Virus record (IMG/VR): IMGVR_UViG_3300020445_001256
Coordinates: 23,448-87,447 of that record
Strand: one strand, 5' to 3'
From: a virus
DNA: 64,000 bases
The notes beneath the pieces are model-generated. The model was not told the DNA's origin. It did no database searches and saw only the letters and a program-made list of their open reading frames with translations. This document shows, piece by piece, positions 1-64,000 of this stretch. Both the position numbers and the translations under genes were made by a program. The first letter of the stretch is position 1, and every line of letters starts with the position of its first letter.

Positions 1-1
1 T

Positions 2-316
2 TATAAGATTGATCTAATCTTTACTGATGCTAAATTTGATGATACTATTGTTATTGATGGTGAACCTCACTATAGTAATTGTATTGGGTGTGATGCACCT
101 TGCGAATATAAATGTCCTATGGGATGTACAATGAACTTTGATCTTGTTGATTGGGAGAAGTGTTCTAATTTTGTAGATGTTCCTGAAGCATTTAAAGATC
201 TTGATAGTATTTGTAGGATATGTCAAGACAGTTGCCCTTATTCACAGGAGTTGACTAAAAGAATCCTCGAAATTAACCCTCGTTACGGAGAACGTATTCA
301 TGCCACATTTACATAG
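2..316 (+). CDS. 5'-truncated double [4Fe-4S] protein, QueG/reductive-dehalogenase-like C-terminus
   Basis: Frame is open from base 2: ...IFTDAKF...CIGCDAPCEYKCP...DWEKC...CRICQDSCP. The track ORF 119..316 is only its tail. Confidence 0.6.
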   Translation, partial: YKIDLIFTDAKFDDTIVIDGEPHYSNCIGCDAPCEYKCPMGCTMNFDLVDWEKCSNFVDVPEAFKDLDSICRICQDSCPYSQELTKRILEINPRYGERIHATFT

Positions 317-953
317 ATGGAATCAACCTAAAGGTAATAATCCATTTGCACCTGAATTTGATATATCTTTATGGGTTGATGAATTACCTGATGTTTTAAT
401 TGATGAGTTATTAGGTTTAGTTAAGAAACATGAGGAAGAAGGATTATTTGATAATGATAGATGGGAACATTATAATATATTTCAATGGGAAGGGTTTGCT
501 GTAAAAGAATTACAAGAGATGATACTAACATCTTATGAAGCATTTTGTAATTCTCTACACATAGAGAAAGAAGAAAGAATATGGGTTAGAGGTTGGGTAT
601 ATCCTCAGAAACCAGAGATAAAAGTTAAACGAAGAATGAATATAGGTAGACACCAACACGCAATGCACGAGAACGCATTTCTAAGTGGTGTGTTAAATAT
701 GCAGGATCATTTTATTGGTACTGATTATGATATACCTTATGTTGGATGGACAGGTATAGGTAGTAAGAAAGGTAGATTAACACTTGCACCATCATCATTA
801 CCTCATGCAGTTAAAGCATTAAGATATGAAGATACTGATAGATATACTATTGCATTTGATTTAATAACACAGAAAGGAATGGATCATTTCTGGTTCTCTA
901 AGTTAGATAGAGATACATCAAAAGATCCTTTGAATTTAGCGATTGAGTTGTGA
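300..953 (+). CDS. putative 2OG-Fe(II) oxygenase (TIGR02466-like)
   Basis: HQH...LSGV, PSSLPHAV and RYTIAFD motifs. Confidence 0.7.
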   Translation: MPHLHRWNQPKGNNPFAPEFDISLWVDELPDVLIDELLGLVKKHEEEGLFDNDRWEHYNIFQWEGFAVKELQEMILTSYEAFCNSLHIEKEERIWVRGWVYPQKPEIKVKRRMNIGRHQHAMHENAFLSGVLNMQDHFIGTDYDIPYVGWTGIGSKKGRLTLAPSSLPHAVKALRYEDTDRYTIAFDLITQKGMDHFWFSKLDRDTSKDPLNLAIEL

Positions 954-1570
954 ACACACAGTTATTAGATAATGGATTCTTATTAGTTAAGAACTTTGTT
1001 CATGTTGACTTAGCAAATAGTCTGTATCGTGAGTTAGTTGATACTGGTCAGACTAGATTGCATTTCTTAGACAATGAATTTCATGGACCTTGTTATAACT
1101 ATCAGTCACCAAAAGCATCACAAGAGTTATTATTCTATCTCTTACATAACATGGTAGATATAGTTGGAGAATCATTATTTCCAACTTATTCATACATGAG
1201 ATTATATAAACATAATGCTTTTTTAAATCCTCATACAGATAGACCTGCATGTGAGGTATCATTAACTGTACATCTAGGATCAGATAAAGAGTGGGAGTTT
1301 GGTATAAGAAACTATCGTAATAATAATGAGTTTAATGTAGTATTAGATCAAGGAGATGCAGTGATATATCTGGGATGTGTAGCACCACACTGGAGAAATG
1401 GTAAGTATAGTGGTGAGAATTTTGCACAGTGTTTCTTACATTACGTTAGAAGTAGAGGTCCAATGTCGTGGTGTATTAATGATATTAATAGATCATTACC
1501 AGAGGGTGATTGGGAGGATGAATTGAAGAAGGAGTATGACAATATACTAGGTGGCACACAACCGTCCTAA
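950..1570 (+). CDS. 2OG-Fe(II) oxygenase
   Basis: PTYSYMRLY, HTDRPACEVSLTVHL (HxD), HWR, FLHYV; a common cyanophage family. Confidence 0.8.
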   Translation: MNTQLLDNGFLLVKNFVHVDLANSLYRELVDTGQTRLHFLDNEFHGPCYNYQSPKASQELLFYLLHNMVDIVGESLFPTYSYMRLYKHNAFLNPHTDRPACEVSLTVHLGSDKEWEFGIRNYRNNNEFNVVLDQGDAVIYLGCVAPHWRNGKYSGENFAQCFLHYVRSRGPMSWCINDINRSLPEGDWEDELKKEYDNILGGTQPS

Positions 1571-1592
1571 TCCCTAAAAATTGTGATAGACT
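1535..1592 (+). promoter_or_regulatory. early promoter (palindrome plus -10), degenerate copy
   Basis: atgaca-N-gtggcac, then tagact about 29 nt downstream. Confidence 0.45.
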
Positions 1593-1613
1593 ACATGGGT
1601 CACAGTAATTATC

Positions 1614-1868
1614 ATGCCATCTTTTACACTAACATGCACAGATGAAGACTCTACGGTAACAACTAAGGAGTTTAAGTCTGCATACCTACAAGAAGTTGTA
1701 GAAAAAACAGGAGACTTCCTTAGAGGAGTTGGATACTATTTTGATGATTTAACTATCGTTAAAGTAGATGAGGAGACTATTGAAGATGATGATGAATCTT
1801 ATGAGGAGTATGATCCTATTACAAGTACACATTCTATCATTGATCCGTCATACCTTAATAAAGACTAA
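1614..1868 (+). CDS. acidic hypothetical protein
   Basis: ATG ORF downstream of the promoter motif. Confidence 0.7.
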   Translation: MPSFTLTCTDEDSTVTTKEFKSAYLQEVVEKTGDFLRGVGYYFDDLTIVKVDEETIEDDDESYEEYDPITSTHSIIDPSYLNKD

Positions 1869-1874
1869 AGATCT

Positions 1875-1916
1875 ATAGGGGATTCGTTGACAGAAATGAG
1901 TCCCCTATGCTAATAT
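1875..1916 (+). promoter_or_regulatory. sigma70-type promoter with the -35 inside a stem-loop
   Basis: Stem ataggggattc/gagtcccctat; TTGACA at 1887-1892 in the loop; taatat at 1911-1916. Confidence 0.55.
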
Positions 1917-1951
1917 ATACAGATGTAGTTCAGTAATACTGAAGAGTATCA

Positions 1952-2143
1952 ATGGGTAAGACTTTTCGCCGAGGTGGTAACGAACGAGGTTACTATTCTC
2001 CAGGAAAATCATTACGGGACAAGCGTCAAAAAGGAACAAATCGCACATCTAAATGGGAGGAATCTTATGACTACAATCAACCCAAAGGACATAATCACCC
2101 TAAAAAAAGAGCAACCAACACCGAGGAATTCGGTGATGTTTGA
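1952..2143 (+). CDS. basic hypothetical protein
   Basis: ATG ORF MGKTFRRGG..., first gene after the promoter. Confidence 0.7.
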   Translation: MGKTFRRGGNERGYYSPGKSLRDKRQKGTNRTSKWEESYDYNQPKGHNHPKKRATNTEEFGDV

Positions 2144-2228
2144 AGATGATGGGTTAGATTATGAAGATCAGATGTATGATGACGCTTCATTTGATGGAGT
2201 AGAAATTGAGTACACAGCAACATACTAA
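2136..2228 (+). CDS. small acidic peptide
   Basis: MFEDDGLDYEDQ...; fills the gap and is translationally coupled to the next gene (TAATG). Confidence 0.5.
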   Translation: MFEDDGLDYEDQMYDDASFDGVEIEYTATY

Positions 2229-2422
2229 TGAAAGACCAAGGATCAATAGCAGATAACGAGTCCAAAGACCAGAAATGGAACCGAGGACTTGATATTTGTA
2301 TCGAATCAATCCATAAAGCAGATCCCGCTTTGCGTGGATGTGCTCATAATCAGAAGTGTTTCCATGAAATGATGGAAATACGTGATAAAATACTAGAGTA
2401 TACACATTCGTTGAGGAGATGA
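2228..2422 (+). CDS. hypothetical protein
   Basis: Coupled ORF with overlapping stop/start. Confidence 0.7.
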   Translation: MKDQGSIADNESKDQKWNRGLDICIESIHKADPALRGCAHNQKCFHEMMEIRDKILEYTHSLRR

Positions 2423-2622
2423 TTGGTCTTTACTCTCAACTATTAAACAAGGATCAAAAAATGATCGTAAAAGATGCTCTAATCATGTATGTCTGTCAAT
2501 TACAGAAACAATACTTTAGAGACAATGTTATTCCTATGGAAGAGTATCAACGTAGGATGGCAGAAATAGACGATCTAACTGACAAATTACACCTTAAGGA
2601 TCTTTATAAACATGACCGTTGA
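2419..2622 (+). CDS. hypothetical protein
   Basis: GAGGAG RBS and ATGA overlap. Confidence 0.7.
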   Translation: MIGLYSQLLNKDQKMIVKDALIMYVCQLQKQYFRDNVIPMEEYQRRMAEIDDLTDKLHLKDLYKHDR

Positions 2623-3256
2623 AATGTTTTCTCCTCGTTGGTATTATAAGGGTAAAATTACCTTAGAAAACCAACAGGAAATTGAACGTAGTTTTTCTGA
2701 GTTTATGGACTTAGAAAAGAACTTTATTAATCCTGATAACATTAATGGTGAACTATTAACATCATATAGTTTACCAACTAATGATACAGCACCTTGGGAA
2801 AGGTGGTTAGAATTTATTAAACCATGTCTATCTGAACTGGTAGAAGAATTAAAACCTAAGAGAGATATAGAAATAGTTCCTCAAGAGGCATGGATTAATC
2901 GTTATCAAAGAGGACACTATCAAGAGTATCATTGTCATTCTGTTCAGCATTGTAATCTTGCAGCAGTATATTTTTATAGATTAGAAGGTGGATGTACTAA
3001 CTTCAAATTCTATAATAATCAACATGCAGCATATAAAGCATGTGGATTAGATGATATGTTTGATATACCAACAGCAGCAACTATAACACCTAAAGTACAA
3101 CAAGGTGATATAATTATATTCCCTGCACATTATCCTCATTTAGTATCACCTAATAAGAGTGATTTTGAACGTGTAACATTTAGTGCAAACTTTGATGTCG
3201 TGCCAGCACGTAATCTGTCACATGGTGCAGTAGGAAAGGACTTAGATCTGATATAA
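2612..3256 (+). CDS. putative 2OG-Fe(II) oxygenase (TIGR02466-like)
   Basis: WINRY...EYHCH...AVYF; GDIIIFPAHYPHLV; RVTFSAN. Confidence 0.8.
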   Translation: MTVEMFSPRWYYKGKITLENQQEIERSFSEFMDLEKNFINPDNINGELLTSYSLPTNDTAPWERWLEFIKPCLSELVEELKPKRDIEIVPQEAWINRYQRGHYQEYHCHSVQHCNLAAVYFYRLEGGCTNFKFYNNQHAAYKACGLDDMFDIPTAATITPKVQQGDIIIFPAHYPHLVSPNKSDFERVTFSANFDVVPARNLSHGAVGKDLDLI

Positions 3257-3257
3257 T
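3200..3257 (+). promoter_or_regulatory. early promoter (palindrome plus -10)
   Basis: gtgccag-N8-ctgtcac, 30-nt spacer, TATAAT at 3252-3257. Confidence 0.7.
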
Positions 3258-3279
3258 AGGATTGAGTTCAAAGATAGTT

Positions 3280-3744
3280 ATGAAATTGCGACCAACTAAG
3301 CAAGATGTGATCTTGAATCATACTTATACTTTCGAGTGTGATGCTACATTTGGTACACTATCTCAAGAGAGAGTTTATAAACTATTCACAGATGGTAGGA
3401 GAGCATCAGGATTCTTAGAATTACAATTAGAAGATTGGTTTGAAGGTCTTGAATTTGTAGATGGTAAAGGATATGACCATATCAATCATTTGGTAGAGGG
3501 TCAACTGTATGATGCTAAATGTTTTACTAGACATGGTGCTAAATTCTGTCCTAGTGTTATGTTAGGTGCAGGTAGATCAGTTGATGAAGAGAAACTATGG
3601 GAACATGCTATGGATATGATTTATATCTTTACAGATGTAGTATCATTTCCTGAAGTAAGAGTTAGATTTGTTAAAGGATCTGATCTTACACAATATACAA
3701 ACGGATCAATTCCATTCGGAGATCGTGATGATTTATTTGGATGA
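3280..3744 (+). CDS. putative PD-(D/E)xK restriction-endonuclease-like protein
   Basis: GYD...YDAK motif; overlaps the methyltransferase start. Confidence 0.5.
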   Translation: MKLRPTKQDVILNHTYTFECDATFGTLSQERVYKLFTDGRRASGFLELQLEDWFEGLEFVDGKGYDHINHLVEGQLYDAKCFTRHGAKFCPSVMLGAGRSVDEEKLWEHAMDMIYIFTDVVSFPEVRVRFVKGSDLTQYTNGSIPFGDRDDLFG

Positions 3745-4516
3745 TTGTATTGATGGTATGAAACAATTAGCAGATCAATCTGTTGATGCTGTTGTTACAT
3801 CACCACCTTATAATTTAAACATTAAGTATAACAAATACAATGATAAAAAACCAAGAGATAAGTATATCTCATGGATAGAAGATGTGTTTGTTGAATGTAA
3901 ACGTGTACTGAAAGATAATGGTCACCTATTTGTTAATATGGGATACTCAAATGTAGATCCTACGATAGGGTTAGAGGTCATGTTTGCAATTAAAAATACA
4001 TATAATTTACAAAATAATATAGTTTGGGTTAAGTCTATTCATGTAAATAACAAGACGAGTGGACATTTTAAACCTATCAATAGTAAACGCTATTTGTGTC
4101 CTACTTGGGAGAATTTGTTTCACTTTACCAAAGATGGTAATGTAGAAATAGATAGACTATCTGTTGGTGTTAAGTATGAATATTATGAAGCAAATATTCG
4201 TGGTAATAATACGATTGAGAACAAACCTAATTTAAGGGACAAAGGTAATACTTGGTTCATACCATATGAGACTATTAATAGTAAAGAATTGCGTGGTAAA
4301 CATCCTGCTACTTTTCCAGTTAAATTAGCAGAGGATTGTATTAAACTAACAGGCATAGATTGTGGTGTAGTTCTTGATCCTTTCATGGGAACAGGTAGTA
4401 CTGGATTAGCAGCAAATAATTTAGGTTGGAGTTACATAGGGTATGAAATAGATGAAGATTATGTTAAGTTTGCTGAAAATAGGATAAATGGAGGGTTGAC
4501 TTCTATATTAAAATGA
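3728..4516 (+). CDS. beta-class N4-cytosine/N6-adenine DNA methyltransferase
   Basis: VVTSPPYN (motif IV), HPATFP, VLDPFMGTGSTG (motif I). Confidence 0.92.
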   Translation: MIYLDDCIDGMKQLADQSVDAVVTSPPYNLNIKYNKYNDKKPRDKYISWIEDVFVECKRVLKDNGHLFVNMGYSNVDPTIGLEVMFAIKNTYNLQNNIVWVKSIHVNNKTSGHFKPINSKRYLCPTWENLFHFTKDGNVEIDRLSVGVKYEYYEANIRGNNTIENKPNLRDKGNTWFIPYETINSKELRGKHPATFPVKLAEDCIKLTGIDCGVVLDPFMGTGSTGLAANNLGWSYIGYEIDEDYVKFAENRINGGLTSILK

Positions 4517-4524
4517 TATATAAT
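4496..4524 (+). promoter_or_regulatory. sigma70-type promoter
   Basis: TTGACT-N17-TATAAT. Confidence 0.65.
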
Positions 4525-4602
4525 ACTACCAATGAGATTCGTGGAAGTTAAACCAAACTGAAGCAATTTCAAAAGTTAAATCAAACTTATCGAGGACATA
4601 TT

Positions 4603-5721
4603 ATGTCGAAAGCACTAGAGGTGGGACAATGGTATACTTTACCTGGAATCCCAGATGTAGAAATAGCGGTATTAATTACCAAAGCATTTTTAAAATATCC
4701 TGAGTGGATAACTCAGAGAGATACAGAGAACAGACTTAAGAAGAAAGGTGTTATAGATCACCTAAGAAAACTATTTCCTACTCATCATATTGTAGCAGTT
4801 GGAGAATTAACTGAAAAGGATGATTGGGAAGATGAAGTATATGAAGCAGGTCATACTTGGCGACTTGATGCTAACACAAGAGCAAAAGTATGGGAAAGAG
4901 GTTTATCAAATGAACTTCCTAAAGGTGTACTAGCAGTTAAATTTAAAGGTAAAACTTTAACAGATATAAGGAATATTTACTGGGCATTTGATAACCCAAC
5001 AGCAGCAGAGATAGCAGCAGAAGTTGTTACTGGATGTCTTAAATCTCTTGGTATAGATTTACTTACTAAGAAGTTTAGGGATGGACAATTTGTTACTTCT
5101 CTATCATATTGTTGTAAATTTGATGCACCAGATGTATATGGTAGTAAAGGATTATGGTCTGAACCTGATGATGATTCAGTAACTATAACTGAATACAAAA
5201 GGACTCAAACTTTACATGCAGTTAGAGATTATGCTGATACAATTAAGGCAGTTGATGAACTATTATCTAAGACTGGAATTATATCACATTTCGATCAAAC
5301 ATTCCTAACAGCACTATTCTTATTCCATAGAAAGTACGGTTGCTTTGATGATAATGTAACTAACCTATGTTTAAACCTTACAGGTAGACTTAAGGATGAA
5401 GATGGTGAACAGTTATTAATAGCAACTGCACCAAATCCAAGTGCTAAGTTAAATGCTACTGGATGGATTGATAGGGAAAATACTAAATCATTCTCTAATT
5501 ATAAAGAGCAATGTGTTATTCAAGACAGAGGAAAAATGGAAGGTTTCTATCAAGGAGTGCCATTCTTTACCTACTGGTTATCAATCGCATCACAAAATGG
5601 TCTTAAGCACAGACAAAATAAAGGTGCAAAAGGCGGTTATACCAACTGGTTTGAAGGTACATTCCTTAAGACTAATAAGAAAGCAGTGCTTGAAAAACTA
5701 GAGAAATCACTGTCAATCTAG
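4603..5721 (+). CDS. 372-aa protein, possible ParB/DGQHR-like N-terminal domain
   Basis: Long ORF with GAGGA RBS; QRD...RLDANTR resembles the QR...DGQHR pattern. Confidence 0.55.
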   Translation: MSKALEVGQWYTLPGIPDVEIAVLITKAFLKYPEWITQRDTENRLKKKGVIDHLRKLFPTHHIVAVGELTEKDDWEDEVYEAGHTWRLDANTRAKVWERGLSNELPKGVLAVKFKGKTLTDIRNIYWAFDNPTAAEIAAEVVTGCLKSLGIDLLTKKFRDGQFVTSLSYCCKFDAPDVYGSKGLWSEPDDDSVTITEYKRTQTLHAVRDYADTIKAVDELLSKTGIISHFDQTFLTALFLFHRKYGCFDDNVTNLCLNLTGRLKDEDGEQLLIATAPNPSAKLNATGWIDRENTKSFSNYKEQCVIQDRGKMEGFYQGVPFFTYWLSIASQNGLKHRQNKGAKGGYTNWFEGTFLKTNKKAVLEKLEKSLSI

Positions 5722-5766
5722 AAACTGTCCACTAAATCCCCATTTCATCCTGATCTGGGGTATATT
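5710..5766 (+). promoter_or_regulatory. early promoter (palindrome plus -10)
   Basis: ctgtcaat-N7-ctgtccac, then tatatt at 5761. Confidence 0.55.
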
Positions 5767-5786
5767 AATATTGTTGAGAAATTCCT

Positions 5787-5972
5787 ATGAAATTCTTTTC
5801 TGCCAAGACACAAATCTATGGCATTAAAAAAGCACTCAAAGCGAGTGAACGTGATCCATTTCTTTATAATGAAGAAGAGATCATTAAATTAAAAACTTCT
5901 CTTCGCAAATTGCGTGAAGAGCAAGAACAAACCCGACAAATTCAAAACGGAGGATTTGGTTATGACGTTTAA
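5787..5972 (+). CDS. hypothetical coiled-coil protein
   Basis: ATG ORF after the promoter. Confidence 0.7.
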   Translation: MKFFSAKTQIYGIKKALKASERDPFLYNEEEIIKLKTSLRKLREEQEQTRQIQNGGFGYDV

Positions 5973-6096
5973 AAAGATTAATGTCGAATACGATCAAGAT
6001 TTTGACAACTGTCAAGAACAAGAAGATGATTGGGTTTCTTCAGTAATAGGAACTGAAGATGATGCAATTTATGATGTTCTTGCGGAGATTAAATGA
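5962..6096 (+). CDS. small acidic protein
   Basis: GGAGG RBS before ATG 5962. Confidence 0.6.
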   Translation: MTFKKINVEYDQDFDNCQEQEDDWVSSVIGTEDDAIYDVLAEIK

Positions 6097-6287
6097 CAAC
6101 AATTCCACGCAAATTGAAGATGCTACTTGACTCTTATGATGAGGGTATTCTTGATTCAGATGGTCAAGTAGAAATGGCACAGTTCTTAATAGATTGTGAC
6201 CTACACAATGAGTTATTACAGTATCAGAAACTATGTGATTATTTGATCGCTGAAGGTTACTGTTATGATGTACATCAGGAGGCATAA
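6093..6287 (+). CDS. hypothetical protein
   Basis: GGAG RBS, ATGA overlap. Confidence 0.7.
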   Translation: MTTIPRKLKMLLDSYDEGILDSDGQVEMAQFLIDCDLHNELLQYQKLCDYLIAEGYCYDVHQEA

Positions 6288-6649
6288 TGAATACTTACGA
6301 AGTCCTATTACAACGTGAAATTGGTATTAATAAGACCGTATTTGTTCACGATTGTTATTATGAAGATGAAGCAAGATTGCTTGCTGAATCTCAATATGGA
6401 CTTCCAGTATTAAGAGTATTGTATAAAGGACAATCTAATAATAGCAGTGTTAATGATGTTCCTGAACCCTATTATGGTGGCACTTGGTTATCAACAATAG
6501 GGTCAGGAAATAGTTCTATTACTAATATATTAGCATTACCATTTGGTATCTTAATTATTATATTATTAATAGAATTTTGGTGGTGGTTTGTTGCTATAAC
6601 TTGCATAGGAGTTGGGTGGAGAACATATCAATATATCAAAGACGACTAG
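6287..6649 (+). CDS. hypothetical membrane protein
   Basis: AGGAGG RBS; hydrophobic C-terminal segment ILALPFGILIIILLIEFWWWFVAITCIGVGW. Confidence 0.7.
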   Translation: MNTYEVLLQREIGINKTVFVHDCYYEDEARLLAESQYGLPVLRVLYKGQSNNSSVNDVPEPYYGGTWLSTIGSGNSSITNILALPFGILIIILLIEFWWWFVAITCIGVGWRTYQYIKDD

Positions 6650-6695
6650 GCATTTATTTTTGTTAATATGATGTCGATATTCTGACAATAATATA

Positions 6696-6702
6696 ATAAA
6701 TA
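6696..6702 (+). promoter_or_regulatory. T4-type late promoter
   Basis: ATAAATA in an intergenic gap upstream of ORF 6777. Confidence 0.5.
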
Positions 6703-6776
6703 GTGGTAGAATTAAGGATAACAAGATGAACTGAAAACTCTCTTGATTATGGTTCAAAGTTACTTAGGAGTTGGAT

Positions 6777-6944
6777 ATGTCACATAACATAATGTCTTAC
6801 AATCATTTGGCACACTGGAAACATGGTGTAAACGAAATCCCTGAATATCAGGATCAATTACTGGACGATTACTTTGAGTGCCTAATAGATTGTGAAGACA
6901 ATCAATCTAGTTGTAGGAGGGTATGTAAGGAAATTCTTATGTGA
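6777..6944 (+). CDS. 55-aa Cys-rich peptide (CxxxC...CxxxC), not in the ORF track
   Basis: AGGAG RBS; MSHNIMSYNHLAHW...DYFECLIDCEDNQSSCRRVCKEILM; followed by a terminator. Confidence 0.7.
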   Translation: MSHNIMSYNHLAHWKHGVNEIPEYQDQLLDDYFECLIDCEDNQSSCRRVCKEILM

Positions 6945-6962
6945 CCAATTACTAAATTCTAT

Positions 6963-6990
6963 AAAAGAGGGTTTACAGACCCTCTTTTTT
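6963..6990 (+). terminator. intrinsic terminator overlapping a sigma70 promoter
   Basis: aaaagagggt-ttacag-accctctttttt; TTTACA(6972)-N17-TATAAT(6995). Confidence 0.75.
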
Positions 6991-7022
6991 ATGTTATAAT
7001 GTATTTGAATAATATCATTATT

Positions 7023-7094
7023 ATGTGGTACATTATTTTCTGGACAGCAATTACTATGTTCATACTTGTTAAAGTAGGTGCATTTAAGAAATGA
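7023..7094 (+). CDS. 23-aa hydrophobic peptide
   Basis: MWYIIFWTAITMFILVKVGAFKK; ATGA overlap with the methyltransferase. Confidence 0.45.
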   Translation: MWYIIFWTAITMFILVKVGAFKK

Positions 7095-8059
7095 AAGATA
7101 CAATATTATTTGGAGATTGTCGCAAGACATTATCAGCATTTCTACCAAATAGTGCTCGTATGTGTGTAACAAGTCCACCATATTACGGACTAAGAGATTA
7201 TGGTGGAGAAGATAATCAAATAGGTTTAGAACAATCACCAGAAGAATATGTTAATGAGATGGTGAAAGTATTCAGAGAAGTTAGAAATATATTGACTGAA
7301 GATGGAACACTATGGTTAAACATAGGTGATAGTTATTACAACTATCGTCCTGGTAAGGGTGCTAATTACCCTAAGCAAAGTGTTAGTGAGACTAGACAAG
7401 ATTTACCTACTAATAGTAACAAACGTGCTAACAAATTAGAGGGACTAAAAGAGAAAGATTTAATCGGTATTCCTTGGATGTTAGCATTTGCATTACGAGC
7501 AGATGGATGGTACTTAAGGCAAGATATTATATGGCATAAACCTAATCCAATGCCTGAAAGTGTAAGAGATAGATGCACTAAAGCACATGAATATATGTTC
7601 CTCTTAAGTAAGAATAAGCATTACTATTATGATAATGATGCTATTAAAGAACCAGCAAAAGATTGGGGAACCAGAGATAGAACTAACGGCAAATATCATA
7701 ATGAGGGAACAGGATTACAACCTCATTCTGGTCTCACTAAATCATATCCAAAGAAGAATAAACGTAGTGTATGGAGTATAACTAAGAAACCATATAAGGG
7801 TGCTCATTTTGCTACTTTCCCACCTGAATTAATCATCCCATGTATTAAAGCAGGTTCAGCACTAAATGATACTATCATTGACCCATTTATGGGATCTGGA
7901 ACTACTGCAATGGTAGCAAAATCATTAGGTAGGTATTACTTAGGGTGCGAATTACACGAGGATTATGGTCATTTAATAGAGCAGAGAGTGAGAGAATATC
8001 ATGTGCCAACTGACAAAGTGGTACATAATGGACTGACAACCCTCTTGGATCGTGTATAA
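7091..8059 (+). CDS. beta-class DNA methyltransferase (N4-C/N6-A)
   Basis: CVTSPPYYGLRDY, WHKPNPMPES, HFATFP, DPFMGSGTT. Confidence 0.93.
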   Translation: MKDTILFGDCRKTLSAFLPNSARMCVTSPPYYGLRDYGGEDNQIGLEQSPEEYVNEMVKVFREVRNILTEDGTLWLNIGDSYYNYRPGKGANYPKQSVSETRQDLPTNSNKRANKLEGLKEKDLIGIPWMLAFALRADGWYLRQDIIWHKPNPMPESVRDRCTKAHEYMFLLSKNKHYYYDNDAIKEPAKDWGTRDRTNGKYHNEGTGLQPHSGLTKSYPKKNKRSVWSITKKPYKGAHFATFPPELIIPCIKAGSALNDTIIDPFMGSGTTAMVAKSLGRYYLGCELHEDYGHLIEQRVREYHVPTDKVVHNGLTTLLDRV

Positions 8060-8060
8060 T
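8003..8060 (+). promoter_or_regulatory. early promoter (palindrome plus -10)
   Basis: gtgccaa-N8-gtggtac, 30-nt spacer, TATAAT at 8055. Confidence 0.7.
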
Positions 8061-8064
8061 AGAA

Positions 8065-8169
8065 GAGCGAAACAGTTAAGGGATCACTGAGTTTGGATCT
8101 AGTCTGACTTAGAAGCAGACACATGACGATTCAGTAATTGACTACCCTCAGTCCCTTAATGTTTCGCTC
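8065..8169 (+). ncRNA. candidate structured RNA or leader
   Basis: 23-bp interrupted closing helix (gagcgaaaca/ttaaggga/ctgag pairing with ctcag/tcccttaa/tgtttcgctc) and an internal gtctg/cagac hairpin; starts just after the -10. Confidence 0.55.
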
Positions 8170-8194
8170 ACTTATAAACTTGCATTATTATTAC

Positions 8195-8473
8195 ATGCCA
8201 ACAGCATCTACAGCGAAGAAAGTATCAACAACTCCTCGCAAAAGACGCACAAGAAAAGCAACAACTACTAAGAAAGTTGCTCCACTAAATACAACAGTCG
8301 CTAGACCAATCGTGTCCGAAACTGTTAAGGAACAACCTAAAGTTCAAGAAGTTGTTACTATTAAGTCACTTAAAGATTATCCTCGTGATGGATTATCTCT
8401 TGTAATTCTTCCTCTATTATATCTCGAAGCATTTACAAAAGAGATCCTTAAAGCAACAGGGACAATCAAGTAA
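8195..8473 (+). CDS. protein with a Lys/Arg/Thr-rich histone-like N-terminus
   Basis: MPTASTAKKVSTTPRKRRTRKATTTKK...; ATG 8195 preferred over TTG 8138, which lies inside the RNA helix. Confidence 0.7.
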   Translation: MPTASTAKKVSTTPRKRRTRKATTTKKVAPLNTTVARPIVSETVKEQPKVQEVVTIKSLKDYPRDGLSLVILPLLYLEAFTKEILKATGTIK

Positions 8474-8518
8474 CTGTCCACTAAACCCCCACAAGGGGGT
8501 TTTTTATTGCTATATTAT
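8459..8518 (+). promoter_or_regulatory. early promoter with a terminator hairpin between the palindrome and the -10
   Basis: gggacaa-N8-ctgtccac; tatatt/tattat at 8511-8518. Confidence 0.6.
8483..8505 (+). terminator. intrinsic terminator
   Basis: aaaccccc-acaa-gggggtttttt. Confidence 0.75.
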
Positions 8519-8521
8519 AAA

Positions 8522-8655
8522 TGTTGAGGCATCCGTAAGACAGGCAAGGGTGAGTAAACAATTCAGAAGGATCTTAAATGACCTTGTATTGAACGAGGTG
8601 ATCGCACTGTGGAAAACTCTTTAAGTCGAACCTCTGCAAACATAAGTCCTCAACA
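8522..8655 (+). ncRNA. candidate structured RNA or helicase leader
   Basis: Closing stem tgttgagg/cctcaaca; internal cagaagg/cctctg, cttaaa/tttaag and accttg/cgaggt pairings. Confidence 0.45.
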
Positions 8656-8689
8656 CTTATTAAATTTACATTATGAAGGAGATTTCCAT

Positions 8690-9937
8690 TTGAAAGACAC
8701 ATTGAGACCTCACCAGTTGCGTGCCTATAACTCAATGAGTCAGGCAAATCATGGTCAAATTGTAATACCTACTGGTGGTGGTAAAACATTTATTATGATA
8801 GCAGATTGCGATAGGATACTATCAACTAATGGAAGACCTCACAAGACATTTGTTGTAGTTGCACCTCGCATATTACTTGCTAATCAGTTATCTGATGAGT
8901 TTGAATCTGCTCTTAATAATGTTAGTATTGCACACGTACATAGTGGTGAAACACATCATTTTAGCACCACAGATCACAGATTTTTAACACACTGGGATAG
9001 CACAACTATCAGTGATAAGATTATATTTACTACCTATCATTCACTTCACAGAGTATTAGATAGTATGGTAGATATTGATAGAATATATTTTGATGAAGCA
9101 CATAATGGCACTGGTAAATCATTCTTTAAGCAGATAAAAAGAGTTGCTGATTTACAAATATCACGTTTCTTTTTTACTGCTACTCCTCGTATTGCACGCT
9201 CTAAGAATAACATTAGTGCGGAAAGAGGTATGAATAATGCGGAAGTTTGGGGTAATATATTAGAACAAACAACAGCACAGGAGTTAATAGATAGTGGCAC
9301 TATCTTATACCCTAAAGTTATACCATTTGAGAACGATAGAGAGAGAACTAAGTTAAACGCACATGAAGTAGATAGTGATAACTTAAAGGACATACTTACC
9401 AACATAACTGATAACAATCCAAAGGTACTTGTGAGTGCTCCAACAACAAGAATACTATGGAATATGCTCTCACAAACTGATATTAAAGACTGGTTACATG
9501 AGAGAGAATATAACATTTTACACATCACATCTAAGCATGGTGCTATCATTAATGGTAAGAAAGTTGGTAGAGAAGAGTTCTTCAAATTGCTTACAAAATG
9601 GGGTAAAGATGATACTAAGAAGATGATAGTCTTCCATTATAGTATACTATCAGAGGGCATAAATGTTCCTGGTTTGACTCATTCAGTGATGCTAAGAAAT
9701 CTACCTAATATTGAAATGGCACAGACAATAGGTAGAATAATTAGAATACATGAGAAGGACAAAGTTGCAATGAAAGAGGGTAAAATACCTGCTGGTCAGT
9801 ATAACTTATACCATAAAAGTCATGGTCAAATATGTGTTCCAGTATCAGGTAAATACGGTCAAAGAATAGCAAAAAGGTTGCAATCTGTCGTTTCATATAT
9901 CTTTATAGAGGGTATTCCACCAGTTGCATATGTTTAG
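8690..9937 (+). CDS. SF2 DEAH helicase (type III Res-like)
   Basis: LRPHQ, PTGGGKT, DEAH, TATP, SEGINVP, QTIGRIIR; TTG start after AAGGAG. Confidence 0.9.
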   Translation: MKDTLRPHQLRAYNSMSQANHGQIVIPTGGGKTFIMIADCDRILSTNGRPHKTFVVVAPRILLANQLSDEFESALNNVSIAHVHSGETHHFSTTDHRFLTHWDSTTISDKIIFTTYHSLHRVLDSMVDIDRIYFDEAHNGTGKSFFKQIKRVADLQISRFFFTATPRIARSKNNISAERGMNNAEVWGNILEQTTAQELIDSGTILYPKVIPFENDRERTKLNAHEVDSDNLKDILTNITDNNPKVLVSAPTTRILWNMLSQTDIKDWLHEREYNILHITSKHGAIINGKKVGREEFFKLLTKWGKDDTKKMIVFHYSILSEGINVPGLTHSVMLRNLPNIEMAQTIGRIIRIHEKDKVAMKEGKIPAGQYNLYHKSHGQICVPVSGKYGQRIAKRLQSVVSYIFIEGIPPVAYV

Positions 9938-9938
9938 T

Positions 9939-9995
9939 GTGACAGTACGAGTAGTGTCTACTATTTTCCCCATTGTCCCTAAAATCGACTATTAT
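9939..9995 (+). promoter_or_regulatory. early promoter (palindrome plus -10)
   Basis: gtgacag-N8-gtgtctac, tattat at 9990. Confidence 0.7.
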
Positions 9996-10022
9996 ATAAG
10001 AGTAAACCAAATAACGGAGTTT

Positions 10023-10142
10023 ATGACCACACTTTCCAAAGAAGTTTATCAACAGTTGGTTAATCCAACTCCAGTCATTAAGTATTACTTTTTGACTCCT
10101 CAGAGTGTTACTAACCCTAAGAATACTAGGAGGACAAAATGA
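10023..10142 (+). CDS. small early protein
   Basis: GGAG RBS, ATG 10023. Confidence 0.5.
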   Translation: MTTLSKEVYQQLVNPTPVIKYYFLTPQSVTNPKNTRRTK

Positions 10143-10348
10143 AAACATTTATCTATTCATTTCGCATAGTATGTGAAAACAATGATGAACCAAATCCTGT
10201 TCATTTATGTGAAGAAATACAAGCATATTTGAACAGTAATTTATCATATTATGATGATGCAATGGATCAACATATTAATGCTGAGGTTGTGGGTTATAAT
10301 GTAGAAGTAGATCAATTTAATCCATTTATTGCAGAGGAGGAGTATTAA
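10139..10348 (+). CDS. hypothetical early protein
   Basis: AGGAGG RBS, coupled. Confidence 0.7.
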   Translation: MKTFIYSFRIVCENNDEPNPVHLCEEIQAYLNSNLSYYDDAMDQHINAEVVGYNVEVDQFNPFIAEEEY

Positions 10349-10524
10349 TGAACAATCTTGATTTCCTATCACAAGTATTAGAAGATTTCTGCCTTAATTA
10401 TGACTTAGAGTTTATGAGTGCAGATGATATTTTATACGGTGATTGTGATAATAAATTAGATGATAACCAGAAAGATTGGTTGAGAAACTATATCGAAGTC
10501 TGGGATACTATTGTGAACTTATGA
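10348..10524 (+). CDS. 58-aa early protein, not in the track
   Basis: GAGGAG RBS; MNNLDFLSQVLEDFC... Confidence 0.65.
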   Translation: MNNLDFLSQVLEDFCLNYDLEFMSADDILYGDCDNKLDDNQKDWLRNYIEVWDTIVNL

Positions 10525-10742
10525 TAGTATTACGCATACATGAGAATAACACTGGAACGATTAATTTCGATTCAGAAGAACAATTAGAGGCATGGATTGA
10601 TGCTCCTAATTATGAACAAGTACAATGGGAATACACTAATGAAGATGTATTTCATAGGACATATTTTGTAGAACGTAACATTAACTCATTCACCCCAACT
10701 TCGGAGGACATTTCTAATGCAATCTGGAACAAATATGCGTAG
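10521..10742 (+). CDS. hypothetical early protein
   Basis: ATGA overlap with the upstream stop. Confidence 0.6.
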   Translation: MIVLRIHENNTGTINFDSEEQLEAWIDAPNYEQVQWEYTNEDVFHRTYFVERNINSFTPTSEDISNAIWNKYA

Positions 10743-10950
10743 CAATCTAATCATCACACCAAAGACTTCAGCATCTATTGAGTTAGATAGCGACCAAATT
10801 AGCACTCTATTGTATATCATAGAGGGATATTGTCAAGGTGATGATTACATTGAAGGAACTGATTTTGGTAATGATTGTGATAAGTTAGTGGAGATATTAG
10901 AGCACGCAAGTGAAACAATACCACTAGAAGATGATCCATGTTGGCAATAG
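10735..10950 (+). CDS. hypothetical early protein
   Basis: Acidic ORF ending at the next promoter; start could be 10717. Confidence 0.6.
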   Translation: MRSNLIITPKTSASIELDSDQISTLLYIIEGYCQGDDYIEGTDFGNDCDKLVEILEHASETIPLEDDPCWQ

Positions 10951-10951
10951 T

Positions 10952-11011
10952 GTGACAGTACAATTACTGTCTACTTTTTTCCCATTTGACTCTATTATGC
11001 CTTATTATAAT
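10952..11011 (+). promoter_or_regulatory. early promoter (palindrome plus -10)
   Basis: gtgacag-N8-ctgtctac, tattataat at 11003-11011. Confidence 0.7.
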
Positions 11012-11037
11012 AGAGTAAACAACAAAACTTTTATTTT

Positions 11038-11517
11038 ATGACTCTTACATCAGTTGAATTCAGAGAAGAACTTCAGGGTAAACTTGAAGACAATGTATTA
11101 CTTTGGACTGAAGGATTATGTGATGCTCTTGAAAAGAATTACTTTGATTATCACCTTAGAATGATAACAAATAACTCTACAAGATACACTGAAGGAGAGT
11201 TATCAGAGTATGCACAATCTCAGTTAGATGCTATTAACAATGGCACTGCTAATTTGATGAAGTTTAAGATAGTTACTGGACGTAAGTATCACAAAATTAT
11301 ACAACAAGACTACGATACATTTCAAGATAGAAATGAATATAGGGATGGCAGTGTTCATGCCTTTGTTGATAAGAAAACTGGTGAAGTTTATAAACCAGCA
11401 AGTTGGAAATCTCCCGCAAAACATGTTAGATATGATATGAGAATTATCAAACATAGGGAGTATTTACATAACTCACAGAATACAGGTTGGGCAGGTGGTT
11501 ATCTCTATATGAGATAA
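11038..11517 (+). CDS. conserved T4-like phage early protein
   Basis: SVHAFVDKKTGEVYKPASWKSPAKHVRY motif typical of myovirus early genes. Confidence 0.75.
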   Translation: MTLTSVEFREELQGKLEDNVLLWTEGLCDALEKNYFDYHLRMITNNSTRYTEGELSEYAQSQLDAINNGTANLMKFKIVTGRKYHKIIQQDYDTFQDRNEYRDGSVHAFVDKKTGEVYKPASWKSPAKHVRYDMRIIKHREYLHNSQNTGWAGGYLYMR

Positions 11518-11555
11518 TCTTCCCCCTCTAAGTATCATTCATTCACCCTAATTAC

Positions 11556-11699
11556 ATGTCTACATTAACAATCACCGACTACGAATCAAATCTACTATTT
11601 GATATGTTGTACACAACAATTTCAGAGTTTAATGATGGAGAATATCCTGTAGAACTTGACACATTGTTCACCAAATTACAGGATGCAAAGTTACAATGA
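11556..11699 (+). CDS. 47-aa protein, not in the track
   Basis: MSTLTITDYESNLLF...; ATGA overlap with the next gene. Confidence 0.55.
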   Translation: MSTLTITDYESNLLFDMLYTTISEFNDGEYPVELDTLFTKLQDAKLQ

Positions 11700-11878
11700 A
11701 ACTCTTTATTTCAGACGGTAAATGTTATCGTAATCACAAGTATCAGAAGAGAAGATTAAGTAAAGCAGATCACATCTATCTAATTAAAACAACAAATTGG
11801 AAGGATATTATCTGGACATACTTCTCAGAAATCGAAGACGATTTCAGACTCTTAAATTCACCTTACTCCCCTAATTAA
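11696..11878 (+). CDS. hypothetical protein
   Basis: Coupled ORF. Confidence 0.6.
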   Translation: MKLFISDGKCYRNHKYQKRRLSKADHIYLIKTTNWKDIIWTYFSEIEDDFRLLNSPYSPN

Positions 11879-11879
11879 C

Positions 11880-12257
11880 ATGACTAACTATCAACAAACA
11901 GCAAACCCAAATGCAACAAATAGTGAGTTAGATGCTAAGGTTATTGTTAAAGTACCTGACCTAAATTCACTACAATTAGATGAAGTTAGAGAGCAATATG
12001 CAGAGATAGTTCTTGATAGAATGGACTATAAAGATCTAGAGCAATATGTATATGATTCTCTATCAGATTACTACGGTAAAATGACACAAACTGAACTAAG
12101 AGAACATATTGTTGAAATGGAAAATAGTGGTGATCCCACTGATAACTTATTTGATGAATTAGCAGAGAATGTAACAATTAGGGATTTGATGAAAGAGAAA
12201 GATAGTGACGAAGATAACACATGTATGCAAACATTTATTCCAGGATTCCATGACTAA
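11880..12257 (+). CDS. acidic hypothetical protein
   Basis: 125-aa ORF in a tight array. Confidence 0.7.
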   Translation: MTNYQQTANPNATNSELDAKVIVKVPDLNSLQLDEVREQYAEIVLDRMDYKDLEQYVYDSLSDYYGKMTQTELREHIVEMENSGDPTDNLFDELAENVTIRDLMKEKDSDEDNTCMQTFIPGFHD

Positions 12258-12450
12258 ACTAACATATAGTGACTCTCCATTCTTCTCAAATTGGAGTCAA
12301 AGTTACTTCACTAATTTAACATTAGATCAGCACATTGCTAACAACAACTGGTTTATGACTACACTCACTATGTTAAAAGATGATGGTGTATTATATGTCC
12401 CAGTTCTTGATAAGAACTTCAACAGATTAGGGGAGGAAATTAATGACTAA
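12250..12450 (+). CDS. hypothetical protein
   Basis: ATG 12250 after AGGA. Confidence 0.6.
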   Translation: MTKLTYSDSPFFSNWSQSYFTNLTLDQHIANNNWFMTTLTMLKDDGVLYVPVLDKNFNRLGEEIND

Positions 12451-12604
12451 CGTCACAAAGTACACTCGTGCAGGTGTTAGTGGGAAACAAATAGTATGCC
12501 CACAATGTAACAACGAAGCAAGAGTATTTCACTTCAGTTGGAGTGCATTAACCTGTCAATCTTGCAAACAAAGTATTAACAAACCCGATTGGATTCTTAC
12601 CTAA
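12443..12604 (+). CDS. 53-aa zinc-ribbon protein, not in the track
   Basis: GGAGG RBS; CPQC...HFSWSALTCQSC. Confidence 0.7.
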   Translation: MTNVTKYTRAGVSGKQIVCPQCNNEARVFHFSWSALTCQSCKQSINKPDWILT

Positions 12605-12605
12605 A

Positions 12606-12752
12606 ATGACATACTACACAGTCGAAACTGACCTATTTACTGTTGACTTTAAGGATGAATATACATACCTTAATTGTCTATTAGCAGCAAAAGATTTAGG
12701 TGTCAATTTAGATCATTACCTACTAGAATTTCAACTAGAAGATGATGATTAA
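12606..12752 (+). CDS. 48-aa acidic protein, not in the track
   Basis: MTYYTVETDLF...EDDD directly after the upstream stop. Confidence 0.55.
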   Translation: MTYYTVETDLFTVDFKDEYTYLNCLLAAKDLGVNLDHYLLEFQLEDDD

Positions 12753-12791
12753 CCATGATATTTGACTCACTAAATGTTGTCAACTGGTCTT

Positions 12792-12853
12792 GTGTCACTC
12801 TTCAAACAGGCACAAGATCGCTTGATTTTTGCCCCATTTTATGAGATCATAAT
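12792..12853 (+). promoter_or_regulatory. early promoter (palindrome plus -10)
   Basis: gtgtcac-N8-caggcac; cataat at 12848. Confidence 0.55.
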
Positions 12854-13076
12854 AGTATAAAGAAATTTGATTTAAACTATTATGAGATATTCAGTTCACT
12901 GCCCATCCGCACCCTTCGAGAATTCAAGTTTTGTTAATCTTGACGATTGTTGGGGTTTATGCCTCGATTTATCCGAAGAGTATGGATATGCTGAGGTCAG
13001 ATATGGTGCTTGCGTCATGGGATCCTACACTAATGGACAGTAGACAAACTGCCACAAGATCGCTTGATTTTTGCCC
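12811..13076 (+). repeat. 24-bp perfect direct repeat flanking one gene
   Basis: cacaagatcgcttgatttttgccc at 12811-12834 and 13053-13076. Confidence 0.85.
12882..13043 (+). CDS. 53-aa early protein, not in the track
   Basis: MRYSVHCPSAPFEN...CLDLSEEYGYAEVRYG, between two promoters. Confidence 0.7.
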   Translation: MRYSVHCPSAPFENSSFVNLDDCWGLCLDLSEEYGYAEVRYGACVMGSYTNGQ

Positions 13077-13092
13077 AAATCTGTGCTATATT
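13034..13092 (+). promoter_or_regulatory. early promoter (palindrome plus -10)
   Basis: tggacag-N8-ctgccac; TG-c-tatatt at 13087. Confidence 0.6.
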
Positions 13093-13127
13093 AAGAACAT
13101 AATCAAGGACAACACAATTTTAATTTT

Positions 13128-13436
13128 ATGACTACTATGACTAAATCTTTATTTTCACAATCTATCAATCTATGTGATGATTATCTCGGATTTGAGTGGA
13201 CTCAATCCACTCGTACTTCTATGTTTGATGTATATCGTAGAGAGAACGATTTAGACGGTTCTCTTGCTATCTACCACTATGGTAATGATGTCTTCAAAGT
13301 AAGAACAATGTCTTACACTTATGACGGTTGCACTAAAGGTGACCAGATTGATTTAGGCACTTTCGATAACATTTTAGATGCACAAGATTGTGCAGAAGAT
13401 TATCTTAAAGATCTTCTAATGTCTCAAGGTGTTTAA
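13128..13436 (+). CDS. hypothetical early protein
   Basis: First ORF after the promoter. Confidence 0.7.
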   Translation: MTTMTKSLFSQSINLCDDYLGFEWTQSTRTSMFDVYRRENDLDGSLAIYHYGNDVFKVRTMSYTYDGCTKGDQIDLGTFDNILDAQDCAEDYLKDLLMSQGV

Positions 13437-13469
13437 CACCTTCCCAGTAAACTTTCATTTCTTTTTATT

Positions 13470-13718
13470 ATGCAATTAACTTCAATCGGTGGATCTATGG
13501 TAATAGATTACTACCCAACAAAATCAATCTTCACTAATAAGATTATTGATGAAGTCTTCCTTAAGGTAGTAACATTTAAGGGTAAGACTATGAAAAAAAG
13601 TGTTATCGAAGGTCAGGCATATACTGACGAGTTAGTATCATATAAGGATCACGATTATGCGATCACAATTAACACTAAACGTCCCGCACAGTTTATATCA
13701 GATAGACGATATGCGTGA
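13470..13718 (+). CDS. hypothetical early protein
   Basis: ATG ORF ending in the next promoter. Confidence 0.7.
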   Translation: MQLTSIGGSMVIDYYPTKSIFTNKIIDEVFLKVVTFKGKTMKKSVIEGQAYTDELVSYKDHDYAITINTKRPAQFISDRRYA

Positions 13719-13772
13719 CAGTGTACAAAGTGTCCACATTTTCCCCTAAACTATCATTTTAACCCTTATAAT
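13715..13772 (+). promoter_or_regulatory. early promoter (palindrome plus -10)
   Basis: gtgacag-N8-gtgtccac; TATAAT at 13767. Confidence 0.7.
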
Positions 13773-13797
13773 AAAGTATACCAAACAAATCAGACTT

Positions 13798-14079
13798 ATG
13801 ACCAAAACTTCAAAGATAATGCAGAGAATTCTGCAAGTTGAGAATTTCCAGAATGTCGCATGTGTATGTGCTAACTGGCAAGAATTCGTTCAAGAATTAA
13901 GCGAGTGGGGTGTATATGGGTGTGCTAAAATAGATTTTGATGATGAAGATCTTGACGTTTCATTATTAGATAGATTCATCAAATCTGAAAATGGATATGA
14001 AAGAACTGGTGACGATTGGAACCTTATCTATGACAATGGTAAAACACTTGTTAATAACTATGGAGGTATCTTCGCATGA
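13798..14079 (+). CDS. hypothetical early protein
   Basis: First ORF after the promoter. Confidence 0.7.
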   Translation: MTKTSKIMQRILQVENFQNVACVCANWQEFVQELSEWGVYGCAKIDFDDEDLDVSLLDRFIKSENGYERTGDDWNLIYDNGKTLVNNYGGIFA

Positions 14080-14312
14080 ATAGTTTACAAGAATTCGTTG
14101 ATTATGTGTGGTCATTCTATTCACCTAACAGCGATCTTTATCCTATTAAAGGATTAACAAAGGCAGACATATTTGATGCCTTTTATGTATACAAACATAG
14201 ACTATTACACACCCAAAATGATAATTTTACTTGGGGTTACGGTGATAGTTTAGACAGAGAAAGAGTAAGAGATATTATATTAGAATTACCACAATTTACC
14301 TTTGGAGGATAA
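14076..14312 (+). CDS. hypothetical early protein
   Basis: GGAGGT RBS; DSLDRERVRDI motif. Confidence 0.7.
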   Translation: MNSLQEFVDYVWSFYSPNSDLYPIKGLTKADIFDAFYVYKHRLLHTQNDNFTWGYGDSLDRERVRDIILELPQFTFGG

Positions 14313-14313
14313 C

Positions 14314-14496
14314 ATGAGCACATTACAAAACGAATCAATTCTTGAAACTTTACATGATGAAGTTTGGGAAGAGTTTAGAATACATAACAAACTAACTGAT
14401 GACCAATTAAATGAACTTTGTTGGGCAAATGAGTCAGGCACGTTATTAGCAATCGAAAAAGAAGTTGAAAAGCGTTTTGAGGATTTATGCCAATGA
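14314..14496 (+). CDS. hypothetical early protein
   Basis: GGAGG RBS; MSTLQNESILETL... Confidence 0.7.
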   Translation: MSTLQNESILETLHDEVWEEFRIHNKLTDDQLNELCWANESGTLLAIEKEVEKRFEDLCQ

Positions 14497-14651
14497 TTAA
14501 CACAAAAGAAACAAAGTACGACCTCTACGATATATTCACACCAGATGAATTGCAACAGGTTACTGACATTTTTCTTGAAGCATATTGCAGGAAAAGTGGT
14601 ATTGAACCAGAGGTATTTGAAATTGAAACTAACATTATTGTGGAGGATTAA
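14493..14651 (+). CDS. 52-aa protein, not in the track
   Basis: ATGA overlap; MINTKETKYDLYD... Confidence 0.6.
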   Translation: MINTKETKYDLYDIFTPDELQQVTDIFLEAYCRKSGIEPEVFEIETNIIVED

Positions 14652-14653
14652 CC

Positions 14654-14881
14654 ATGTATAAAAGTGAACAATTCGGGCGAATCTTCTGGATAGATGATAA
14701 CAATGATTTCAAATCATGCCCACTAAATGTAGATGGAACTGGTGATTTTACATGCGAAGATTATGTATGTGAATGGACAGAATGGGAGGGAGTTAATTAT
14801 GAAATTCTCTTTAATATCCATCAGTCATGTGTACTTAACAAGAACAATTACGCAGGTTCATTAACAATTAATGGAGTATAA
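14654..14881 (+). CDS. hypothetical early protein
   Basis: GGAGG RBS. Confidence 0.7.
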   Translation: MYKSEQFGRIFWIDDNNDFKSCPLNVDGTGDFTCEDYVCEWTEWEGVNYEILFNIHQSCVLNKNNYAGSLTINGV

Positions 14882-15043
14882 CTATCTACCACGTTATAAC
14901 ATAGATAGAGAAGATCTTCTCACTATTTGTGGATCGCCGCCGATATTTTTTACACTATGTCACTACATCCCCATCTAATTGTCTGGAACTTAATGACAAC
15001 GGCATACGACAGTTTACGTTATGAAGAGATAAACAAACCCACT

Positions 15044-15196
15044 ATGACTTACCTCGATTTGTTAAAACAATTACATGAACTTCCAAAAGAAAAGTTACAA
15101 CAAACCGTCACAATCTACGACAAAGATTGTGAAGAATTCATCCCCACAGATAGCACACTATATGTCAAGAATGACAGGGCATATTTGCAAATCTAA
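15044..15196 (+). CDS. small hypothetical protein
   Basis: MTYLDLLKQLHELPKEKLQQTVTIYD...; the upstream TTG extension is doubtful. Confidence 0.6.
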   Translation: MTYLDLLKQLHELPKEKLQQTVTIYDKDCEEFIPTDSTLYVKNDRAYLQI

Positions 15197-15217
15197 TTGT
15201 TACTCAGGGGTGATAAT

Positions 15218-15475
15218 ATGAGCAAGAAATATGATTTTAAACGAGGTGAACTTATCACTGTTAATGGTGAACAAGGGAGGATAAATTGCATTAATAAAGA
15301 ATATTTTACCCTAACGATTAGAGAGTGGAAAGATGAAAACAAGTTAGGAGGATTAGGGCAAGTTAATTTATTAGTTTATCGTTCATATTGGGATGATATT
15401 GTTTATCACGAACGAGAGAATGTAGAGGGCAATTCTTATCACTCACAGCAATACAGATATGAGGATGTACAATGA
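15218..15475 (+). CDS. hypothetical protein
   Basis: GGGGTG RBS, ATG 15218. Confidence 0.65.
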   Translation: MSKKYDFKRGELITVNGEQGRINCINKEYFTLTIREWKDENKLGGLGQVNLLVYRSYWDDIVYHERENVEGNSYHSQQYRYEDVQ

Positions 15476-15612
15476 AACAATTACCAGACGATTACAACTA
15501 TAAAAATGTTACTCACGGAGAACAGATTAACTACGTCTGGATAACATTAAAGGAACTCGTAATTATGCAATGGGAGTATATACGAAAAGAAGGATTATGG
15601 AGGAGTTATTAA
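15472..15612 (+). CDS. 46-aa protein, not in the track
   Basis: GAGGA RBS, ATGA overlap; MKQLPDDYNYKNVT... Confidence 0.6.
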   Translation: MKQLPDDYNYKNVTHGEQINYVWITLKELVIMQWEYIRKEGLWRSY

Positions 15613-15708
15613 CAACTATGTGGAAAACTTACGTGAATTTGTGGAAACAATTAAATGGTAATATAAATCTAGTAGTGTTTACTTTAGTGTGGAAAAACCT
15701 GTGGAGAA
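15606..15708 (-). promoter_or_regulatory. cluster of DnaA-box-like 9-mers
   Basis: TGTGGAAAA at 15619 and 15688, TGTGGAAAC at 15640, TGTGGAGAA at 15700 (reverse complement TTTTCCACA-like), in a ~325-bp intergenic gap. Confidence 0.5.
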
Positions 15709-15851
15709 AGTGTTGCCTTAGCACGCAGATTACCGACTTGTCAATAACATTTAATAAACTGCAATATTCTGGGAGTTACTAACACAAACTGCCGAGAAGT
15801 ATTGCCACAGTTAGTATAAAGAAATAGGCAGGGGTCTCTCAGGGGGGTTAT

Positions 15852-15912
15852 GTGACAGTGGGGAAAGTGTCCACTAGTTACTGACAACAACCTCAAAATA
15901 CTGTATTATAAT
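15852..15912 (+). promoter_or_regulatory. early promoter (palindrome plus -10)
   Basis: gtgacag-N8-gtgtccac; tattataat at 15904-15912. Confidence 0.7.
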
Positions 15913-15937
15913 AGTATAAACAAACAAAGGACAATCT

Positions 15938-16255
15938 ATGAGAGTTATTGAAAAGAACATGTGCAGAGCGATTTCTAACAAGAAACCCTTCTCATCTTCC
16001 AACACTTCAGTAACATTTTCCGCAGACAATTCTCAAGCATTTGTTTATCTTCACGGCAACCACATTGCAACGGTAAGTGATAACAATCTCCAGATATTTG
16101 ATGGGGGTTGGCAATCAAATACCACGAAAAGTAGGTTGAACTCGTTATTAGAAACCTTCACAGGATTAGGAAGAGGTTTGTATCAACGAAACTGGGAATG
16201 GTTCGTACAAAGTAACAACAACCCCTTCTATTCTGGAATGATTCTTAATACTTGA
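15938..16255 (+). CDS. conserved cyanophage early protein
   Basis: VYLHGNHIA...DGGWQSNTTKSRLN motif; AAGGA RBS. Confidence 0.75.
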   Translation: MRVIEKNMCRAISNKKPFSSSNTSVTFSADNSQAFVYLHGNHIATVSDNNLQIFDGGWQSNTTKSRLNSLLETFTGLGRGLYQRNWEWFVQSNNNPFYSGMILNT

Positions 16256-16280
16256 CAAGATAAACAGTTAGTGTTATAAT
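16252..16280 (+). promoter_or_regulatory. consensus sigma70 promoter
   Basis: TTGACA-N17-TATAAT. Confidence 0.8.
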
Positions 16281-16306
16281 AGAGGGGTAAATAACCCCTC
16301 TTTTTT
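16281..16306 (+). terminator. intrinsic terminator
   Basis: agagggg-taaataa-cccctct followed by a T run. Confidence 0.75.
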
Positions 16307-16505
16307 AATGTAAACTAACAAATAGTCACCCACTATATGTAAAGAAAGCAGGTCAAATCGCAGTCCTGGTGGGGGTTTTCGCCTTTCTTGGCGGCCCTTA
16401 ATATAAAACCGATAGAGACCCTAACCTACAAAGGTTCCCCAGAGAGAGATATATTATGAACTATTCATGTCTTCTCTATATAAAAAAATCCCCCAGTAAA
16501 AAAAG

Positions 16506-16718
16506 ATGTCCTTAGAGTTTTCACAAACATTCCAAGATGATCGCACTAGATGCCTTGAGCATCTTGTACGTAAGGAAGGTTTTTTAGATACGAGAATGTA
16601 TGAATGTTCCCAACAAGCCGTTGAAAGTGGTGTATGTAAAGATGTTGAGGCACTATATACCTTGTGGGATGAATGGAAAGTAAAATTCCCTACCCCACAA
16701 GTAGTAAATCGCCTTTGA
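16506..16718 (+). CDS. hypothetical protein
   Basis: ATG ORF, 70 aa. Confidence 0.65.
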   Translation: MSLEFSQTFQDDRTRCLEHLVRKEGFLDTRMYECSQQAVESGVCKDVEALYTLWDEWKVKFPTPQVVNRL

Positions 16719-16723
16719 ATATA

Positions 16724-16894
16724 ATGAGTAAAAGATTCACAACACAGTTGGATGAAGACGATTACGGCGATCTTGTTCTTACGATTCCATACGATATTTG
16801 TGAAGAGTTAGGTTGGAATACAGAAACACCTCTACAATATGATGTCAATGAACAGGGGTTCCATCTTAAGAAACAAGAAGAAGAGAAGCAGTAA
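16724..16894 (+). CDS. AbrB/MazE-like swapped-hairpin protein
   Basis: GDLVLTIPYDICEELGWNTETPL pattern. Confidence 0.6.
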   Translation: MSKRFTTQLDEDDYGDLVLTIPYDICEELGWNTETPLQYDVNEQGFHLKKQEEEKQ

Positions 16895-16896
16895 TC

Positions 16897-17079
16897 ATGA
16901 TCTATGTACTATACAATGATCAACATGAACAGCAAGGAGAGTTTTCCACAGTCGAAACATTAGAGACTTATATGGATAACATTCGTGAACATCGTGATGA
17001 ACGTTGGCCTAAGACACCAAGGATGACTTGTTTTGATTATATTAAGTCAATTGGTTGGTCATTTGATATCAAAGTATAA
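16897..17079 (+). CDS. hypothetical protein
   Basis: Coupled ORF. Confidence 0.65.
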   Translation: MIYVLYNDQHEQQGEFSTVETLETYMDNIREHRDERWPKTPRMTCFDYIKSIGWSFDIKV

Positions 17080-17675
17080 TGAATATCTTCCCTAGTATTA
17101 TTCATCGTATCGATATTCCTGATTACGGTGATATAAAAGGCAGCCTTATAGGTCAATGTTTGAAGGAGCGTGCCTTGGATCCACAAGGAATAAAGAAATC
17201 AAATTGTGGCGGGTGGCATTCGAGGACTGATATACATCAAGACGATAATAATATAATAAAAGATACTATATTTGACCATGTTGCATGGTATTTCTCTAGT
17301 AATAAGATTCTTAAGGAAGATACTAGACTAGAATTTACTGCTATGTGGACTATGATTAATGGAAAGAATAGTTATAATGAGTACCATATGCATTCTGGAT
17401 CTGATATAGCAGGTGTATTTTGGATTAAAGCACCTGAAGGTTCTGGAAATCTATATTTTACTTCTCCACAGGCATATGCTTACTTTGCTGAAGAGAGACA
17501 TTATAGTGAAGAGTATAAAGAAAAGAATAATTTTTATTCAGGTTATTGGTTTCCTCCTACTGAAGGACGTATTATAATGTTCCCATCAGCACTTTATCAT
17601 TCAGTTAAACCAAATACACAAGATTTAGATCGTATATCAGTATCCTTTAATATTACATTATCAACTGATACATAA
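17079..17675 (+). CDS. putative 2OG-Fe(II) oxygenase (TIGR02466-like)
   Basis: SNCGGWHS, YNEYHMH, AGVFWI, MFPSALYHSV, RISVSFN. Confidence 0.85.
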   Translation: MNIFPSIIHRIDIPDYGDIKGSLIGQCLKERALDPQGIKKSNCGGWHSRTDIHQDDNNIIKDTIFDHVAWYFSSNKILKEDTRLEFTAMWTMINGKNSYNEYHMHSGSDIAGVFWIKAPEGSGNLYFTSPQAYAYFAEERHYSEEYKEKNNFYSGYWFPPTEGRIIMFPSALYHSVKPNTQDLDRISVSFNITLSTDT

Positions 17676-17698
17676 TATAGTATCTTGCAATACAACTT

Positions 17699-17995
17699 AT
17701 GGCAACCTTTAATGTTACGCTGATTGATAAGGAAGGTGAATCTACTACGTTCGAGTGTGCAGAAGACGAATATATACTAGACAAGGCAGATGATGCAGGT
17801 GTTGATGCTCCTTACTCATGTCGTGCTGGTGCATGTTCTACATGTGCAGGTAAGGTATTAGAGGGTACTGTTAATCAAGAGGAACAATCTTTCCTCGATG
17901 ATGATCAAGTAGAAGAAGGATTTGTATTAACATGTGTTGCATATCCAACTTCTGATGTTATAATACGTTTAGGCGAGGAGGAAAACATTTACTAA
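17699..17995 (+). CDS. petF: plant-type [2Fe-2S] ferredoxin (auxiliary metabolic gene)
   Basis: [15 protein letters not shown]...QSFLDDDQ...[11 protein letters not shown]. Confidence 0.97.
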
Positions 17996-18222
17996 TGGCA
18001 ATCCACATGAGAGAACAGTTACTTAGAGCAGTTTTAGCACATGCTCAAGGTGAAATTGAAAAACATAAGGTAAACGTCAATGTTTACTTAGAAAATCCTG
18101 CTGGTATTGGAGAACATTCCGATATTACAGAGGCAATACAGACAGAATTAGACAAAATTGCTCGTTATCATGACCAGATAGAGGTAATTAACAAGTATTT
18201 TAGGTCACCTTCGAGTAATTGA
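17995..18222 (+). CDS. conserved marine T4-like phage protein
   Basis: HAQGEIEKHKVNVNVYLENPAGIGEHSDI motif. Confidence 0.75.
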   Translation: MAIHMREQLLRAVLAHAQGEIEKHKVNVNVYLENPAGIGEHSDITEAIQTELDKIARYHDQIEVINKYFRSPSSN

Positions 18223-18346
18223 AGTTCCCATTCTGCAAATCCTACTGTCTGGTCATAGGAGGTAAAGTGAAACGCTGGTTCCCTCCTATCGATCTGGCAA
18301 CTACTCAGGATAAAATTGACAATTTAACACGAAGAGGTTATTGGTA

Positions 18347-18493
18347 ATGGATAAAGGTGAGATTATAAGTGAGTTACTTACACTTACTGCACTATTAGGT
18401 GGTACTATGCAGAGAAGAGAGGTATTCGATTCCACTGGTAGAACATCTAAGAAAATTATTATTGAGTATGATGTCGAACAAACAAAACGTTGA
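18347..18493 (+). CDS. 48-aa protein, not in the track
   Basis: GAGGT RBS; ...DSTGRTSKKIIIEYD. Confidence 0.65.
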   Translation: MDKGEIISELLTLTALLGGTMQRREVFDSTGRTSKKIIIEYDVEQTKR

Positions 18494-18710
18494 TCCTTGG
18501 CAAGATAATCAAGAAGCACATGATGCAATTAACATGTGTCTTGAAGCAATCGCTGGTAGGTTAGTAGAGATAGAAAAAAGGATCCAAGAGATGCCTACAC
18601 CAGATAAAACCTACTATAAACCATCAGATGAGGACAAAGATCTCGATTTATTCCAAAATTTCACTAAAATTTACGAAAAACTAGACAAAATTGAGAAAAA
18701 AGTGCTATAA
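18468..18710 (+). CDS. hypothetical coiled-coil protein
   Basis: ATG 18468 preferred over GTG 18399, which lies inside the upstream gene. Confidence 0.65.
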   Translation: MMSNKQNVDPWQDNQEAHDAINMCLEAIAGRLVEIEKRIQEMPTPDKTYYKPSDEDKDLDLFQNFTKIYEKLDKIEKKVL

Positions 18711-18762
18711 TAAGCATATATGTGGCGAGCGATCCACAAATTAACGTAATTTAAGGTATTTT

Positions 18763-18909
18763 ATGGCAAAATCCGTTGCTTGGGGCTCAGATAAGAACTA
18801 TATTGAGCCTATACCCAAGAAAACCCGCCAAGGACGTTCTGCAAGAACAAAACTTGCAGCGACTTCACGAAACCATGCACAAAAGAAGTATAGAGGACAA
18901 GGAAAATGA
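18763..18909 (+). CDS. 48-aa basic protein, not in the track
   Basis: PKKTRQG...TSRN...KKYRGQGK, a family I recall near gp25 in cyanophages; preceded by TAGACA-N18-TATAAT. Confidence 0.75.
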   Translation: MAKSVAWGSDKNYIEPIPKKTRQGRSARTKLAATSRNHAQKKYRGQGK

Positions 18910-19109
18910 TTCATTTTGCAGCAGCATCACTAGATCTTAACGAGGCATGGAACCTCTCTTGGGGAGAAGGTATCCAATTCATACTAGTACTTGCTTTTGT
19001 CTATTGGTTGAAGGTAAAAATTGATACACGAGCTGGTCTCGGAAAGAAGAAGCTAAGACAATTAAAAGGTGTTATAATAGAGGCAATTAAAGAAGCCAAC
19101 AATGAGTGA
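18906..19109 (+). CDS. small membrane protein
   Basis: Single hydrophobic segment followed by a basic tail. Confidence 0.65.
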   Translation: MIHFAAASLDLNEAWNLSWGEGIQFILVLAFVYWLKVKIDTRAGLGKKKLRQLKGVIIEAIKEANNE

Positions 19110-19251
19110 AGAATTTAATCGAATTGCTAATGCACTTGAAAGAATTGCTAATTCTTTAGAACATTTGCATATTGAACAGATCGATCATGCTCACATAGAT
19201 GACATCGGTGAGATACATGGTGATGTTATTACTCATCCTAAGCAATTTTGA
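19102..19251 (+). CDS. 49-aa His-rich peptide, not in the track
   Basis: RIANALERIANSLEHLHIEQIDHAHIDDIGEIHGDVITH. Confidence 0.65.
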   Translation: MSEEFNRIANALERIANSLEHLHIEQIDHAHIDDIGEIHGDVITHPKQF

Positions 19252-19874
19252 GACCAAATAAGACCGATTTTAACCTTTTTCCCACTCCAGTAACCCATTG
19301 GAGGGGATTATTAAAGACTATAGAGGTTCAACCTATAGTCGATTTTTGTAAGGACTACCAATCAGGTCAACATAATATGTTAGAAGGGGACGCAGTATGC
19401 TCTAGTGGCAGTACACGTCCTCTTTCTCATACAGACAGTATTTTAAATGAGATAGATAAAACCCTTGGTCTAGACCTTTCTGAGGCATTAGAGGACGTTT
19501 TAAACAGGTATGCGAAGCAATACGGCATACAACCAGTAACTTTGACTAATAGTTGGTTTAACCTCCAATCTGAAGGGAGTGTCTTAAGACAACATAATCA
19601 CCCCTTTAGTGTAATATCTGCTGCATTATTTGTTAATGCACCTAAGAATTGTAGTAAATTATATTTTGAAAATCCAAATCCTCATATAGAGTTTAATTAT
19701 AGGTTGGATGAGAAGGGAAGAGATGAAAGTTTATATGAATATTGGCATTTTGAACCAGAATCAGGAGATTTAGTGATATTTCCATCATGGTTAAAGCATG
19801 GATCAATGTATGAAAAGAATAATAGTACTGATCGACTAGTCATAAGCGTGAACGCAGTTAGGAAAACCGACTAA
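19248..19874 (+). CDS. putative 2OG-Fe(II) oxygenase (TIGR02466-like)
   Basis: LFPTPV, SWFN, HNH, GDLVIFPSWLKH, RLVISVN. Confidence 0.85.
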   Translation: MRPNKTDFNLFPTPVTHWRGLLKTIEVQPIVDFCKDYQSGQHNMLEGDAVCSSGSTRPLSHTDSILNEIDKTLGLDLSEALEDVLNRYAKQYGIQPVTLTNSWFNLQSEGSVLRQHNHPFSVISAALFVNAPKNCSKLYFENPNPHIEFNYRLDEKGRDESLYEYWHFEPESGDLVIFPSWLKHGSMYEKNNSTDRLVISVNAVRKTD

Positions 19875-19877
19875 ATA
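19871..19877 (+). promoter_or_regulatory. T4-type late promoter
   Basis: CTAAATA ahead of the SET-gp25-gp6 operon. Confidence 0.55.
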
Positions 19878-19899
19878 GTAAGATAGTTATAATGTAGTT

Positions 19900-20184
19900 G
19901 TGATGTATAAGGCACTGCCCGATGGATTATTCATCAATGAAAGTTCTATTGCTGGTCAAGGTATCTTTACCCGTGTAGCAATAGATGTTGGCACTGAACT
20001 TGGTATGTCTCATCTTATTATTGATAATGAGATTATTAGGACACCGTTAGGAGGGTTTATTAACCATTCTGACCATCCAAATTGTGAAAAATATCTGATA
20101 GATAATCGATATTATGTGCGAGTGATTAGACCAGTTGTTCCAATGGAAGAATTGTTTCTTAAGTACACATTTTATACTGTTTAA
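19900..20184 (+). CDS. minimal SET-domain protein
   Basis: SIAGQGIF, GGFINHSDHPNC, EELFLKY. Confidence 0.85.
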   Translation: MMYKALPDGLFINESSIAGQGIFTRVAIDVGTELGMSHLIIDNEIIRTPLGGFINHSDHPNCEKYLIDNRYYVRVIRPVVPMEELFLKYTFYTV

Positions 20185-20603
20185 TGGCATTAAAAGAAGT
20201 TTCTGGTAAGAAAGTAAACTTATCCCGTGCATTTAAAGATATTGCATTTGGGTTAAAACGTAATAGTATTACGAAGGATAGTGGTGTCGTTAAGAATGAG
20301 AATGCTATTAAACAAGCAATAAGGTGTTTAGTTCTTACACAAAAGGGAGAAAGATTGTTTCAACCCGATATTGGGTGTGCAGTATTTGAACTCTTGTTTG
20401 AACCCTTAGATCTTATGACTGCTGATGCAGTTAGAGATGAGATAATAAATACTCTTAATCAGTATGAGCCTAGAATTAGTCTAATCGATGTTACTGTTAA
20501 CGTATCAGAAGTCTATAGTAGATTTGATGTTACTGTAGAATATCGCATAGTTGGACAACCTATCGTTGAATCTGTCGATTTCGTATTAAAGAGACCTGAA
20601 TAA
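20184..20603 (+). CDS. gp25: baseplate wedge subunit gp25
   Basis: AIKQAIRCLVLTQKGERLFQPDIG...YEPRI. Confidence 0.92.
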   Translation: MALKEVSGKKVNLSRAFKDIAFGLKRNSITKDSGVVKNENAIKQAIRCLVLTQKGERLFQPDIGCAVFELLFEPLDLMTADAVRDEIINTLNQYEPRISLIDVTVNVSEVYSRFDVTVEYRIVGQPIVESVDFVLKRPE

Positions 20604-22603
20604 TGCAACCGAATAATCTTACAGCATTAGATTTTACCGATGTTAAAGCATCTATTAAGTCCTATTTGAGGACTCGTGAAGAGTTTACTGATTATGACTT
20701 CGATGGAGCAGCATTATCGTATCTAATCGATGTATTAGCGTATAATACCTATTATACGTCATTTAATGCTAATATGTCATTAAATGAAGCGTTTTTACCT
20801 TCTGCTACAGTTAGAGACAATATTGTAAATATTGCAAAATTACTAAATTATGTTCCACGTTCTATTATTGCATCCCAAGCAACTATAAATTTAGACGTTC
20901 AAACAACGCAAACAAGTAATTCATATCCAAGTACTATTACCCTTGCTAAAGGACCAGTAGTATCTGGTGGTAAGTATTTCTTCAATGTCGTTGCACCTAC
21001 TACTGCATCTGTTGATTCTGTTACAGGAAAGGCGACTTTAAGTGATCTTGTAGTTAGACAAGGATCTATAGTTTCATTTTCTTATATTGTTAATACTTTC
21101 CAACAACAGACTTATGTAATCCCTTCTCCTAACTGCGATATTAGCACTTTAAGTATTAGGGTAAAAGCAAACGAATCTTCAACAACATCTGATTTATACA
21201 ATAGAGTAGACACAGTAACTAATCTTACCGCTACTTCAAGGATATTCTTCCTCTCTGAGGGTGAAGATATGCGTTATGAGGTTAAATTTGGTGATGATAG
21301 TATAGGTCGTGCTTTAAAAGATGGAGAAGTTGTTACTCTTGAGTACCTAGTTACGGATGGTGCTGAAGCAAATGACATCAATAGACTCTCATTTATTGGT
21401 CAAATTAGCGATTCTTTAGGAGGATCTTACACTGCATCCGATACTACGCTCACAATTGTCAATAAATCTCAATTAGGAGCCGCAGCTGAGTCGGTTGAAT
21501 CTATTAAATACAATGCTCCACGGTATTATTCTTCTCAATATAGAGCAGTTACCGCACAAGATTACGCTTTAATTACTAAAAAGGTATATGATAACGCAGA
21601 TTCTGTAGTTGCATATGGTGGAGATTCATTGAATCCTCCAATTTACGGAAAAGTATACATTGCTATCAGAACTAAAACAGGATCATTACTCAATGATCAG
21701 ACTAAAAAGACTATTGCTGCTTCACTTAGGAACTATGCAATGGCATCTATTGACCCTGTAGTCATTGATCCAGAGAATATTTTCATATATCCTAAAGTTT
21801 TTGTTTCATATGATACAGGATGCGGATCTGATACATCAACAATTAAGACTAATGTGTCAAATGCTATTACTGATTGGGCTAGTCAAACACAAATAAACAA
21901 TTTTAATTCTACCTTTAGATCACAGGAGTTTGAAAAAGCGGTTACATTGGCAGACAAATGTGTAACTGACGTTTCACTTCAGACAACTATTCTAAGGTAC
22001 ATTAATCCAATTACCAACTCAACCAACACATATACCATTTCTACTGGTTCAGCACTCTATAACAGTGCTCCTAGTTCGACTGATGTTACATCTACAACTA
22101 CAACAAAAGAACCAATCTTGTTATCTGGATCGTTTAGAACTTCTGACAGACCAGGTATTGATCAACAATTTGAAGATGATGGTTTTGGTAAGTTAAAAAC
22201 CTTCTATAATACTGGAACTAGAAAGGTTTACACTAACACTAGTGCGGGTACAGTAAATTATGACACTGGAACAATTGCTTTTGGACCAGTTAATATAATT
22301 GGATCTGGATCTAACGTATCAACAACTGCAGTTACAATCACTGATTCCACTACTGGTGTTGGTAGTGTTAGTGATGCATCGTTGCTTCCTACTGGATTAC
22401 AGATTCCTGTTCAGTTTATTCCTGCGAACTCTAGTAGCATTCCTGCTTCTACACCAGGAACTATTATTAATATCGTTTTACCAGAAATAACAGTCGCTGC
22501 AATTGGAACGACTCCACCTCCTACTATCCCACTAAATAGTTTGACACCAACAATCTTTGATCAAACACCATCAACGGTTGCAGTCACATCCAGTTCATCA
22601 TAA
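20603..22603 (+). CDS. gp6: baseplate wedge subunit gp6
   Basis: LDF..K..L...EFTDYDFDG...LAYNTYY, ESIKYNAP, RAVTAQDY. Confidence 0.93.
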   Translation: MQPNNLTALDFTDVKASIKSYLRTREEFTDYDFDGAALSYLIDVLAYNTYYTSFNANMSLNEAFLPSATVRDNIVNIAKLLNYVPRSIIASQATINLDVQTTQTSNSYPSTITLAKGPVVSGGKYFFNVVAPTTASVDSVTGKATLSDLVVRQGSIVSFSYIVNTFQQQTYVIPSPNCDISTLSIRVKANESSTTSDLYNRVDTVTNLTATSRIFFLSEGEDMRYEVKFGDDSIGRALKDGEVVTLEYLVTDGAEANDINRLSFIGQISDSLGGSYTASDTTLTIVNKSQLGAAAESVESIKYNAPRYYSSQYRAVTAQDYALITKKVYDNADSVVAYGGDSLNPPIYGKVYIAIRTKTGSLLNDQTKKTIAASLRNYAMASIDPVVIDPENIFIYPKVFVSYDTGCGSDTSTIKTNVSNAITDWASQTQINNFNSTFRSQEFEKAVTLADKCVTDVSLQTTILRYINPITNSTNTYTISTGSALYNSAPSSTDVTSTTTTKEPILLSGSFRTSDRPGIDQQFEDDGFGKLKTFYNTGTRKVYTNTSAGTVNYDTGTIAFGPVNIIGSGSNVSTTAVTITDSTTGVGSVSDASLLPTGLQIPVQFIPANSSSIPASTPGTIINIVLPEITVAAIGTTPPPTIPLNSLTPTIFDQTPSTVAVTSSSS

Positions 22604-22615
22604 TTAGAGCATTAG

Positions 22616-25600
22616 ATGACAAGTATCAATAAGGTTTCACAGGCAGTCAATAGACAGACTCCCGAATTTGTAGAGCAGGATTATCCTCTCTTTAATAAGT
22701 TTCTTGAGTATTATTATCAATCTCAGGAAAAAACAGGTCTAGGACAGAATATTCTTAATAACTTCCTTGGTTATTTGGATATTGATAAACTAGACATTAG
22801 CATTCTGGATGGTGCAACGAAGGTAGTAGAATCAATAAGTGCGACAGACGATATAATAATTGTAGAGAGTGTTGATCAATTTCTTGAGAACGATGGTTCT
22901 GTTCTCATAGGTGATGAAGTAATTTACTATGAAAAAGCACAAGCTGGACCCAATATTGCTCTAAGTCCAGGTGTTTCTTATGATCAGGTTAAATTAAAGT
23001 GGATTAACCTTGCAAGTCCATTAATGAGTTTTGATGGGTCTAGACAATCTTTCCCATTAACATCTCAAGATAATCCTATTGCTCCACCTTCTGTGCAGCA
23101 TTTGATTGTTAGTAATTACGGTAAGGTTTTAATTCCTGGTACAGACTATAGTGTCGAAGGAACAAATATAATATTCACTACTGCTCCTAGAACTAGAATA
23201 CCTGCTGATGATGCGTCATCAACTTATATTACTTACTTAAACGGTTTTAATGAGAATACGATTGTTGCTTTAGACAATCTTTCTGGTAGTTTTGGTGAAA
23301 GTAAGAGACAATTTACTATTACTAGATCTGGTGCAAGATATGAACCTATTGCTGATGAATATGTTCTTGCAATTTATGATAATCGTCTATTAACTCCAAA
23401 AGTAGACTTTTTCATCGATGGTGATCAATTTATCTTCTTAACAGCACCATTAAACGGTAGATTCCTTTCATTATTCTCTATTGAAGCACCTATTCCTTCT
23501 TTTGGTGCTGGTGCTGTAGGTTATGCACGTATTAGTGATACTGGAACTCTAACTGGTATTTCTATTAGTAAAAATGGTACTGGATATAAGTCTGAGTATC
23601 CTCCAAAGATTTCTATTAATACTGAGAATGGTAGCGGTGCTTCTGCTTCTGCTTTAGTTAATGGTCTTAAGAGTATTGCACTATTAGAAGGTGGTCAGGG
23701 ATATAGTAGCACTAATCCACCTGTAGTTCAAGTTCAAGCACCTACTGCTGTAGGAGCAACTGCAGCAACTGTTTCTGCGACTGTTACTAATGGTGCTGTC
23801 AGTGCTCTTACAATCACTAATTCTGGTTCTGGATATACATTCACACCTAGAATCACTTTCAGGCAACCAGGAGGTGCTGTACTAGGCACTCCAACCGTTG
23901 TTAATGGACAGATTACTGCAGTAAGTATTACTAGTTCTGGTTTTGGATATACAACTGTTCCAACAGTCTATATTGATGAACCAACTGGTACAAATCCAAT
24001 TAAAGCAGCGTTCCAAGCAGTTTTAAGTAGTGATGGTGAAATTACATCCATTAACATTTTAAATGCTGGTCAAGGGTATACATCTACTCCTAGAATGGCA
24101 GTTATTGACCCAGTAGGTGCTCAAGTTCTTGAAACTACTGTTGATAATCAAGGTAGAGTAACAAATATTGAACTTTTAAGTGGTGGTGTAGGTTATAGTG
24201 ATGTTCCTTCTGTTTATATCGTAGATAACAGAACTGATGCTACTGGTGCATATGCTGGTGGAACTGGTGCTATAGCAACTGCATCAATCTTCAATGGTCA
24301 GATTACAGATATTAATATTAGTGCTTTTGGTGGAGGATACAGTCAATCTGCTCCTCCCGTGGTTGTTATTCAAGCACCTCCTGCTGCTGAAGCATCTGCG
24401 GAGATTGGTTTAAATGAAGTTACTGGTTTTACAGTAAATCAAGCTGGTAGCGGATATCAGAAGGCACAATTGACTGGATGTGCTCGTGCTGCGTCTTCTA
24501 TTACTTCTTATACGGAAAGTGGTAACGCAATATTTACAAATAATACTATTGCATCTGCACATGCGGTAGATGAACCAATTAAGTGCTTAGATGCGTTATT
24601 TGTTAAGAGATTACTTGACAAGTACACAGAACAGTATTTACCAGATGTTCCTACATTAGATTACTCTAAAATTGATGTTAGAACAGCAATTAAGACAATT
24701 AAGGACTTTTATAGTTCTAAAGGAACATCATATAGTATTGGATATCTCTTTAAACTACTTTATGGTGAGACAGTTAGTATATCTTATCCTAAAGATCAGA
24801 TAATCAAACCATCTGCTGCAACATGGTCTATTGACACTATTTTGCGTGCTACTTTAGTTAGTGGTGATCCTACAGATATTCAAGACGGTCTTTTAACCCA
24901 AGAAGCGGATATTGCTGACCTTAATGTTAAAGAAGCAAGTGCTCTTGTAGAAAATTATATTTCAATTAGAACATCACAAGTTACCATATATGAATTAGTT
25001 CTTTCCGAAGAAACTATTGCGGGAACCTTTATTGTTCCTTATAAGACAAAATTAGCAGAACCGCTTAATAAAACTGAATCTATTATTACTGTTGACTCTA
25101 CAATTGGTTGGCCTGAAAGAAACGGTGAATTTATTATTGGTAGTTCAACTGATACTAGAGAAATTGTTCAATATAAGGAAAAATCATTAAACCAGTTCAT
25201 TGAGTGTACTAGATCAGTAAATGGTGTAGTTGAGGACTGGGATTCTGCTACAGAGGTAAAATCTAACTTTAATGTTTACATTAATAAGGGAACTCCTCAA
25301 GAAGTGGTGATGAATATTGTTGGTATCGTTGATGCTCAACAAACAACTCTTACTGATACTGGATCTTACTACTTACCTGGTGATAAATTAACAGTTTCTA
25401 AGTTAGGTGGAACAGGAACTACTCCTGAACTTACAACTTGGTTGTATAACGTTAAAAAATTAATCGAAGTTACTTCTGTAGCATTTGGTGGTATTAATAA
25501 CCAATCCGCGACTATTACTTGTAAGAATGATCACGGTCTTTTGGTAGGAGATCAGGTAACCATCTATGGTGCTAACCCAATCCTTTATAATGGAACATTT

Positions 25601-28600
25601 CTTGTAACATCTAGAGATAGTGATACTGTTTTCCAATATGCATTACCTCAACCTGCTACTGTTATCCCACAGGGTAATATTCTGGTATCTATTGACCTTA
25701 ACAAAGGTAAATCTACTAGTACTGCAATAAACAATGCTATTAGTCCTTATACGACTAACGTTCAGAACTCATTCTTTAACGACAATTACGTTTATCTTGC
25801 TTCTACTGGTATTCCAAACTATAATATTGGACCTTTCCCAGGATCAGCACTTCTTCCTGGTAACCAAAGAAAATTAACAAGATTCCCTAAAATACCTACT
25901 ACAATTTCTACAAAGGACTTAATTGGTGCTGGTCCAATTGGAACTTGGGTAAATGGTGTTTCTGTATGGTCTTATAAGTCAAGTTTAACTAAGACATTTG
26001 GTGCTATAACAAGTATTGGCATTACAAATGCTGGTTCAGGTTATGATGCTGCTTCTCCTCCTGCTATTACAATTTCTGGTGGTGGAGGTTCTGGTGCTAC
26101 TGCTTCCGTAGTTGTTGACGGTGCTATCAGTGAAGTTACTGTAACTACTGGTGGATCTGATTATACATCCTCACCATTGGTCTCTATAGTCGGTGGAGGA
26201 GGGTCTGGAGCTGCTGCAACCGCTATTATTACTAAAGGTGTTGTTTCACGTATTCTAATCAATTCTGGTGGAACTGGATATACTTCACAACCTCAAATTA
26301 CTATTGTAGGTGGAGGTGGTTCTGGTGCTGCTGCTACCGCATCTGTTAGAGGTCCGATTAAAACTATTAACGTTGCTTCTGGTGGTTCCGCATACACATC
26401 TAAACCTAGTGTTACTTTAAGTTCTGGTTCTGGTGCTGTTGCACAAGCAATTGTACAGAATGGACGTATTATATCAATTGCTATTATATCTGCTGGATCT
26501 GGATATACTACTGCTCCTGAAATTACTATTCAAGGTGATGGTTTTGGTGCAGTTGCTAGAGCAACTATTGACGTTGATGGAGAAAATGCTGGTAGAGTTA
26601 CTAATATTGAGATTATTAACCGAGGTATTGGATATCTTCAAGGAACTACTATTATTAATCTAGATTCAGTTGGATCTTCTGCATTATTCAGTGCAAATGT
26701 ATTTGAGTGGACTTATAACTTACAATCAACCGCAACTTTAGACTCTGCAAAGGGTGGTGTATTTGAAGGATATAATAATCAGTATGGTGGTGAATATGCC
26801 CACCTTTCTAACCCACAAACACTAAGATATATCTTAGGTGATAACCTTTATGAGTCAAACACTGGTACAATCCTAGAAAAAGAGGATTCTGTTGTTCACT
26901 CACCTATTATTGGTTGGGCATTTGATGGTAACCCAATTTATGGTCCTTATGGATATTCTGATCCAACTGACCAAGGTTCTGTAATAACTAGATTGAGTAC
27001 TTCATACAGGGTTAAACCTGCTCTTATATATGATGCTGCAACTAATCCATACCCAGTTAGAACTGATGGACCTTTACTTACGGATACAGATAGTAATGGA
27101 ACTCTATTGTATCCATATGGTTCTTTCGTTGAAGACTACGAATATGTTTTTGGACTAGGGGATCTAGACCAATATAATGGTCGTTTTTGTAAAACACCTG
27201 ATTATCCAACTGGTAGATATTGCTATTTTGTTACTATTGACAATACTACTGCTGGTAATCCTGAATTCCCATATGTTTTAGGACCAAGTTTCAACTCTGT
27301 TGTAGATAAGTGGAATTTAAGCACTTCTGCTGTTCAGCAGAACATTCCTACTGGTGTTGTCCGTTATAGAGACCCATATGAGAATGTTGACATTGATGTA
27401 TCAAGAGCACCTAATGTTTCTACAAATGCTCTTACAACTGAATCTGGAGATATAATCTTATTTGAAGTAGAAGATGAAGATAGAAGTGGTGTAATAGATC
27501 AGATAGAAACTGATGATCCAGATCAAATGTTTGAAGAATCACCTTTACAGTTATTTGATTACTTCCCTAAAGTAACATTTGACTCTAAAGTTGATATTGA
27601 AGTAGAAACTATCACTAAATTTGAAGATGCTTCTGTAAATGGATTTACTATTGAAAACCCAGGTATTAACTATCAGGTTAATGACCGTTTAGAATTTGAT
27701 AATACTGGTACTGATGGTACTGGTGTTTCTGCTCGTGTTTCTAGAATTAAGGGTGAAGCAGTTGAAAGTTATAGTTTTGAAAACATTAGTGGAGAGAATT
27801 TTGGTGTTTTAAAGACTACAGAACCTCATAACCTAGTAATTGGTGATAGTGTCTTTGTGACATATAATCCAATAATGAATAATACGAACAAGACCTTTAC
27901 TGTTCGTCAATTCAAAGGTATTGAAGAAATTGTTATTAATCAGACTGGTTCTGGTTATAATTCTGATATTCCTCCAACAATTACTATTGATAGTGCTACT
28001 GGAAGTGGTGGAGAATTACAAGCAGTTGTAACTTCTGTTGGAGCAATCGAGACTGTTAATATTATTAATTCAGGTTCTGGATACACAACTAATCCTCGTG
28101 TTATTCTTTCACATCCACAGGTGTTTAAGAAAGCAGATTACTATGTTTCTAAGATTGATAATAACAACTATGTTAAAGTAAATGACGTTGTTATTAATGA
28201 AAATAAAGAAATCTTTATTTGTGGTAAAACAAAGGATACTAATGGTAACGAAATTGGTTTTGTTTCTAAATTATCTGCAACTGGTGTTAAAGAATGGGAG
28301 AAAAATTTAGAACTTACTGGTGGTGGACAATATTGTGAATTCCAAAAACTTTATGTTGATGGAAATGATGTTTGGGTTGTTGGTAACAATAGACCAAATA
28401 GTAATCTTTTAGATTCATATAACCCAGATATTATTCTAGCCAAGTACACTCAAGCATCAAATGGTCTTAGTGCAACACTAGGATTCCAGAAAGGATATGC
28501 TGGTATTTCTGGTTCTACTCGTTCTGATAGTGTAACTGCAATTACTAAACTTTCTGATACTAGATTTGTTATAGGTGGTTATACAAATACAAACTCAACT

Positions 28601-31600
28601 AATCCTTTTGATGCATATATTGCTCTTATTGATACAACAGGTAATTTTGCACTTAAGAGAAAGGTTGCAGGTACTACTACTTCAGAAAAAATTACTGGAT
28701 TAGTTGTTAATGCTGGTAATGTTTATTTCTCTGTAGAGAGTGCTGCAAGTCCTAATGCTACTGCTATTGATCTTGGATTAGGTAAAGCAACAATTGGTAC
28801 TAGTGCAATTACTATTGATTATGTTAAAACATATTCAAATACTTCATATTCATTCTTAGATTCTAGTATTTGTATTGATGAATTTAATGAAATTTATTTA
28901 ACTGCAACTTGCAGACTTAAGGCAAATAATACAACAAAGAATAGTTTCTGGGTTGGTAAAACAGATATTGATGGTAATCTTATTTGGAACTATAGGTATC
29001 AGATACCTAATGAAAGTGGCACAGAATATGCAATTCAAGCAGTAAGTAAGACTGCAATTGATGTTTTTGGTGATCTTAACGTTGGTGTTACTTTAACAAG
29101 TGGAATTAACGGTCTTAAGACTGCAAGATCCTTTAAGATTGGTTATAGTGGTAATCTTAAGGAACATTCATCTAATCTCTTCAATCTTAATAATGTTGAA
29201 GGTGTTACTATTAATTCGTTAGATGTTGATAATTCTGGTGATGTTCATCTATATGGTCAATCTTCTTGGAATAGAAATGAATTCTTATTACCATTCACAG
29301 GTGGAGCAACAACAGATACAACTGGTCATTATACTCCAACTATAGTAACTACAGGAGGTTCATTAAGTTATGAAAATACTGTCCAAGGTGGATATGCAAA
29401 AATACTCGGATCTCAACTTGCAAGTCCAACTGTCTGGGAAAATGCTTACATTAAGTTCCCAGCTGCGGATCTTGGGACTAAACTTGCTGACGATTGGACT
29501 ATAGAATTCTTCCTTTATAGGGATAGTTCAAATAGTAATGTATTCAGTCAAAATGAAGAAACTCTAATTTCTATTGGTGATGCAACAGTCACAACTGGTG
29601 GTCTTTGGTTATACTTTGAAATTAGTACTGGTAAGATTGGATTAGCAGTTACTAATAATACTACTGCTTTAAATGCTGGAAGTGCTCAACTTAGCACAGC
29701 AACCACAATATATGCTACTAATACTTGGCAAACTATTGGATTAAAGAAAGAAGGAAATATATTTACTGTTTATAGTAATGGTATTCAAGTAATTCAATCT
29801 ACAGTTCCTGATACTTCATTAGGTAGTAAAGATTTAGTTATTGGTAATATTTCTGGTAGAAGTGGAACTCTTAATAACTGGCGTTCAAATGAACAGGGTC
29901 AATACCATGTTGATAACTTACGTTTGAGAAACAGAGCAGTTACACCAACTGTTCCTAGTGATATTGGTGTTTTACCTCTTGCTGGAGCATTTTCAATTGG
30001 ATATAATTGGGAAGATGATGCTTGGTTTACTACTAACTTAAACAAGTTTGATTATATTGATTACACTGGTATTGGTATTAAAGTTGATAAGAATGCTGAT
30101 GCTGCAAGAGTTGGTACTTATACAGAAAGAACTAATACTAAGTTAGGATTTATTAGAGCAGATGAAATAGGAACTACTATTACTCCTACATCACTTACTG
30201 TTGTAACAACAGGATTTGCATTAGCTGATGCTGGATTCCAAGGTTTAGACTTTGATGATGCCACTATAACAATGGCTCAAGATACTGAGACTATGACCTA
30301 TACTCAGGACGTATGGAGTTCTAGAACTGCTACTGTTCCTTCACCAGGTTCTCAGAAGTTATCTGTATCTGCTGTAGTTAAAGACAAATACTATTTCAAA
30401 GTAACTAATACTATAAAAATTGATAATGTTCAAGAACTTACTCTAAATCAGGCGTTTAATTTTACTACAGGAACAAAATTAAGACTTAATAATAATGCAG
30501 GAACCTTTGTTAATAGTGGATACATTATCAGACAGGATACTACTAATAATAAAATATATCTTGCAATTAATAATAATGCTTGGTCTAATGATCTAAACAC
30601 AGGTAACTTAGTTACAGAACAGTTTAGTGAGCAAAGCACTTATGGTATTGTTGGACCTATTCCTGCTGATGTTAATGAAATTGTAGGATATACATTTGCT
30701 CAGGTTAACAATACAACTCCTGGAACATTTGATATTGATCTTGATGATTATAATTTAAGTGGTACTGGTTATAATGCAGGTGGTGGACAAGACCTTGATA
30801 GTTATGCTAAGTTTAAACCTTATTCTGATAATGATTATTCAGTAAGAATTGATGAAGTTACTACTGGATCACCATATATCGTTGGTTCTGTTATTAATAT
30901 TACCGATAGTAATATTTCATATAATGCTGCTTATTCTACTGCACAAATTACTGGTTTAACTGCAGTTACCAAAATTACATTAGTTGCAAATCTAACTAAG
31001 ATTCTTCAAGTTAGTGCAGTATCTAATAGTGATGAAGTTTATGTAATTACTGGAACAAGTCATTACCTTTCTGCAGGTGAGATGATTTATGTTGATGGTA
31101 ACCCAACAGAGAACAGTCTTGACGAGTATGATGGTGCATTTGCTGTTAATTCTGTTGTAAGTCCATTAGAATTTACATATAAACTAAAACAGGTAGCAAC
31201 TACTTCTCCTGCTACATCAGCAGGTAGCGTTAACATATTTGTTAAATCTCCTGTATTGAAGATGTATTATGGTCACCAGTACATCTTTGACATGAGTCAT
31301 AGTTCATTACTTGGTGGTAACTTATCATTCTCTAAAGATAACCTATACAAACTTGAATATTCATTCAACTCAATTGAAAGAACTGGAACTCCTGGTGTAA
31401 GTGGAGAAGGTGTTCCTACACCTATAGTTAAGTTAAAAGTTGATGATAATATTTTAACTAACATATCATACTACTTTGATCCTTCAAGAATTGGAGCAGA
31501 TTCTCCAATTAATCCTTCTAGTTACCTAGATGTTACTAATTCTCCATATAAGGGAACATTCTCAATTAGTTCTGTTGCTGGTGCAACAATTACTCGTGGT

Positions 31601-34600
31601 GCTGATACATTCAAATTCCCTCTATTAGATGAACCAGAAGGTGATGCTGAAGTATCTCAGACAACTTATAGTACAAGTTCTGTTAAAGCAGTTGGATCTA
31701 TATCTGATGTTCGTATTGTCAACTCTGGTGGATTCTACACTAGACTACCAATTGTAAGTAGTATTACTTCTACAAGACAGATTGAAAGAGTTGCTATTGA
31801 GGATCCAGGTACTGAATATGCTAATGGTGTTTATAACGCTGTTCCTATTGCTGGTAATGGTGAAGGTGGATTAGTTGAAATTACTGTTGCTGATGGATTA
31901 GACAGTGAAGGTGTAACTATTCCAGGTCAAATTCAAGCAGTTACAGTTACTTCTCCAGGTAAAAATTATACTACTGCATCAATTGATATTGAAGCAATAC
32001 CTGGTATTCTTGGAGCAGGATTAACTGGTTCTGGTGCTAAATTAACTGTTGTTATTCCAAATGCAGGTACTCAGGCATCTATCTTTACTAAGGCAGATAA
32101 AGTTGGTAAGATTAAGAAACTTAAGAATAATAACTTTGGTTATGATTATCCTCATGACTATACACTACGCCCTGAGATTTCGTTCCCAATAAACGCACAG
32201 CTTACTTCTACAAGTATTCTTTCTAGTATTACTGTTACAAATCCAGGTTCTGGATATTCACAAGCACCTGCTGTTGTAATTACAGGTGGTGGTGGATCTG
32301 GTGCAACTGCAGAATCATCTATTAAGAATGGTAGATTAGACATAATCATTGTTAAGGATCCAGGTGCTGGATATTCTTCTACACCAACTGTTTCACTTAA
32401 GTCTTCATTCAACTATGTTGTTAACCTTGACTTAGGTCTTTTACAGTTTGCTTTCCCACATGGTATTACAAATGGTGCTGCTGTAACTTTAAACGTAGTT
32501 GATACAGGAGATGGTGCTGATTTCCCACTTGCTGCTGGTGCTGTTGGTCGTCTTAATGGAACTACTACTTATTATGCAATTTCTGGTGCTGCAAATTCAC
32601 TAGAAAATGACCAATTAAAACTTGCTCTTACTGCAGCAAATGCTGAATTAGGTGACGCTCTTTCCTTTGTTAACGCTGGTGAAGGTCGTCAACAAGTATT
32701 AACTGAATCATTTGGTGGTTCTGCTACTGCAAACGTTATCACTTCTACTTTCTTAGAAGGAGAACTTGTTTATCAAGGTGATTCATTAGATACTGCAACT
32801 GCTACTGGATACGTTTCTACTAACCAAGGTTGGCAGATTGGACCTAGAATTCTTAAGATTGTTGATTATACTGGAACTTTCGCAGAGACACAAAAGGTTA
32901 CTGGTGTTATTTCTAAGTCTTCAGGTACTATTAGTGATTTAAATATTGCTCGTGGTGTTCTTGAAATTGGTTCTATCACTAAAACTACTGGTCAATTCAT
33001 TGATGATGTTGGTAAACCATCTGAGATTATTCAGAAGATCCAAGACTCTTACTATTATCAGGACTTCTCTTATGCTATTAAGTCTGCTGTTTCTATTAGT
33101 GAGTGGAAAGAGATTCTTATTAAGAACGTTCACCCTGCATCATTTAAGGTATTTGGTGAGTTAAATCTATCTGATTATGGATTTATTCCAAATAAAGATA
33201 CAGATTTCCAACTTACTAAGTCTGTTGAACTTGCAAGAGAAGCGATTGTTCCAAATATTCAAAGTTTTGCTCTTGTAGAACCAATTTACTCAGAATTTAA
33301 TAATACAGAGGTTTTATTCCGTCAGAAGAGATTGACATCTTCTGAGAACATTTTGACTTCTGTTGTACAGAGAATTGATGATATTTCTGGTCAATTTGAT
33401 GGTGAGAAGATTGCATTCCCTCTAACAGTTGATGGCAACACCGTTGTTGCTAACGCTAATCAGTTAATGATTGTTTTGAATGGTATTGTTCAGAACCCTG
33501 GAACTGCATTTGAGATTCAAGGTGATTCTATCGTCTTTAGTGAACCACCACAACCACCTGCAAGTGTTAAGTATGTTAATATTAAAATATCACAGATTGC
33601 AATTGTAAGTAATACATTTACTAACCAAAGTGGTATTTTCCCAAGTCCAGGTAATGTTTTAACTGGAACAAACTCTGGTGCTAAATTGACTGTAACTTCT
33701 GTTGTTGGTGATACTATATTTGGTTTCATTACAGAAGGAACATTTATTGCTGCAGAAAACGTAACTGTTAGTGCAACTGGATTTAGTGCTAACTTAGATG
33801 TTCAAAGTAATGTTTCTAATATTGGATTATTCCAGTATGGAGAACAAGTTAAGAACTTAACTAATGATACTGCTAAAGTAGAACAGATTAACCTACAAAG
33901 AGGTTTGGAAAATGCATTAGCACAATTACGTTATACAGTTGGTCCTTCTACAACTTCAATAGAAGTAGTTCCTGATGGATCAACTACAGATGGTCCTGTT
34001 CCTGCTGGAACATTTACAACCAGTACAAGTTATCAACTTGGATCTGAAGTTGTTACTGTTACTAATATTGTTGATGGAAATGATTCAACAACTCTAACAG
34101 TTAGCAGAGGACAAAATGGAACAGTTGCTGTTTCACATCAAGAAGATTTCCCAATTTACGGAACTGTTATTGCAGTAACAGATGAACTTACTTTAAGTAA
34201 GACTGCTGGAACATATAAGTCTACTCCAGGTCTATTTGATATTCAATTAAATGATGTTATTATTGGTGCTAAATCTGGTGTTGTTGCTCGTGTTACTCAA
34301 ACAAGTGCATATCAAGATCCTACAACTCAAGAATTTATAAGTCAGGTTAATATTTCTGAAGGATCATCATTCTTTGGTCTATTGATGAATAGAATTTCAT
34401 CTACATCATATCCAAATATTGTTCTTGATGATATTTCTAAATCACAAGTTAGTGTTGTTCAGTATACTGATAATACTACTGCTTTCAACTCACAGTTCCC
34501 TGCTAATGAACAACTTAATAATATCGTAGTTCCTTATGATAATCTAGTTGGTGGACCTATTCAAGAGAATGAAACTATTAGAAATTACAAACTTAAGTAT

Positions 34601-37600
34601 GGTGGAAATACTGGTGAATTTATTGCTGGAGAAGGTGCGAGAGCAAGAAAACTTTCTTACATCAATCCTAAAGGTGATGGATTCTTTGCTAAAGGTCAAG
34701 TACTTAGAACTCAAGATACTAAAGCAGAAGTTCTTGGATTTAATCAGGCAGATCAGGTAATCTATCTTGGTAAAGTTGGTAGAACAAAGGCAAATGGTCA
34801 AGACTACCATATCCCATCATTCTCCAATAGTGCTCAACTGGATACCACAGTCAAATACTATGGAACTGCTTCATTACAATTAGCAGCAGCAACTAACGAT
34901 TATGTCACTATTCCTTCTTCAAGTGAATTTGCTTTTGGAACAGGTGCATTTACTATAGATCTAATGTTGCGTCCTGCTGCATCTTCTATAAGTGGAACTG
35001 CTACTATACTTGATATGAGAGCATCTGCTGCGAATGAAGTTGCTGGTAGACTATACTTACAAGCAGGTCAAGTTCGTTGGAACGTTAATAATGCTGATAT
35101 AGTTACTTCTGGTGCTACAGCTCTTACTGCAGATACTTGGGTTTATGTTTCCATTATGAAGTCTGGTACAACAACTAAGATTTTATTAAATGGAGTTGAA
35201 GCAGGTACAGCAACAGATAACACAACATATGTTGCAAAACCAATTAGATTAGGTTCTGATTATGCTGGTGCTAATAGTTTAACTGGATTCATTGATGAAT
35301 TAAGAGTATCTAATACTAACCGTCATCAAACAATTCCATTTACTCCTCAGAATGGTATTTGGCAGGGTGATGCTAATACTAAGTTATTATTACACTTTGA
35401 TGGTGCTGATGCTCAGACATGGACTGAAGATTGGTCTGGTGCAGAAGGATTTACTGCTGGTGAAGACTTTAATAATGATGCTATAATAGCTTCAACTCGT
35501 TCTTCTAATGCTACTCCTGGAGGATTTACTGGTAATACTCAAAGATATTATGATGCTGCTGATTTAATTCTTCTTAATAAGGAATTCCTTGCTCAAGAAG
35601 TTGTTTATATTCTTAAAGAAAGACATCCTCATCACACTGTTAAGGGTAGTGAAGTTGATTGTGAAGATGATGTTCGTGATGTATTAGATGCTATTATTTC
35701 TGACCTTCGTAATGGAACAAATAATAAGATCTGGGATGCATCTTCATACTATGTTGATAGAACATCATCTCCAATCGTATTGAAGTTTGTTTCTAATGAA
35801 GTTGATGAAGTAGTTTACACTTATGACAAACTTGAGGAAATGCTCAAGTATATTGTTAATAATACTCTTTGGGATGTTCAAGGTGATCATGGTTTAGTAC
35901 AGAAGACTGATTCTACTATTACAGAAGCTAGTGGTTTAACCACACAAACCTTCCAGCCTACTGCTGCTGCATATGATGCAGAAAGTGGTTATATGGTATT
36001 GACTGCTTCTGGACATGGTATGAGAGCAGAAAGAGGAATTACTGCAACTGGTGCTAGTTATACTGCAACAACAGGTGTTTTACAATTAACCGTTGCTACT
36101 ACCACATTTAGTGTATCTACTGCAACTTATGACCATACAACTGGTGTTATGGTCATAACAATTGGTTCTCATAGTTTGACAACCAATGATAATATTAGAA
36201 TTGCCACTGGTGGAATTACATTTAGTTGTAACAACGGTGGAGTTAGTACTGGTGCATATCCTCGTGCAAATGGTGCTAATACAGAGAGTGGTGCTGACTA
36301 TGCATACGATAGATGGCTTCCAATCCTTGCTGTAGGTGCAACAACTATTACTGTTAATGTTAATGGTGGTAAGGGTGCTATTAGTCATGCCTTTGCACAC
36401 ACATATTCAACTTCTTCTGCAGGATGTATTACTGCTGGTCATGGTCTTAATGAGGGAGATAGAATCAAGTTTGATCCTAATTCTCTTGTAATGAATTGCA
36501 CCTCTGATGGTAATACAGTTAATCAGAGTTATCCAAGACCTGATGATCCTGCTGCTCAAGGTTGGTTAGAAGTTATAGAAAATACTAGTACTACATTTGA
36601 TGTAAACGTTGGTAAATCACCTACTGTAAATTATACAGCAAGTGCTGGAACTTATGATGCTGATACTGGTTTCTTAACCATGAATATTGGTCAGCATAAC
36701 CTAAGAACTAGTAGAAAGTATACTGCAACTAATGCTGATTACACTGCATCTTCAGGTGCAATGAAGATCACTATTGGTGATAATATTGATGTTCATGATG
36801 CAAGTTATGTTGCTAAGAATGGTTTATTAAAATTAAATATTGGTCATCACAACTTCAAACAAGGTAGTTTAGTTAAGATTGCTCCTAACTCACTATTCTT
36901 TACATGTAGTATGGATGATCATCAATCAGTTCATGCATATCCAAGATCATCTGATCCTGTTTACAATGATGATATTGAAGTTATTGATATAACTGATGAT
37001 ACTATTACTGTTGATGTGGGAACATCTCCAGAAGTTTCATATACACCTACTGGTGCAACTTATAACACCTCTACAGGTGACATGGTTCTTACCATTGGTG
37101 CTCATAGTTTAGCTGCTGGAACTAGTATAAGACTTTTAGATGAATCTATAGCATTCAGTTGTAGTTTTGGTAGTGGTGGTACTAGTTCATATCCTCGTCC
37201 TACAGTAGACACTAAGAATGTTCAAACAGCATCTTATAATCCTCAAAGTGGTATATTATCCGTAACAACCACTGCTGCACATAACTTAACTGGTCCTACT
37301 GCTAAGAATGTTACTGATGCTACTTACAATGCATCTACAGGTATTTTACAATTAGAATCTGCTGGTCATGGATTTAGTCTTGGTGATAAGATAAGAATTA
37401 AAGATGATGCTTTAGTGTTTACTTGCACTAAAGATGGAAATGCAACAAACCATACATATCCAAGATCAACTGATCCTGTAAGTGGTCAATGGTTGACTAT
37501 TGTTGCTAAAGCAACTGATACGATTGATCTTCAAGTTGGTGCTTCTAAGATTGGTTTAAATGAATTTGCTCATACATGGGCTGGTGGTACTGCAAGTAAT

Positions 37601-40600
37601 GCTATTGAAAAAGCAAATGATGTAATTAAGATTGTTGATGAGTCATTAACATTTACTTGTGCTATGGATAATAATGGCACTAACCATTTGTATCCACGTT
37701 CAACTGACCCAATTAGCGGTAGATGGTTAATTATTGAGAATGTTGCATCAACTACTTTCGATGTTCAAGTTTTAGATAACGCTCCTTCTACTAACACATC
37801 TGCTCACACATTTGTTACTGCTACAACTGGTGCTATTCAAGCTAAGAGAGACCCTGCTCAAGGAACTGCACTTCCAATTACTGCTGTAGGTGCAACAACT
37901 ATTACTGTTAACGTTACCCCTGTTACTTCATATAGTTCAACAACTCATACATTCCAGTCTGCATCTCAAGGTGCTGTTAAGGTTGGTGGTGATTACACTC
38001 ATAAATTTGTAGATGCTGCCTCTGGTGCTATTATTCCTAATCACGGATTCTATACTGGTGATAGAATTATGTTTGAGGAAGGATCATTAGTCTTTACTTG
38101 TGGTATGGATAGTGATGCTACTAGACATGCATATCCAAGAGAAAGTGATCCATTCTATAATAAATGGTTGCCAATTAGTAGTGTAACTACAAATACTTTT
38201 AATGTTAATGTTGGAACAACTACTAATACACAATTTACACCTACTGGAGGAACCTACGATGGAACCACAGGTAAATTAGGTATTACTATTGGTGCTCACA
38301 CACTTGAAGTTGGTCAACATATTAAGATTGCTACTGGTGGAATTTCATTCACTTGTGCAATGGATGGTGGTACTGCTGTTAAGGCATATCCTCGTGCAAC
38401 TGATCCAGCAGACGGTGTTACTCTTCCAATTCTTGAAAGAACTGATACTACTATTACTGTTGATGTTGGTCAATCACCTTATGTTTACTTTGATGTTTCT
38501 GCTGCTACCTACAACCCAACATCGGGTGTCATGGTACTTACAATTGGAGATCATGGATTAACTGCTAATACAAGTATTAGACTTAAAGATAATTCATTAA
38601 CCTTTAGTTGTGATAATGGTGGTGTTGGAACTGGAACTTATCCTAGATCAAGTAATGACTACGTTTATCAGAAAGCAATTAATATTGATTCTGTAACTGA
38701 TACTACAATCACAATTAATGTTAATGGTGGTCAAGGTGCTATTACTAACACCAATGCTCATACATTTGTAAGTGCTTTACCTGGAGCAGTTATTGCTGGT
38801 GGTGCTTGGGCTCATACTTATTCAACTGCTGCATCAAATGCAATTTCAGTTGGTGGTAACTATACTCATAACTTTAAATCTGCAACTCCTGGTGGCATAG
38901 TAAGAGCTGGTGAGACTATTAGAATTGCTAAAGATGGTATTTCATTCAAGTGTTCACAAGATGGATATCAAACAATTCATTCATATCCTAGAACAGATGA
39001 TCCTGGATATAACACTTCTCTACCAATCTATAATGATGGAACATCTTATACTGCATCTAATGCAGCATATAATGCATCGACTGGAGAGATGGTTATCACT
39101 ATTAATTCACATGGATTTACAACCAGTGATCAAATTAGAATCGAAAATAATTCACTAACATTTACTTGTGTTAAGGATAGTAATACATCTATCCATAGTT
39201 ATCCTAGAGATAACGATCCTTATGTTCGTAGATGGTTGAGAGTTAGTGCTGTTACTGAAAATACATTCACTGTAAATGTAGGTAAGGCATCATCCTCAAC
39301 ACAACAGTACGCACACACATTTGCTAGTGCTGCTAAGAATGGTATTACCAAACGTGATAATACTGTTACAGTTAACGTTGGTGCTACTCCAACTAAGAGT
39401 TTCACACCGACTGCATCAACTTATAATCCTTCAACTGGTGCTTTAGCATTAACTATTGGATCACATAGTCTACCAGCTCCAACCACACATACACCAACTG
39501 ATGTTGCATATAATCCAACAACAGGTATTATGACTCTTACTATTAATGGTCATAACTTCTCTAATGGTGAAAAGGTTAAGATTGCTGATGGTGGATTGAA
39601 ATTAAGTTGTGCATTTGGTGGTGCTTCAGGTGGTGCTGCACAGAAAGATTACCCACGTTCAACTGACCCAATTAGCGGTAAGTGGATTCCTATTTCTGGT
39701 GTAACTACAAATACATTTGATGTTCAAGTTCTAGATGTAATTCCTTCTACAAATACTGACACTCATTCATTCGTATCTGCTGTTACTGGATGTGTAAGTA
39801 AAGCAAATTCAACAGTTAAGATTGCTGAGAATTCACTAGTTTATAAGTGTGCTGAAGATAGTAATGCTACTGAACATGCTTATCCAAGAAGCAACGTTGC
39901 TACTCATACAGCAGGACCAGGAACAAATTATAATCCTGTTACAGGTGTTCTAAAACTTAGTGTTCCTACAGAAAGTCATACACCTTCCACAGCAACATAT
40001 AACCCAACAACGGGTGATATGGTTCTAACTCTAGATTCAACTTCTGGAACATTTAATGTTTCTAATGCAACTTATAACACCTCTACAGGTGATATGGTAC
40101 TTACTATTGGATCTCATAGTTTAACCACATCAAATAGAATTAAACTTAAAGAAGGATCTTTGAAGTTTGCATGTAACTTTGCTAATGATAATTATCAGAC
40201 TGCAAAAGCATATCCAAGAGCTTCAGGTGCTAATACTACTAATGGTGCTGACTATGCATATAATACATTCTTACCAATTACCGCAGCTGATGCTACAACT
40301 ATTACTGTCAATGTTAATGGTGGTCAAGGTGCTATCAGTAACAATAATCAGCATAACTTCTTAACTGCTGATGCTGGTGCAGTTATTGTTGGTCATGGAC
40401 TAGAAGTTGGTGATAGAATTAAGATTGCTGATGAATCATTAACCTTTAGTTGTGATAATGGTGGTGTTGGAAATGGTTCATATCCTAGATCATCTAATGA
40501 CTATGTTTATCGTAAGTGGATTAGAATTAGAGCAGTAACTGGAACTACTATTACTGTTAATGTTAACGGTGGACAAGGTGCTATTACCAATACTAATGCT

Positions 40601-43600
40601 CATACATTTGTATCTGCTACTGCTAATTGTATAACCTCTGGTCATGGAATGACTAATGGGTCTCCAATTAAGATTGCTGATAGTTCACTATCATTCAGTT
40701 GCACTGAAGGTAGTGGTGGTACATATGCATACCCAAGAGCAACTGACCCAGTTTCTAAGAGATGGTTATTCATCAATAATGTAACTGATTCATCATTCGA
40801 TGTTAATGTTCTAGATACAATTCCTTCAACCAATGTAACTACACATACATGGATTAGTGCTGTTGCTAATGGTATTATTGAAGGTGATCCTATTGTCGGA
40901 CAAGCAGTTCCTGTTGAATCTGTAACTTCTACAACTATTACAATTAATCCTCTTGATGGTGATGTTCCAACTAATACATCTGCTCATACATTTGAGAAGT
41001 TAAACACATATCAATTCCAACCATCTGCTATTACTTACACTCCATCGACAGGTGTAATGTCAGTAACTTCAACAGCTCATAAGATTGAAGAAAATGATAA
41101 GATCTTTATTAAGGATAATTCACTTTCATTCAAGTGTAATATGGGTGATGATGCTGGTATTCATACTTATCCTCGTGAGTCAGATCCAGTTTCTAATAAG
41201 TGGATCACTGCTACCAATGTAACTGCAAATACATTTGATGTTAATGTTGGTGCTACACCTAATATCTTCTTCACTCCTTCCGATGCGACATATAATCCAA
41301 CAACAGGTATTATGTCACTTACGATTGGTAATCACGATCTAAGACCTGGTAGTAGTGTTAAGTTAAGTCAAGAATCATTAACATTTAAGTGTGCTCATGA
41401 TTCATATGCAACTAACCATTCATATCCAAGAAATACAATATTAACTCACACACCAACTGATGCTGATTATCATCCTGATACAGGTATCATGACATTGACT
41501 GTCAATAATCATAAGATGGGTGATGGTGATTGGGTCAAGATTGCTGATGGTGCTGTAACATTCAAATGCACATATGGTGCTGGTGTTCATACATGGACTG
41601 GTGGTACTGCAACTGGTGCTGTTCAAGTTCAAGAAGCAGGTTTAGGAAACTTTGATGTTACTGGTGCTGACTATAATGCCTTAACAGGTGATATGGTATT
41701 GACAGTTGGATCTCATTCAATTACAACTGGTAACACAGTTAAGATTGTTGCTAACTCATTAACATTCAGTTGTGATCTTGATGCTAACGCAACGAACCAC
41801 ACATATCCTCGTGCAACTGACCCTGCATATGATACTGCTCTTGCAATATCTGCTGTAAGTGGTACAACAATTACAGTTAACGTTGGTGTAAGTTCACCTG
41901 GAACTGCATATCCTCGTGCTTCTGATCCTGTTAGTGGTAAGTGGATTAAGGTATCTAATACAACTACAAATACATTTGATGTTCAACTTTTAGACATCGT
42001 TCCTTCAACAAACACAAGTATTCATACATTTGTTTCTGCTGTTACTAATGGAATTAGTCAGAAGAAAGATAGTGCTTATGATTCTCCAATTGAGATTGTT
42101 GATACTACTGCTACAACTATTGATCTTAAAGTTGTTAAGAAATTACCTTCAACAAACACAACCAATCATATATTTGTATCTGCTGCATCTAATGCGGTCA
42201 TATCTGGTGGTTCATATACACACACCTTTGTTACAGCAGACCCAGATGCTATTACTAGATCTATAGTACATACTGGTGGTAATTATAATCATGTATTTAC
42301 ATCATCCTTGACTGATGGTGTAATAACTGGTGGTAACTATGTTCACACCTTTGTATCTGCTGAAACTAACGGTATTAAATGTGCTGGTGATTCAGTTTAT
42401 CTAACTCCTGGATCACTTACATTTAAGTGTGCTCAGGATAATTATGATAGACCTACTGCATATCCTAGAACCACAGATCCTTCTTACAATCAACTATTAG
42501 AAATTAAAGAGGTAACTGGTGATACATTTACTATTGATGTTGGTGCTGCTGCAGATAAGAATCAATATGCTCATACATGGGTAAGTTCTGCACAGGGTGC
42601 TGTTAAGAAGTCTGATTACAATCTTAGAGATTGCACAGATGTATTCACTACAGTTGGTAACTTAGTTGACATACTTACAGATACACTAACAAATGCTAAT
42701 GCAACTCCTGTTGTTGATCATCTAGCAAGTGTTACTAAGGTTACACCACCTTATAAGTTCTACGGTGCAACTGTTGATGCATTTAATGAGACTCCATTCC
42801 CAGTATCATATCATAGTTCTGCTAACGATATTATCGTTACAAATCAAATTGATGAAGATACTCAATATAGATTCCGTGATGCTGCATACTTAGTTCGTGC
42901 AAATGCTGGTGTTATCGTTGATAAGGCATCATATGATATGCTTCAACGTTATCCAGATCTTGCTATTAGTATGCCAAGAAATGCTAATGGAACATCTACA
43001 GATGGTACTGTTCGTTGTAAGCAAGATTTACTTGAGATCGTTACTGCAATTGCTACTGATCTTGAAAATGGTGGTAACTTACAGACACTAAAAGCTGCTA
43101 AGTTCTATATCGGTGTTAACGGTGGATTACAGCATATTCGTTTACAAGTATTCCAATCTGCATACGCACATACTCGCCTTGGAGTTTATCTTAAGCAAGC
43201 AATTACAGGTGATTTAACATACGATAATACTGATAATATTATTGTTCGTGACTGGGGTATTACTGATAATAGTAGTTCTGGTAACTGTGCTAATGTTCAA
43301 ACTGCTATTGACACATTAATTACATCAGTTAATGATTTAATCGCACCTACAGATAGTGATTACGCACTTGCTGCAGATAGACTTTACTTCAATAAGGACT
43401 TCATTGCTGAAGAAATTACTGGTCTTACAACCGCATACTTCACTTATGATTTGAATGGTGTTAATTATTCAGCACTTACATATCCTGGATCTACTGGAGA
43501 AACCACATGTCGTAGAGACCTTAAGTTAATCTTAGATGGTATTATATCTGATTTACAAACTGGTGGTAATGAAAGTACTATTATTGCAATGGAGACATAT

Positions 43601-46600
43601 TTGAGTGCTACATTACAAATTGAGCAAGTTGATGATGAATTAGCAGCAACTATCTACGCTATTGATAGACTAAGACATATCGGTGAATTTGCTATTAAGG
43701 ATAAAGTATTCTCACAAAATGAAGGATCAGGTGCTGCTGATGAATATGAAGCAGTTCATACTAACAGAGCAGAATATAGAGATGGATTAAGTGCAACTAA
43801 TAATATCCTCAATCCTGTTTATCATTACCGTGATCTTTGCGATATCGCAATTAATATTCTCGCTCCTGGTGGTAAGGCAGCAAGAAGTGCTGTTAAGCAA
43901 CTTAAGTACAACCAAAATTACTATAAGGAAGAATTAACTACTCTTGTTAATTCACAGTTTGGTGCTGGATCTTGGACTTATAATACATTCATTGATGAAA
44001 TGGTTGGTAATACTGTCCATGACATCATTACAACTGACTTTAATAAGACAAGAATTGCTTACACTATACAATTATCTAATACATTCAATGAATATGTTGC
44101 TGGAGAAACTATTGTTTCTAGTAACAATGGTAAAGCAACTGTTCTAGAGTGGAATAGTGATGAAGAGATATTATATGTTTCTTCATGGACTGGTAATAAG
44201 TTTGAACCAACTCAGATATTAATTGGTGCAGATTCTAATGCATACGGAACTGTTGCTGCTAATGGAGTTAGTGCTCCATATACTTGGTATACAGAACCTG
44301 CTAATCTTAAAGCTATTAATTCTGCAAGATTAATTACTTCTAATATTGCTGGTCAAATTGCTGGAACTAATATAGCATCTAACTCAGAAAACTTTACAAC
44401 TGGATGGACAAATACAGGTACGTCTGTATCTGCAGATCAACTTGATTCACCAGATAGCACAGCTACTGCAGATAAGATAATTGCTACTGCTGTTGCAGGT
44501 GAACACTTTATTCATCAAAACTTCTCTATTAGTGCTTTTGAAACATTTGATAGTGATGCAGTTAAGTTTGATAACACTAATGAAACATTTGACACTGGTG
44601 CTGTTGGAACTGCTCAATCTCAGCAGTATACATTCTCAGTCTTCTTGAAGAAGGGTGAATTTAATAGAGTTCGTGTTCAAATGGGTCTTGATACTGGAGC
44701 TGCTGGTGAACAGTTAGCATTCTTCGATCTTAACCTTACAGATGGAACATTTGGTGGAATATTCACTCCTGGTAATGGTATTACGATTGATGCTTTTGGA
44801 ACTATTCCTTATGGTAATGGTTGGTATAGAGCATACATTACAGGTACATTCTCCTTCGGATTTGGTGAAATTAGACCACTAATTTATGTTAGAGATGCTG
44901 CAGGTAATGCTCAGTATACTGGTGACGGTAGTTCTGGAGTATATGTTTGGGGTATGAAACTCTTTAAGGGTATTCTTGATCCTTATCAATCTGCTGCTGG
45001 TCAGGTATTCTATGCTGATACAGAGTATAACATTAAGACTTACGCATTAGATCTATTACAAGATTATATGATTAAGGCACTTACAGGATCTCTAATATCA
45101 CCTTCCACAAACTCAGGATTCTATTCATACTTTGATAATACACTTGATACTGATTATAAGTATCGCTCAATTGAAAGATTAGTTAGATATAACTTAAATA
45201 TTATTCGCGAACAATTAACAGTTGATAGTTACTATACAACTCTTACTACAACGAATGGAGTTTCTATTCCTACTAAGACTTATGGAACTAGAAGTATTCC
45301 CGCAGGTATTACTGGTGGACTACAAAATTCAATTTATGTTTATGGACTTCAAAGTGATGCTAATGCTGAAATTGAAGAAATTAGTGAGAACTCAGGTAAG
45401 GTTGTTCAAGTTTACCAGAGATTTAGAATTGATGGTGATATAACTGACGGTCCATTCACTATGAATGAAGTAGTTGCTAAACTCGGTAATAATTCTATTA
45501 CTGGTGTTGTTTATGGATACCATTTTGATGAGAACTACAAGTACCTAGATGTTAAAGTTACTGCTGGTCCTTGGGCAGTTACAGACCAAGTTGTTGGTGC
45601 TACTAACTCAACTACTGCACAGATCAGTGCTATAGAAGATAGACTTCATATCATTGATGTTAAGGGACAATTTGAGAATGATATCCCATTCAAGGGTTAT
45701 GCAAGTTCTGCTACAGCATCACCTACTGGTTACATTAAGGCAGAAGCTTCTATAACAGATAACACTGGTGGAACATTAACCGTTGATACTGAATCATTAA
45801 CAGGAACATTTGAAGCAACATCTGTTGTTTACCCATCATCTTCGAGACAATATATAGACGTATCTAAATACGCTGGTCTTGATATAACGGTTGGTGATAG
45901 AATTGCTTCGGGTGGATATAAGAGATTTGGTATTTCTGTTCTAAGTGGACTTAATAGTTTCACTCAAGGTAATAGACTTTATAAGGTTGTTTCTGGTATT
46001 CAAGATCCTCTCACATACGGTATTATCACTGAAGTTGATCTTGATAATAGTTACATCTATGTCGCAGAATACCAAGGAACATTTACGCAGGGTGATGTTA
46101 TAGGTGACTATGGCACAAATGCTTCGTTCCCGATTGGTTACGCAACAATTCTAACGATTGTTACTACTCAAGGTGCTGCTGCAGGACTCGTACAGGATAT
46201 TCGTGATATTGCTCTGAATAAGAGAATATATCTCACAGACGTAGCAGGAACATTTGACGATAAAGATTTCATTATCGGTCCTGACGCTTACAGGTCTGTA
46301 GTTCTTGGAATCACTGAAATTAAGGCACGTGTTAAGCGTTCCTTCAAGGGATTTGATGGAACTACAACTACGTTCCCACTAACAATTAATACAGGAACAT
46401 CTTACTTACCTGATCCTGCAGGTCATATGTTAATATTCCTTAATGGTATATTACAACCTCCAGGCGCAACTAACGCATATACAGCGTTCTCCAACCAGAT
46501 TCAGTTTACTGAAGCACCAGAACTAGGTGCATCCTTCACAGGATTCTACGTTGGTAAATTGAGACAGTTGGATGATATATCCTTCGAGTTTGACTCCTTA

Positions 46601-47260
46601 CGTCAGTCATTCAACCTCAAGCGTAATGAAGTGTTCTACTCATTGACTCTAACTGAAGGTGTTCAGTCCAGTACAATTCTTCCAGAAAATAATATCATTT
46701 GTTCTCTTAATGGTGTTATTCAGGAACCAGGCGTAGGTTTCGAGATCGTTGGTTCTAGAATCATCTTCTCTGAGATTCCTCGTGTAGGATCAACATTCGT
46801 AGCATTCTCCTACGTTGGTTCTGAGGCAGACGTTGATGCTGCTGAAGTTGTTCCACCTATCGAACCTGGTGACTTTATTGACATCCAAGGTGAGACTTCA
46901 GACAGAGAAGTTGCTGTTATTGAATCTTCAAACTCTCTAATCACTTATGATTACTTGGGTTCTGTATTCGGTAAAGACGCACAAGGTCAAGCAAATATTA
47001 CTTCAGGAACTATTGATACTGTTCAGGTTACATCAGGTGGATCTGGTTATACAACTAGACCAACTGTCAGACTTGATTCTATATCTGGTTTTGATGGTAA
47101 CGTTAAGGCACTAGTCGGTGTTGCTGGTGTTGAGATTAATAATACTGGTTCAGGATATCAAACTCCTAACGTTGCAGTTGAAACTGTAGTGGATGATAAT
47201 TGGACTGCACCTGATCTTTCACTATACGGTGAAGAAGAGGTAGACCCCGAAACCCCATAA
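22616..47260 (+). CDS. gp7: giant 8214-aa baseplate wedge initiator gp7-like structural protein with many inserted domains
   Basis: Follows gp6. gp7-like motifs: PEFV..DYPLF..FLEYYY, IKDFYSSKGT...LFKLLYG, IQDSYYYQDFSY...VHPASFKVFG. Also GxGY repeats, YHYH, propeller-like, two LamG-like, helical and YPR repeats. Confidence 0.85.
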   Translation: MTSINKVSQAVNRQTPEFVEQDYPLFNKFLEYYYQSQEKTGLGQNILNNFLGYLDIDKLDISILDGATKVVESISATDDIIIVESVDQFLENDGSVLIGDEVIYYEKAQAGPNIALSPGVSYDQVKLKWINLASPLMSFDGSRQSFPLTSQDNPIAPPSVQHLIVSNYGKVLIPGTDYSVEGTNIIFTTAPRTRIPADDASSTYITYLNGFNENTIVALDNLSGSFGESKRQFTITRSGARYEPIADEYVLAIYDNRLLTPKVDFFIDGDQFIFLTAPLNGRFLSLFSIEAPIPSFGAGAVGYARISDTGTLTGISISKNGTGYKSEYPPKISINTENGSGASASALVNGLKSIALLEGGQGYSSTNPPVVQVQAPTAVGATAATVSATVTNGAVSALTITNSGSGYTFTPRITFRQPGGAVLGTPTVVNGQITAVSITSSGFGYTTVPTVYIDEPTGTNPIKAAFQAVLSSDGEITSINILNAGQGYTSTPRMAVIDPVGAQVLETTVDNQGRVTNIELLSGGVGYSDVPSVYIVDNRTDATGAYAGGTGAIATASIFNGQITDINISAFGGGYSQSAPPVVVIQAPPAAEASAEIGLNEVTGFTVNQAGSGYQKAQLTGCARAASSITSYTESGNAIFTNNTIASAHAVDEPIKCLDALFVKRLLDKYTEQYLPDVPTLDYSKIDVRTAIKTIKDFYSSKGTSYSIGYLFKLLYGETVSISYPKDQIIKPSAATWSIDTILRATLVSGDPTDIQDGLLTQEADIADLNVKEASALVENYISIRTSQVTIYELVLSEETIAGTFIVPYKTKLAEPLNKTESIITVDSTIGWPERNGEFIIGSSTDTREIVQYKEKSLNQFIECTRSVNGVVEDWDSATEVKSNFNVYINKGTPQEVVMNIVGIVDAQQTTLTDTGSYYLPGDKLTVSKLGGTGTTPELTTWLYNVKKLIEVTSVAFGGINNQSATITCKNDHGLLVGDQVTIYGANPILYNGTFLVTSRDSDTVFQYALPQPATVIPQGNILVSIDLNKGKSTSTAINNAISPYTTNVQNSFFNDNYVYLASTGIPNYNIGPFPGSALLPGNQRKLTRFPKIPTTISTKDLIGAGPIGTWVNGVSVWSYKSSLTKTFGAITSIGITNAGSGYDAASPPAITISGGGGSGATASVVVDGAISEVTVTTGGSDYTSSPLVSIVGGGGSGAAATAIITKGVVSRILINSGGTGYTSQPQITIVGGGGSGAAATASVRGPIKTINVASGGSAYTSKPSVTLSSGSGAVAQAIVQNGRIISIAIISAGSGYTTAPEITIQGDGFGAVARATIDVDGENAGRVTNIEIINRGIGYLQGTTIINLDSVGSSALFSANVFEWTYNLQSTATLDSAKGGVFEGYNNQYGGEYAHLSNPQTLRYILGDNLYESNTGTILEKEDSVVHSPIIGWAFDGNPIYGPYGYSDPTDQGSVITRLSTSYRVKPALIYDAATNPYPVRTDGPLLTDTDSNGTLLYPYGSFVEDYEYVFGLGDLDQYNGRFCKTPDYPTGRYCYFVTIDNTTAGNPEFPYVLGPSFNSVVDKWNLSTSAVQQNIPTGVVRYRDPYENVDIDVSRAPNVSTNALTTESGDIILFEVEDEDRSGVIDQIETDDPDQMFEESPLQLFDYFPKVTFDSKVDIEVETITKFEDASVNGFTIENPGINYQVNDRLEFDNTGTDGTGVSARVSRIKGEAVESYSFENISGENFGVLKTTEPHNLVIGDSVFVTYNPIMNNTNKTFTVRQFKGIEEIVINQTGSGYNSDIPPTITIDSATGSGGELQAVVTSVGAIETVNIINSGSGYTTNPRVILSHPQVFKKADYYVSKIDNNNYVKVNDVVINENKEIFICGKTKDTNGNEIGFVSKLSATGVKEWEKNLELTGGGQYCEFQKLYVDGNDVWVVGNNRPNSNLLDSYNPDIILAKYTQASNGLSATLGFQKGYAGISGSTRSDSVTAITKLSDTRFVIGGYTNTNSTNPFDAYIALIDTTGNFALKRKVAGTTTSEKITGLVVNAGNVYFSVESAASPNATAIDLGLGKATIGTSAITIDYVKTYSNTSYSFLDSSICIDEFNEIYLTATCRLKANNTTKNSFWVGKTDIDGNLIWNYRYQIPNESGTEYAIQAVSKTAIDVFGDLNVGVTLTSGINGLKTARSFKIGYSGNLKEHSSNLFNLNNVEGVTINSLDVDNSGDVHLYGQSSWNRNEFLLPFTGGATTDTTGHYTPTIVTTGGSLSYENTVQGGYAKILGSQLASPTVWENAYIKFPAADLGTKLADDWTIEFFLYRDSSNSNVFSQNEETLISIGDATVTTGGLWLYFEISTGKIGLAVTNNTTALNAGSAQLSTATTIYATNTWQTIGLKKEGNIFTVYSNGIQVIQSTVPDTSLGSKDLVIGNISGRSGTLNNWRSNEQGQYHVDNLRLRNRAVTPTVPSDIGVLPLAGAFSIGYNWEDDAWFTTNLNKFDYIDYTGIGIKVDKNADAARVGTYTERTNTKLGFIRADEIGTTITPTSLTVVTTGFALADAGFQGLDFDDATITMAQDTETMTYTQDVWSSRTATVPSPGSQKLSVSAVVKDKYYFKVTNTIKIDNVQELTLNQAFNFTTGTKLRLNNNAGTFVNSGYIIRQDTTNNKIYLAINNNAWSNDLNTGNLVTEQFSEQSTYGIVGPIPADVNEIVGYTFAQVNNTTPGTFDIDLDDYNLSGTGYNAGGGQDLDSYAKFKPYSDNDYSVRIDEVTTGSPYIVGSVINITDSNISYNAAYSTAQITGLTAVTKITLVANLTKILQVSAVSNSDEVYVITGTSHYLSAGEMIYVDGNPTENSLDEYDGAFAVNSVVSPLEFTYKLKQVATTSPATSAGSVNIFVKSPVLKMYYGHQYIFDMSHSSLLGGNLSFSKDNLYKLEYSFNSIERTGTPGVSGEGVPTPIVKLKVDDNILTNISYYFDPSRIGADSPINPSSYLDVTNSPYKGTFSISSVAGATITRGADTFKFPLLDEPEGDAEVSQTTYSTSSVKAVGSISDVRIVNSGGFYTRLPIVSSITSTRQIERVAIEDPGTEYANGVYNAVPIAGNGEGGLVEITVADGLDSEGVTIPGQIQAVTVTSPGKNYTTASIDIEAIPGILGAGLTGSGAKLTVVIPNAGTQASIFTKADKVGKIKKLKNNNFGYDYPHDYTLRPEISFPINAQLTSTSILSSITVTNPGSGYSQAPAVVITGGGGSGATAESSIKNGRLDIIIVKDPGAGYSSTPTVSLKSSFNYVVNLDLGLLQFAFPHGITNGAAVTLNVVDTGDGADFPLAAGAVGRLNGTTTYYAISGAANSLENDQLKLALTAANAELGDALSFVNAGEGRQQVLTESFGGSATANVITSTFLEGELVYQGDSLDTATATGYVSTNQGWQIGPRILKIVDYTGTFAETQKVTGVISKSSGTISDLNIARGVLEIGSITKTTGQFIDDVGKPSEIIQKIQDSYYYQDFSYAIKSAVSISEWKEILIKNVHPASFKVFGELNLSDYGFIPNKDTDFQLTKSVELAREAIVPNIQSFALVEPIYSEFNNTEVLFRQKRLTSSENILTSVVQRIDDISGQFDGEKIAFPLTVDGNTVVANANQLMIVLNGIVQNPGTAFEIQGDSIVFSEPPQPPASVKYVNIKISQIAIVSNTFTNQSGIFPSPGNVLTGTNSGAKLTVTSVVGDTIFGFITEGTFIAAENVTVSATGFSANLDVQSNVSNIGLFQYGEQVKNLTNDTAKVEQINLQRGLENALAQLRYTVGPSTTSIEVVPDGSTTDGPVPAGTFTTSTSYQLGSEVVTVTNIVDGNDSTTLTVSRGQNGTVAVSHQEDFPIYGTVIAVTDELTLSKTAGTYKSTPGLFDIQLNDVIIGAKSGVVARVTQTSAYQDPTTQEFISQVNISEGSSFFGLLMNRISSTSYPNIVLDDISKSQVSVVQYTDNTTAFNSQFPANEQLNNIVVPYDNLVGGPIQENETIRNYKLKYGGNTGEFIAGEGARARKLSYINPKGDGFFAKGQVLRTQDTKAEVLGFNQADQVIYLGKVGRTKANGQDYHIPSFSNSAQLDTTVKYYGTASLQLAAATNDYVTIPSSSEFAFGTGAFTIDLMLRPAASSISGTATILDMRASAANEVAGRLYLQAGQVRWNVNNADIVTSGATALTADTWVYVSIMKSGTTTKILLNGVEAGTATDNTTYVAKPIRLGSDYAGANSLTGFIDELRVSNTNRHQTIPFTPQNGIWQGDANTKLLLHFDGADAQTWTEDWSGAEGFTAGEDFNNDAIIASTRSSNATPGGFTGNTQRYYDAADLILLNKEFLAQEVVYILKERHPHHTVKGSEVDCEDDVRDVLDAIISDLRNGTNNKIWDASSYYVDRTSSPIVLKFVSNEVDEVVYTYDKLEEMLKYIVNNTLWDVQGDHGLVQKTDSTITEASGLTTQTFQPTAAAYDAESGYMVLTASGHGMRAERGITATGASYTATTGVLQLTVATTTFSVSTATYDHTTGVMVITIGSHSLTTNDNIRIATGGITFSCNNGGVSTGAYPRANGANTESGADYAYDRWLPILAVGATTITVNVNGGKGAISHAFAHTYSTSSAGCITAGHGLNEGDRIKFDPNSLVMNCTSDGNTVNQSYPRPDDPAAQGWLEVIENTSTTFDVNVGKSPTVNYTASAGTYDADTGFLTMNIGQHNLRTSRKYTATNADYTASSGAMKITIGDNIDVHDASYVAKNGLLKLNIGHHNFKQGSLVKIAPNSLFFTCSMDDHQSVHAYPRSSDPVYNDDIEVIDITDDTITVDVGTSPEVSYTPTGATYNTSTGDMVLTIGAHSLAAGTSIRLLDESIAFSCSFGSGGTSSYPRPTVDTKNVQTASYNPQSGILSVTTTAAHNLTGPTAKNVTDATYNASTGILQLESAGHGFSLGDKIRIKDDALVFTCTKDGNATNHTYPRSTDPVSGQWLTIVAKATDTIDLQVGASKIGLNEFAHTWAGGTASNAIEKANDVIKIVDESLTFTCAMDNNGTNHLYPRSTDPISGRWLIIENVASTTFDVQVLDNAPSTNTSAHTFVTATTGAIQAKRDPAQGTALPITAVGATTITVNVTPVTSYSSTTHTFQSASQGAVKVGGDYTHKFVDAASGAIIPNHGFYTGDRIMFEEGSLVFTCGMDSDATRHAYPRESDPFYNKWLPISSVTTNTFNVNVGTTTNTQFTPTGGTYDGTTGKLGITIGAHTLEVGQHIKIATGGISFTCAMDGGTAVKAYPRATDPADGVTLPILERTDTTITVDVGQSPYVYFDVSAATYNPTSGVMVLTIGDHGLTANTSIRLKDNSLTFSCDNGGVGTGTYPRSSNDYVYQKAINIDSVTDTTITINVNGGQGAITNTNAHTFVSALPGAVIAGGAWAHTYSTAASNAISVGGNYTHNFKSATPGGIVRAGETIRIAKDGISFKCSQDGYQTIHSYPRTDDPGYNTSLPIYNDGTSYTASNAAYNASTGEMVITINSHGFTTSDQIRIENNSLTFTCVKDSNTSIHSYPRDNDPYVRRWLRVSAVTENTFTVNVGKASSSTQQYAHTFASAAKNGITKRDNTVTVNVGATPTKSFTPTASTYNPSTGALALTIGSHSLPAPTTHTPTDVAYNPTTGIMTLTINGHNFSNGEKVKIADGGLKLSCAFGGASGGAAQKDYPRSTDPISGKWIPISGVTTNTFDVQVLDVIPSTNTDTHSFVSAVTGCVSKANSTVKIAENSLVYKCAEDSNATEHAYPRSNVATHTAGPGTNYNPVTGVLKLSVPTESHTPSTATYNPTTGDMVLTLDSTSGTFNVSNATYNTSTGDMVLTIGSHSLTTSNRIKLKEGSLKFACNFANDNYQTAKAYPRASGANTTNGADYAYNTFLPITAADATTITVNVNGGQGAISNNNQHNFLTADAGAVIVGHGLEVGDRIKIADESLTFSCDNGGVGNGSYPRSSNDYVYRKWIRIRAVTGTTITVNVNGGQGAITNTNAHTFVSATANCITSGHGMTNGSPIKIADSSLSFSCTEGSGGTYAYPRATDPVSKRWLFINNVTDSSFDVNVLDTIPSTNVTTHTWISAVANGIIEGDPIVGQAVPVESVTSTTITINPLDGDVPTNTSAHTFEKLNTYQFQPSAITYTPSTGVMSVTSTAHKIEENDKIFIKDNSLSFKCNMGDDAGIHTYPRESDPVSNKWITATNVTANTFDVNVGATPNIFFTPSDATYNPTTGIMSLTIGNHDLRPGSSVKLSQESLTFKCAHDSYATNHSYPRNTILTHTPTDADYHPDTGIMTLTVNNHKMGDGDWVKIADGAVTFKCTYGAGVHTWTGGTATGAVQVQEAGLGNFDVTGADYNALTGDMVLTVGSHSITTGNTVKIVANSLTFSCDLDANATNHTYPRATDPAYDTALAISAVSGTTITVNVGVSSPGTAYPRASDPVSGKWIKVSNTTTNTFDVQLLDIVPSTNTSIHTFVSAVTNGISQKKDSAYDSPIEIVDTTATTIDLKVVKKLPSTNTTNHIFVSAASNAVISGGSYTHTFVTADPDAITRSIVHTGGNYNHVFTSSLTDGVITGGNYVHTFVSAETNGIKCAGDSVYLTPGSLTFKCAQDNYDRPTAYPRTTDPSYNQLLEIKEVTGDTFTIDVGAAADKNQYAHTWVSSAQGAVKKSDYNLRDCTDVFTTVGNLVDILTDTLTNANATPVVDHLASVTKVTPPYKFYGATVDAFNETPFPVSYHSSANDIIVTNQIDEDTQYRFRDAAYLVRANAGVIVDKASYDMLQRYPDLAISMPRNANGTSTDGTVRCKQDLLEIVTAIATDLENGGNLQTLKAAKFYIGVNGGLQHIRLQVFQSAYAHTRLGVYLKQAITGDLTYDNTDNIIVRDWGITDNSSSGNCANVQTAIDTLITSVNDLIAPTDSDYALAADRLYFNKDFIAEEITGLTTAYFTYDLNGVNYSALTYPGSTGETTCRRDLKLILDGIISDLQTGGNESTIIAMETYLSATLQIEQVDDELAATIYAIDRLRHIGEFAIKDKVFSQNEGSGAADEYEAVHTNRAEYRDGLSATNNILNPVYHYRDLCDIAINILAPGGKAARSAVKQLKYNQNYYKEELTTLVNSQFGAGSWTYNTFIDEMVGNTVHDIITTDFNKTRIAYTIQLSNTFNEYVAGETIVSSNNGKATVLEWNSDEEILYVSSWTGNKFEPTQILIGADSNAYGTVAANGVSAPYTWYTEPANLKAINSARLITSNIAGQIAGTNIASNSENFTTGWTNTGTSVSADQLDSPDSTATADKIIATAVAGEHFIHQNFSISAFETFDSDAVKFDNTNETFDTGAVGTAQSQQYTFSVFLKKGEFNRVRVQMGLDTGAAGEQLAFFDLNLTDGTFGGIFTPGNGITIDAFGTIPYGNGWYRAYITGTFSFGFGEIRPLIYVRDAAGNAQYTGDGSSGVYVWGMKLFKGILDPYQSAAGQVFYADTEYNIKTYALDLLQDYMIKALTGSLISPSTNSGFYSYFDNTLDTDYKYRSIERLVRYNLNIIREQLTVDSYYTTLTTTNGVSIPTKTYGTRSIPAGITGGLQNSIYVYGLQSDANAEIEEISENSGKVVQVYQRFRIDGDITDGPFTMNEVVAKLGNNSITGVVYGYHFDENYKYLDVKVTAGPWAVTDQVVGATNSTTAQISAIEDRLHIIDVKGQFENDIPFKGYASSATASPTGYIKAEASITDNTGGTLTVDTESLTGTFEATSVVYPSSSRQYIDVSKYAGLDITVGDRIASGGYKRFGISVLSGLNSFTQGNRLYKVVSGIQDPLTYGIITEVDLDNSYIYVAEYQGTFTQGDVIGDYGTNASFPIGYATILTIVTTQGAAAGLVQDIRDIALNKRIYLTDVAGTFDDKDFIIGPDAYRSVVLGITEIKARVKRSFKGFDGTTTTFPLTINTGTSYLPDPAGHMLIFLNGILQPPGATNAYTAFSNQIQFTEAPELGASFTGFYVGKLRQLDDISFEFDSLRQSFNLKRNEVFYSLTLTEGVQSSTILPENNIICSLNGVIQEPGVGFEIVGSRIIFSEIPRVGSTFVAFSYVGSEADVDAAEVVPPIEPGDFIDIQGETSDREVAVIESSNSLITYDYLGSVFGKDAQGQANITSGTIDTVQVTSGGSGYTTRPTVRLDSISGFDGNVKALVGVAGVEINNTGSGYQTPNVAVETVVDDNWTAPDLSLYGEEEVDPETP
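35939..42613 (+). repeat. 21 recursively nested ~106-aa YPR-domain repeats within the giant CDS
   Basis: 21 YPR motifs; segments A(Y..TG.M.LT), B(H.L), C(SL.F.C..YPR), D(DP..TITVNVG) and E(HTF.SA) parse as balanced nested insertions. Confidence 0.9.
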
Positions 47261-47263
47261 ATA
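47257..47263 (+). promoter_or_regulatory. T4-type late promoter
   Basis: ATAAATA overlapping the gp7 stop. Confidence 0.65.
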
Positions 47264-47285
47264 ACTAAAAAAATAGTAGTGAGTA

Positions 47286-48512
47286 ATGGCTAAACAACTA
47301 TTAAGTCTTGGTACTAATGCTAACGACAACACGGGGGATACTCTCCGTGCTGGCGGTGATAAAGTTAATGACAATTTCAATGAACTATATACTGCTCTAG
47401 GTAATGGTACAGATTTAACCATTAGTCTCGCTTCTGCAGGTAGTGGTCAGGTATTACGTTATAATGGAACAAACTTTGTTGCTTCCGATTATTTAAATCT
47501 AACATCTGCTTTAGATGTTAATAGTAACTCAATCATATCATCTTCCAATGGTAATATTAATATTGCTCCTAATGGAACTGGTAATGTAACTATTGGTAAT
47601 GGTAGTATTACTAATACCTTTAACGGAACTGATGGAACGATTGATTTTCCAACTAAAGTAAAATATAAAAATGAATTCAGCACACTTGCTGGTGCTCCTG
47701 CTGCTGCAACATACACAGGATATTTCTTTACAGTTGATGGTGATGACAACCCATATGTAAACATTAATATTACTGCTGGTGGTGCTGGTGATGTGCAAGC
47801 AAAAGTTTTAACACAGTATTCTAGTGTTGATCTTTTAAAAGATATTGATATTACTACTGCAGCACCTACTGAGGGACAAGTTCTAAAGTGGAGTGTTAGT
47901 GGAGGTAAATTTGTTCCTGGTGATGATGCTGCTGGTGCTAGTCAACAAAACCTATGGGCAACTGTTGGTGGTGATACTGGTACAACAAGTGCTAATACTA
48001 CAACAGATACATTAACCATTGCTGGTGGAACTAATATTGCAACAGCAGTATCTGGTGATACACTCACAGTAAACTTTGATGGTACACTTGTTACAACATT
48101 AGCATCTTTAACGGACGTTGATGTTTCTAGTGTTGTTCAAGGTGATTCTTTATTTTGGAATGGAACAAATTGGACTAAAACAAGAAGTCCTATTACATGG
48201 TGGGAGTTAGGTTCTAACGGAAGCACAGACTATACTTTTGATGGACCTGGATTTGCTTCTGCAACTAATGACCCAACTCTTTATGTGCATAGAGGTTTTA
48301 CCTATGCTTTTGATAATACTACAATGGGTGGTGCTCATCCATTTAGAGTACAGAGCACACAGGGTTTAACTGGAACTCCATATACTGCTGGTCAATCTGG
48401 TAGTGGAACTAGTGTTCTCTATTGGACTGTTCCTATGGATGCTCCAACAACACTGTATTATCAGTGTACACTCCATGCATCAATGCAAGGACAAATTAAC
48501 GTTGTAAGTTGA
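47286..48512 (+). CDS. gp9/gp10-like baseplate-fibre connector with a C-terminal cupredoxin-like domain
   Basis: MAKQ...G...ND.TGDTLR.GG.K.N.NF.ELY N-terminus; HPF...LYYQCTLHASMQG C-terminus. Confidence 0.75.
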   Translation: MAKQLLSLGTNANDNTGDTLRAGGDKVNDNFNELYTALGNGTDLTISLASAGSGQVLRYNGTNFVASDYLNLTSALDVNSNSIISSSNGNINIAPNGTGNVTIGNGSITNTFNGTDGTIDFPTKVKYKNEFSTLAGAPAAATYTGYFFTVDGDDNPYVNINITAGGAGDVQAKVLTQYSSVDLLKDIDITTAAPTEGQVLKWSVSGGKFVPGDDAAGASQQNLWATVGGDTGTTSANTTTDTLTIAGGTNIATAVSGDTLTVNFDGTLVTTLASLTDVDVSSVVQGDSLFWNGTNWTKTRSPITWWELGSNGSTDYTFDGPGFASATNDPTLYVHRGFTYAFDNTTMGGAHPFRVQSTQGLTGTPYTAGQSGSGTSVLYWTVPMDAPTTLYYQCTLHASMQGQINVVS

Positions 48513-48517
48513 TATAA

Positions 48518-51500
48518 ATGGCAAGAACTGTTCCTGGATCTGGTGCTGTAATTAACCCAATTTTCGATGAGACTTTTGGTGTTCGTGCAGTAGAAGTATT
48601 AAAAGGGGGATCTGGATACTCGGTATCCGACCCACCTAAACTTTCTGTGACTGGATGTGGAACTCCAGATGTAGAGGCATTATTATATCCAATTATCGAT
48701 TCTGATTCAGGAAAGATTATACATGTTAGGGTTCTGAATAGAGGTAGTGGATATGATCCTTTACGTTTACAAATTATCCCACAAGGAGAAACTCCTAATG
48801 TTGTAACATCATTTGATTTCAATAGAATATGGCAAACGCATCCTAACTCTACAACTACTGGTGCTTTTTCAGGAACTACTGATAGATTATTAATTGCATC
48901 AGACAATCATCCAAAACCTACTTGGACTCAAGCAGAGGCAGCACCAGGTGGTGGTCCTTTAGTTGATAGAACATTTAATCAAACCTTTGTTTTTAGAGGT
49001 GGTAAAGACGTTCCTAATAATGGTACTAGAGAAAATCAACAAGATAAGGTTGTAGGTATTTTAGCAAATGGTGGATTACTTCATACTCCTGAATGGGGTC
49101 CAGATGGTAATGCTCCTCCAGGACATTCTATTGATGCAGTTAAAAATAATTACGTTAAATCTAATGATGCATATGATGTTGTTACTGAAAACAATATCAA
49201 ATATTATCATTCAAACAAACTTATTAATGAATGGGAATTAAAAAATGGTGTATTTGATTGGGGATTATTAAGACCATTTACTTGGAATATTAAAGTTGAA
49301 TACGATAATATCATGTTGCAAGTTACTGATGTTGATGAAACATTAGGAACTATTACTGTTGGTAGATTAGTTGATGAAATTGCTGGAAATGCTAGAGGTG
49401 AAATTGCTAAAGTTGTTAGAAATAATCAAAACGTAGTTACTAGAATATATCTAAGAGACCTTTCTACATCTGCATCATTCTCTCAAGGTGACGGGTGTTT
49501 AGGATCTAACGGGTTTAATTTTAAAATTCAAGAAGTTCCTTTAGCATTTCCAACTGGGGTATTCTATATTGATTTTGGTACAGAAGCAAGTGAGTTTGGT
49601 TCATTTACTCCAGGAACCTATTATATGGCTCCTGAGAATATTAAAGTTCAAAGAAATTATTTGATTATTTGGAATCAATCTGATAGTTCTAATAGTCAAG
49701 GTGCTCAAGGGCATCCAATGAGATTTAGTACAACTCCAGATGGTCCTTTGAATCAAACTCCTGGTACACTTTATTATAAGAGCACTGGAGTAACAGAAGC
49801 ACCTGCGGCTGATTATGAAAATGAATATCAACCGCTATTCATTATGAATCAGGATGAATCAGCAAGAATTTATTACCATTGTGCTTACCATACACATATG
49901 TCTGGTTACACTGGTGATGAAGGATATATGATTTTTGATTCAACAGTTGATAACGATCCAAGACCAAATACTTATTATACTGATAATTTTTATCAAAGTG
50001 ATTCAAACAATCCTGCGACTATTGATCGTTCAAGACATACAGATGGACATTCTAAGATTCTTGGTATGTCATTTGATGGATATCCCATTTATGGTCCTTA
50101 TGGATATCTTTTAGGTGGTACTAGTATTATAACTACTACCCCCAGTTTAAGTTACTATGGTGGTCTTTTCTATCAGGTTGGTGATGGTTACCCAACTGTT
50201 GCTCAAACTGGATCTGGATCTGGTGCTGTTGTTAATATAACTGAAATTGGTACTTATCAGACTGGTGGAATTCAATCATTTACTATAGCTGAAGGTGGAA
50301 GTGGATATGCTGTTGGTGATAAAATTAGAATCCTTCATAAGTATGATGGAGCATTTGTATCTGGATATACGCATAGTTCTTGGAATGCTAATGGAGATAG
50401 AACTGCAGGAGTGTATGGTGAAGTTGGCACTGCGTCTGAATTCACAGTTCAAGCTTCATGGACTTCTGCTAATGGTATTGGTGGTAAACCTAAAGTTACT
50501 GTTGATGCTGATGGTTCTGTAAGTAATGTTACATTGGGTGGCAATGGACCTGAGGCGATACCTGGACCAGATGGTAATATGGGATATAATTATGTCGAAG
50601 ATGAGGTGATTACTATTCCTGGTAATTACATTGGTGGATCTTCTCCTGCAGGTGATATAGAAGTCAGAGTTGCTTGGGCTACTGATGATGATAGTGGAGT
50701 TGCTACTATTACTGCTATAGGTGCAGGGATTGGTAAAGAAACTTCAGGATATCGTTTAAAAACATCTTTGGAATTAGCTGGTAATAGACCTGCAGTTACA
50801 ACAGCAAGTACGGTAACTTATACAGTCACTTCTTCTAATGGAAAATATCTCTTCGATGGAGCTTCTCCATCATTCTTAAATCTAGAACGTGGTAAAACTT
50901 ATGTCTTTAACTTAAATAGTGCTACTAATGATAGTCAGCAATTATTGATAGGAATAAATGAAGATGGTTGGCATAGTCAAAACCCTGTTGTAATTGGAGA
51001 TACTACACAGTTATTTGGTGGACCAGGTATCACTTATACTATAGATGGTGCTACAGTATCATACACTGGTTATCTAACTGGATTTAACGGAGCAACGACA
51101 AGATCAATTACGTTCCAAGTTCCTGCAACTGCACCAGCAGCATTGTACTTGTTTGCATATACAACTGCTGATTATGGACTTAGAACTGTTCAAGATGGAT
51201 ATATTTTAGGAGATTTAATTGATGATAATATATTTGATGAATCTGTTCTTTGGGATAGTGGAACTGCTTATGTTATAGGTGAGACTGTAAAAAACTCATC
51301 TGATGTAATATACGAAGCAACTGCTGCTATTAATAGTGGAGGATCACAACCTGTTCATACTACTGGAACTACTAGTAATTGGAAGTTCCTTGGAAAGAAA
51401 GGATCTCTGGATGCTTATAATGGTAAATTCGCAGTAACCCCAGAATATCCTAATGGAACATATGCTTATTATATGATTGAGGATAGTAGTGGTAATCCTG

Positions 51501-53458
51501 TTTATCCATATGCTATTGGTCCAAGATATTATGGATCACCTTTATTTGAAGGTGACACACCACCACCAGCACCTACAATATTCCCAACTGTTGCAGAGGG
51601 TGATGTTGTTTTAAGTACTGATAATCCTGGACAAGTATCTTATATTAAGATGACTAAGAAAGGTGATAATTATTTTGGTGCTGCAACTGCAAGAATTTTA
51701 GGTGGTGAAGGAAGTGGTGCTACAGGAACACCTACTGTTCAAACAGTTACTGGTCTTTCATTAACTAATCAAGGTAGAAATTATGCAACTCCTCCAACAC
51801 TTATCTTTGAAGGTGGTGGTGGTCAAGGTGCTCAAGGTGCTGCTGAAGTTGATATATTAGGTAAGGTTACATCAATTAGTATTGTTAATCAAGGTGAGTA
51901 TTATGATGAACCTCCATATGTTTTAATTACTGGTGGCGGTGGATTAGGTGCTAAAGCAGAGGCAACTGTATCTCAAGGTAAAGTTACTGGTATTAATGTA
52001 ATAGAACCTGGTGATGGATATACTGGATCACCTAATGTTATCTTTACAAAACTTGTTAATCTTAAACGTAAGACAAGAGCAAGACAGGCATTTAACTCAT
52101 CTAATATATTCTTAACTGGTCTTGTTAAAACTGTTGCACCAGCAGATACTACGATATATGTTAATTCTACTGCTGCTTATCCAGGATCTGGTACTATTAT
52201 TCTTAATAGAGAAACTATTACCTACACTTCTAAAGGAGCAGGTAGATTTACTGGTGTAACCAGAGGTGTTAACTTTAATTACGACCAGAGAATTATTCTT
52301 GATGCTGGACAAAATGATTCTGAAGGTAATTCAACTTATCAATTCCAAGTTGGTGATAGAGTTATTAGAAAAGTTGAAAATGCTGCTAACAAGGTTGCTA
52401 AAGTATATGACTGGGATCCTTCAACTAGAGAATTATTAGTTGTATTTGAAATTGATGAATTAGCATTTATTGATGGTGGATTACCTTCTACAGAAGATGC
52501 AATCGTTCAGTTTGATGCTGGTGTTGCTGCTTCTGCTCCAAGTGGGTTCCAACCTCATGTTGTTTTACAAACAGCAAATGAAGTAGGGCAAGTTATACCA
52601 CTTTTAACTGCACCAACACTTACAACATTACAAGATGCAGCATTTGAAGATGATGATGAGAACTTGGGTACAGGTGATGGAATACCTGATCTTGTAAATA
52701 CAAGTACTGATTTTGAAAATCAAATTAGTCTTGATGGTGGTATCTATAGTTCACTATATGGTATTGAAGCAACTCAGGGTGGTCAAAACACTACTCTATT
52801 CCAAGTTGGTGATAATATTAAGGATGGTTCAATACCATTTAAATATGCCACTGTAGGGACTGCAGGTGCTCTTGCAGACGGTGTAGACCATACTGCACTA
52901 GTCAAACTATACCTTGATGCTAATAACGCTAATGGTCAAAGTTTCAGTGTTAATGAAGTTGTAACGGGTAATATCTCTGGAGTTATTGGAACTGTTGTTA
53001 CTTGGGATCCTGTAGAGGTAAGTCTTACTGTTAAGGATATTGTTCCTTATAATACAGGTGATGTTAATGTTGGTATAGGTGGTTATCTTTATAAATTCTC
53101 TGAGAAGGGTACTATAGTTGATTATTATGTTCAAACAGCAGGAACTAACTATACACAAACTCCAACACTAGCAGTTGAAAATATTGGTGATATACAAGCA
53201 ACAGGAACAGTTAATATGACCACTGCTGGTGACCAAGTTGCAAGTATTACTATAACTAACGGTGGTTATGGTATTACACAATCTGTTGATGGATCATATA
53301 ACCTTCATCCTACAGTAACATTTAATAATGGTGCAGGTGACACCACTGGTTCAGGTGCTAAAGCATATGCAATTATGGGTGGTGAAAACATCGTTGGTAA
53401 TGGTGGTGCGACTTATCGTATCAAATCAATTGAATATACTACACAGGTTCGTTCGTAA
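48518..53458 (+). CDS. 1646-aa virion structural protein with a split YHYH domain and GxGY repeats
   Basis: GHSKILGMSFDGYPIYGPYG, LDAYNGKFAVTPEYPNGTYAY, repeated G.GY..P.V motifs. Confidence 0.8.
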   Translation: MARTVPGSGAVINPIFDETFGVRAVEVLKGGSGYSVSDPPKLSVTGCGTPDVEALLYPIIDSDSGKIIHVRVLNRGSGYDPLRLQIIPQGETPNVVTSFDFNRIWQTHPNSTTTGAFSGTTDRLLIASDNHPKPTWTQAEAAPGGGPLVDRTFNQTFVFRGGKDVPNNGTRENQQDKVVGILANGGLLHTPEWGPDGNAPPGHSIDAVKNNYVKSNDAYDVVTENNIKYYHSNKLINEWELKNGVFDWGLLRPFTWNIKVEYDNIMLQVTDVDETLGTITVGRLVDEIAGNARGEIAKVVRNNQNVVTRIYLRDLSTSASFSQGDGCLGSNGFNFKIQEVPLAFPTGVFYIDFGTEASEFGSFTPGTYYMAPENIKVQRNYLIIWNQSDSSNSQGAQGHPMRFSTTPDGPLNQTPGTLYYKSTGVTEAPAADYENEYQPLFIMNQDESARIYYHCAYHTHMSGYTGDEGYMIFDSTVDNDPRPNTYYTDNFYQSDSNNPATIDRSRHTDGHSKILGMSFDGYPIYGPYGYLLGGTSIITTTPSLSYYGGLFYQVGDGYPTVAQTGSGSGAVVNITEIGTYQTGGIQSFTIAEGGSGYAVGDKIRILHKYDGAFVSGYTHSSWNANGDRTAGVYGEVGTASEFTVQASWTSANGIGGKPKVTVDADGSVSNVTLGGNGPEAIPGPDGNMGYNYVEDEVITIPGNYIGGSSPAGDIEVRVAWATDDDSGVATITAIGAGIGKETSGYRLKTSLELAGNRPAVTTASTVTYTVTSSNGKYLFDGASPSFLNLERGKTYVFNLNSATNDSQQLLIGINEDGWHSQNPVVIGDTTQLFGGPGITYTIDGATVSYTGYLTGFNGATTRSITFQVPATAPAALYLFAYTTADYGLRTVQDGYILGDLIDDNIFDESVLWDSGTAYVIGETVKNSSDVIYEATAAINSGGSQPVHTTGTTSNWKFLGKKGSLDAYNGKFAVTPEYPNGTYAYYMIEDSSGNPVYPYAIGPRYYGSPLFEGDTPPPAPTIFPTVAEGDVVLSTDNPGQVSYIKMTKKGDNYFGAATARILGGEGSGATGTPTVQTVTGLSLTNQGRNYATPPTLIFEGGGGQGAQGAAEVDILGKVTSISIVNQGEYYDEPPYVLITGGGGLGAKAEATVSQGKVTGINVIEPGDGYTGSPNVIFTKLVNLKRKTRARQAFNSSNIFLTGLVKTVAPADTTIYVNSTAAYPGSGTIILNRETITYTSKGAGRFTGVTRGVNFNYDQRIILDAGQNDSEGNSTYQFQVGDRVIRKVENAANKVAKVYDWDPSTRELLVVFEIDELAFIDGGLPSTEDAIVQFDAGVAASAPSGFQPHVVLQTANEVGQVIPLLTAPTLTTLQDAAFEDDDENLGTGDGIPDLVNTSTDFENQISLDGGIYSSLYGIEATQGGQNTTLFQVGDNIKDGSIPFKYATVGTAGALADGVDHTALVKLYLDANNANGQSFSVNEVVTGNISGVIGTVVTWDPVEVSLTVKDIVPYNTGDVNVGIGGYLYKFSEKGTIVDYYVQTAGTNYTQTPTLAVENIGDIQATGTVNMTTAGDQVASITITNGGYGITQSVDGSYNLHPTVTFNNGAGDTTGSGAKAYAIMGGENIVGNGGATYRIKSIEYTTQVRS

Positions 53459-53463
53459 CCTTC

Positions 53464-53470
53464 ATAAATA
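53464..53470 (+). promoter_or_regulatory. T4-type late promoter
   Basis: ATAAATA just upstream of gp8. Confidence 0.7.
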
Positions 53471-53496
53471 AACAAGAGGACAATAGTCACTAGGAA

Positions 53497-55029
53497 ATGG
53501 CAGCTCTATTAACTGATCAATTTAGAATTTTTTCAGCTCAAAAATTCATTAAAGCTCTTGAGGGTCCAGATGCAACCCAGAGCGACACGGCTGCGGGTGC
53601 AACGAGAGATCGTTTGTACTTGTTTATTGGAAGACCGCAAAGTTGGGACAATGAAAACTCGCCTCCACAGGCAGTTGATTCATTCTCAGAATTTTCTGGT
53701 GCTTATGATGATATGGTTTCTCTGAAGAGAGTCCTTGCTTCAGATACCGTTCAGGTGGTTCGTAGAATTGACTGGGTTTCTCCAGAACAAACTACTGGTG
53801 GATTAGGTTTTACCTATGACATGTATCGCCAAGACTATTCTCCTAGTAAAACTGCTGCATCTGGTGCTACTAAACTATATGATTCTGACTTTTACGTTGT
53901 AAACTCTCAGTATCAAGTATATAAGTGCATCTATAACGGAACTTCACCTTCCGATCCTAACGGAAAACCTTCGACTGTTGAACCAACTGGAACATCTACT
54001 TCAATTATTACCACTGGTGATGGTTATCGTTGGAAGTATATGTATACTATTCCTGTTGCATCAGTTCTTAAGTTCTTCTCTACAGACTATATGCCTGTCT
54101 TTACTAATGATTCTGTAAAGACAAATGCTGTTGCTGGTGAGATTGACACTGTAGTAATTAATGCTGCTGGAACTGGTTATAACAACGGAACTTATGATAA
54201 CGTTGCTATTAATGGTGACGGAACAGGTGGTCGAGTTTCCATCGTTGTTGACGGTGGTAAAGTCATTTCAGCAACTGTTACCTCTGGTGGTACTGGTTAT
54301 ACCTTTGGTAAAATTAGTGTTGATAATATAACTGGTATTGGAACAGGAACTGGTGGACAAGTTGATGTTATCATTCCTCCTCCTGGTGGTCATGGTTCTG
54401 ACGCAGTTGTAGAAATTGGTGCTTTCCGAGTTATGATTAACGCCAAACTCTCATATGATGAGGGTGCAGGTGACTTCCCGATTGATAACGACTATCGTCG
54501 TATTGGTCTAATTACTAATCCTTTAAAGTTTGGAACTGCAGAATTAATTGCAGACTTGACTGTTTCTGCTACTAAAGCAGCAATTTTCTCACCTACTTTC
54601 CAAGGTAATTACGTTCCTGATGAGATCATTACTCAAACACGTGTTGTTGGTGGAACCAACGTTACTGCTCGTGCAAGAGTTATTTCATGGAATGCAACAA
54701 CAAAAGTTTTGAAATACTATCAAAACTCTGTAGATGGTATCTTCCCTGAAGTTACTGGTACACAAAATGAGTTTGATGGATCTAACGTTATAAGTGGAGC
54801 GACATCTGGTGCAGCTGGTCAACCTGATGTTAACTTCCCTGCCGTCCCTAATTCTTCTTCTAGAACCATTAATAATACCGAGTATGACTTGGGTATGAAA
54901 TTTAATAATGGTTATGCAAAACCTGAAGTCGCTTCAAGTAGCGGTTCAGTTGTTTACATAGATAATAGGAGATCTATTAGTCGTGCAAACGACCAGGTAG
55001 AAGATATTAAAATCGTAATCGAGTTCTAA
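53497..55029 (+). CDS. gp8: baseplate wedge subunit gp8
   Basis: MAALLTDQFRI, YLFIGR, VVRRIDW, VYKCI.N, DGYRWKYMYTI, IDNR...Q.EDIKIVIEF. Confidence 0.92.
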   Translation: MAALLTDQFRIFSAQKFIKALEGPDATQSDTAAGATRDRLYLFIGRPQSWDNENSPPQAVDSFSEFSGAYDDMVSLKRVLASDTVQVVRRIDWVSPEQTTGGLGFTYDMYRQDYSPSKTAASGATKLYDSDFYVVNSQYQVYKCIYNGTSPSDPNGKPSTVEPTGTSTSIITTGDGYRWKYMYTIPVASVLKFFSTDYMPVFTNDSVKTNAVAGEIDTVVINAAGTGYNNGTYDNVAINGDGTGGRVSIVVDGGKVISATVTSGGTGYTFGKISVDNITGIGTGTGGQVDVIIPPPGGHGSDAVVEIGAFRVMINAKLSYDEGAGDFPIDNDYRRIGLITNPLKFGTAELIADLTVSATKAAIFSPTFQGNYVPDEIITQTRVVGGTNVTARARVISWNATTKVLKYYQNSVDGIFPEVTGTQNEFDGSNVISGATSGAAGQPDVNFPAVPNSSSRTINNTEYDLGMKFNNGYAKPEVASSSGSVVYIDNRRSISRANDQVEDIKIVIEF

Positions 55030-55032
55030 CGA

Positions 55033-58000
55033 ATGGCACAGAATACTAATTTAAACGTAACACCGTATTACGACGACTTTGATAAAGCAAAGAACTTTTA
55101 TCGAGTGTTATTCCGTCCTGGATTTCCAATACAGGCAAGAGAACTTACCAGTATGCAATCCATCCTGCAAAATCAGGTGGAGAATATGGGAACCCATATG
55201 TTCAAGGATGGAGCAATGGTCATTCCTGGGCAAATTGGTTACGATTTAGAAGTTGATGCGATTCAGGTTCAAGAGAGTTTCTTGGGTGCTGATGTAGAAA
55301 ATTATCGTTCTCAACTTACAGGAAAAATTATTACAGGTCTTACCTCTGGTGTTAAGGCTAAAGTTCTTTATAGTATTTCTGCTACTACTTCTGAAAAAGG
55401 TTATATTACTTTGTATCTAAAGTATATTGAATCTGGAACAGAGACAGGTGGTACTGAAAATACACAACAAACATTTATTAATAATGAGCAGTTAGTTACT
55501 GATACTGAGATTACTTTTGGAACCACTTTGATTGAAATTGGTTCACCATTTGCTCAGTTATTACCTACTGCTGCAATACAAACTGGTTCTGCTGCATATG
55601 TTCAAACTGGTGTTTACTTCATTAGAGGATTCTTTGTAGACGTTCCTTATCAATATATTCTCCTTGATCAGTATGGAAGCACACCAAAATACAGGATCGG
55701 TCTCGAAATTCTGGAATCGATCATCACCCCAGAAGATGACTTATCACTCAATGATAACGCTGCAGGAACATCTAATTATGCTGCTCCTGGTTCTCACAGG
55801 TTCAGAATAACTACTAACCTAGTTAAGAAATTACTTACAGATGAAGCAGATAAAGACTTTATAGAATTACTGCGTATTAATGGAGATAAAGTTGAGAAAT
55901 TAGTTGATCGTAGTGCATATGATGAACTAGAAAGATCACTTGCTACTAGAACTTATGAAGAGTCTGGTGACTATGTGGTTGATGATTTCCAAATCACAAT
56001 GCGTGAAAACTTAGATGATGGATTTAATAACGGTGTATATGCAACTGGTGATACTACTGCTGATGGTAATTCAGCAGCAGAAAATCTTTTTGCTGTTGAG
56101 TTTGGACCAGGTACTGCATATGTTAGAGGATATAGAATTAAAACTCTTGCTCCAACCTATGTTGACTTAGCAAAACCAAGAGATACAAACTCTGCACAAA
56201 ATACGATTGTTCCTTTTGAATTAGGAAACTATTCTAAAGTAACGAATACTTTTGGATTCTTAAACACTTCTGGTTCTACAATTTCTAATGCATATCAGAC
56301 AGTAGAATTACGTGATAGATTTACAGCAACTCCTGGTGACAGTGTAGGTAATCTAATTGGTTATGCTCGTGCTGCTTCACTTGAGTTTTTAACTAATCCA
56401 AATGGAACATTTGGTGATACTGATGACCAGTATAAACTACACATGTTTGATGTGCAGATGTTTACTGTTATTCAATTAGCATCTGCTCAAACTATTCAAA
56501 GTACTGCTGCTGATAATAGAGGATCTTTAATTGTTGGTAAAACAACTGGTGCTAGAGGTTATATAGTTGCTCCTATATCAAGTGCTACACATCTACAAGT
56601 GTATCAGGTTGAAGGGGTATTTGCAAAAGGTGAAATGGTCACTGTTGATGGTTTAGATAAAGATACCATTACTAATGTTCATACTTACCAATATTCTGAT
56701 ACTCGTCAAGTTCTTTCTAGAGATGAAAGCACTAGTAATGTAGAATTTACTGCTGATATTATTTTAGAAGATCTAAGAGGACTTCAAGGTATTACATTTA
56801 CATATGATGCTACGGGTGGTTCAGAGAAAATTACGGGAACAAATTCTAACTTTGCTGCTGATCTACGTGCTGGAGATAGAATCTACTTTAATGAAACTAA
56901 GTATGTTGACGTTGATTATGTAGACCCAACCAATTTAGCATCTGCTAATGGTTCTACTATCTTTAATTATTCAACTCAAGTAGCACTTGTAACTCCTGGT
57001 GGAGGTGGTGCTGCTCCTAGTGCAGGAACATATACACAGCTACTTCGTTATAGAGGTAAGTTACTTGAAGTTGATAAAGCAACTTTAATTAAGGAAATGC
57101 CTAAGCCTTATGTTAAGAGCATTTCTGATGAATCTATGATTGTTAGAAGAACGTTTGATAACCAAACTGTTTCTTCTAGTTCACTTTCAATTACTCTTCC
57201 TGAGAATGAACAGTTCCAAGCAATTACAGATGCTAATTATACTCTAACTGTAATGGGTGGATCTAATGGTACTTATCCTGTTGGCGATCAATTACCTGTT
57301 GATACTGTAAACTCTGGTGGTATAGGATATACTGCTTTTGCTGATCCAGCAACTAAGACTACTCTTAATATTTCAAACCTAACAAATATTACATCAGTTA
57401 AAGTTACTGCATCTATTTCTAAGAACGTTACAACTAAAAAGACAAAATCACCAACAAATATGTTTGTCTTGAAAGTTAATCAGAGTCAAGAGAATTTAGA
57501 TAAGATGAAATATGGTCTTACTTATTCTGGTGTATATGGAACTAGAATTGAAGATCAAGAATTATCTTTAGGATTAACAGATGTATTTAATGTTCATGCT
57601 GTATATGAATCCTTAGATGATCTTGATCCTGTAATTCCATCAGTTACTTTAGTTGAACCTGCTTTCTTTGCTAATAAGAGTATTGTTACTGGTAGAACTT
57701 CAAAGGCAAGAGCAAGAGTTGTTGATTTTAACTCAAGTACTTTAAAACTAACAGTTGTTTATCTAGAAGGTAAGTTTGTTTCTGGTGAAACATTAGATGG
57801 ACTTAATAGTAGTAATGTTGCTATTCAAGGTATTATTAATGACTCTGTAGGTTCTGTTATTGCTGGATCTAAAGTAATTACAGATCGTTATACTTTACAG
57901 AACGGTCAAACTGATTTCCTTTATGGTATATCTAAACTGACTAGAGAGAAAGGTGTTGCACAACCTATTAGAAAATTAAAAATAGTTTTAGATTACTATA

Positions 58001-61000
58001 CACATGCTGCAACTGGAGATTACTTCGGTGGTCAATCTTATCTTGATACTAACTATGCAGATATTCCATTCTACTCTGGTTTATTCTTACCTGATTTCTT
58101 AGATTTCCGTCCAGGTGTTAAAAACTTATTTGCAGGAACAGGTACTGTTGCATCACCAGCATATGTTCAGTTACCATCATTAGACTTTAGATCAAGAATC
58201 TTCCCAACTTCTGGTACACCTTCAGCAACGTTGTTTGATGTTCCTCAAGTTAATAGTGATTTTAGATGTGATTTTGATTGGTATTTGTCAAGGGTTGATA
58301 AAGTATTTGTTCTCCCTAGTGGTGAATTCCAGATCATTAAAGGTAAGTCTGCAGAGAATCCTACTGAACCAGATGATTTACAGGATGGTATGCTATTAGC
58401 AGTACTAAAGCATGATCCTTATACATTTGATACTTCTGACGATACTATTATCATAAAGTCTGATAATAAGAGATATACCATGAGAGATATTGGTAATATC
58501 GAAAATCGTCTTAATAATGTTGAGTATTATACATCACTTAACATGCTTGAATCAGATACATTTAATACTGAAGTTTTAGATTCATCTGGTAAGAGTCGTT
58601 TGAAGAATGGTTTTATTGTAGATGACTTTACAGATCATTCTAAATCTGACATGGAAGAAGAAGACTATAGTGCTTCATTGGATTATGAGTCAGGAACATG
58701 TCATGCTTCACACTATACTACTAATGTTTCTTTATTACTTGATAGTTCATTATCACAAAATGTCCAGCAAACTGGTCCTCTAATTACACTTCCATATGTT
58801 GAAGAGGCATTAATTATACAACCATATGCTTCTAGAGTTGAGAATGTAAACCCATTCAACGTTTTTGCTTATATTGGACGTATTGATTTAACTCCTGCAT
58901 CTGATGACTGGGTAGATACTAATCGTCTTCCAAGAAGAGTTACTAGTATTGAAGGTAACTTTAGAGCAACTAGAAGAAGACTTAATGTAGACCAAAATGG
59001 ATTTGCTCCAACACAATGGAGAGCATGGAGGACTACTTGGACAGGAACATCTCGTGGTAGTTGGAATAGATGGAGAGAGCATACTTTTGCTAACTTTGTT
59101 CCAGGTAGAGGTCGTCGTGTTCTTGGTAGTAGAACAACTACTACAACTCGTCGTCAAACAAGATCTGGTATTAGAACTAGAGTTGTACCAAGGATTGATA
59201 GAAGATCATTAGGAGATAGGATAGTATCAGAAACTTCAATACCGTGGATTAGGTCTAGGAACGTTGAAGTTGTTGTTGCTCGTATGAAGCCAAGAACTTC
59301 ATTCTTCTCATTCTTTGATGGTCAGAAGATTGATGATTATATGATTCCTAAAGTTATTGAACTTATTAAAAACTCTTCTACTGATAGTAGAACTAACTCA
59401 ACACCATTCGTGGTTGGAGAATTAGTTAGAGGTTTAACAAGTGGGTGTAGATTTAGAGTTGCTGCACCAAATGACTTCTACAAGTACAATCAGTATGATG
59501 ATACTGAGATGCCATCATCTTATGCATCTACTACAGCATTCTTAAATATTGATACTGAATCACTTGCTAGAAGAGCAGTAGGACGTTACTATGGTAACTT
59601 CCAAGTTGGTGAAGTTCTACTTGGACAATCTGGTGCAAGAGCAGTTGTTAAAGATCGTAGATCAGTTACAGATAGATTAGGGCAATGGAAGGGAGCATTC
59701 TTTATTCCAAATCCTAGAAATAGGTCTAATCCACGTTGGTCAACTGGTGATAGAACTCTAAGACTTACTACAAGTAAGACTGATTCTAGACTTCCAGGAG
59801 CAGTTTCTTCATCTGCAGAGACTGAGTACTCAGCAAAAGGAACACTTAGGAGAGTTCAAGAAAACGTATTAGCAGTTAGAAATGCTAGACTTGTAAGAGA
59901 CACAACAACACAAAGAAGAACTAGAAGATCAACTAGAACTGAAACTCGTCAGGTTGGTTGGTGGGATCCACTAGCACAATCATTCTTAATAACAGAAGAA
60001 GGTGGTACATTCATTACTTCAGTGGATGTATATTTCAACACTAAGGATACTAATATTCCGATCTCTATGCAGATCAGAACAATGGAAAATGGTTATCCAA
60101 CAACTACTATTCTCCCATTCTCTGATACTACAGTAACTCCTGATAATGTTCAGATCTCTGAAACTGGTGCTATTGCGACTAAGTTTACATTTAGAGCACC
60201 TGTTTATATTCCACAGTCTATTGAACATTGTTTTGTTCTATTCTCCGATTCCAACTCTTATCAGGTTTGGATTTCTAGAATGGGTGAATTGGATATTTCT
60301 GGAGACAGAACTATATCTGAACAGCCTTATGCTGGTGTTCTATTCAAATCACAGAACGCAACTACTTGGACAGCAGACCAATATGAAGATCTTAAGTTTA
60401 TTGTAAATAGAGCGAAGTTTACTACTGGTTTAAATTCTAGAGTTACACTTACCAATGCTCCTTTAGATGTAGGTAATAATGGTAAGATTACTTTAGCTCC
60501 TGATCCAATTCAAACTTATCAACCAGAGTTACAACTTAATACTGCAGCATCTAACTTAACTGATACACCGTTTACTATTGGTGCTCGTGTTTATCAGAAA
60601 CAGTCTCTTGCTCAAGGAACCATTACTGCGAAAGCAAATAAAGGTGGTGGTGGATTTACTCTAACCATTAATGATATTAGTGGCACTTGGGTTGATGCAC
60701 AAGCAATTGTGTCATCTAAGACCACTGGAACGATAACTCTAACAAGTACTTCTGGATATGCAGTTGGTGACGTAATTACTGGTGGAACTAGTAGCACTAC
60801 TTCTACAATTACTGCAGTAACCAATGCAACCACTTTGGCAGTTAATTATCTTTCTGGAGCATATACTAACGGTGAGACAGTAACTGGTGACGGTGCTGGA
60901 GGAGGAACTGCAAACCAATCAACAACAGTTCCTGGATCTGGAACTAATACTGTTCCTGCTGGAGACAGAGTAAGTTCTGCTACAGTTCAAGCAGCAACTC

Positions 61001-62247
61001 AATCAGGTTCTCCTACTTATGATACAGGTAATAGAAAGATTAGAGTAGCACATTCTGATCATGGTATGCATGACTTAGATAATAACGTTATCATTGAAGG
61101 TGCTATATCAGAAGTATCTGATACTTATCTAACATCTGCTATATCAGCATCTGATACTGCTGTTAATGTAAATGATGCTACGGCATTCCACAAAATCGTT
61201 AACGGTGCTGCAATTAGTGCATCCAATGTAGGATACATTAAGATTGAAGATGAGATCATGTCTTATTCAGCAATTAGTAATGATGGTAAAACTATTACAG
61301 TTCACGAAAGAGGACTTGATGGAACTACTGGTGTAACACATGCTGATGAATCTGTTGTTGAATGTTATAACCTTGATGGTATACCTCTAACAGAAATTAA
61401 TAAGACTCATGTTGCTATTGCTTCTCCTACACTTGATGGTTACGAGATAGCAACAACTTCTCTTGGTAGATTGGGTATAAGATCTGGTGGTGACGCAATT
61501 GTTGCAACTCAGAACGTTCAATACGAAATCTTAGTACCTCAGATTGAAAGAATGTTATTACCTAAGACAGATATTACTGCAAGGGTTAATACCATTACTG
61601 GTACATCTATCAATGATGGAACTACAATGGGACAAAACTCCTTTAGTAATACAGGAGAGTTTATAGATGTAAACTTAAGTGAAGATAATCCTTTTGATTC
61701 TCCTCAGTTGATTTGTTCTGAACAGAATGAGTCTGCAGAATTGAATGGTGCTAAGTCATTTAGAATGGATCTAACTATGATTAGTAGTTTAGCAACAGTA
61801 TCACCTGTTGTAGATACTGATAGAATGTCAATTACTACTGTAAGTCAAAGGATTAATAATCCTGCTAATGTTGATAGTGCTAAACTTGCTATTGGTGACG
61901 AACATGCTGCTGTTTATATTAGTAAGGTTGCAAGTCTTACTAATAACTCAACATCTATTAGGTTGATGTTTGCTGGATACCGTCCACCAAATACTTACAT
62001 AAAACCCCTATATAGAGTGCTCCCTGCTGGATCAACAGATCCTATAGAATCCTATGGATTTGAATGGTTCCCAACAGAAGGGGCTAAAATTCCTGAAACT
62101 ACTGAGTTGGAATTGTATAATGATTACGAGTATGAAGTAACTGGTTTGGACTTCACAGCATATCAAGTTAAACTTGTTCTTGTGTCTGCAAACCAAGCAT
62201 ATGCACCAACTCTTAAAGAACTCAGGGCAATCGCACTCGCTGTATAA
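55033..62247 (+). CDS. 2404-aa DUF4815/VrlC-like virion structural protein
   Basis: NLNVTPYYDDFD...LFRPG.PIQARELT, APGSHR, RYTMRDIG, KNGFIVDDF, DPLAQSF, LFKSQN..TW. Confidence 0.85.
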   Translation: MAQNTNLNVTPYYDDFDKAKNFYRVLFRPGFPIQARELTSMQSILQNQVENMGTHMFKDGAMVIPGQIGYDLEVDAIQVQESFLGADVENYRSQLTGKIITGLTSGVKAKVLYSISATTSEKGYITLYLKYIESGTETGGTENTQQTFINNEQLVTDTEITFGTTLIEIGSPFAQLLPTAAIQTGSAAYVQTGVYFIRGFFVDVPYQYILLDQYGSTPKYRIGLEILESIITPEDDLSLNDNAAGTSNYAAPGSHRFRITTNLVKKLLTDEADKDFIELLRINGDKVEKLVDRSAYDELERSLATRTYEESGDYVVDDFQITMRENLDDGFNNGVYATGDTTADGNSAAENLFAVEFGPGTAYVRGYRIKTLAPTYVDLAKPRDTNSAQNTIVPFELGNYSKVTNTFGFLNTSGSTISNAYQTVELRDRFTATPGDSVGNLIGYARAASLEFLTNPNGTFGDTDDQYKLHMFDVQMFTVIQLASAQTIQSTAADNRGSLIVGKTTGARGYIVAPISSATHLQVYQVEGVFAKGEMVTVDGLDKDTITNVHTYQYSDTRQVLSRDESTSNVEFTADIILEDLRGLQGITFTYDATGGSEKITGTNSNFAADLRAGDRIYFNETKYVDVDYVDPTNLASANGSTIFNYSTQVALVTPGGGGAAPSAGTYTQLLRYRGKLLEVDKATLIKEMPKPYVKSISDESMIVRRTFDNQTVSSSSLSITLPENEQFQAITDANYTLTVMGGSNGTYPVGDQLPVDTVNSGGIGYTAFADPATKTTLNISNLTNITSVKVTASISKNVTTKKTKSPTNMFVLKVNQSQENLDKMKYGLTYSGVYGTRIEDQELSLGLTDVFNVHAVYESLDDLDPVIPSVTLVEPAFFANKSIVTGRTSKARARVVDFNSSTLKLTVVYLEGKFVSGETLDGLNSSNVAIQGIINDSVGSVIAGSKVITDRYTLQNGQTDFLYGISKLTREKGVAQPIRKLKIVLDYYTHAATGDYFGGQSYLDTNYADIPFYSGLFLPDFLDFRPGVKNLFAGTGTVASPAYVQLPSLDFRSRIFPTSGTPSATLFDVPQVNSDFRCDFDWYLSRVDKVFVLPSGEFQIIKGKSAENPTEPDDLQDGMLLAVLKHDPYTFDTSDDTIIIKSDNKRYTMRDIGNIENRLNNVEYYTSLNMLESDTFNTEVLDSSGKSRLKNGFIVDDFTDHSKSDMEEEDYSASLDYESGTCHASHYTTNVSLLLDSSLSQNVQQTGPLITLPYVEEALIIQPYASRVENVNPFNVFAYIGRIDLTPASDDWVDTNRLPRRVTSIEGNFRATRRRLNVDQNGFAPTQWRAWRTTWTGTSRGSWNRWREHTFANFVPGRGRRVLGSRTTTTTRRQTRSGIRTRVVPRIDRRSLGDRIVSETSIPWIRSRNVEVVVARMKPRTSFFSFFDGQKIDDYMIPKVIELIKNSSTDSRTNSTPFVVGELVRGLTSGCRFRVAAPNDFYKYNQYDDTEMPSSYASTTAFLNIDTESLARRAVGRYYGNFQVGEVLLGQSGARAVVKDRRSVTDRLGQWKGAFFIPNPRNRSNPRWSTGDRTLRLTTSKTDSRLPGAVSSSAETEYSAKGTLRRVQENVLAVRNARLVRDTTTQRRTRRSTRTETRQVGWWDPLAQSFLITEEGGTFITSVDVYFNTKDTNIPISMQIRTMENGYPTTTILPFSDTTVTPDNVQISETGAIATKFTFRAPVYIPQSIEHCFVLFSDSNSYQVWISRMGELDISGDRTISEQPYAGVLFKSQNATTWTADQYEDLKFIVNRAKFTTGLNSRVTLTNAPLDVGNNGKITLAPDPIQTYQPELQLNTAASNLTDTPFTIGARVYQKQSLAQGTITAKANKGGGGFTLTINDISGTWVDAQAIVSSKTTGTITLTSTSGYAVGDVITGGTSSTTSTITAVTNATTLAVNYLSGAYTNGETVTGDGAGGGTANQSTTVPGSGTNTVPAGDRVSSATVQAATQSGSPTYDTGNRKIRVAHSDHGMHDLDNNVIIEGAISEVSDTYLTSAISASDTAVNVNDATAFHKIVNGAAISASNVGYIKIEDEIMSYSAISNDGKTITVHERGLDGTTGVTHADESVVECYNLDGIPLTEINKTHVAIASPTLDGYEIATTSLGRLGIRSGGDAIVATQNVQYEILVPQIERMLLPKTDITARVNTITGTSINDGTTMGQNSFSNTGEFIDVNLSEDNPFDSPQLICSEQNESAELNGAKSFRMDLTMISSLATVSPVVDTDRMSITTVSQRINNPANVDSAKLAIGDEHAAVYISKVASLTNNSTSIRLMFAGYRPPNTYIKPLYRVLPAGSTDPIESYGFEWFPTEGAKIPETTELELYNDYEYEVTGLDFTAYQVKLVLVSANQAYAPTLKELRAIALAV

Positions 62248-62468
62248 TGGACGTACCTGTTAAAGACCACGCTGGATGGTTTCGTGATAATAGCGGAGCT
62301 ATCCAATGTGCTGATACCTCAACATATGATAAGTATATGAAGGGGTATAGAGCAGAACAAAAGAAACGGAAAGAATTTGTAGCTTTACAAAATGACGTTT
62401 CTGCGTTAAAATCAGATATGAGTGAGATAAAATCACTTTTACTAACGTTAGCTGACAAATCATCATGA
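62247..62468 (+). CDS. conserved small late protein
   Basis: RD.SGAI...coiled coil LKSDMSEIKSLL; coupled to the upstream gene. Confidence 0.75.
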   Translation: MDVPVKDHAGWFRDNSGAIQCADTSTYDKYMKGYRAEQKKRKEFVALQNDVSALKSDMSEIKSLLLTLADKSS

Positions 62469-62707
62469 CCACTGAACTGGAAAAGGTATCCCAAGATCAG
62501 ATGCTTTCCCAATTTAAGGAAAGATATCAAAAATGCATTGCTGAAAACCAGCAATTAGCAGCAAAAATTAAAGAAAATGAAGTCACAGCACTCAAGCTTC
62601 AGGGTGCTATTGAGGCATTGGAGTATTACAATCCACCGCAAGAAACGGCAGCACCAGAAATTCCTGCCGATGATGTAACGGATGGGTCTCCTGAATTAAC
62701 TGAATAA
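62465..62707 (+). CDS. small coiled-coil protein
   Basis: ALKLQGAIEALEY; ATGA overlap. Confidence 0.75.
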   Translation: MTTELEKVSQDQMLSQFKERYQKCIAENQQLAAKIKENEVTALKLQGAIEALEYYNPPQETAAPEIPADDVTDGSPELTE

Positions 62708-62712
62708 TATCG

Positions 62713-62737
62713 AAGGGGGACGCAAGTCCCCTTTCTT
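62713..62737 (+). terminator. intrinsic terminator
   Basis: aagggggac-gcaa-gtcccctttctt (GNRA loop). Confidence 0.75.
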
Positions 62738-62743
62738 AATGGC

Positions 62744-62750
62744 ATAAATA
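62744..62750 (+). promoter_or_regulatory. T4-type late promoter
   Basis: ATAAATA upstream of the fibre gene. Confidence 0.7.
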
Positions 62751-62790
62751 ACTTGGAAGCATGTTCCCATAGAGTTGTCTTAAAAATAAA

Positions 62791-63999
62791 ATGGCAAATA
62801 GAATTCAATTAAGAAGAGGTGGTGCTCAGGATTGGGCTAACTCTAACCCGACCCTAGCACAAGGTGAATTAGGTATTGAACTTGATACTGGTAGATTTAA
62901 AATAGGTGACGGTGTTACCGCTTGGAATACTTTACGGTATGAGCGTCCCGTAGAATCTACTTCTAATACTGCAAATACACTTGTACAAAGAGATGCTGAT
63001 GGTAACTTCTCTGCAGGAACTATCACATCAACCCTTATCGGTAATGCTTCAACTTCTTCAAGACTTGCATCTGCTAGACAGCTTACGTTATCAGATGACA
63101 TAGTAGGATCTGGTGTTTTTGATGGTTCTGCCAACCTCACTATATCTACTGGACTACAATTAATTTCAACTCTACCTCATTATGATGGAACTGCTAGTGC
63201 TTCTGCAACTTATACAAAGGTAACTGTAGACGCAAAAGGTAGAATTACAAATGCTTCCACACCTTCAACTCTTGCTGATTATAACCTTAATGGAACTGTA
63301 GAGGGATCATCAGCTCAACCATATGATTTAGACTTAGTTGCACTTTCTGGTCTTACTACTACTGGTATTATTGCTAGAACTAGTGGTGGTGCTATGTCAA
63401 CCAGAACCATTACTGGTACTGCTACAAGAATTGGTATGACCAATGGTAATGGTGTTTCTGGAAACCCAACTATTGACCTTATTACTACTGCAGTGCAAGC
63501 AGGTGATTATAATACAGAGTCTCTAACATCAGTATCTGGTGTTGGTAGTAACAGTGAACCATTTGGTACACAAACTGTAAACGCTACGAAATTTACAGTT
63601 GATGCATATGGTAGACTAACTAGTGCAACTAATGTACCTATTGCCACAGCAGTAGAAGGAACAGATGCAGCAGCATACAACGCAGGAACGACCTATTCCA
63701 GAGGTGATAAGATCACTAATGCGTCGAAACTTTATCAAGCCATTGCAGGTATCTCGGCAGGAGCTGGAGCACCTACTCATTCAGATACTAGTGATGCTGG
63801 ATCGTGGAGACACCTCGGTGCAGTTACGACAAAACAAAAAGGTCTCGCTTCCTTTGCTCAAGAAGATTTCGATGTATCTGCAGGGGGTCACGTTAGTCTC
63901 TCTGCTGCTGGTATTGACAATTCTCAATTACAAAACAGTAGAATTTCCTTTGCTGACGGCAACGCGAAAGAGGACTTCGACCTCGACCAAGAATTAACT
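62791..63999 (+). CDS. 3'-truncated tail fibre protein with an Mtd_N-like N-terminus, not in the track
   Basis: MANRIQLRRGGAQDWANSNPTLAQGELGIELDTGRFKIGDGVTAWNTL; VTVDAKGRIT fibre motifs; frame open to the window end. Confidence 0.88.
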   Translation, partial: MANRIQLRRGGAQDWANSNPTLAQGELGIELDTGRFKIGDGVTAWNTLRYERPVESTSNTANTLVQRDADGNFSAGTITSTLIGNASTSSRLASARQLTLSDDIVGSGVFDGSANLTISTGLQLISTLPHYDGTASASATYTKVTVDAKGRITNASTPSTLADYNLNGTVEGSSAQPYDLDLVALSGLTTTGIIARTSGGAMSTRTITGTATRIGMTNGNGVSGNPTIDLITTAVQAGDYNTESLTSVSGVGSNSEPFGTQTVNATKFTVDAYGRLTSATNVPIATAVEGTDAAAYNAGTTYSRGDKITNASKLYQAIAGISAGAGAPTHSDTSDAGSWRHLGAVTTKQKGLASFAQEDFDVSAGGHVSLSAAGIDNSQLQNSRISFADGNAKEDFDLDQELT

Positions 64000-64000
64000 G

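Follow-up and report, generated by a model that had tools for sequence, protein, structure and literature searches.

A giant gp7-like baseplate protein of a cyanophage carries 21 copies of one small domain nested in one another

Can a small domain be inserted into copies of itself, level upon level, within a single polypeptide? The question is raised by a 64,000-nt stretch of viral DNA (positions 23,448 to 87,447 of the IMG/VR record IMGVR_UViG_3300020445_001256; hereafter the window), in which a first-pass annotation had described 21 recursively inserted copies of one unit at positions 35939-42613. These positions correspond to aa 4442-6666 of, and are in frame with, a single open reading frame:

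22616..47260, + strand, giant gp7-like baseplate / virion structural protein ORF, 8214 aa

The N-terminal 1128 aa of this ORF (window 22616-26000) match phrog_701 and PHROGs annotated as 'baseplate wedge subunit' (E 1e-122), and the Pfam family Baseplate_wedge (PF23786) matches aa 685-729 with 37 bits (cut-off, 27), although this match is partial and covers 45 residues only. The synteny comparison gave the gene order gp7-gp9-hyp-gp8-VrlC, as annotated in P-SSM4. The giant ORF therefore has both features of a T4-type gp7, namely a baseplate-wedge module at the N-terminus and a place beside gp9 and gp8. Some relatives carry the PHROGs label 'tail fiber protein'.

We used a 104-position HMM, built from six uninterrupted copies, to find full and partial copies of the unit. 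The resulting fragments make up 21 copies of ~104 aa that tile aa 4446-6665, where they cover 2049 of the 2220 array residues (92%) and are separated by linkers with a median of 5 aa. The motif 'YPR' occurs 21 times, always within aa 4548-6616 and nowhere else in the protein. Segment HMMs, together with a short His motif that alone defines all 21 B tokens, counted 21 A, 21 B, 21 E, 22 C and 22 D segments, the extra C and D tokens reflecting one C and one D that are each split. Three tokens are weak (E13, 0.1 bits; A6, 2.9 bits; A15, 1.1 bits); E13 also lies inside an 18.9-bit full-unit HMM match, and its His is conserved. Residues Y8, G13, H22, C41 and Y52-P53-R54 are invariant in all 21 units, and D57, T73 and H90 in 20 of 21, with no difference in retention between split and unsplit units; this invariance extends to a set of 29 contiguous units drawn from the window and from six related loci. 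The invariant His, Cys and His are candidates for a metal or structural site. A Pfam search gave no match for the unit and a PDB profile search no sequence signal. The domain family is uncharacterised and has no Pfam family.

A stack parse of 42 fragments, in which one circularly permuted unit was allowed, gave no violations and no unclosed units. It yields the tree 1{2{3,4{5{6{7{8{9}}},10{11}},12,13{14,15{16{17}}},18{19{20{21}}}}}}, with a depth of 8, 7 leaves and 14 interrupted units in one polypeptide. The coordinates of the pieces, listed here with their evidence, rest on the segment and full-unit HMM map and the stack parse, and most pieces are also in the tiling count:

35951..36022, +, unit 1, A-B, root opener (segment map, parse, tiling)
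42386..42610, +, unit 1, C-D-E, root closer (HMM break points, parse, loop map, tiling)
36041..36091, +, unit 2, A (parse, tiling)
36434..36613, +, unit 2, B-C-D (parse, tiling)
42335..42379, +, unit 2, E, orphan closer (parse, tiling)
36107..36439, +, unit 3, uninterrupted leaf, inserted 3' of A2 (HMM, parse, tiling)
36632..36703, +, unit 4, A-B (parse, tiling)
38909..39034, +, unit 4, C and first half of D (segment HMM, parse, tiling)
39356..39382, +, unit 4, second half of D, past leaf 12 (segment HMM, parse, tiling)
42281..42325, +, unit 4, E, orphan closer (segment HMM, parse, tiling)
36719..36775, +, unit 5, A (parse, tiling)
38036..38215, +, unit 5, B-C-D (parse, tiling; orthologue of contiguous P4 of the 11-unit class)
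38858..38899, +, unit 5, E, orphan closer (parse, tiling)
36797..37021, +, unit 6, A-B-C-D (segment HMM, parse, tiling)
37994..38035, +, unit 6, E, orphan closer (parse, tiling)
37040..37198, +, unit 7, A-B-C (parse, tiling)
37850..37987, +, unit 7, D and E (HMM, parse, tiling)
37217..37288, +, unit 8, A-B (parse, tiling)
37616..37843, +, unit 8, C-D-E (HMM, parse, tiling)
37307..37615, +, unit 9, uninterrupted leaf, deepest, level 8 (HMM, parse, tiling)
38234..38470, +, unit 10, A-B-C-D (parse, tiling)
38810..38854, +, unit 10, E, orphan closer (parse, tiling)
38489..38800, +, unit 11, uninterrupted leaf (HMM, parse, tiling)
39047..39355, +, unit 12, uninterrupted leaf in the D hairpin turn of unit 4 (parse, tiling; folded alone)
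39401..39472, +, unit 13, A-B (parse, five-domain model, tiling)
39812..39889, +, unit 13, C (parse, five-domain model, tiling)
40886..40993, +, unit 13, D and short E, closing ahead of unit 18 (HMM, parse, five-domain model)
39488..39805, +, unit 14, uninterrupted leaf (HMM, parse, five-domain model)
39929..39958, +, unit 15, A (segment HMM, parse, alignment A1)
40637..40879, +, unit 15, B-C-D-E (parse, alignment A1, five-domain model)
39977..40030, +, unit 16, A (parse, five-domain model)
40388..40642, +, unit 16, B-C-D-E (parse, five-domain model)
40052..40393, +, unit 17, uninterrupted leaf (HMM, parse, five-domain model)
41015..41251, +, unit 18, A-B-C-D, child of unit 4 (parse, tiling)
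42215..42256, +, unit 18, E, orphan closer (parse, tiling)
41270..41431, +, unit 19, A-B-C (parse, tiling)
42074..42208, +, unit 19, D-E (HMM, parse, tiling)
41447..41575, +, unit 20, A-B and first part of C (segment HMM, parse, tiling)
41903..42058, +, unit 20, end of C (YPR) and D-E (segment HMM, parse, tiling)
41588..41629, +, unit 21, E ahead of its A, circular permutation (segment HMM, parse)
41651..41887, +, unit 21, A-B-C-D (segment HMM, parse, tiling)

The HMM map and the stack parse bear out the 21 recursively nested copies of one family that the first-pass annotation had proposed, and the parse returns the same depth and number of leaves and all of its branches but one. It had placed unit 18 under unit 13 and given nodes 4 and 13 three children each. 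However, unit 13 is already complete at E13 (aa 6119-6126) when A18 opens at aa 6134, which makes unit 18 a child of unit 4 and leaves four children under node 4 and two under node 13. The runs of closers it had noticed were recovered (E11, E10 and E5 at nt 38726-38899; E19, E18, E4 and E2 at nt 42146-42379), and the root, described as closing only after ~2100 aa of inserts, has its closer 2121 aa beyond its opener. The word 'fractal' in the annotation is a metaphor; the recursion tree is finite.

Permitting one circular permutation was a post hoc rule, added once the data had been seen. It concerns unit 21, whose E segment (aa 6325-6338) lies ahead of its A segment. A strict parser without permutation fails from unit 21 onward, with 6 violations and 6 open units, a result equalled by 93 of 200,000 shuffles. 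With the permutation allowed, the segment HMMs and stack parser suggested in the annotation give a balanced result that was matched by none of 300,000 fragment-order shuffles, the best of which had 7 errors (mean, 24). This bears on the idea that the region is a linear beta-rich fibre or solenoid of five kinds of sub-repeat, with an order scrambled by recombination and a balance that is structurally meaningless. Complex beta-strand repeats are common in phage fibre proteins, the available text of Sullivan et al. 2005 (PMC1079782) flags repeats of this kind in other P-SSM2 and P-SSM4 ORFs, and the 'tail fiber protein' label of some relatives points the same way. However, a scrambled order does not account for the shuffling result or for the equal counts of all five segment types, and the break points agree in HMM coordinates. 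They pair in last-in-first-out order to within a few HMM positions: unit 1 breaks off at position 30 (aa 4474) and picks up at 27 (aa 6590), and the corresponding positions are 57 and 57 for unit 7, 26 and 27 for unit 8, and 57 and 57 for unit 19.

When inserts were excised in silico, each of the 14 split units, and likewise the permuted one, gave one full-length match to the leaf-trained HMM (74-144 bits), spanning HMM positions 2-9 to 85-103. A failure of split units to align with the leaves had been named at the outset as grounds for rejecting the nested reading; all of them align. The pieces thus sum to exactly one domain, and the inserts are complete and follow last-in-first-out order to a depth of 8.

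Orphan pieces could also be decaying remnants of partly deleted units, or their order could be a misassembly of the repeats, since repeats are liable to deletion and assembly error and a few tokens (E13, A6, A15) are weak. However, two independent assemblies are colinear over the full length at 88-91% identity: L003 is 91.1% identical over 2228 columns and L004 87.7% over 2224 columns, each with 3 gap positions and a tree identical to that of the window. Because these two independent metagenome contigs carry the same tree, misassembly, which the annotation had itself named as a possible refutation, is excluded. The DNA copies of the unit are only 60-91% identical, a divergence too great for assembly to collapse them. 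In addition, the ORF is unbroken across 8214 codons and the split units retain their invariant residues. We regard remnants or misassembly as extremely improbable.

The topology was also compared across gp7 orthologues, as the annotation had suggested. The number of units varies among closely related phages (9, 11, 19, 21 in the window, and 29). L005 has 29 'YPR' units, and a clean parse into the 11-unit tree 1{2{3{4,5,6{7,8},9{10,11}}}} was obtained for P-SSM4 and seven IMG/VR loci. Some members of the family are purely tandem, such as P0007, with 9 units and depth 1. The automatic parse was clean in only 11 of 33 sources. Among 150 representatives, 134 proteins have several units, and only 16 of these parsed cleanly; many of them are truncated or divergent. 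Reciprocal best orthologues between the window (w) and the 11-unit class (P) are w2-P2 (0.69), w4-P3 (0.70), w5-P4 (0.65), w12-P5 (0.60), w13-P6 (0.62) and w14-P7 (0.69), and their tree positions are preserved. Alignment A1 has 25 rows. In the 13 belonging to the 11-unit class, unit 15 is uninterrupted; in the remaining 12, the nested pair 16{17} sits precisely at the junction of its A and B segments. Unit 5 is in three pieces in the window and its orthologue P4 is contiguous, although piecewise orthology is noisy and, for unit 5, pieces A and E have their best matches in other units. In both units, whole domains have been inserted or deleted at one site between orthologues. Such whole-unit indels sit exactly at loop positions of orthologous units, which again argues against a linear fibre.

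AlphaFold2 predicted leaf unit 12 as a compact nine-strand beta domain (pLDDT 94.3, pTM 0.86), which is not what a linear fibre or solenoid would lead one to expect; in view of all the evidence, we consider that alternative very improbable. For the five-domain nested stretch 13{14,15{16{17}}} (pLDDT 81.5, pTM 0.74), the split pieces show leaf-like strands with block pLDDT of 79-86 versus 80-83 for the leaves, as read from pLDDT and secondary structure. These models support units that are all-beta, with the same strand pattern whether split or unsplit. Mapped onto the leaf model, the 19 interruptions are all confined to five inter-strand loops, and for three interruptions one end is a single residue inside a strand end. 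The beta unit tolerant of loop insertion that had been proposed at first therefore stands in these two respects; its adjacent termini are compatible with the data: neighbouring chain ends would permit both the permuted order of unit 21 and linkers as short as those seen.

We infer that the split units re-form the leaf fold in three dimensions. Alternatively, the units might be nested in sequence but interdigitated or domain-swapped in the fold, with orphan E strands or A hairpins completing a neighbouring barrel. A similar arrangement has been reported for some of the HABAS domains that nest in Si3, and the orphan E strands lie only 1-8 residues apart, the longest gap being the 8 residues from E18 to E4. 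On the other hand, each unit has its five segments exactly once, and the invariant His of B, Cys of C and His of E are retained in every unit. Orthologues of one unit occur contiguous or split at ~65% identity, which argues that split units form the same fold. Moreover, exchange between homologous units would still yield 21 leaf-like barrels. We therefore think that swapping is unlikely.

Taken together, we propose, with a probability of roughly 0.85, a nested-insertion architecture in which a ~104-aa module was copied and then recursively inserted. An all-beta module of about nine strands has been duplicated many times, and its copies have been pasted into five surface loops of other copies, singly or as ready-nested groups. 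An interrupted unit is completed only once its inserts have been translated, in last-in-first-out order; leaves would probably fold first and draw the pieces of their hosts together. If split units re-form the leaf fold, then each child would be held to its parent by two short linkers, and 21 small barrels would be joined into a stiff, branching chain. T4 has one gp7 per wedge and six per baseplate, and such a chain may project from each wedge. With regard to function, we tentatively favor a peripheral baseplate or fibre-like structure for adhesion or spacing, whose unit number changes fast between phages, although at somewhat less than even probability. An 'antler' shape with a role in host capture is speculation.

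How does this array compare with known systems? The window ORF resembles T4 gp7 and the giant gp7-fused cyanophage genes (P-SSM2 orf113 and P-SSM4 orf080) in the N-terminal wedge module, and its gp7-gp9-x-gp8-VrlC order is that of P-SSM4; T4 gp7 is presumably ~1000 aa long and without such an array. The cyanophage genes, which exceed 15 kb, were described as fusions to gp7 homologues and probable fibre subunits by Sullivan et al. 2005 (PMC1079782), the available text of which makes no mention of a nested architecture. The best Foldseek matches of the leaf model are the beta-barrels of phage endosialidases (phi92 4hiz, K1F 1v0e, NF 3gvk), with TM (query) of 0.50-0.55, E of 0.1-0.3, rmsd of 3.2-6.4 Å, Foldseek probability of 0.94-1.00 and sequence identity of 14-16%; the top match (TM 0.55) has E of about 0.1. 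Like the gp7 unit, this barrel is small and built of beta strands, and endosialidase, in which it is inserted as a sugar-binding domain, is a host-recognition protein of phages. The predicted similarity is a lead toward a lectin-like role and not evidence of membership. Tandem Ig-like, FN3 and BIG arrays on phage fibres and capsid decorations likewise consist of many small beta modules, but these run head-to-tail with one linker, whereas the gp7 copies are nested with two linkers per parent-child pair.

Membership of the HABAS / sandwich-barrel hybrid motif family (CATH 2.40.50.100) was considered for the unit and rejected, as there was no match in Pfam, PDB sequences or the best 50 Foldseek rows; those rows held no RNA polymerase, hybrid-motif or biotinyl/lipoyl chain, although a distant likeness may escape Foldseek. 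The closest parallel in architecture is nevertheless Si3 of the cyanobacterial RNA polymerase beta' subunit (rpoC2), for which the available texts give 8 domains and a 6-level recursion, the deepest among 2.7 million classified domains (PMC13114784), or nine HABAS domains inserted one into another (PMC11515920). Because recursive insertion of one fold is published for Si3, the phenomenon is already known and the annotation's claim that no self-insertion to this depth had been described holds only in part: depth, size and domain family are what is new here. In both systems, copies of one small beta family lie in the loops of other copies over several levels, some nodes have more than one insert, and a large rigid appendage results (in the gp7 array, by inference). 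In contrast to Si3, which belongs to an enzyme, the gp7 array is part of a virion baseplate protein, differs in unit number between close relatives and includes one circularly permuted unit. With 21 units and 8 levels (and 29 'YPR' units in L005), against 8-9 domains and 6 levels in Si3, the cyanophage gp7 array is apparently the largest and deepest natural example to date.

The nested array lies in a single open reading frame (ORF) of 8214 codons on the + strand (window 22616-47260), and the coordinates given in the first-pass annotation translate to aa 4442-6666, in frame with this ORF. The tripeptide YPR occurs 21 times, always within aa 4548-6616, and is absent from the rest of the 8214-aa protein. 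We trained a 104-position HMM on the six plainly uninterrupted copies (units 3, 9, 11, 12, 14 and 17, numbered by order of opening) and ran it against the entire protein. Both full and partial copies were recovered, and the break points of the partial copies fit a last-in-first-out order. In HMM positions, unit 1 breaks at 30 (aa 4474) and restarts at 27 (aa 6590), unit 8 breaks at 26 and resumes at 27, unit 7 breaks and resumes at 57, unit 13 is broken twice (26 to 28, then 57 to 58), unit 19 once (57 to 57) and unit 20 once (47 to 51). The gap within unit 1, previously put at about 2100 aa, measured 2121 aa. When the pieces of the split units were rejoined in silico, each gave one full-length domain (74-144 bits) on the HMM, which had been trained on leaves, i.e. 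uninterrupted units. Of the 2220 residues, 2049 belong to unit fragments, and the intervening linkers are short (median 5 aa, range -2 to 13). Beyond aa 4445-6665 the HMM search of the protein returned negative-score matches only, and the unit was absent from every other reading frame of the window.

Tokens for the five ordered segments of the unit (A-E) were taken from segment HMMs iterated once, with leftover gaps re-scored and a His motif used for segment B. This yielded 21 tokens each for A, B and E and 22 each for C and D (C20 and D4 are split), which merge into 42 fragments. A stack parser run on the HMM coordinates, with one circular permutation permitted, closed all units with no violations and gave the following tree, in which braces denote insertion:

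1{2{3,4{5{6{7{8{9}}},10{11}},12,13{14,15{16{17}}},18{19{20{21}}}}}}

The 21 units, depth of 8 and seven leaves bear out the first-pass annotation, and the runs of orphan E segments (closers separated from the rest of their own units) lie at the positions it claimed. None of 300,000 shuffles of the fragment order was as good as the real parse; the best had 7 errors and the mean was 24.

The permutation concerns unit 21, which is located in the C loop of unit 20, between Cys and YPR, and whose E segment (aa 6325-6338) stands ahead of A-B-C-D (aa 6346-6424). The rule that permits it was introduced post hoc, once the data had been seen; without it the parse derails from unit 21 on, leaving 6 violations and 6 open units, a result equalled by 93 of 200,000 shuffles. 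The permutation is supported by the E count, because after D21 four units lack an E and only three orphan E segments remain.

The earlier tree had placed unit 18 under unit 13, with three children each for nodes 4 and 13. This is refuted by E13 (aa 6119-6126), which closes unit 13 ahead of A18 (aa 6134), so that unit 18 belongs under unit 4; node 4 has four children (5, 12, 13 and 18) and node 13 has two. E13 is short and scores 0.1 bits as a token, and it lies, with its His kept, inside an 18.9-bit full-unit match. A looser parser that dropped E13 returned the earlier placement of unit 18 with 1 violation and 2 unclosed units, and E13 is therefore needed for balance. The balanced nested tree thus held under segment HMMs and a stack parser, except that one branch had been misplaced and a permutation rule was needed; the observation is confirmed, with that branch corrected.

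We also considered misassembly as the source of the array. This reading was dropped because two independent contigs are colinear over the array: the related IMG/VR loci L003 (91.1% identical) and L004 (87.7%), from different metagenomes, match the whole 2225-aa region with 3 gap positions each. DNA copies inside the array share a mutual identity of just 60-91%. With the array as query, megablast recovered only short patches from the phage collection, and tblastn matched 325 phage records, all named as cyanophage or marine virus and annotated as 'structural protein', 'gp7: baseplate wedge initiator' and similar. The gene order around the ORF is that of cyanophage P-SSM4 (gp7-gp9-hyp-gp8-VrlC), and aa 1-1128 (window 22616-26000) match phrog_701 and 'baseplate wedge subunit' PHROGs, with a partial match to Pfam Baseplate_wedge.

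The comparison of trees among orthologues, which had been proposed at first pass, gave trees for L003 and L004 identical with that of the window, and unit-number classes in other relatives. Across 30 IMG/VR loci and the cyanophages P-SSM4 and S-P4, all arrays are nested, in classes of 21, 19 (15+4, in two clusters), 29, 11 and 9 units. Automatic parsing was clean in 11 of 33 sources (the window, L003, L004, P-SSM4, L018-L023 and L025), and the remainder were off by one to seven tokens or truncated. The 29 of L005, whose parse was unclean (7 violations), is a unit count to which no depth is assigned. In the 19-unit class (L006-L015), a second nested cluster, 16{17,18{19}}, lies about 230 aa downstream of the first (e.g. 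aa 4690-5129 of the L006 ORF) and has no equivalent in the window.

Individual insertions can be read from these relatives. In an alignment of 25 rows, comprising the stretch 13{14,15{16{17}}} and its orthologues, there is one clean block indel: unit 15 is contiguous in 13 rows, all of the 11-unit class, and in the other 12 it is interrupted by the nested pair 16{17}, precisely between A and B. The stretch is 541-554 aa long in the 12 rows with 16{17}, as against 317-318 aa in the 13. Reciprocal best matches between units of the window (w) and of an 11-unit phage (P) are w2-P2 (0.69), w4-P3 (0.70), w5-P4 (0.65), w12-P5 (0.60), w13-P6 (0.62) and w14-P7 (0.69), and these pairs retain their tree positions. 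Unit 5, which 6{7{8{9}}} and 10{11} cut into three pieces in the window, is contiguous in its 11-unit orthologue. For the short A and E pieces, orthology assigned one piece at a time was too noisy to establish which belong together. A beta module that tolerates insertion in its loops has multiplied, and its copies have been placed in one another's loops, either one at a time or as nested groups; related phages differ by the gain or loss of units.

Units 11 and 16 are the nearest paralogue pair (67% identical at the protein level), and the longest DNA repeat in the tree, 234 nt at 76% identity (window 38543-38776 and 40385-40618), links the same two units. This would fit fairly recent copying of a single type of unit, the 'VNVNGGQGAI' subtype common to units 3, 11, 16 and 17, and suggests that new inserts arise by copying units already present. 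Judged from sequence topology and evolution, the structural reading of the array is strongly supported.

For leaf 12, AlphaFold2 with an alignment of 29 non-redundant contiguous units gave a model with pLDDT 94.3 and pTM 0.86, comprising nine beta strands (of at least 3 residues) and two short helical turns. A model of aa 5590-6130 (five units, three of them split) reached pLDDT 81.5 and pTM 0.74 from just 25 sequences; all split pieces in it show the strand pattern of the leaf, with block mean pLDDT of 79-86 compared with 80-83 for leaves. Topology, conservation, model confidence and secondary structure together suggest that the split pieces reassemble. On the leaf model, each of the 19 interruptions maps to one of five inter-strand loops.

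Interruptions by loop of the leaf model
β2-β3, both sides of the invariant His: 8/19
β4-β5: 1/19
β5-β6, after YPR: 3/19
β6-β7 turn: 1/19
β7-β8: 6/19

Residues Y8, G13, H22, C41 and Y52-P53-R54 are invariant in all 21 units, and D57, T73 and H90 are conserved in 20; the same residues are invariant in the 29 contiguous units from the window and six related loci. Given that the invariant His, Cys and His are drawn from three different segments, they hint at a putative metal or structural site that would be present only when the pieces meet.

A Pfam search of the region gave nothing over the cut-off, and a profile search of the PDB with the unit alignment gave no significant match (best E 0.017). 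Foldseek with the 541-aa multi-domain model returned noise from the PDB (TM about 0.1); from BFVD it recovered homologous cyanophage proteins alone, which gave no name for the fold. The best fold matches of the leaf were the phage endosialidases phi92, K1F and NF (TM 0.50-0.55, probability 0.94-1.00, E 0.1-0.3), behind which came FlgT, the N-terminal beta-barrels of V/F-ATPases and Uba1/Uba6; the top 50 fold matches included no hybrid-motif chain of RNA polymerase. Because there is no Pfam family or PDB sequence relative and the fold matches are weak, the unit is most aptly called a small, barrel-like beta domain whose family is undescribed. Evidence from the fold lends the structural reading plausible support.

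The rest of the giant protein holds other domains and repeats.

Features of the ORF outside the array (window coordinates, + strand)
23600-24200 (aa ~330-530) and ~25900-26400: many short 'GxGY(T/S)S.P.V' repeats, N-terminal part
26708-27250 (aa 1365-1544): YHYH domain, Pfam PF14240, E 1e-27
34892-35325 (aa 4093-4236): Laminin_G_3 / concanavalin-like lectin domain, E 2e-19
35660-35760 (aa ~4349): helical-looking motif
42626-42690 (aa ~6671): weaker motif copy, RDCTDV..., directly after the tree
43016-43120 (aa ~6801): helical-looking motif
43508-43610 (aa ~6965): helical-looking motif

The GxGY(T/S)S.P.V repeats match PHROGs 'head closure Hc2' and 'baseplate wedge subunit' and are a repeat family other than the nested unit. 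The helical-looking motif at aa 4349, 6801 and 6965 reads C..D...[ILV]..[ILV].D[LI]..G(G)N, then ..A..Y. Since its copies stand upstream and downstream of the tree, with the weaker copy adjoining the tree's end, the tree of 21 units may, as a whole, be inserted into a helical repeat module or between two of them. The second nested cluster of the 19-unit class, with four units, is again followed by a 'GDCADV' motif.

In a profile search of 1.84 billion cluster representatives, the family was found in 740 proteins at E<=0.001, of which 238 reach E<=1e-30; their lengths range from about 200 to about 7000 aa. The family occurs in proteins whose annotation goes no further than 'structural protein', 'tail fiber' or 'gp7'. 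Among the best 150 representatives the parser called 113 nested, a rough figure because only 16 of the 134 multi-unit proteins (at least 2 units) parse cleanly, 8 as nested and 8 as tandem. Nested and tandem arrangements therefore both exist in the family, in roughly estimated proportions. Small nested examples are the 296-aa library protein P0139, which parses as 1{2}, and 8{9} of the window (aa 4864-5078). One library protein, P0002 (4764 aa), holds 24 units as six repeats of a four-unit nest, each inside the preceding one; it parses to depth 9 with no violations and 6 open units, and is either truncated or has openers that never close.

A linear fibre and a decayed remnant were also considered as readings of the array and rejected. 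In the branched reading, a parent and child tied by two short linkers would form a stiff branched chain of barrels, in which the leaves would fold first and draw the pieces of their host units together. The array would project from each baseplate wedge, its overall shape perhaps that of an 'antler' or of a compact body, and could serve adhesion or spacing at the cell surface. This functional picture is speculative; the differences in unit number and the faint resemblance to a lectin-like domain of endosialidases would fit a role in host recognition, though they do not prove it. A bolder reading is of a self-propagating 'copy-and-insert' module that would assemble branching trees of doubly tethered barrels on the baseplate, the deepest and largest protein recursion known in nature, whose tree shape (9 to 29 units) would be quickly remodelled as a host-range or adsorption trait. 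We consider this reading less likely than not, at a probability of roughly 0.35.

If this bolder reading is true, folding would have to proceed as a stack during translation, with unit 1 holding its first hairpin ready for more than 2100 residues until the partner emerges, and the array would be a natural model for the limits of discontinuous domains. The related phages form a graded natural series (9, 11, 19, 21 and 29 units) in which single insertion events can be read from alignments, so that the origin of insertion-tolerant folds, the folding of discontinuous domains during translation and the remodelling of baseplate appendages by phages become testable. The array also defines an unannotated domain family without a Pfam entry, with an invariant His/Cys/His signature. 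Such giant proteins are probably too long for public sets of predicted structures, and the architecture may therefore have been overlooked.

To our knowledge, recursive domain insertion has been documented so far chiefly in one case, Si3, an insertion in the beta' subunit of cyanobacterial RNA polymerase. One account of Si3 has nine HABAS domains nested within each other, with domain swapping in some (PMC11515920). The earlier statement that no self-insertion of this depth had been described must be qualified, since recursion itself was already published for Si3; as to depth, a survey of 2.7 million domains gives six levels as the maximum recursion (PMC13114784), compared with 8 here. Sullivan et al. 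(2005) took the gp7-fused genes of P-SSM2 and P-SSM4, each >15 kb, to encode probable fibre subunits, and the accessible portion of their paper does not mention nesting in these genes (PMC1079782). Full-text searches of the main texts of openly available papers turned up no account of nested repeats in cyanophage gp7. The gp7 array resembles Si3 in that one domain family is inserted recursively into its own copies. However, the domain family is unrelated, and the array exceeds Si3 in size and depth (21 units, 8 levels), has branches and a circular permutation, belongs to a virion protein and is itself evolutionarily labile.
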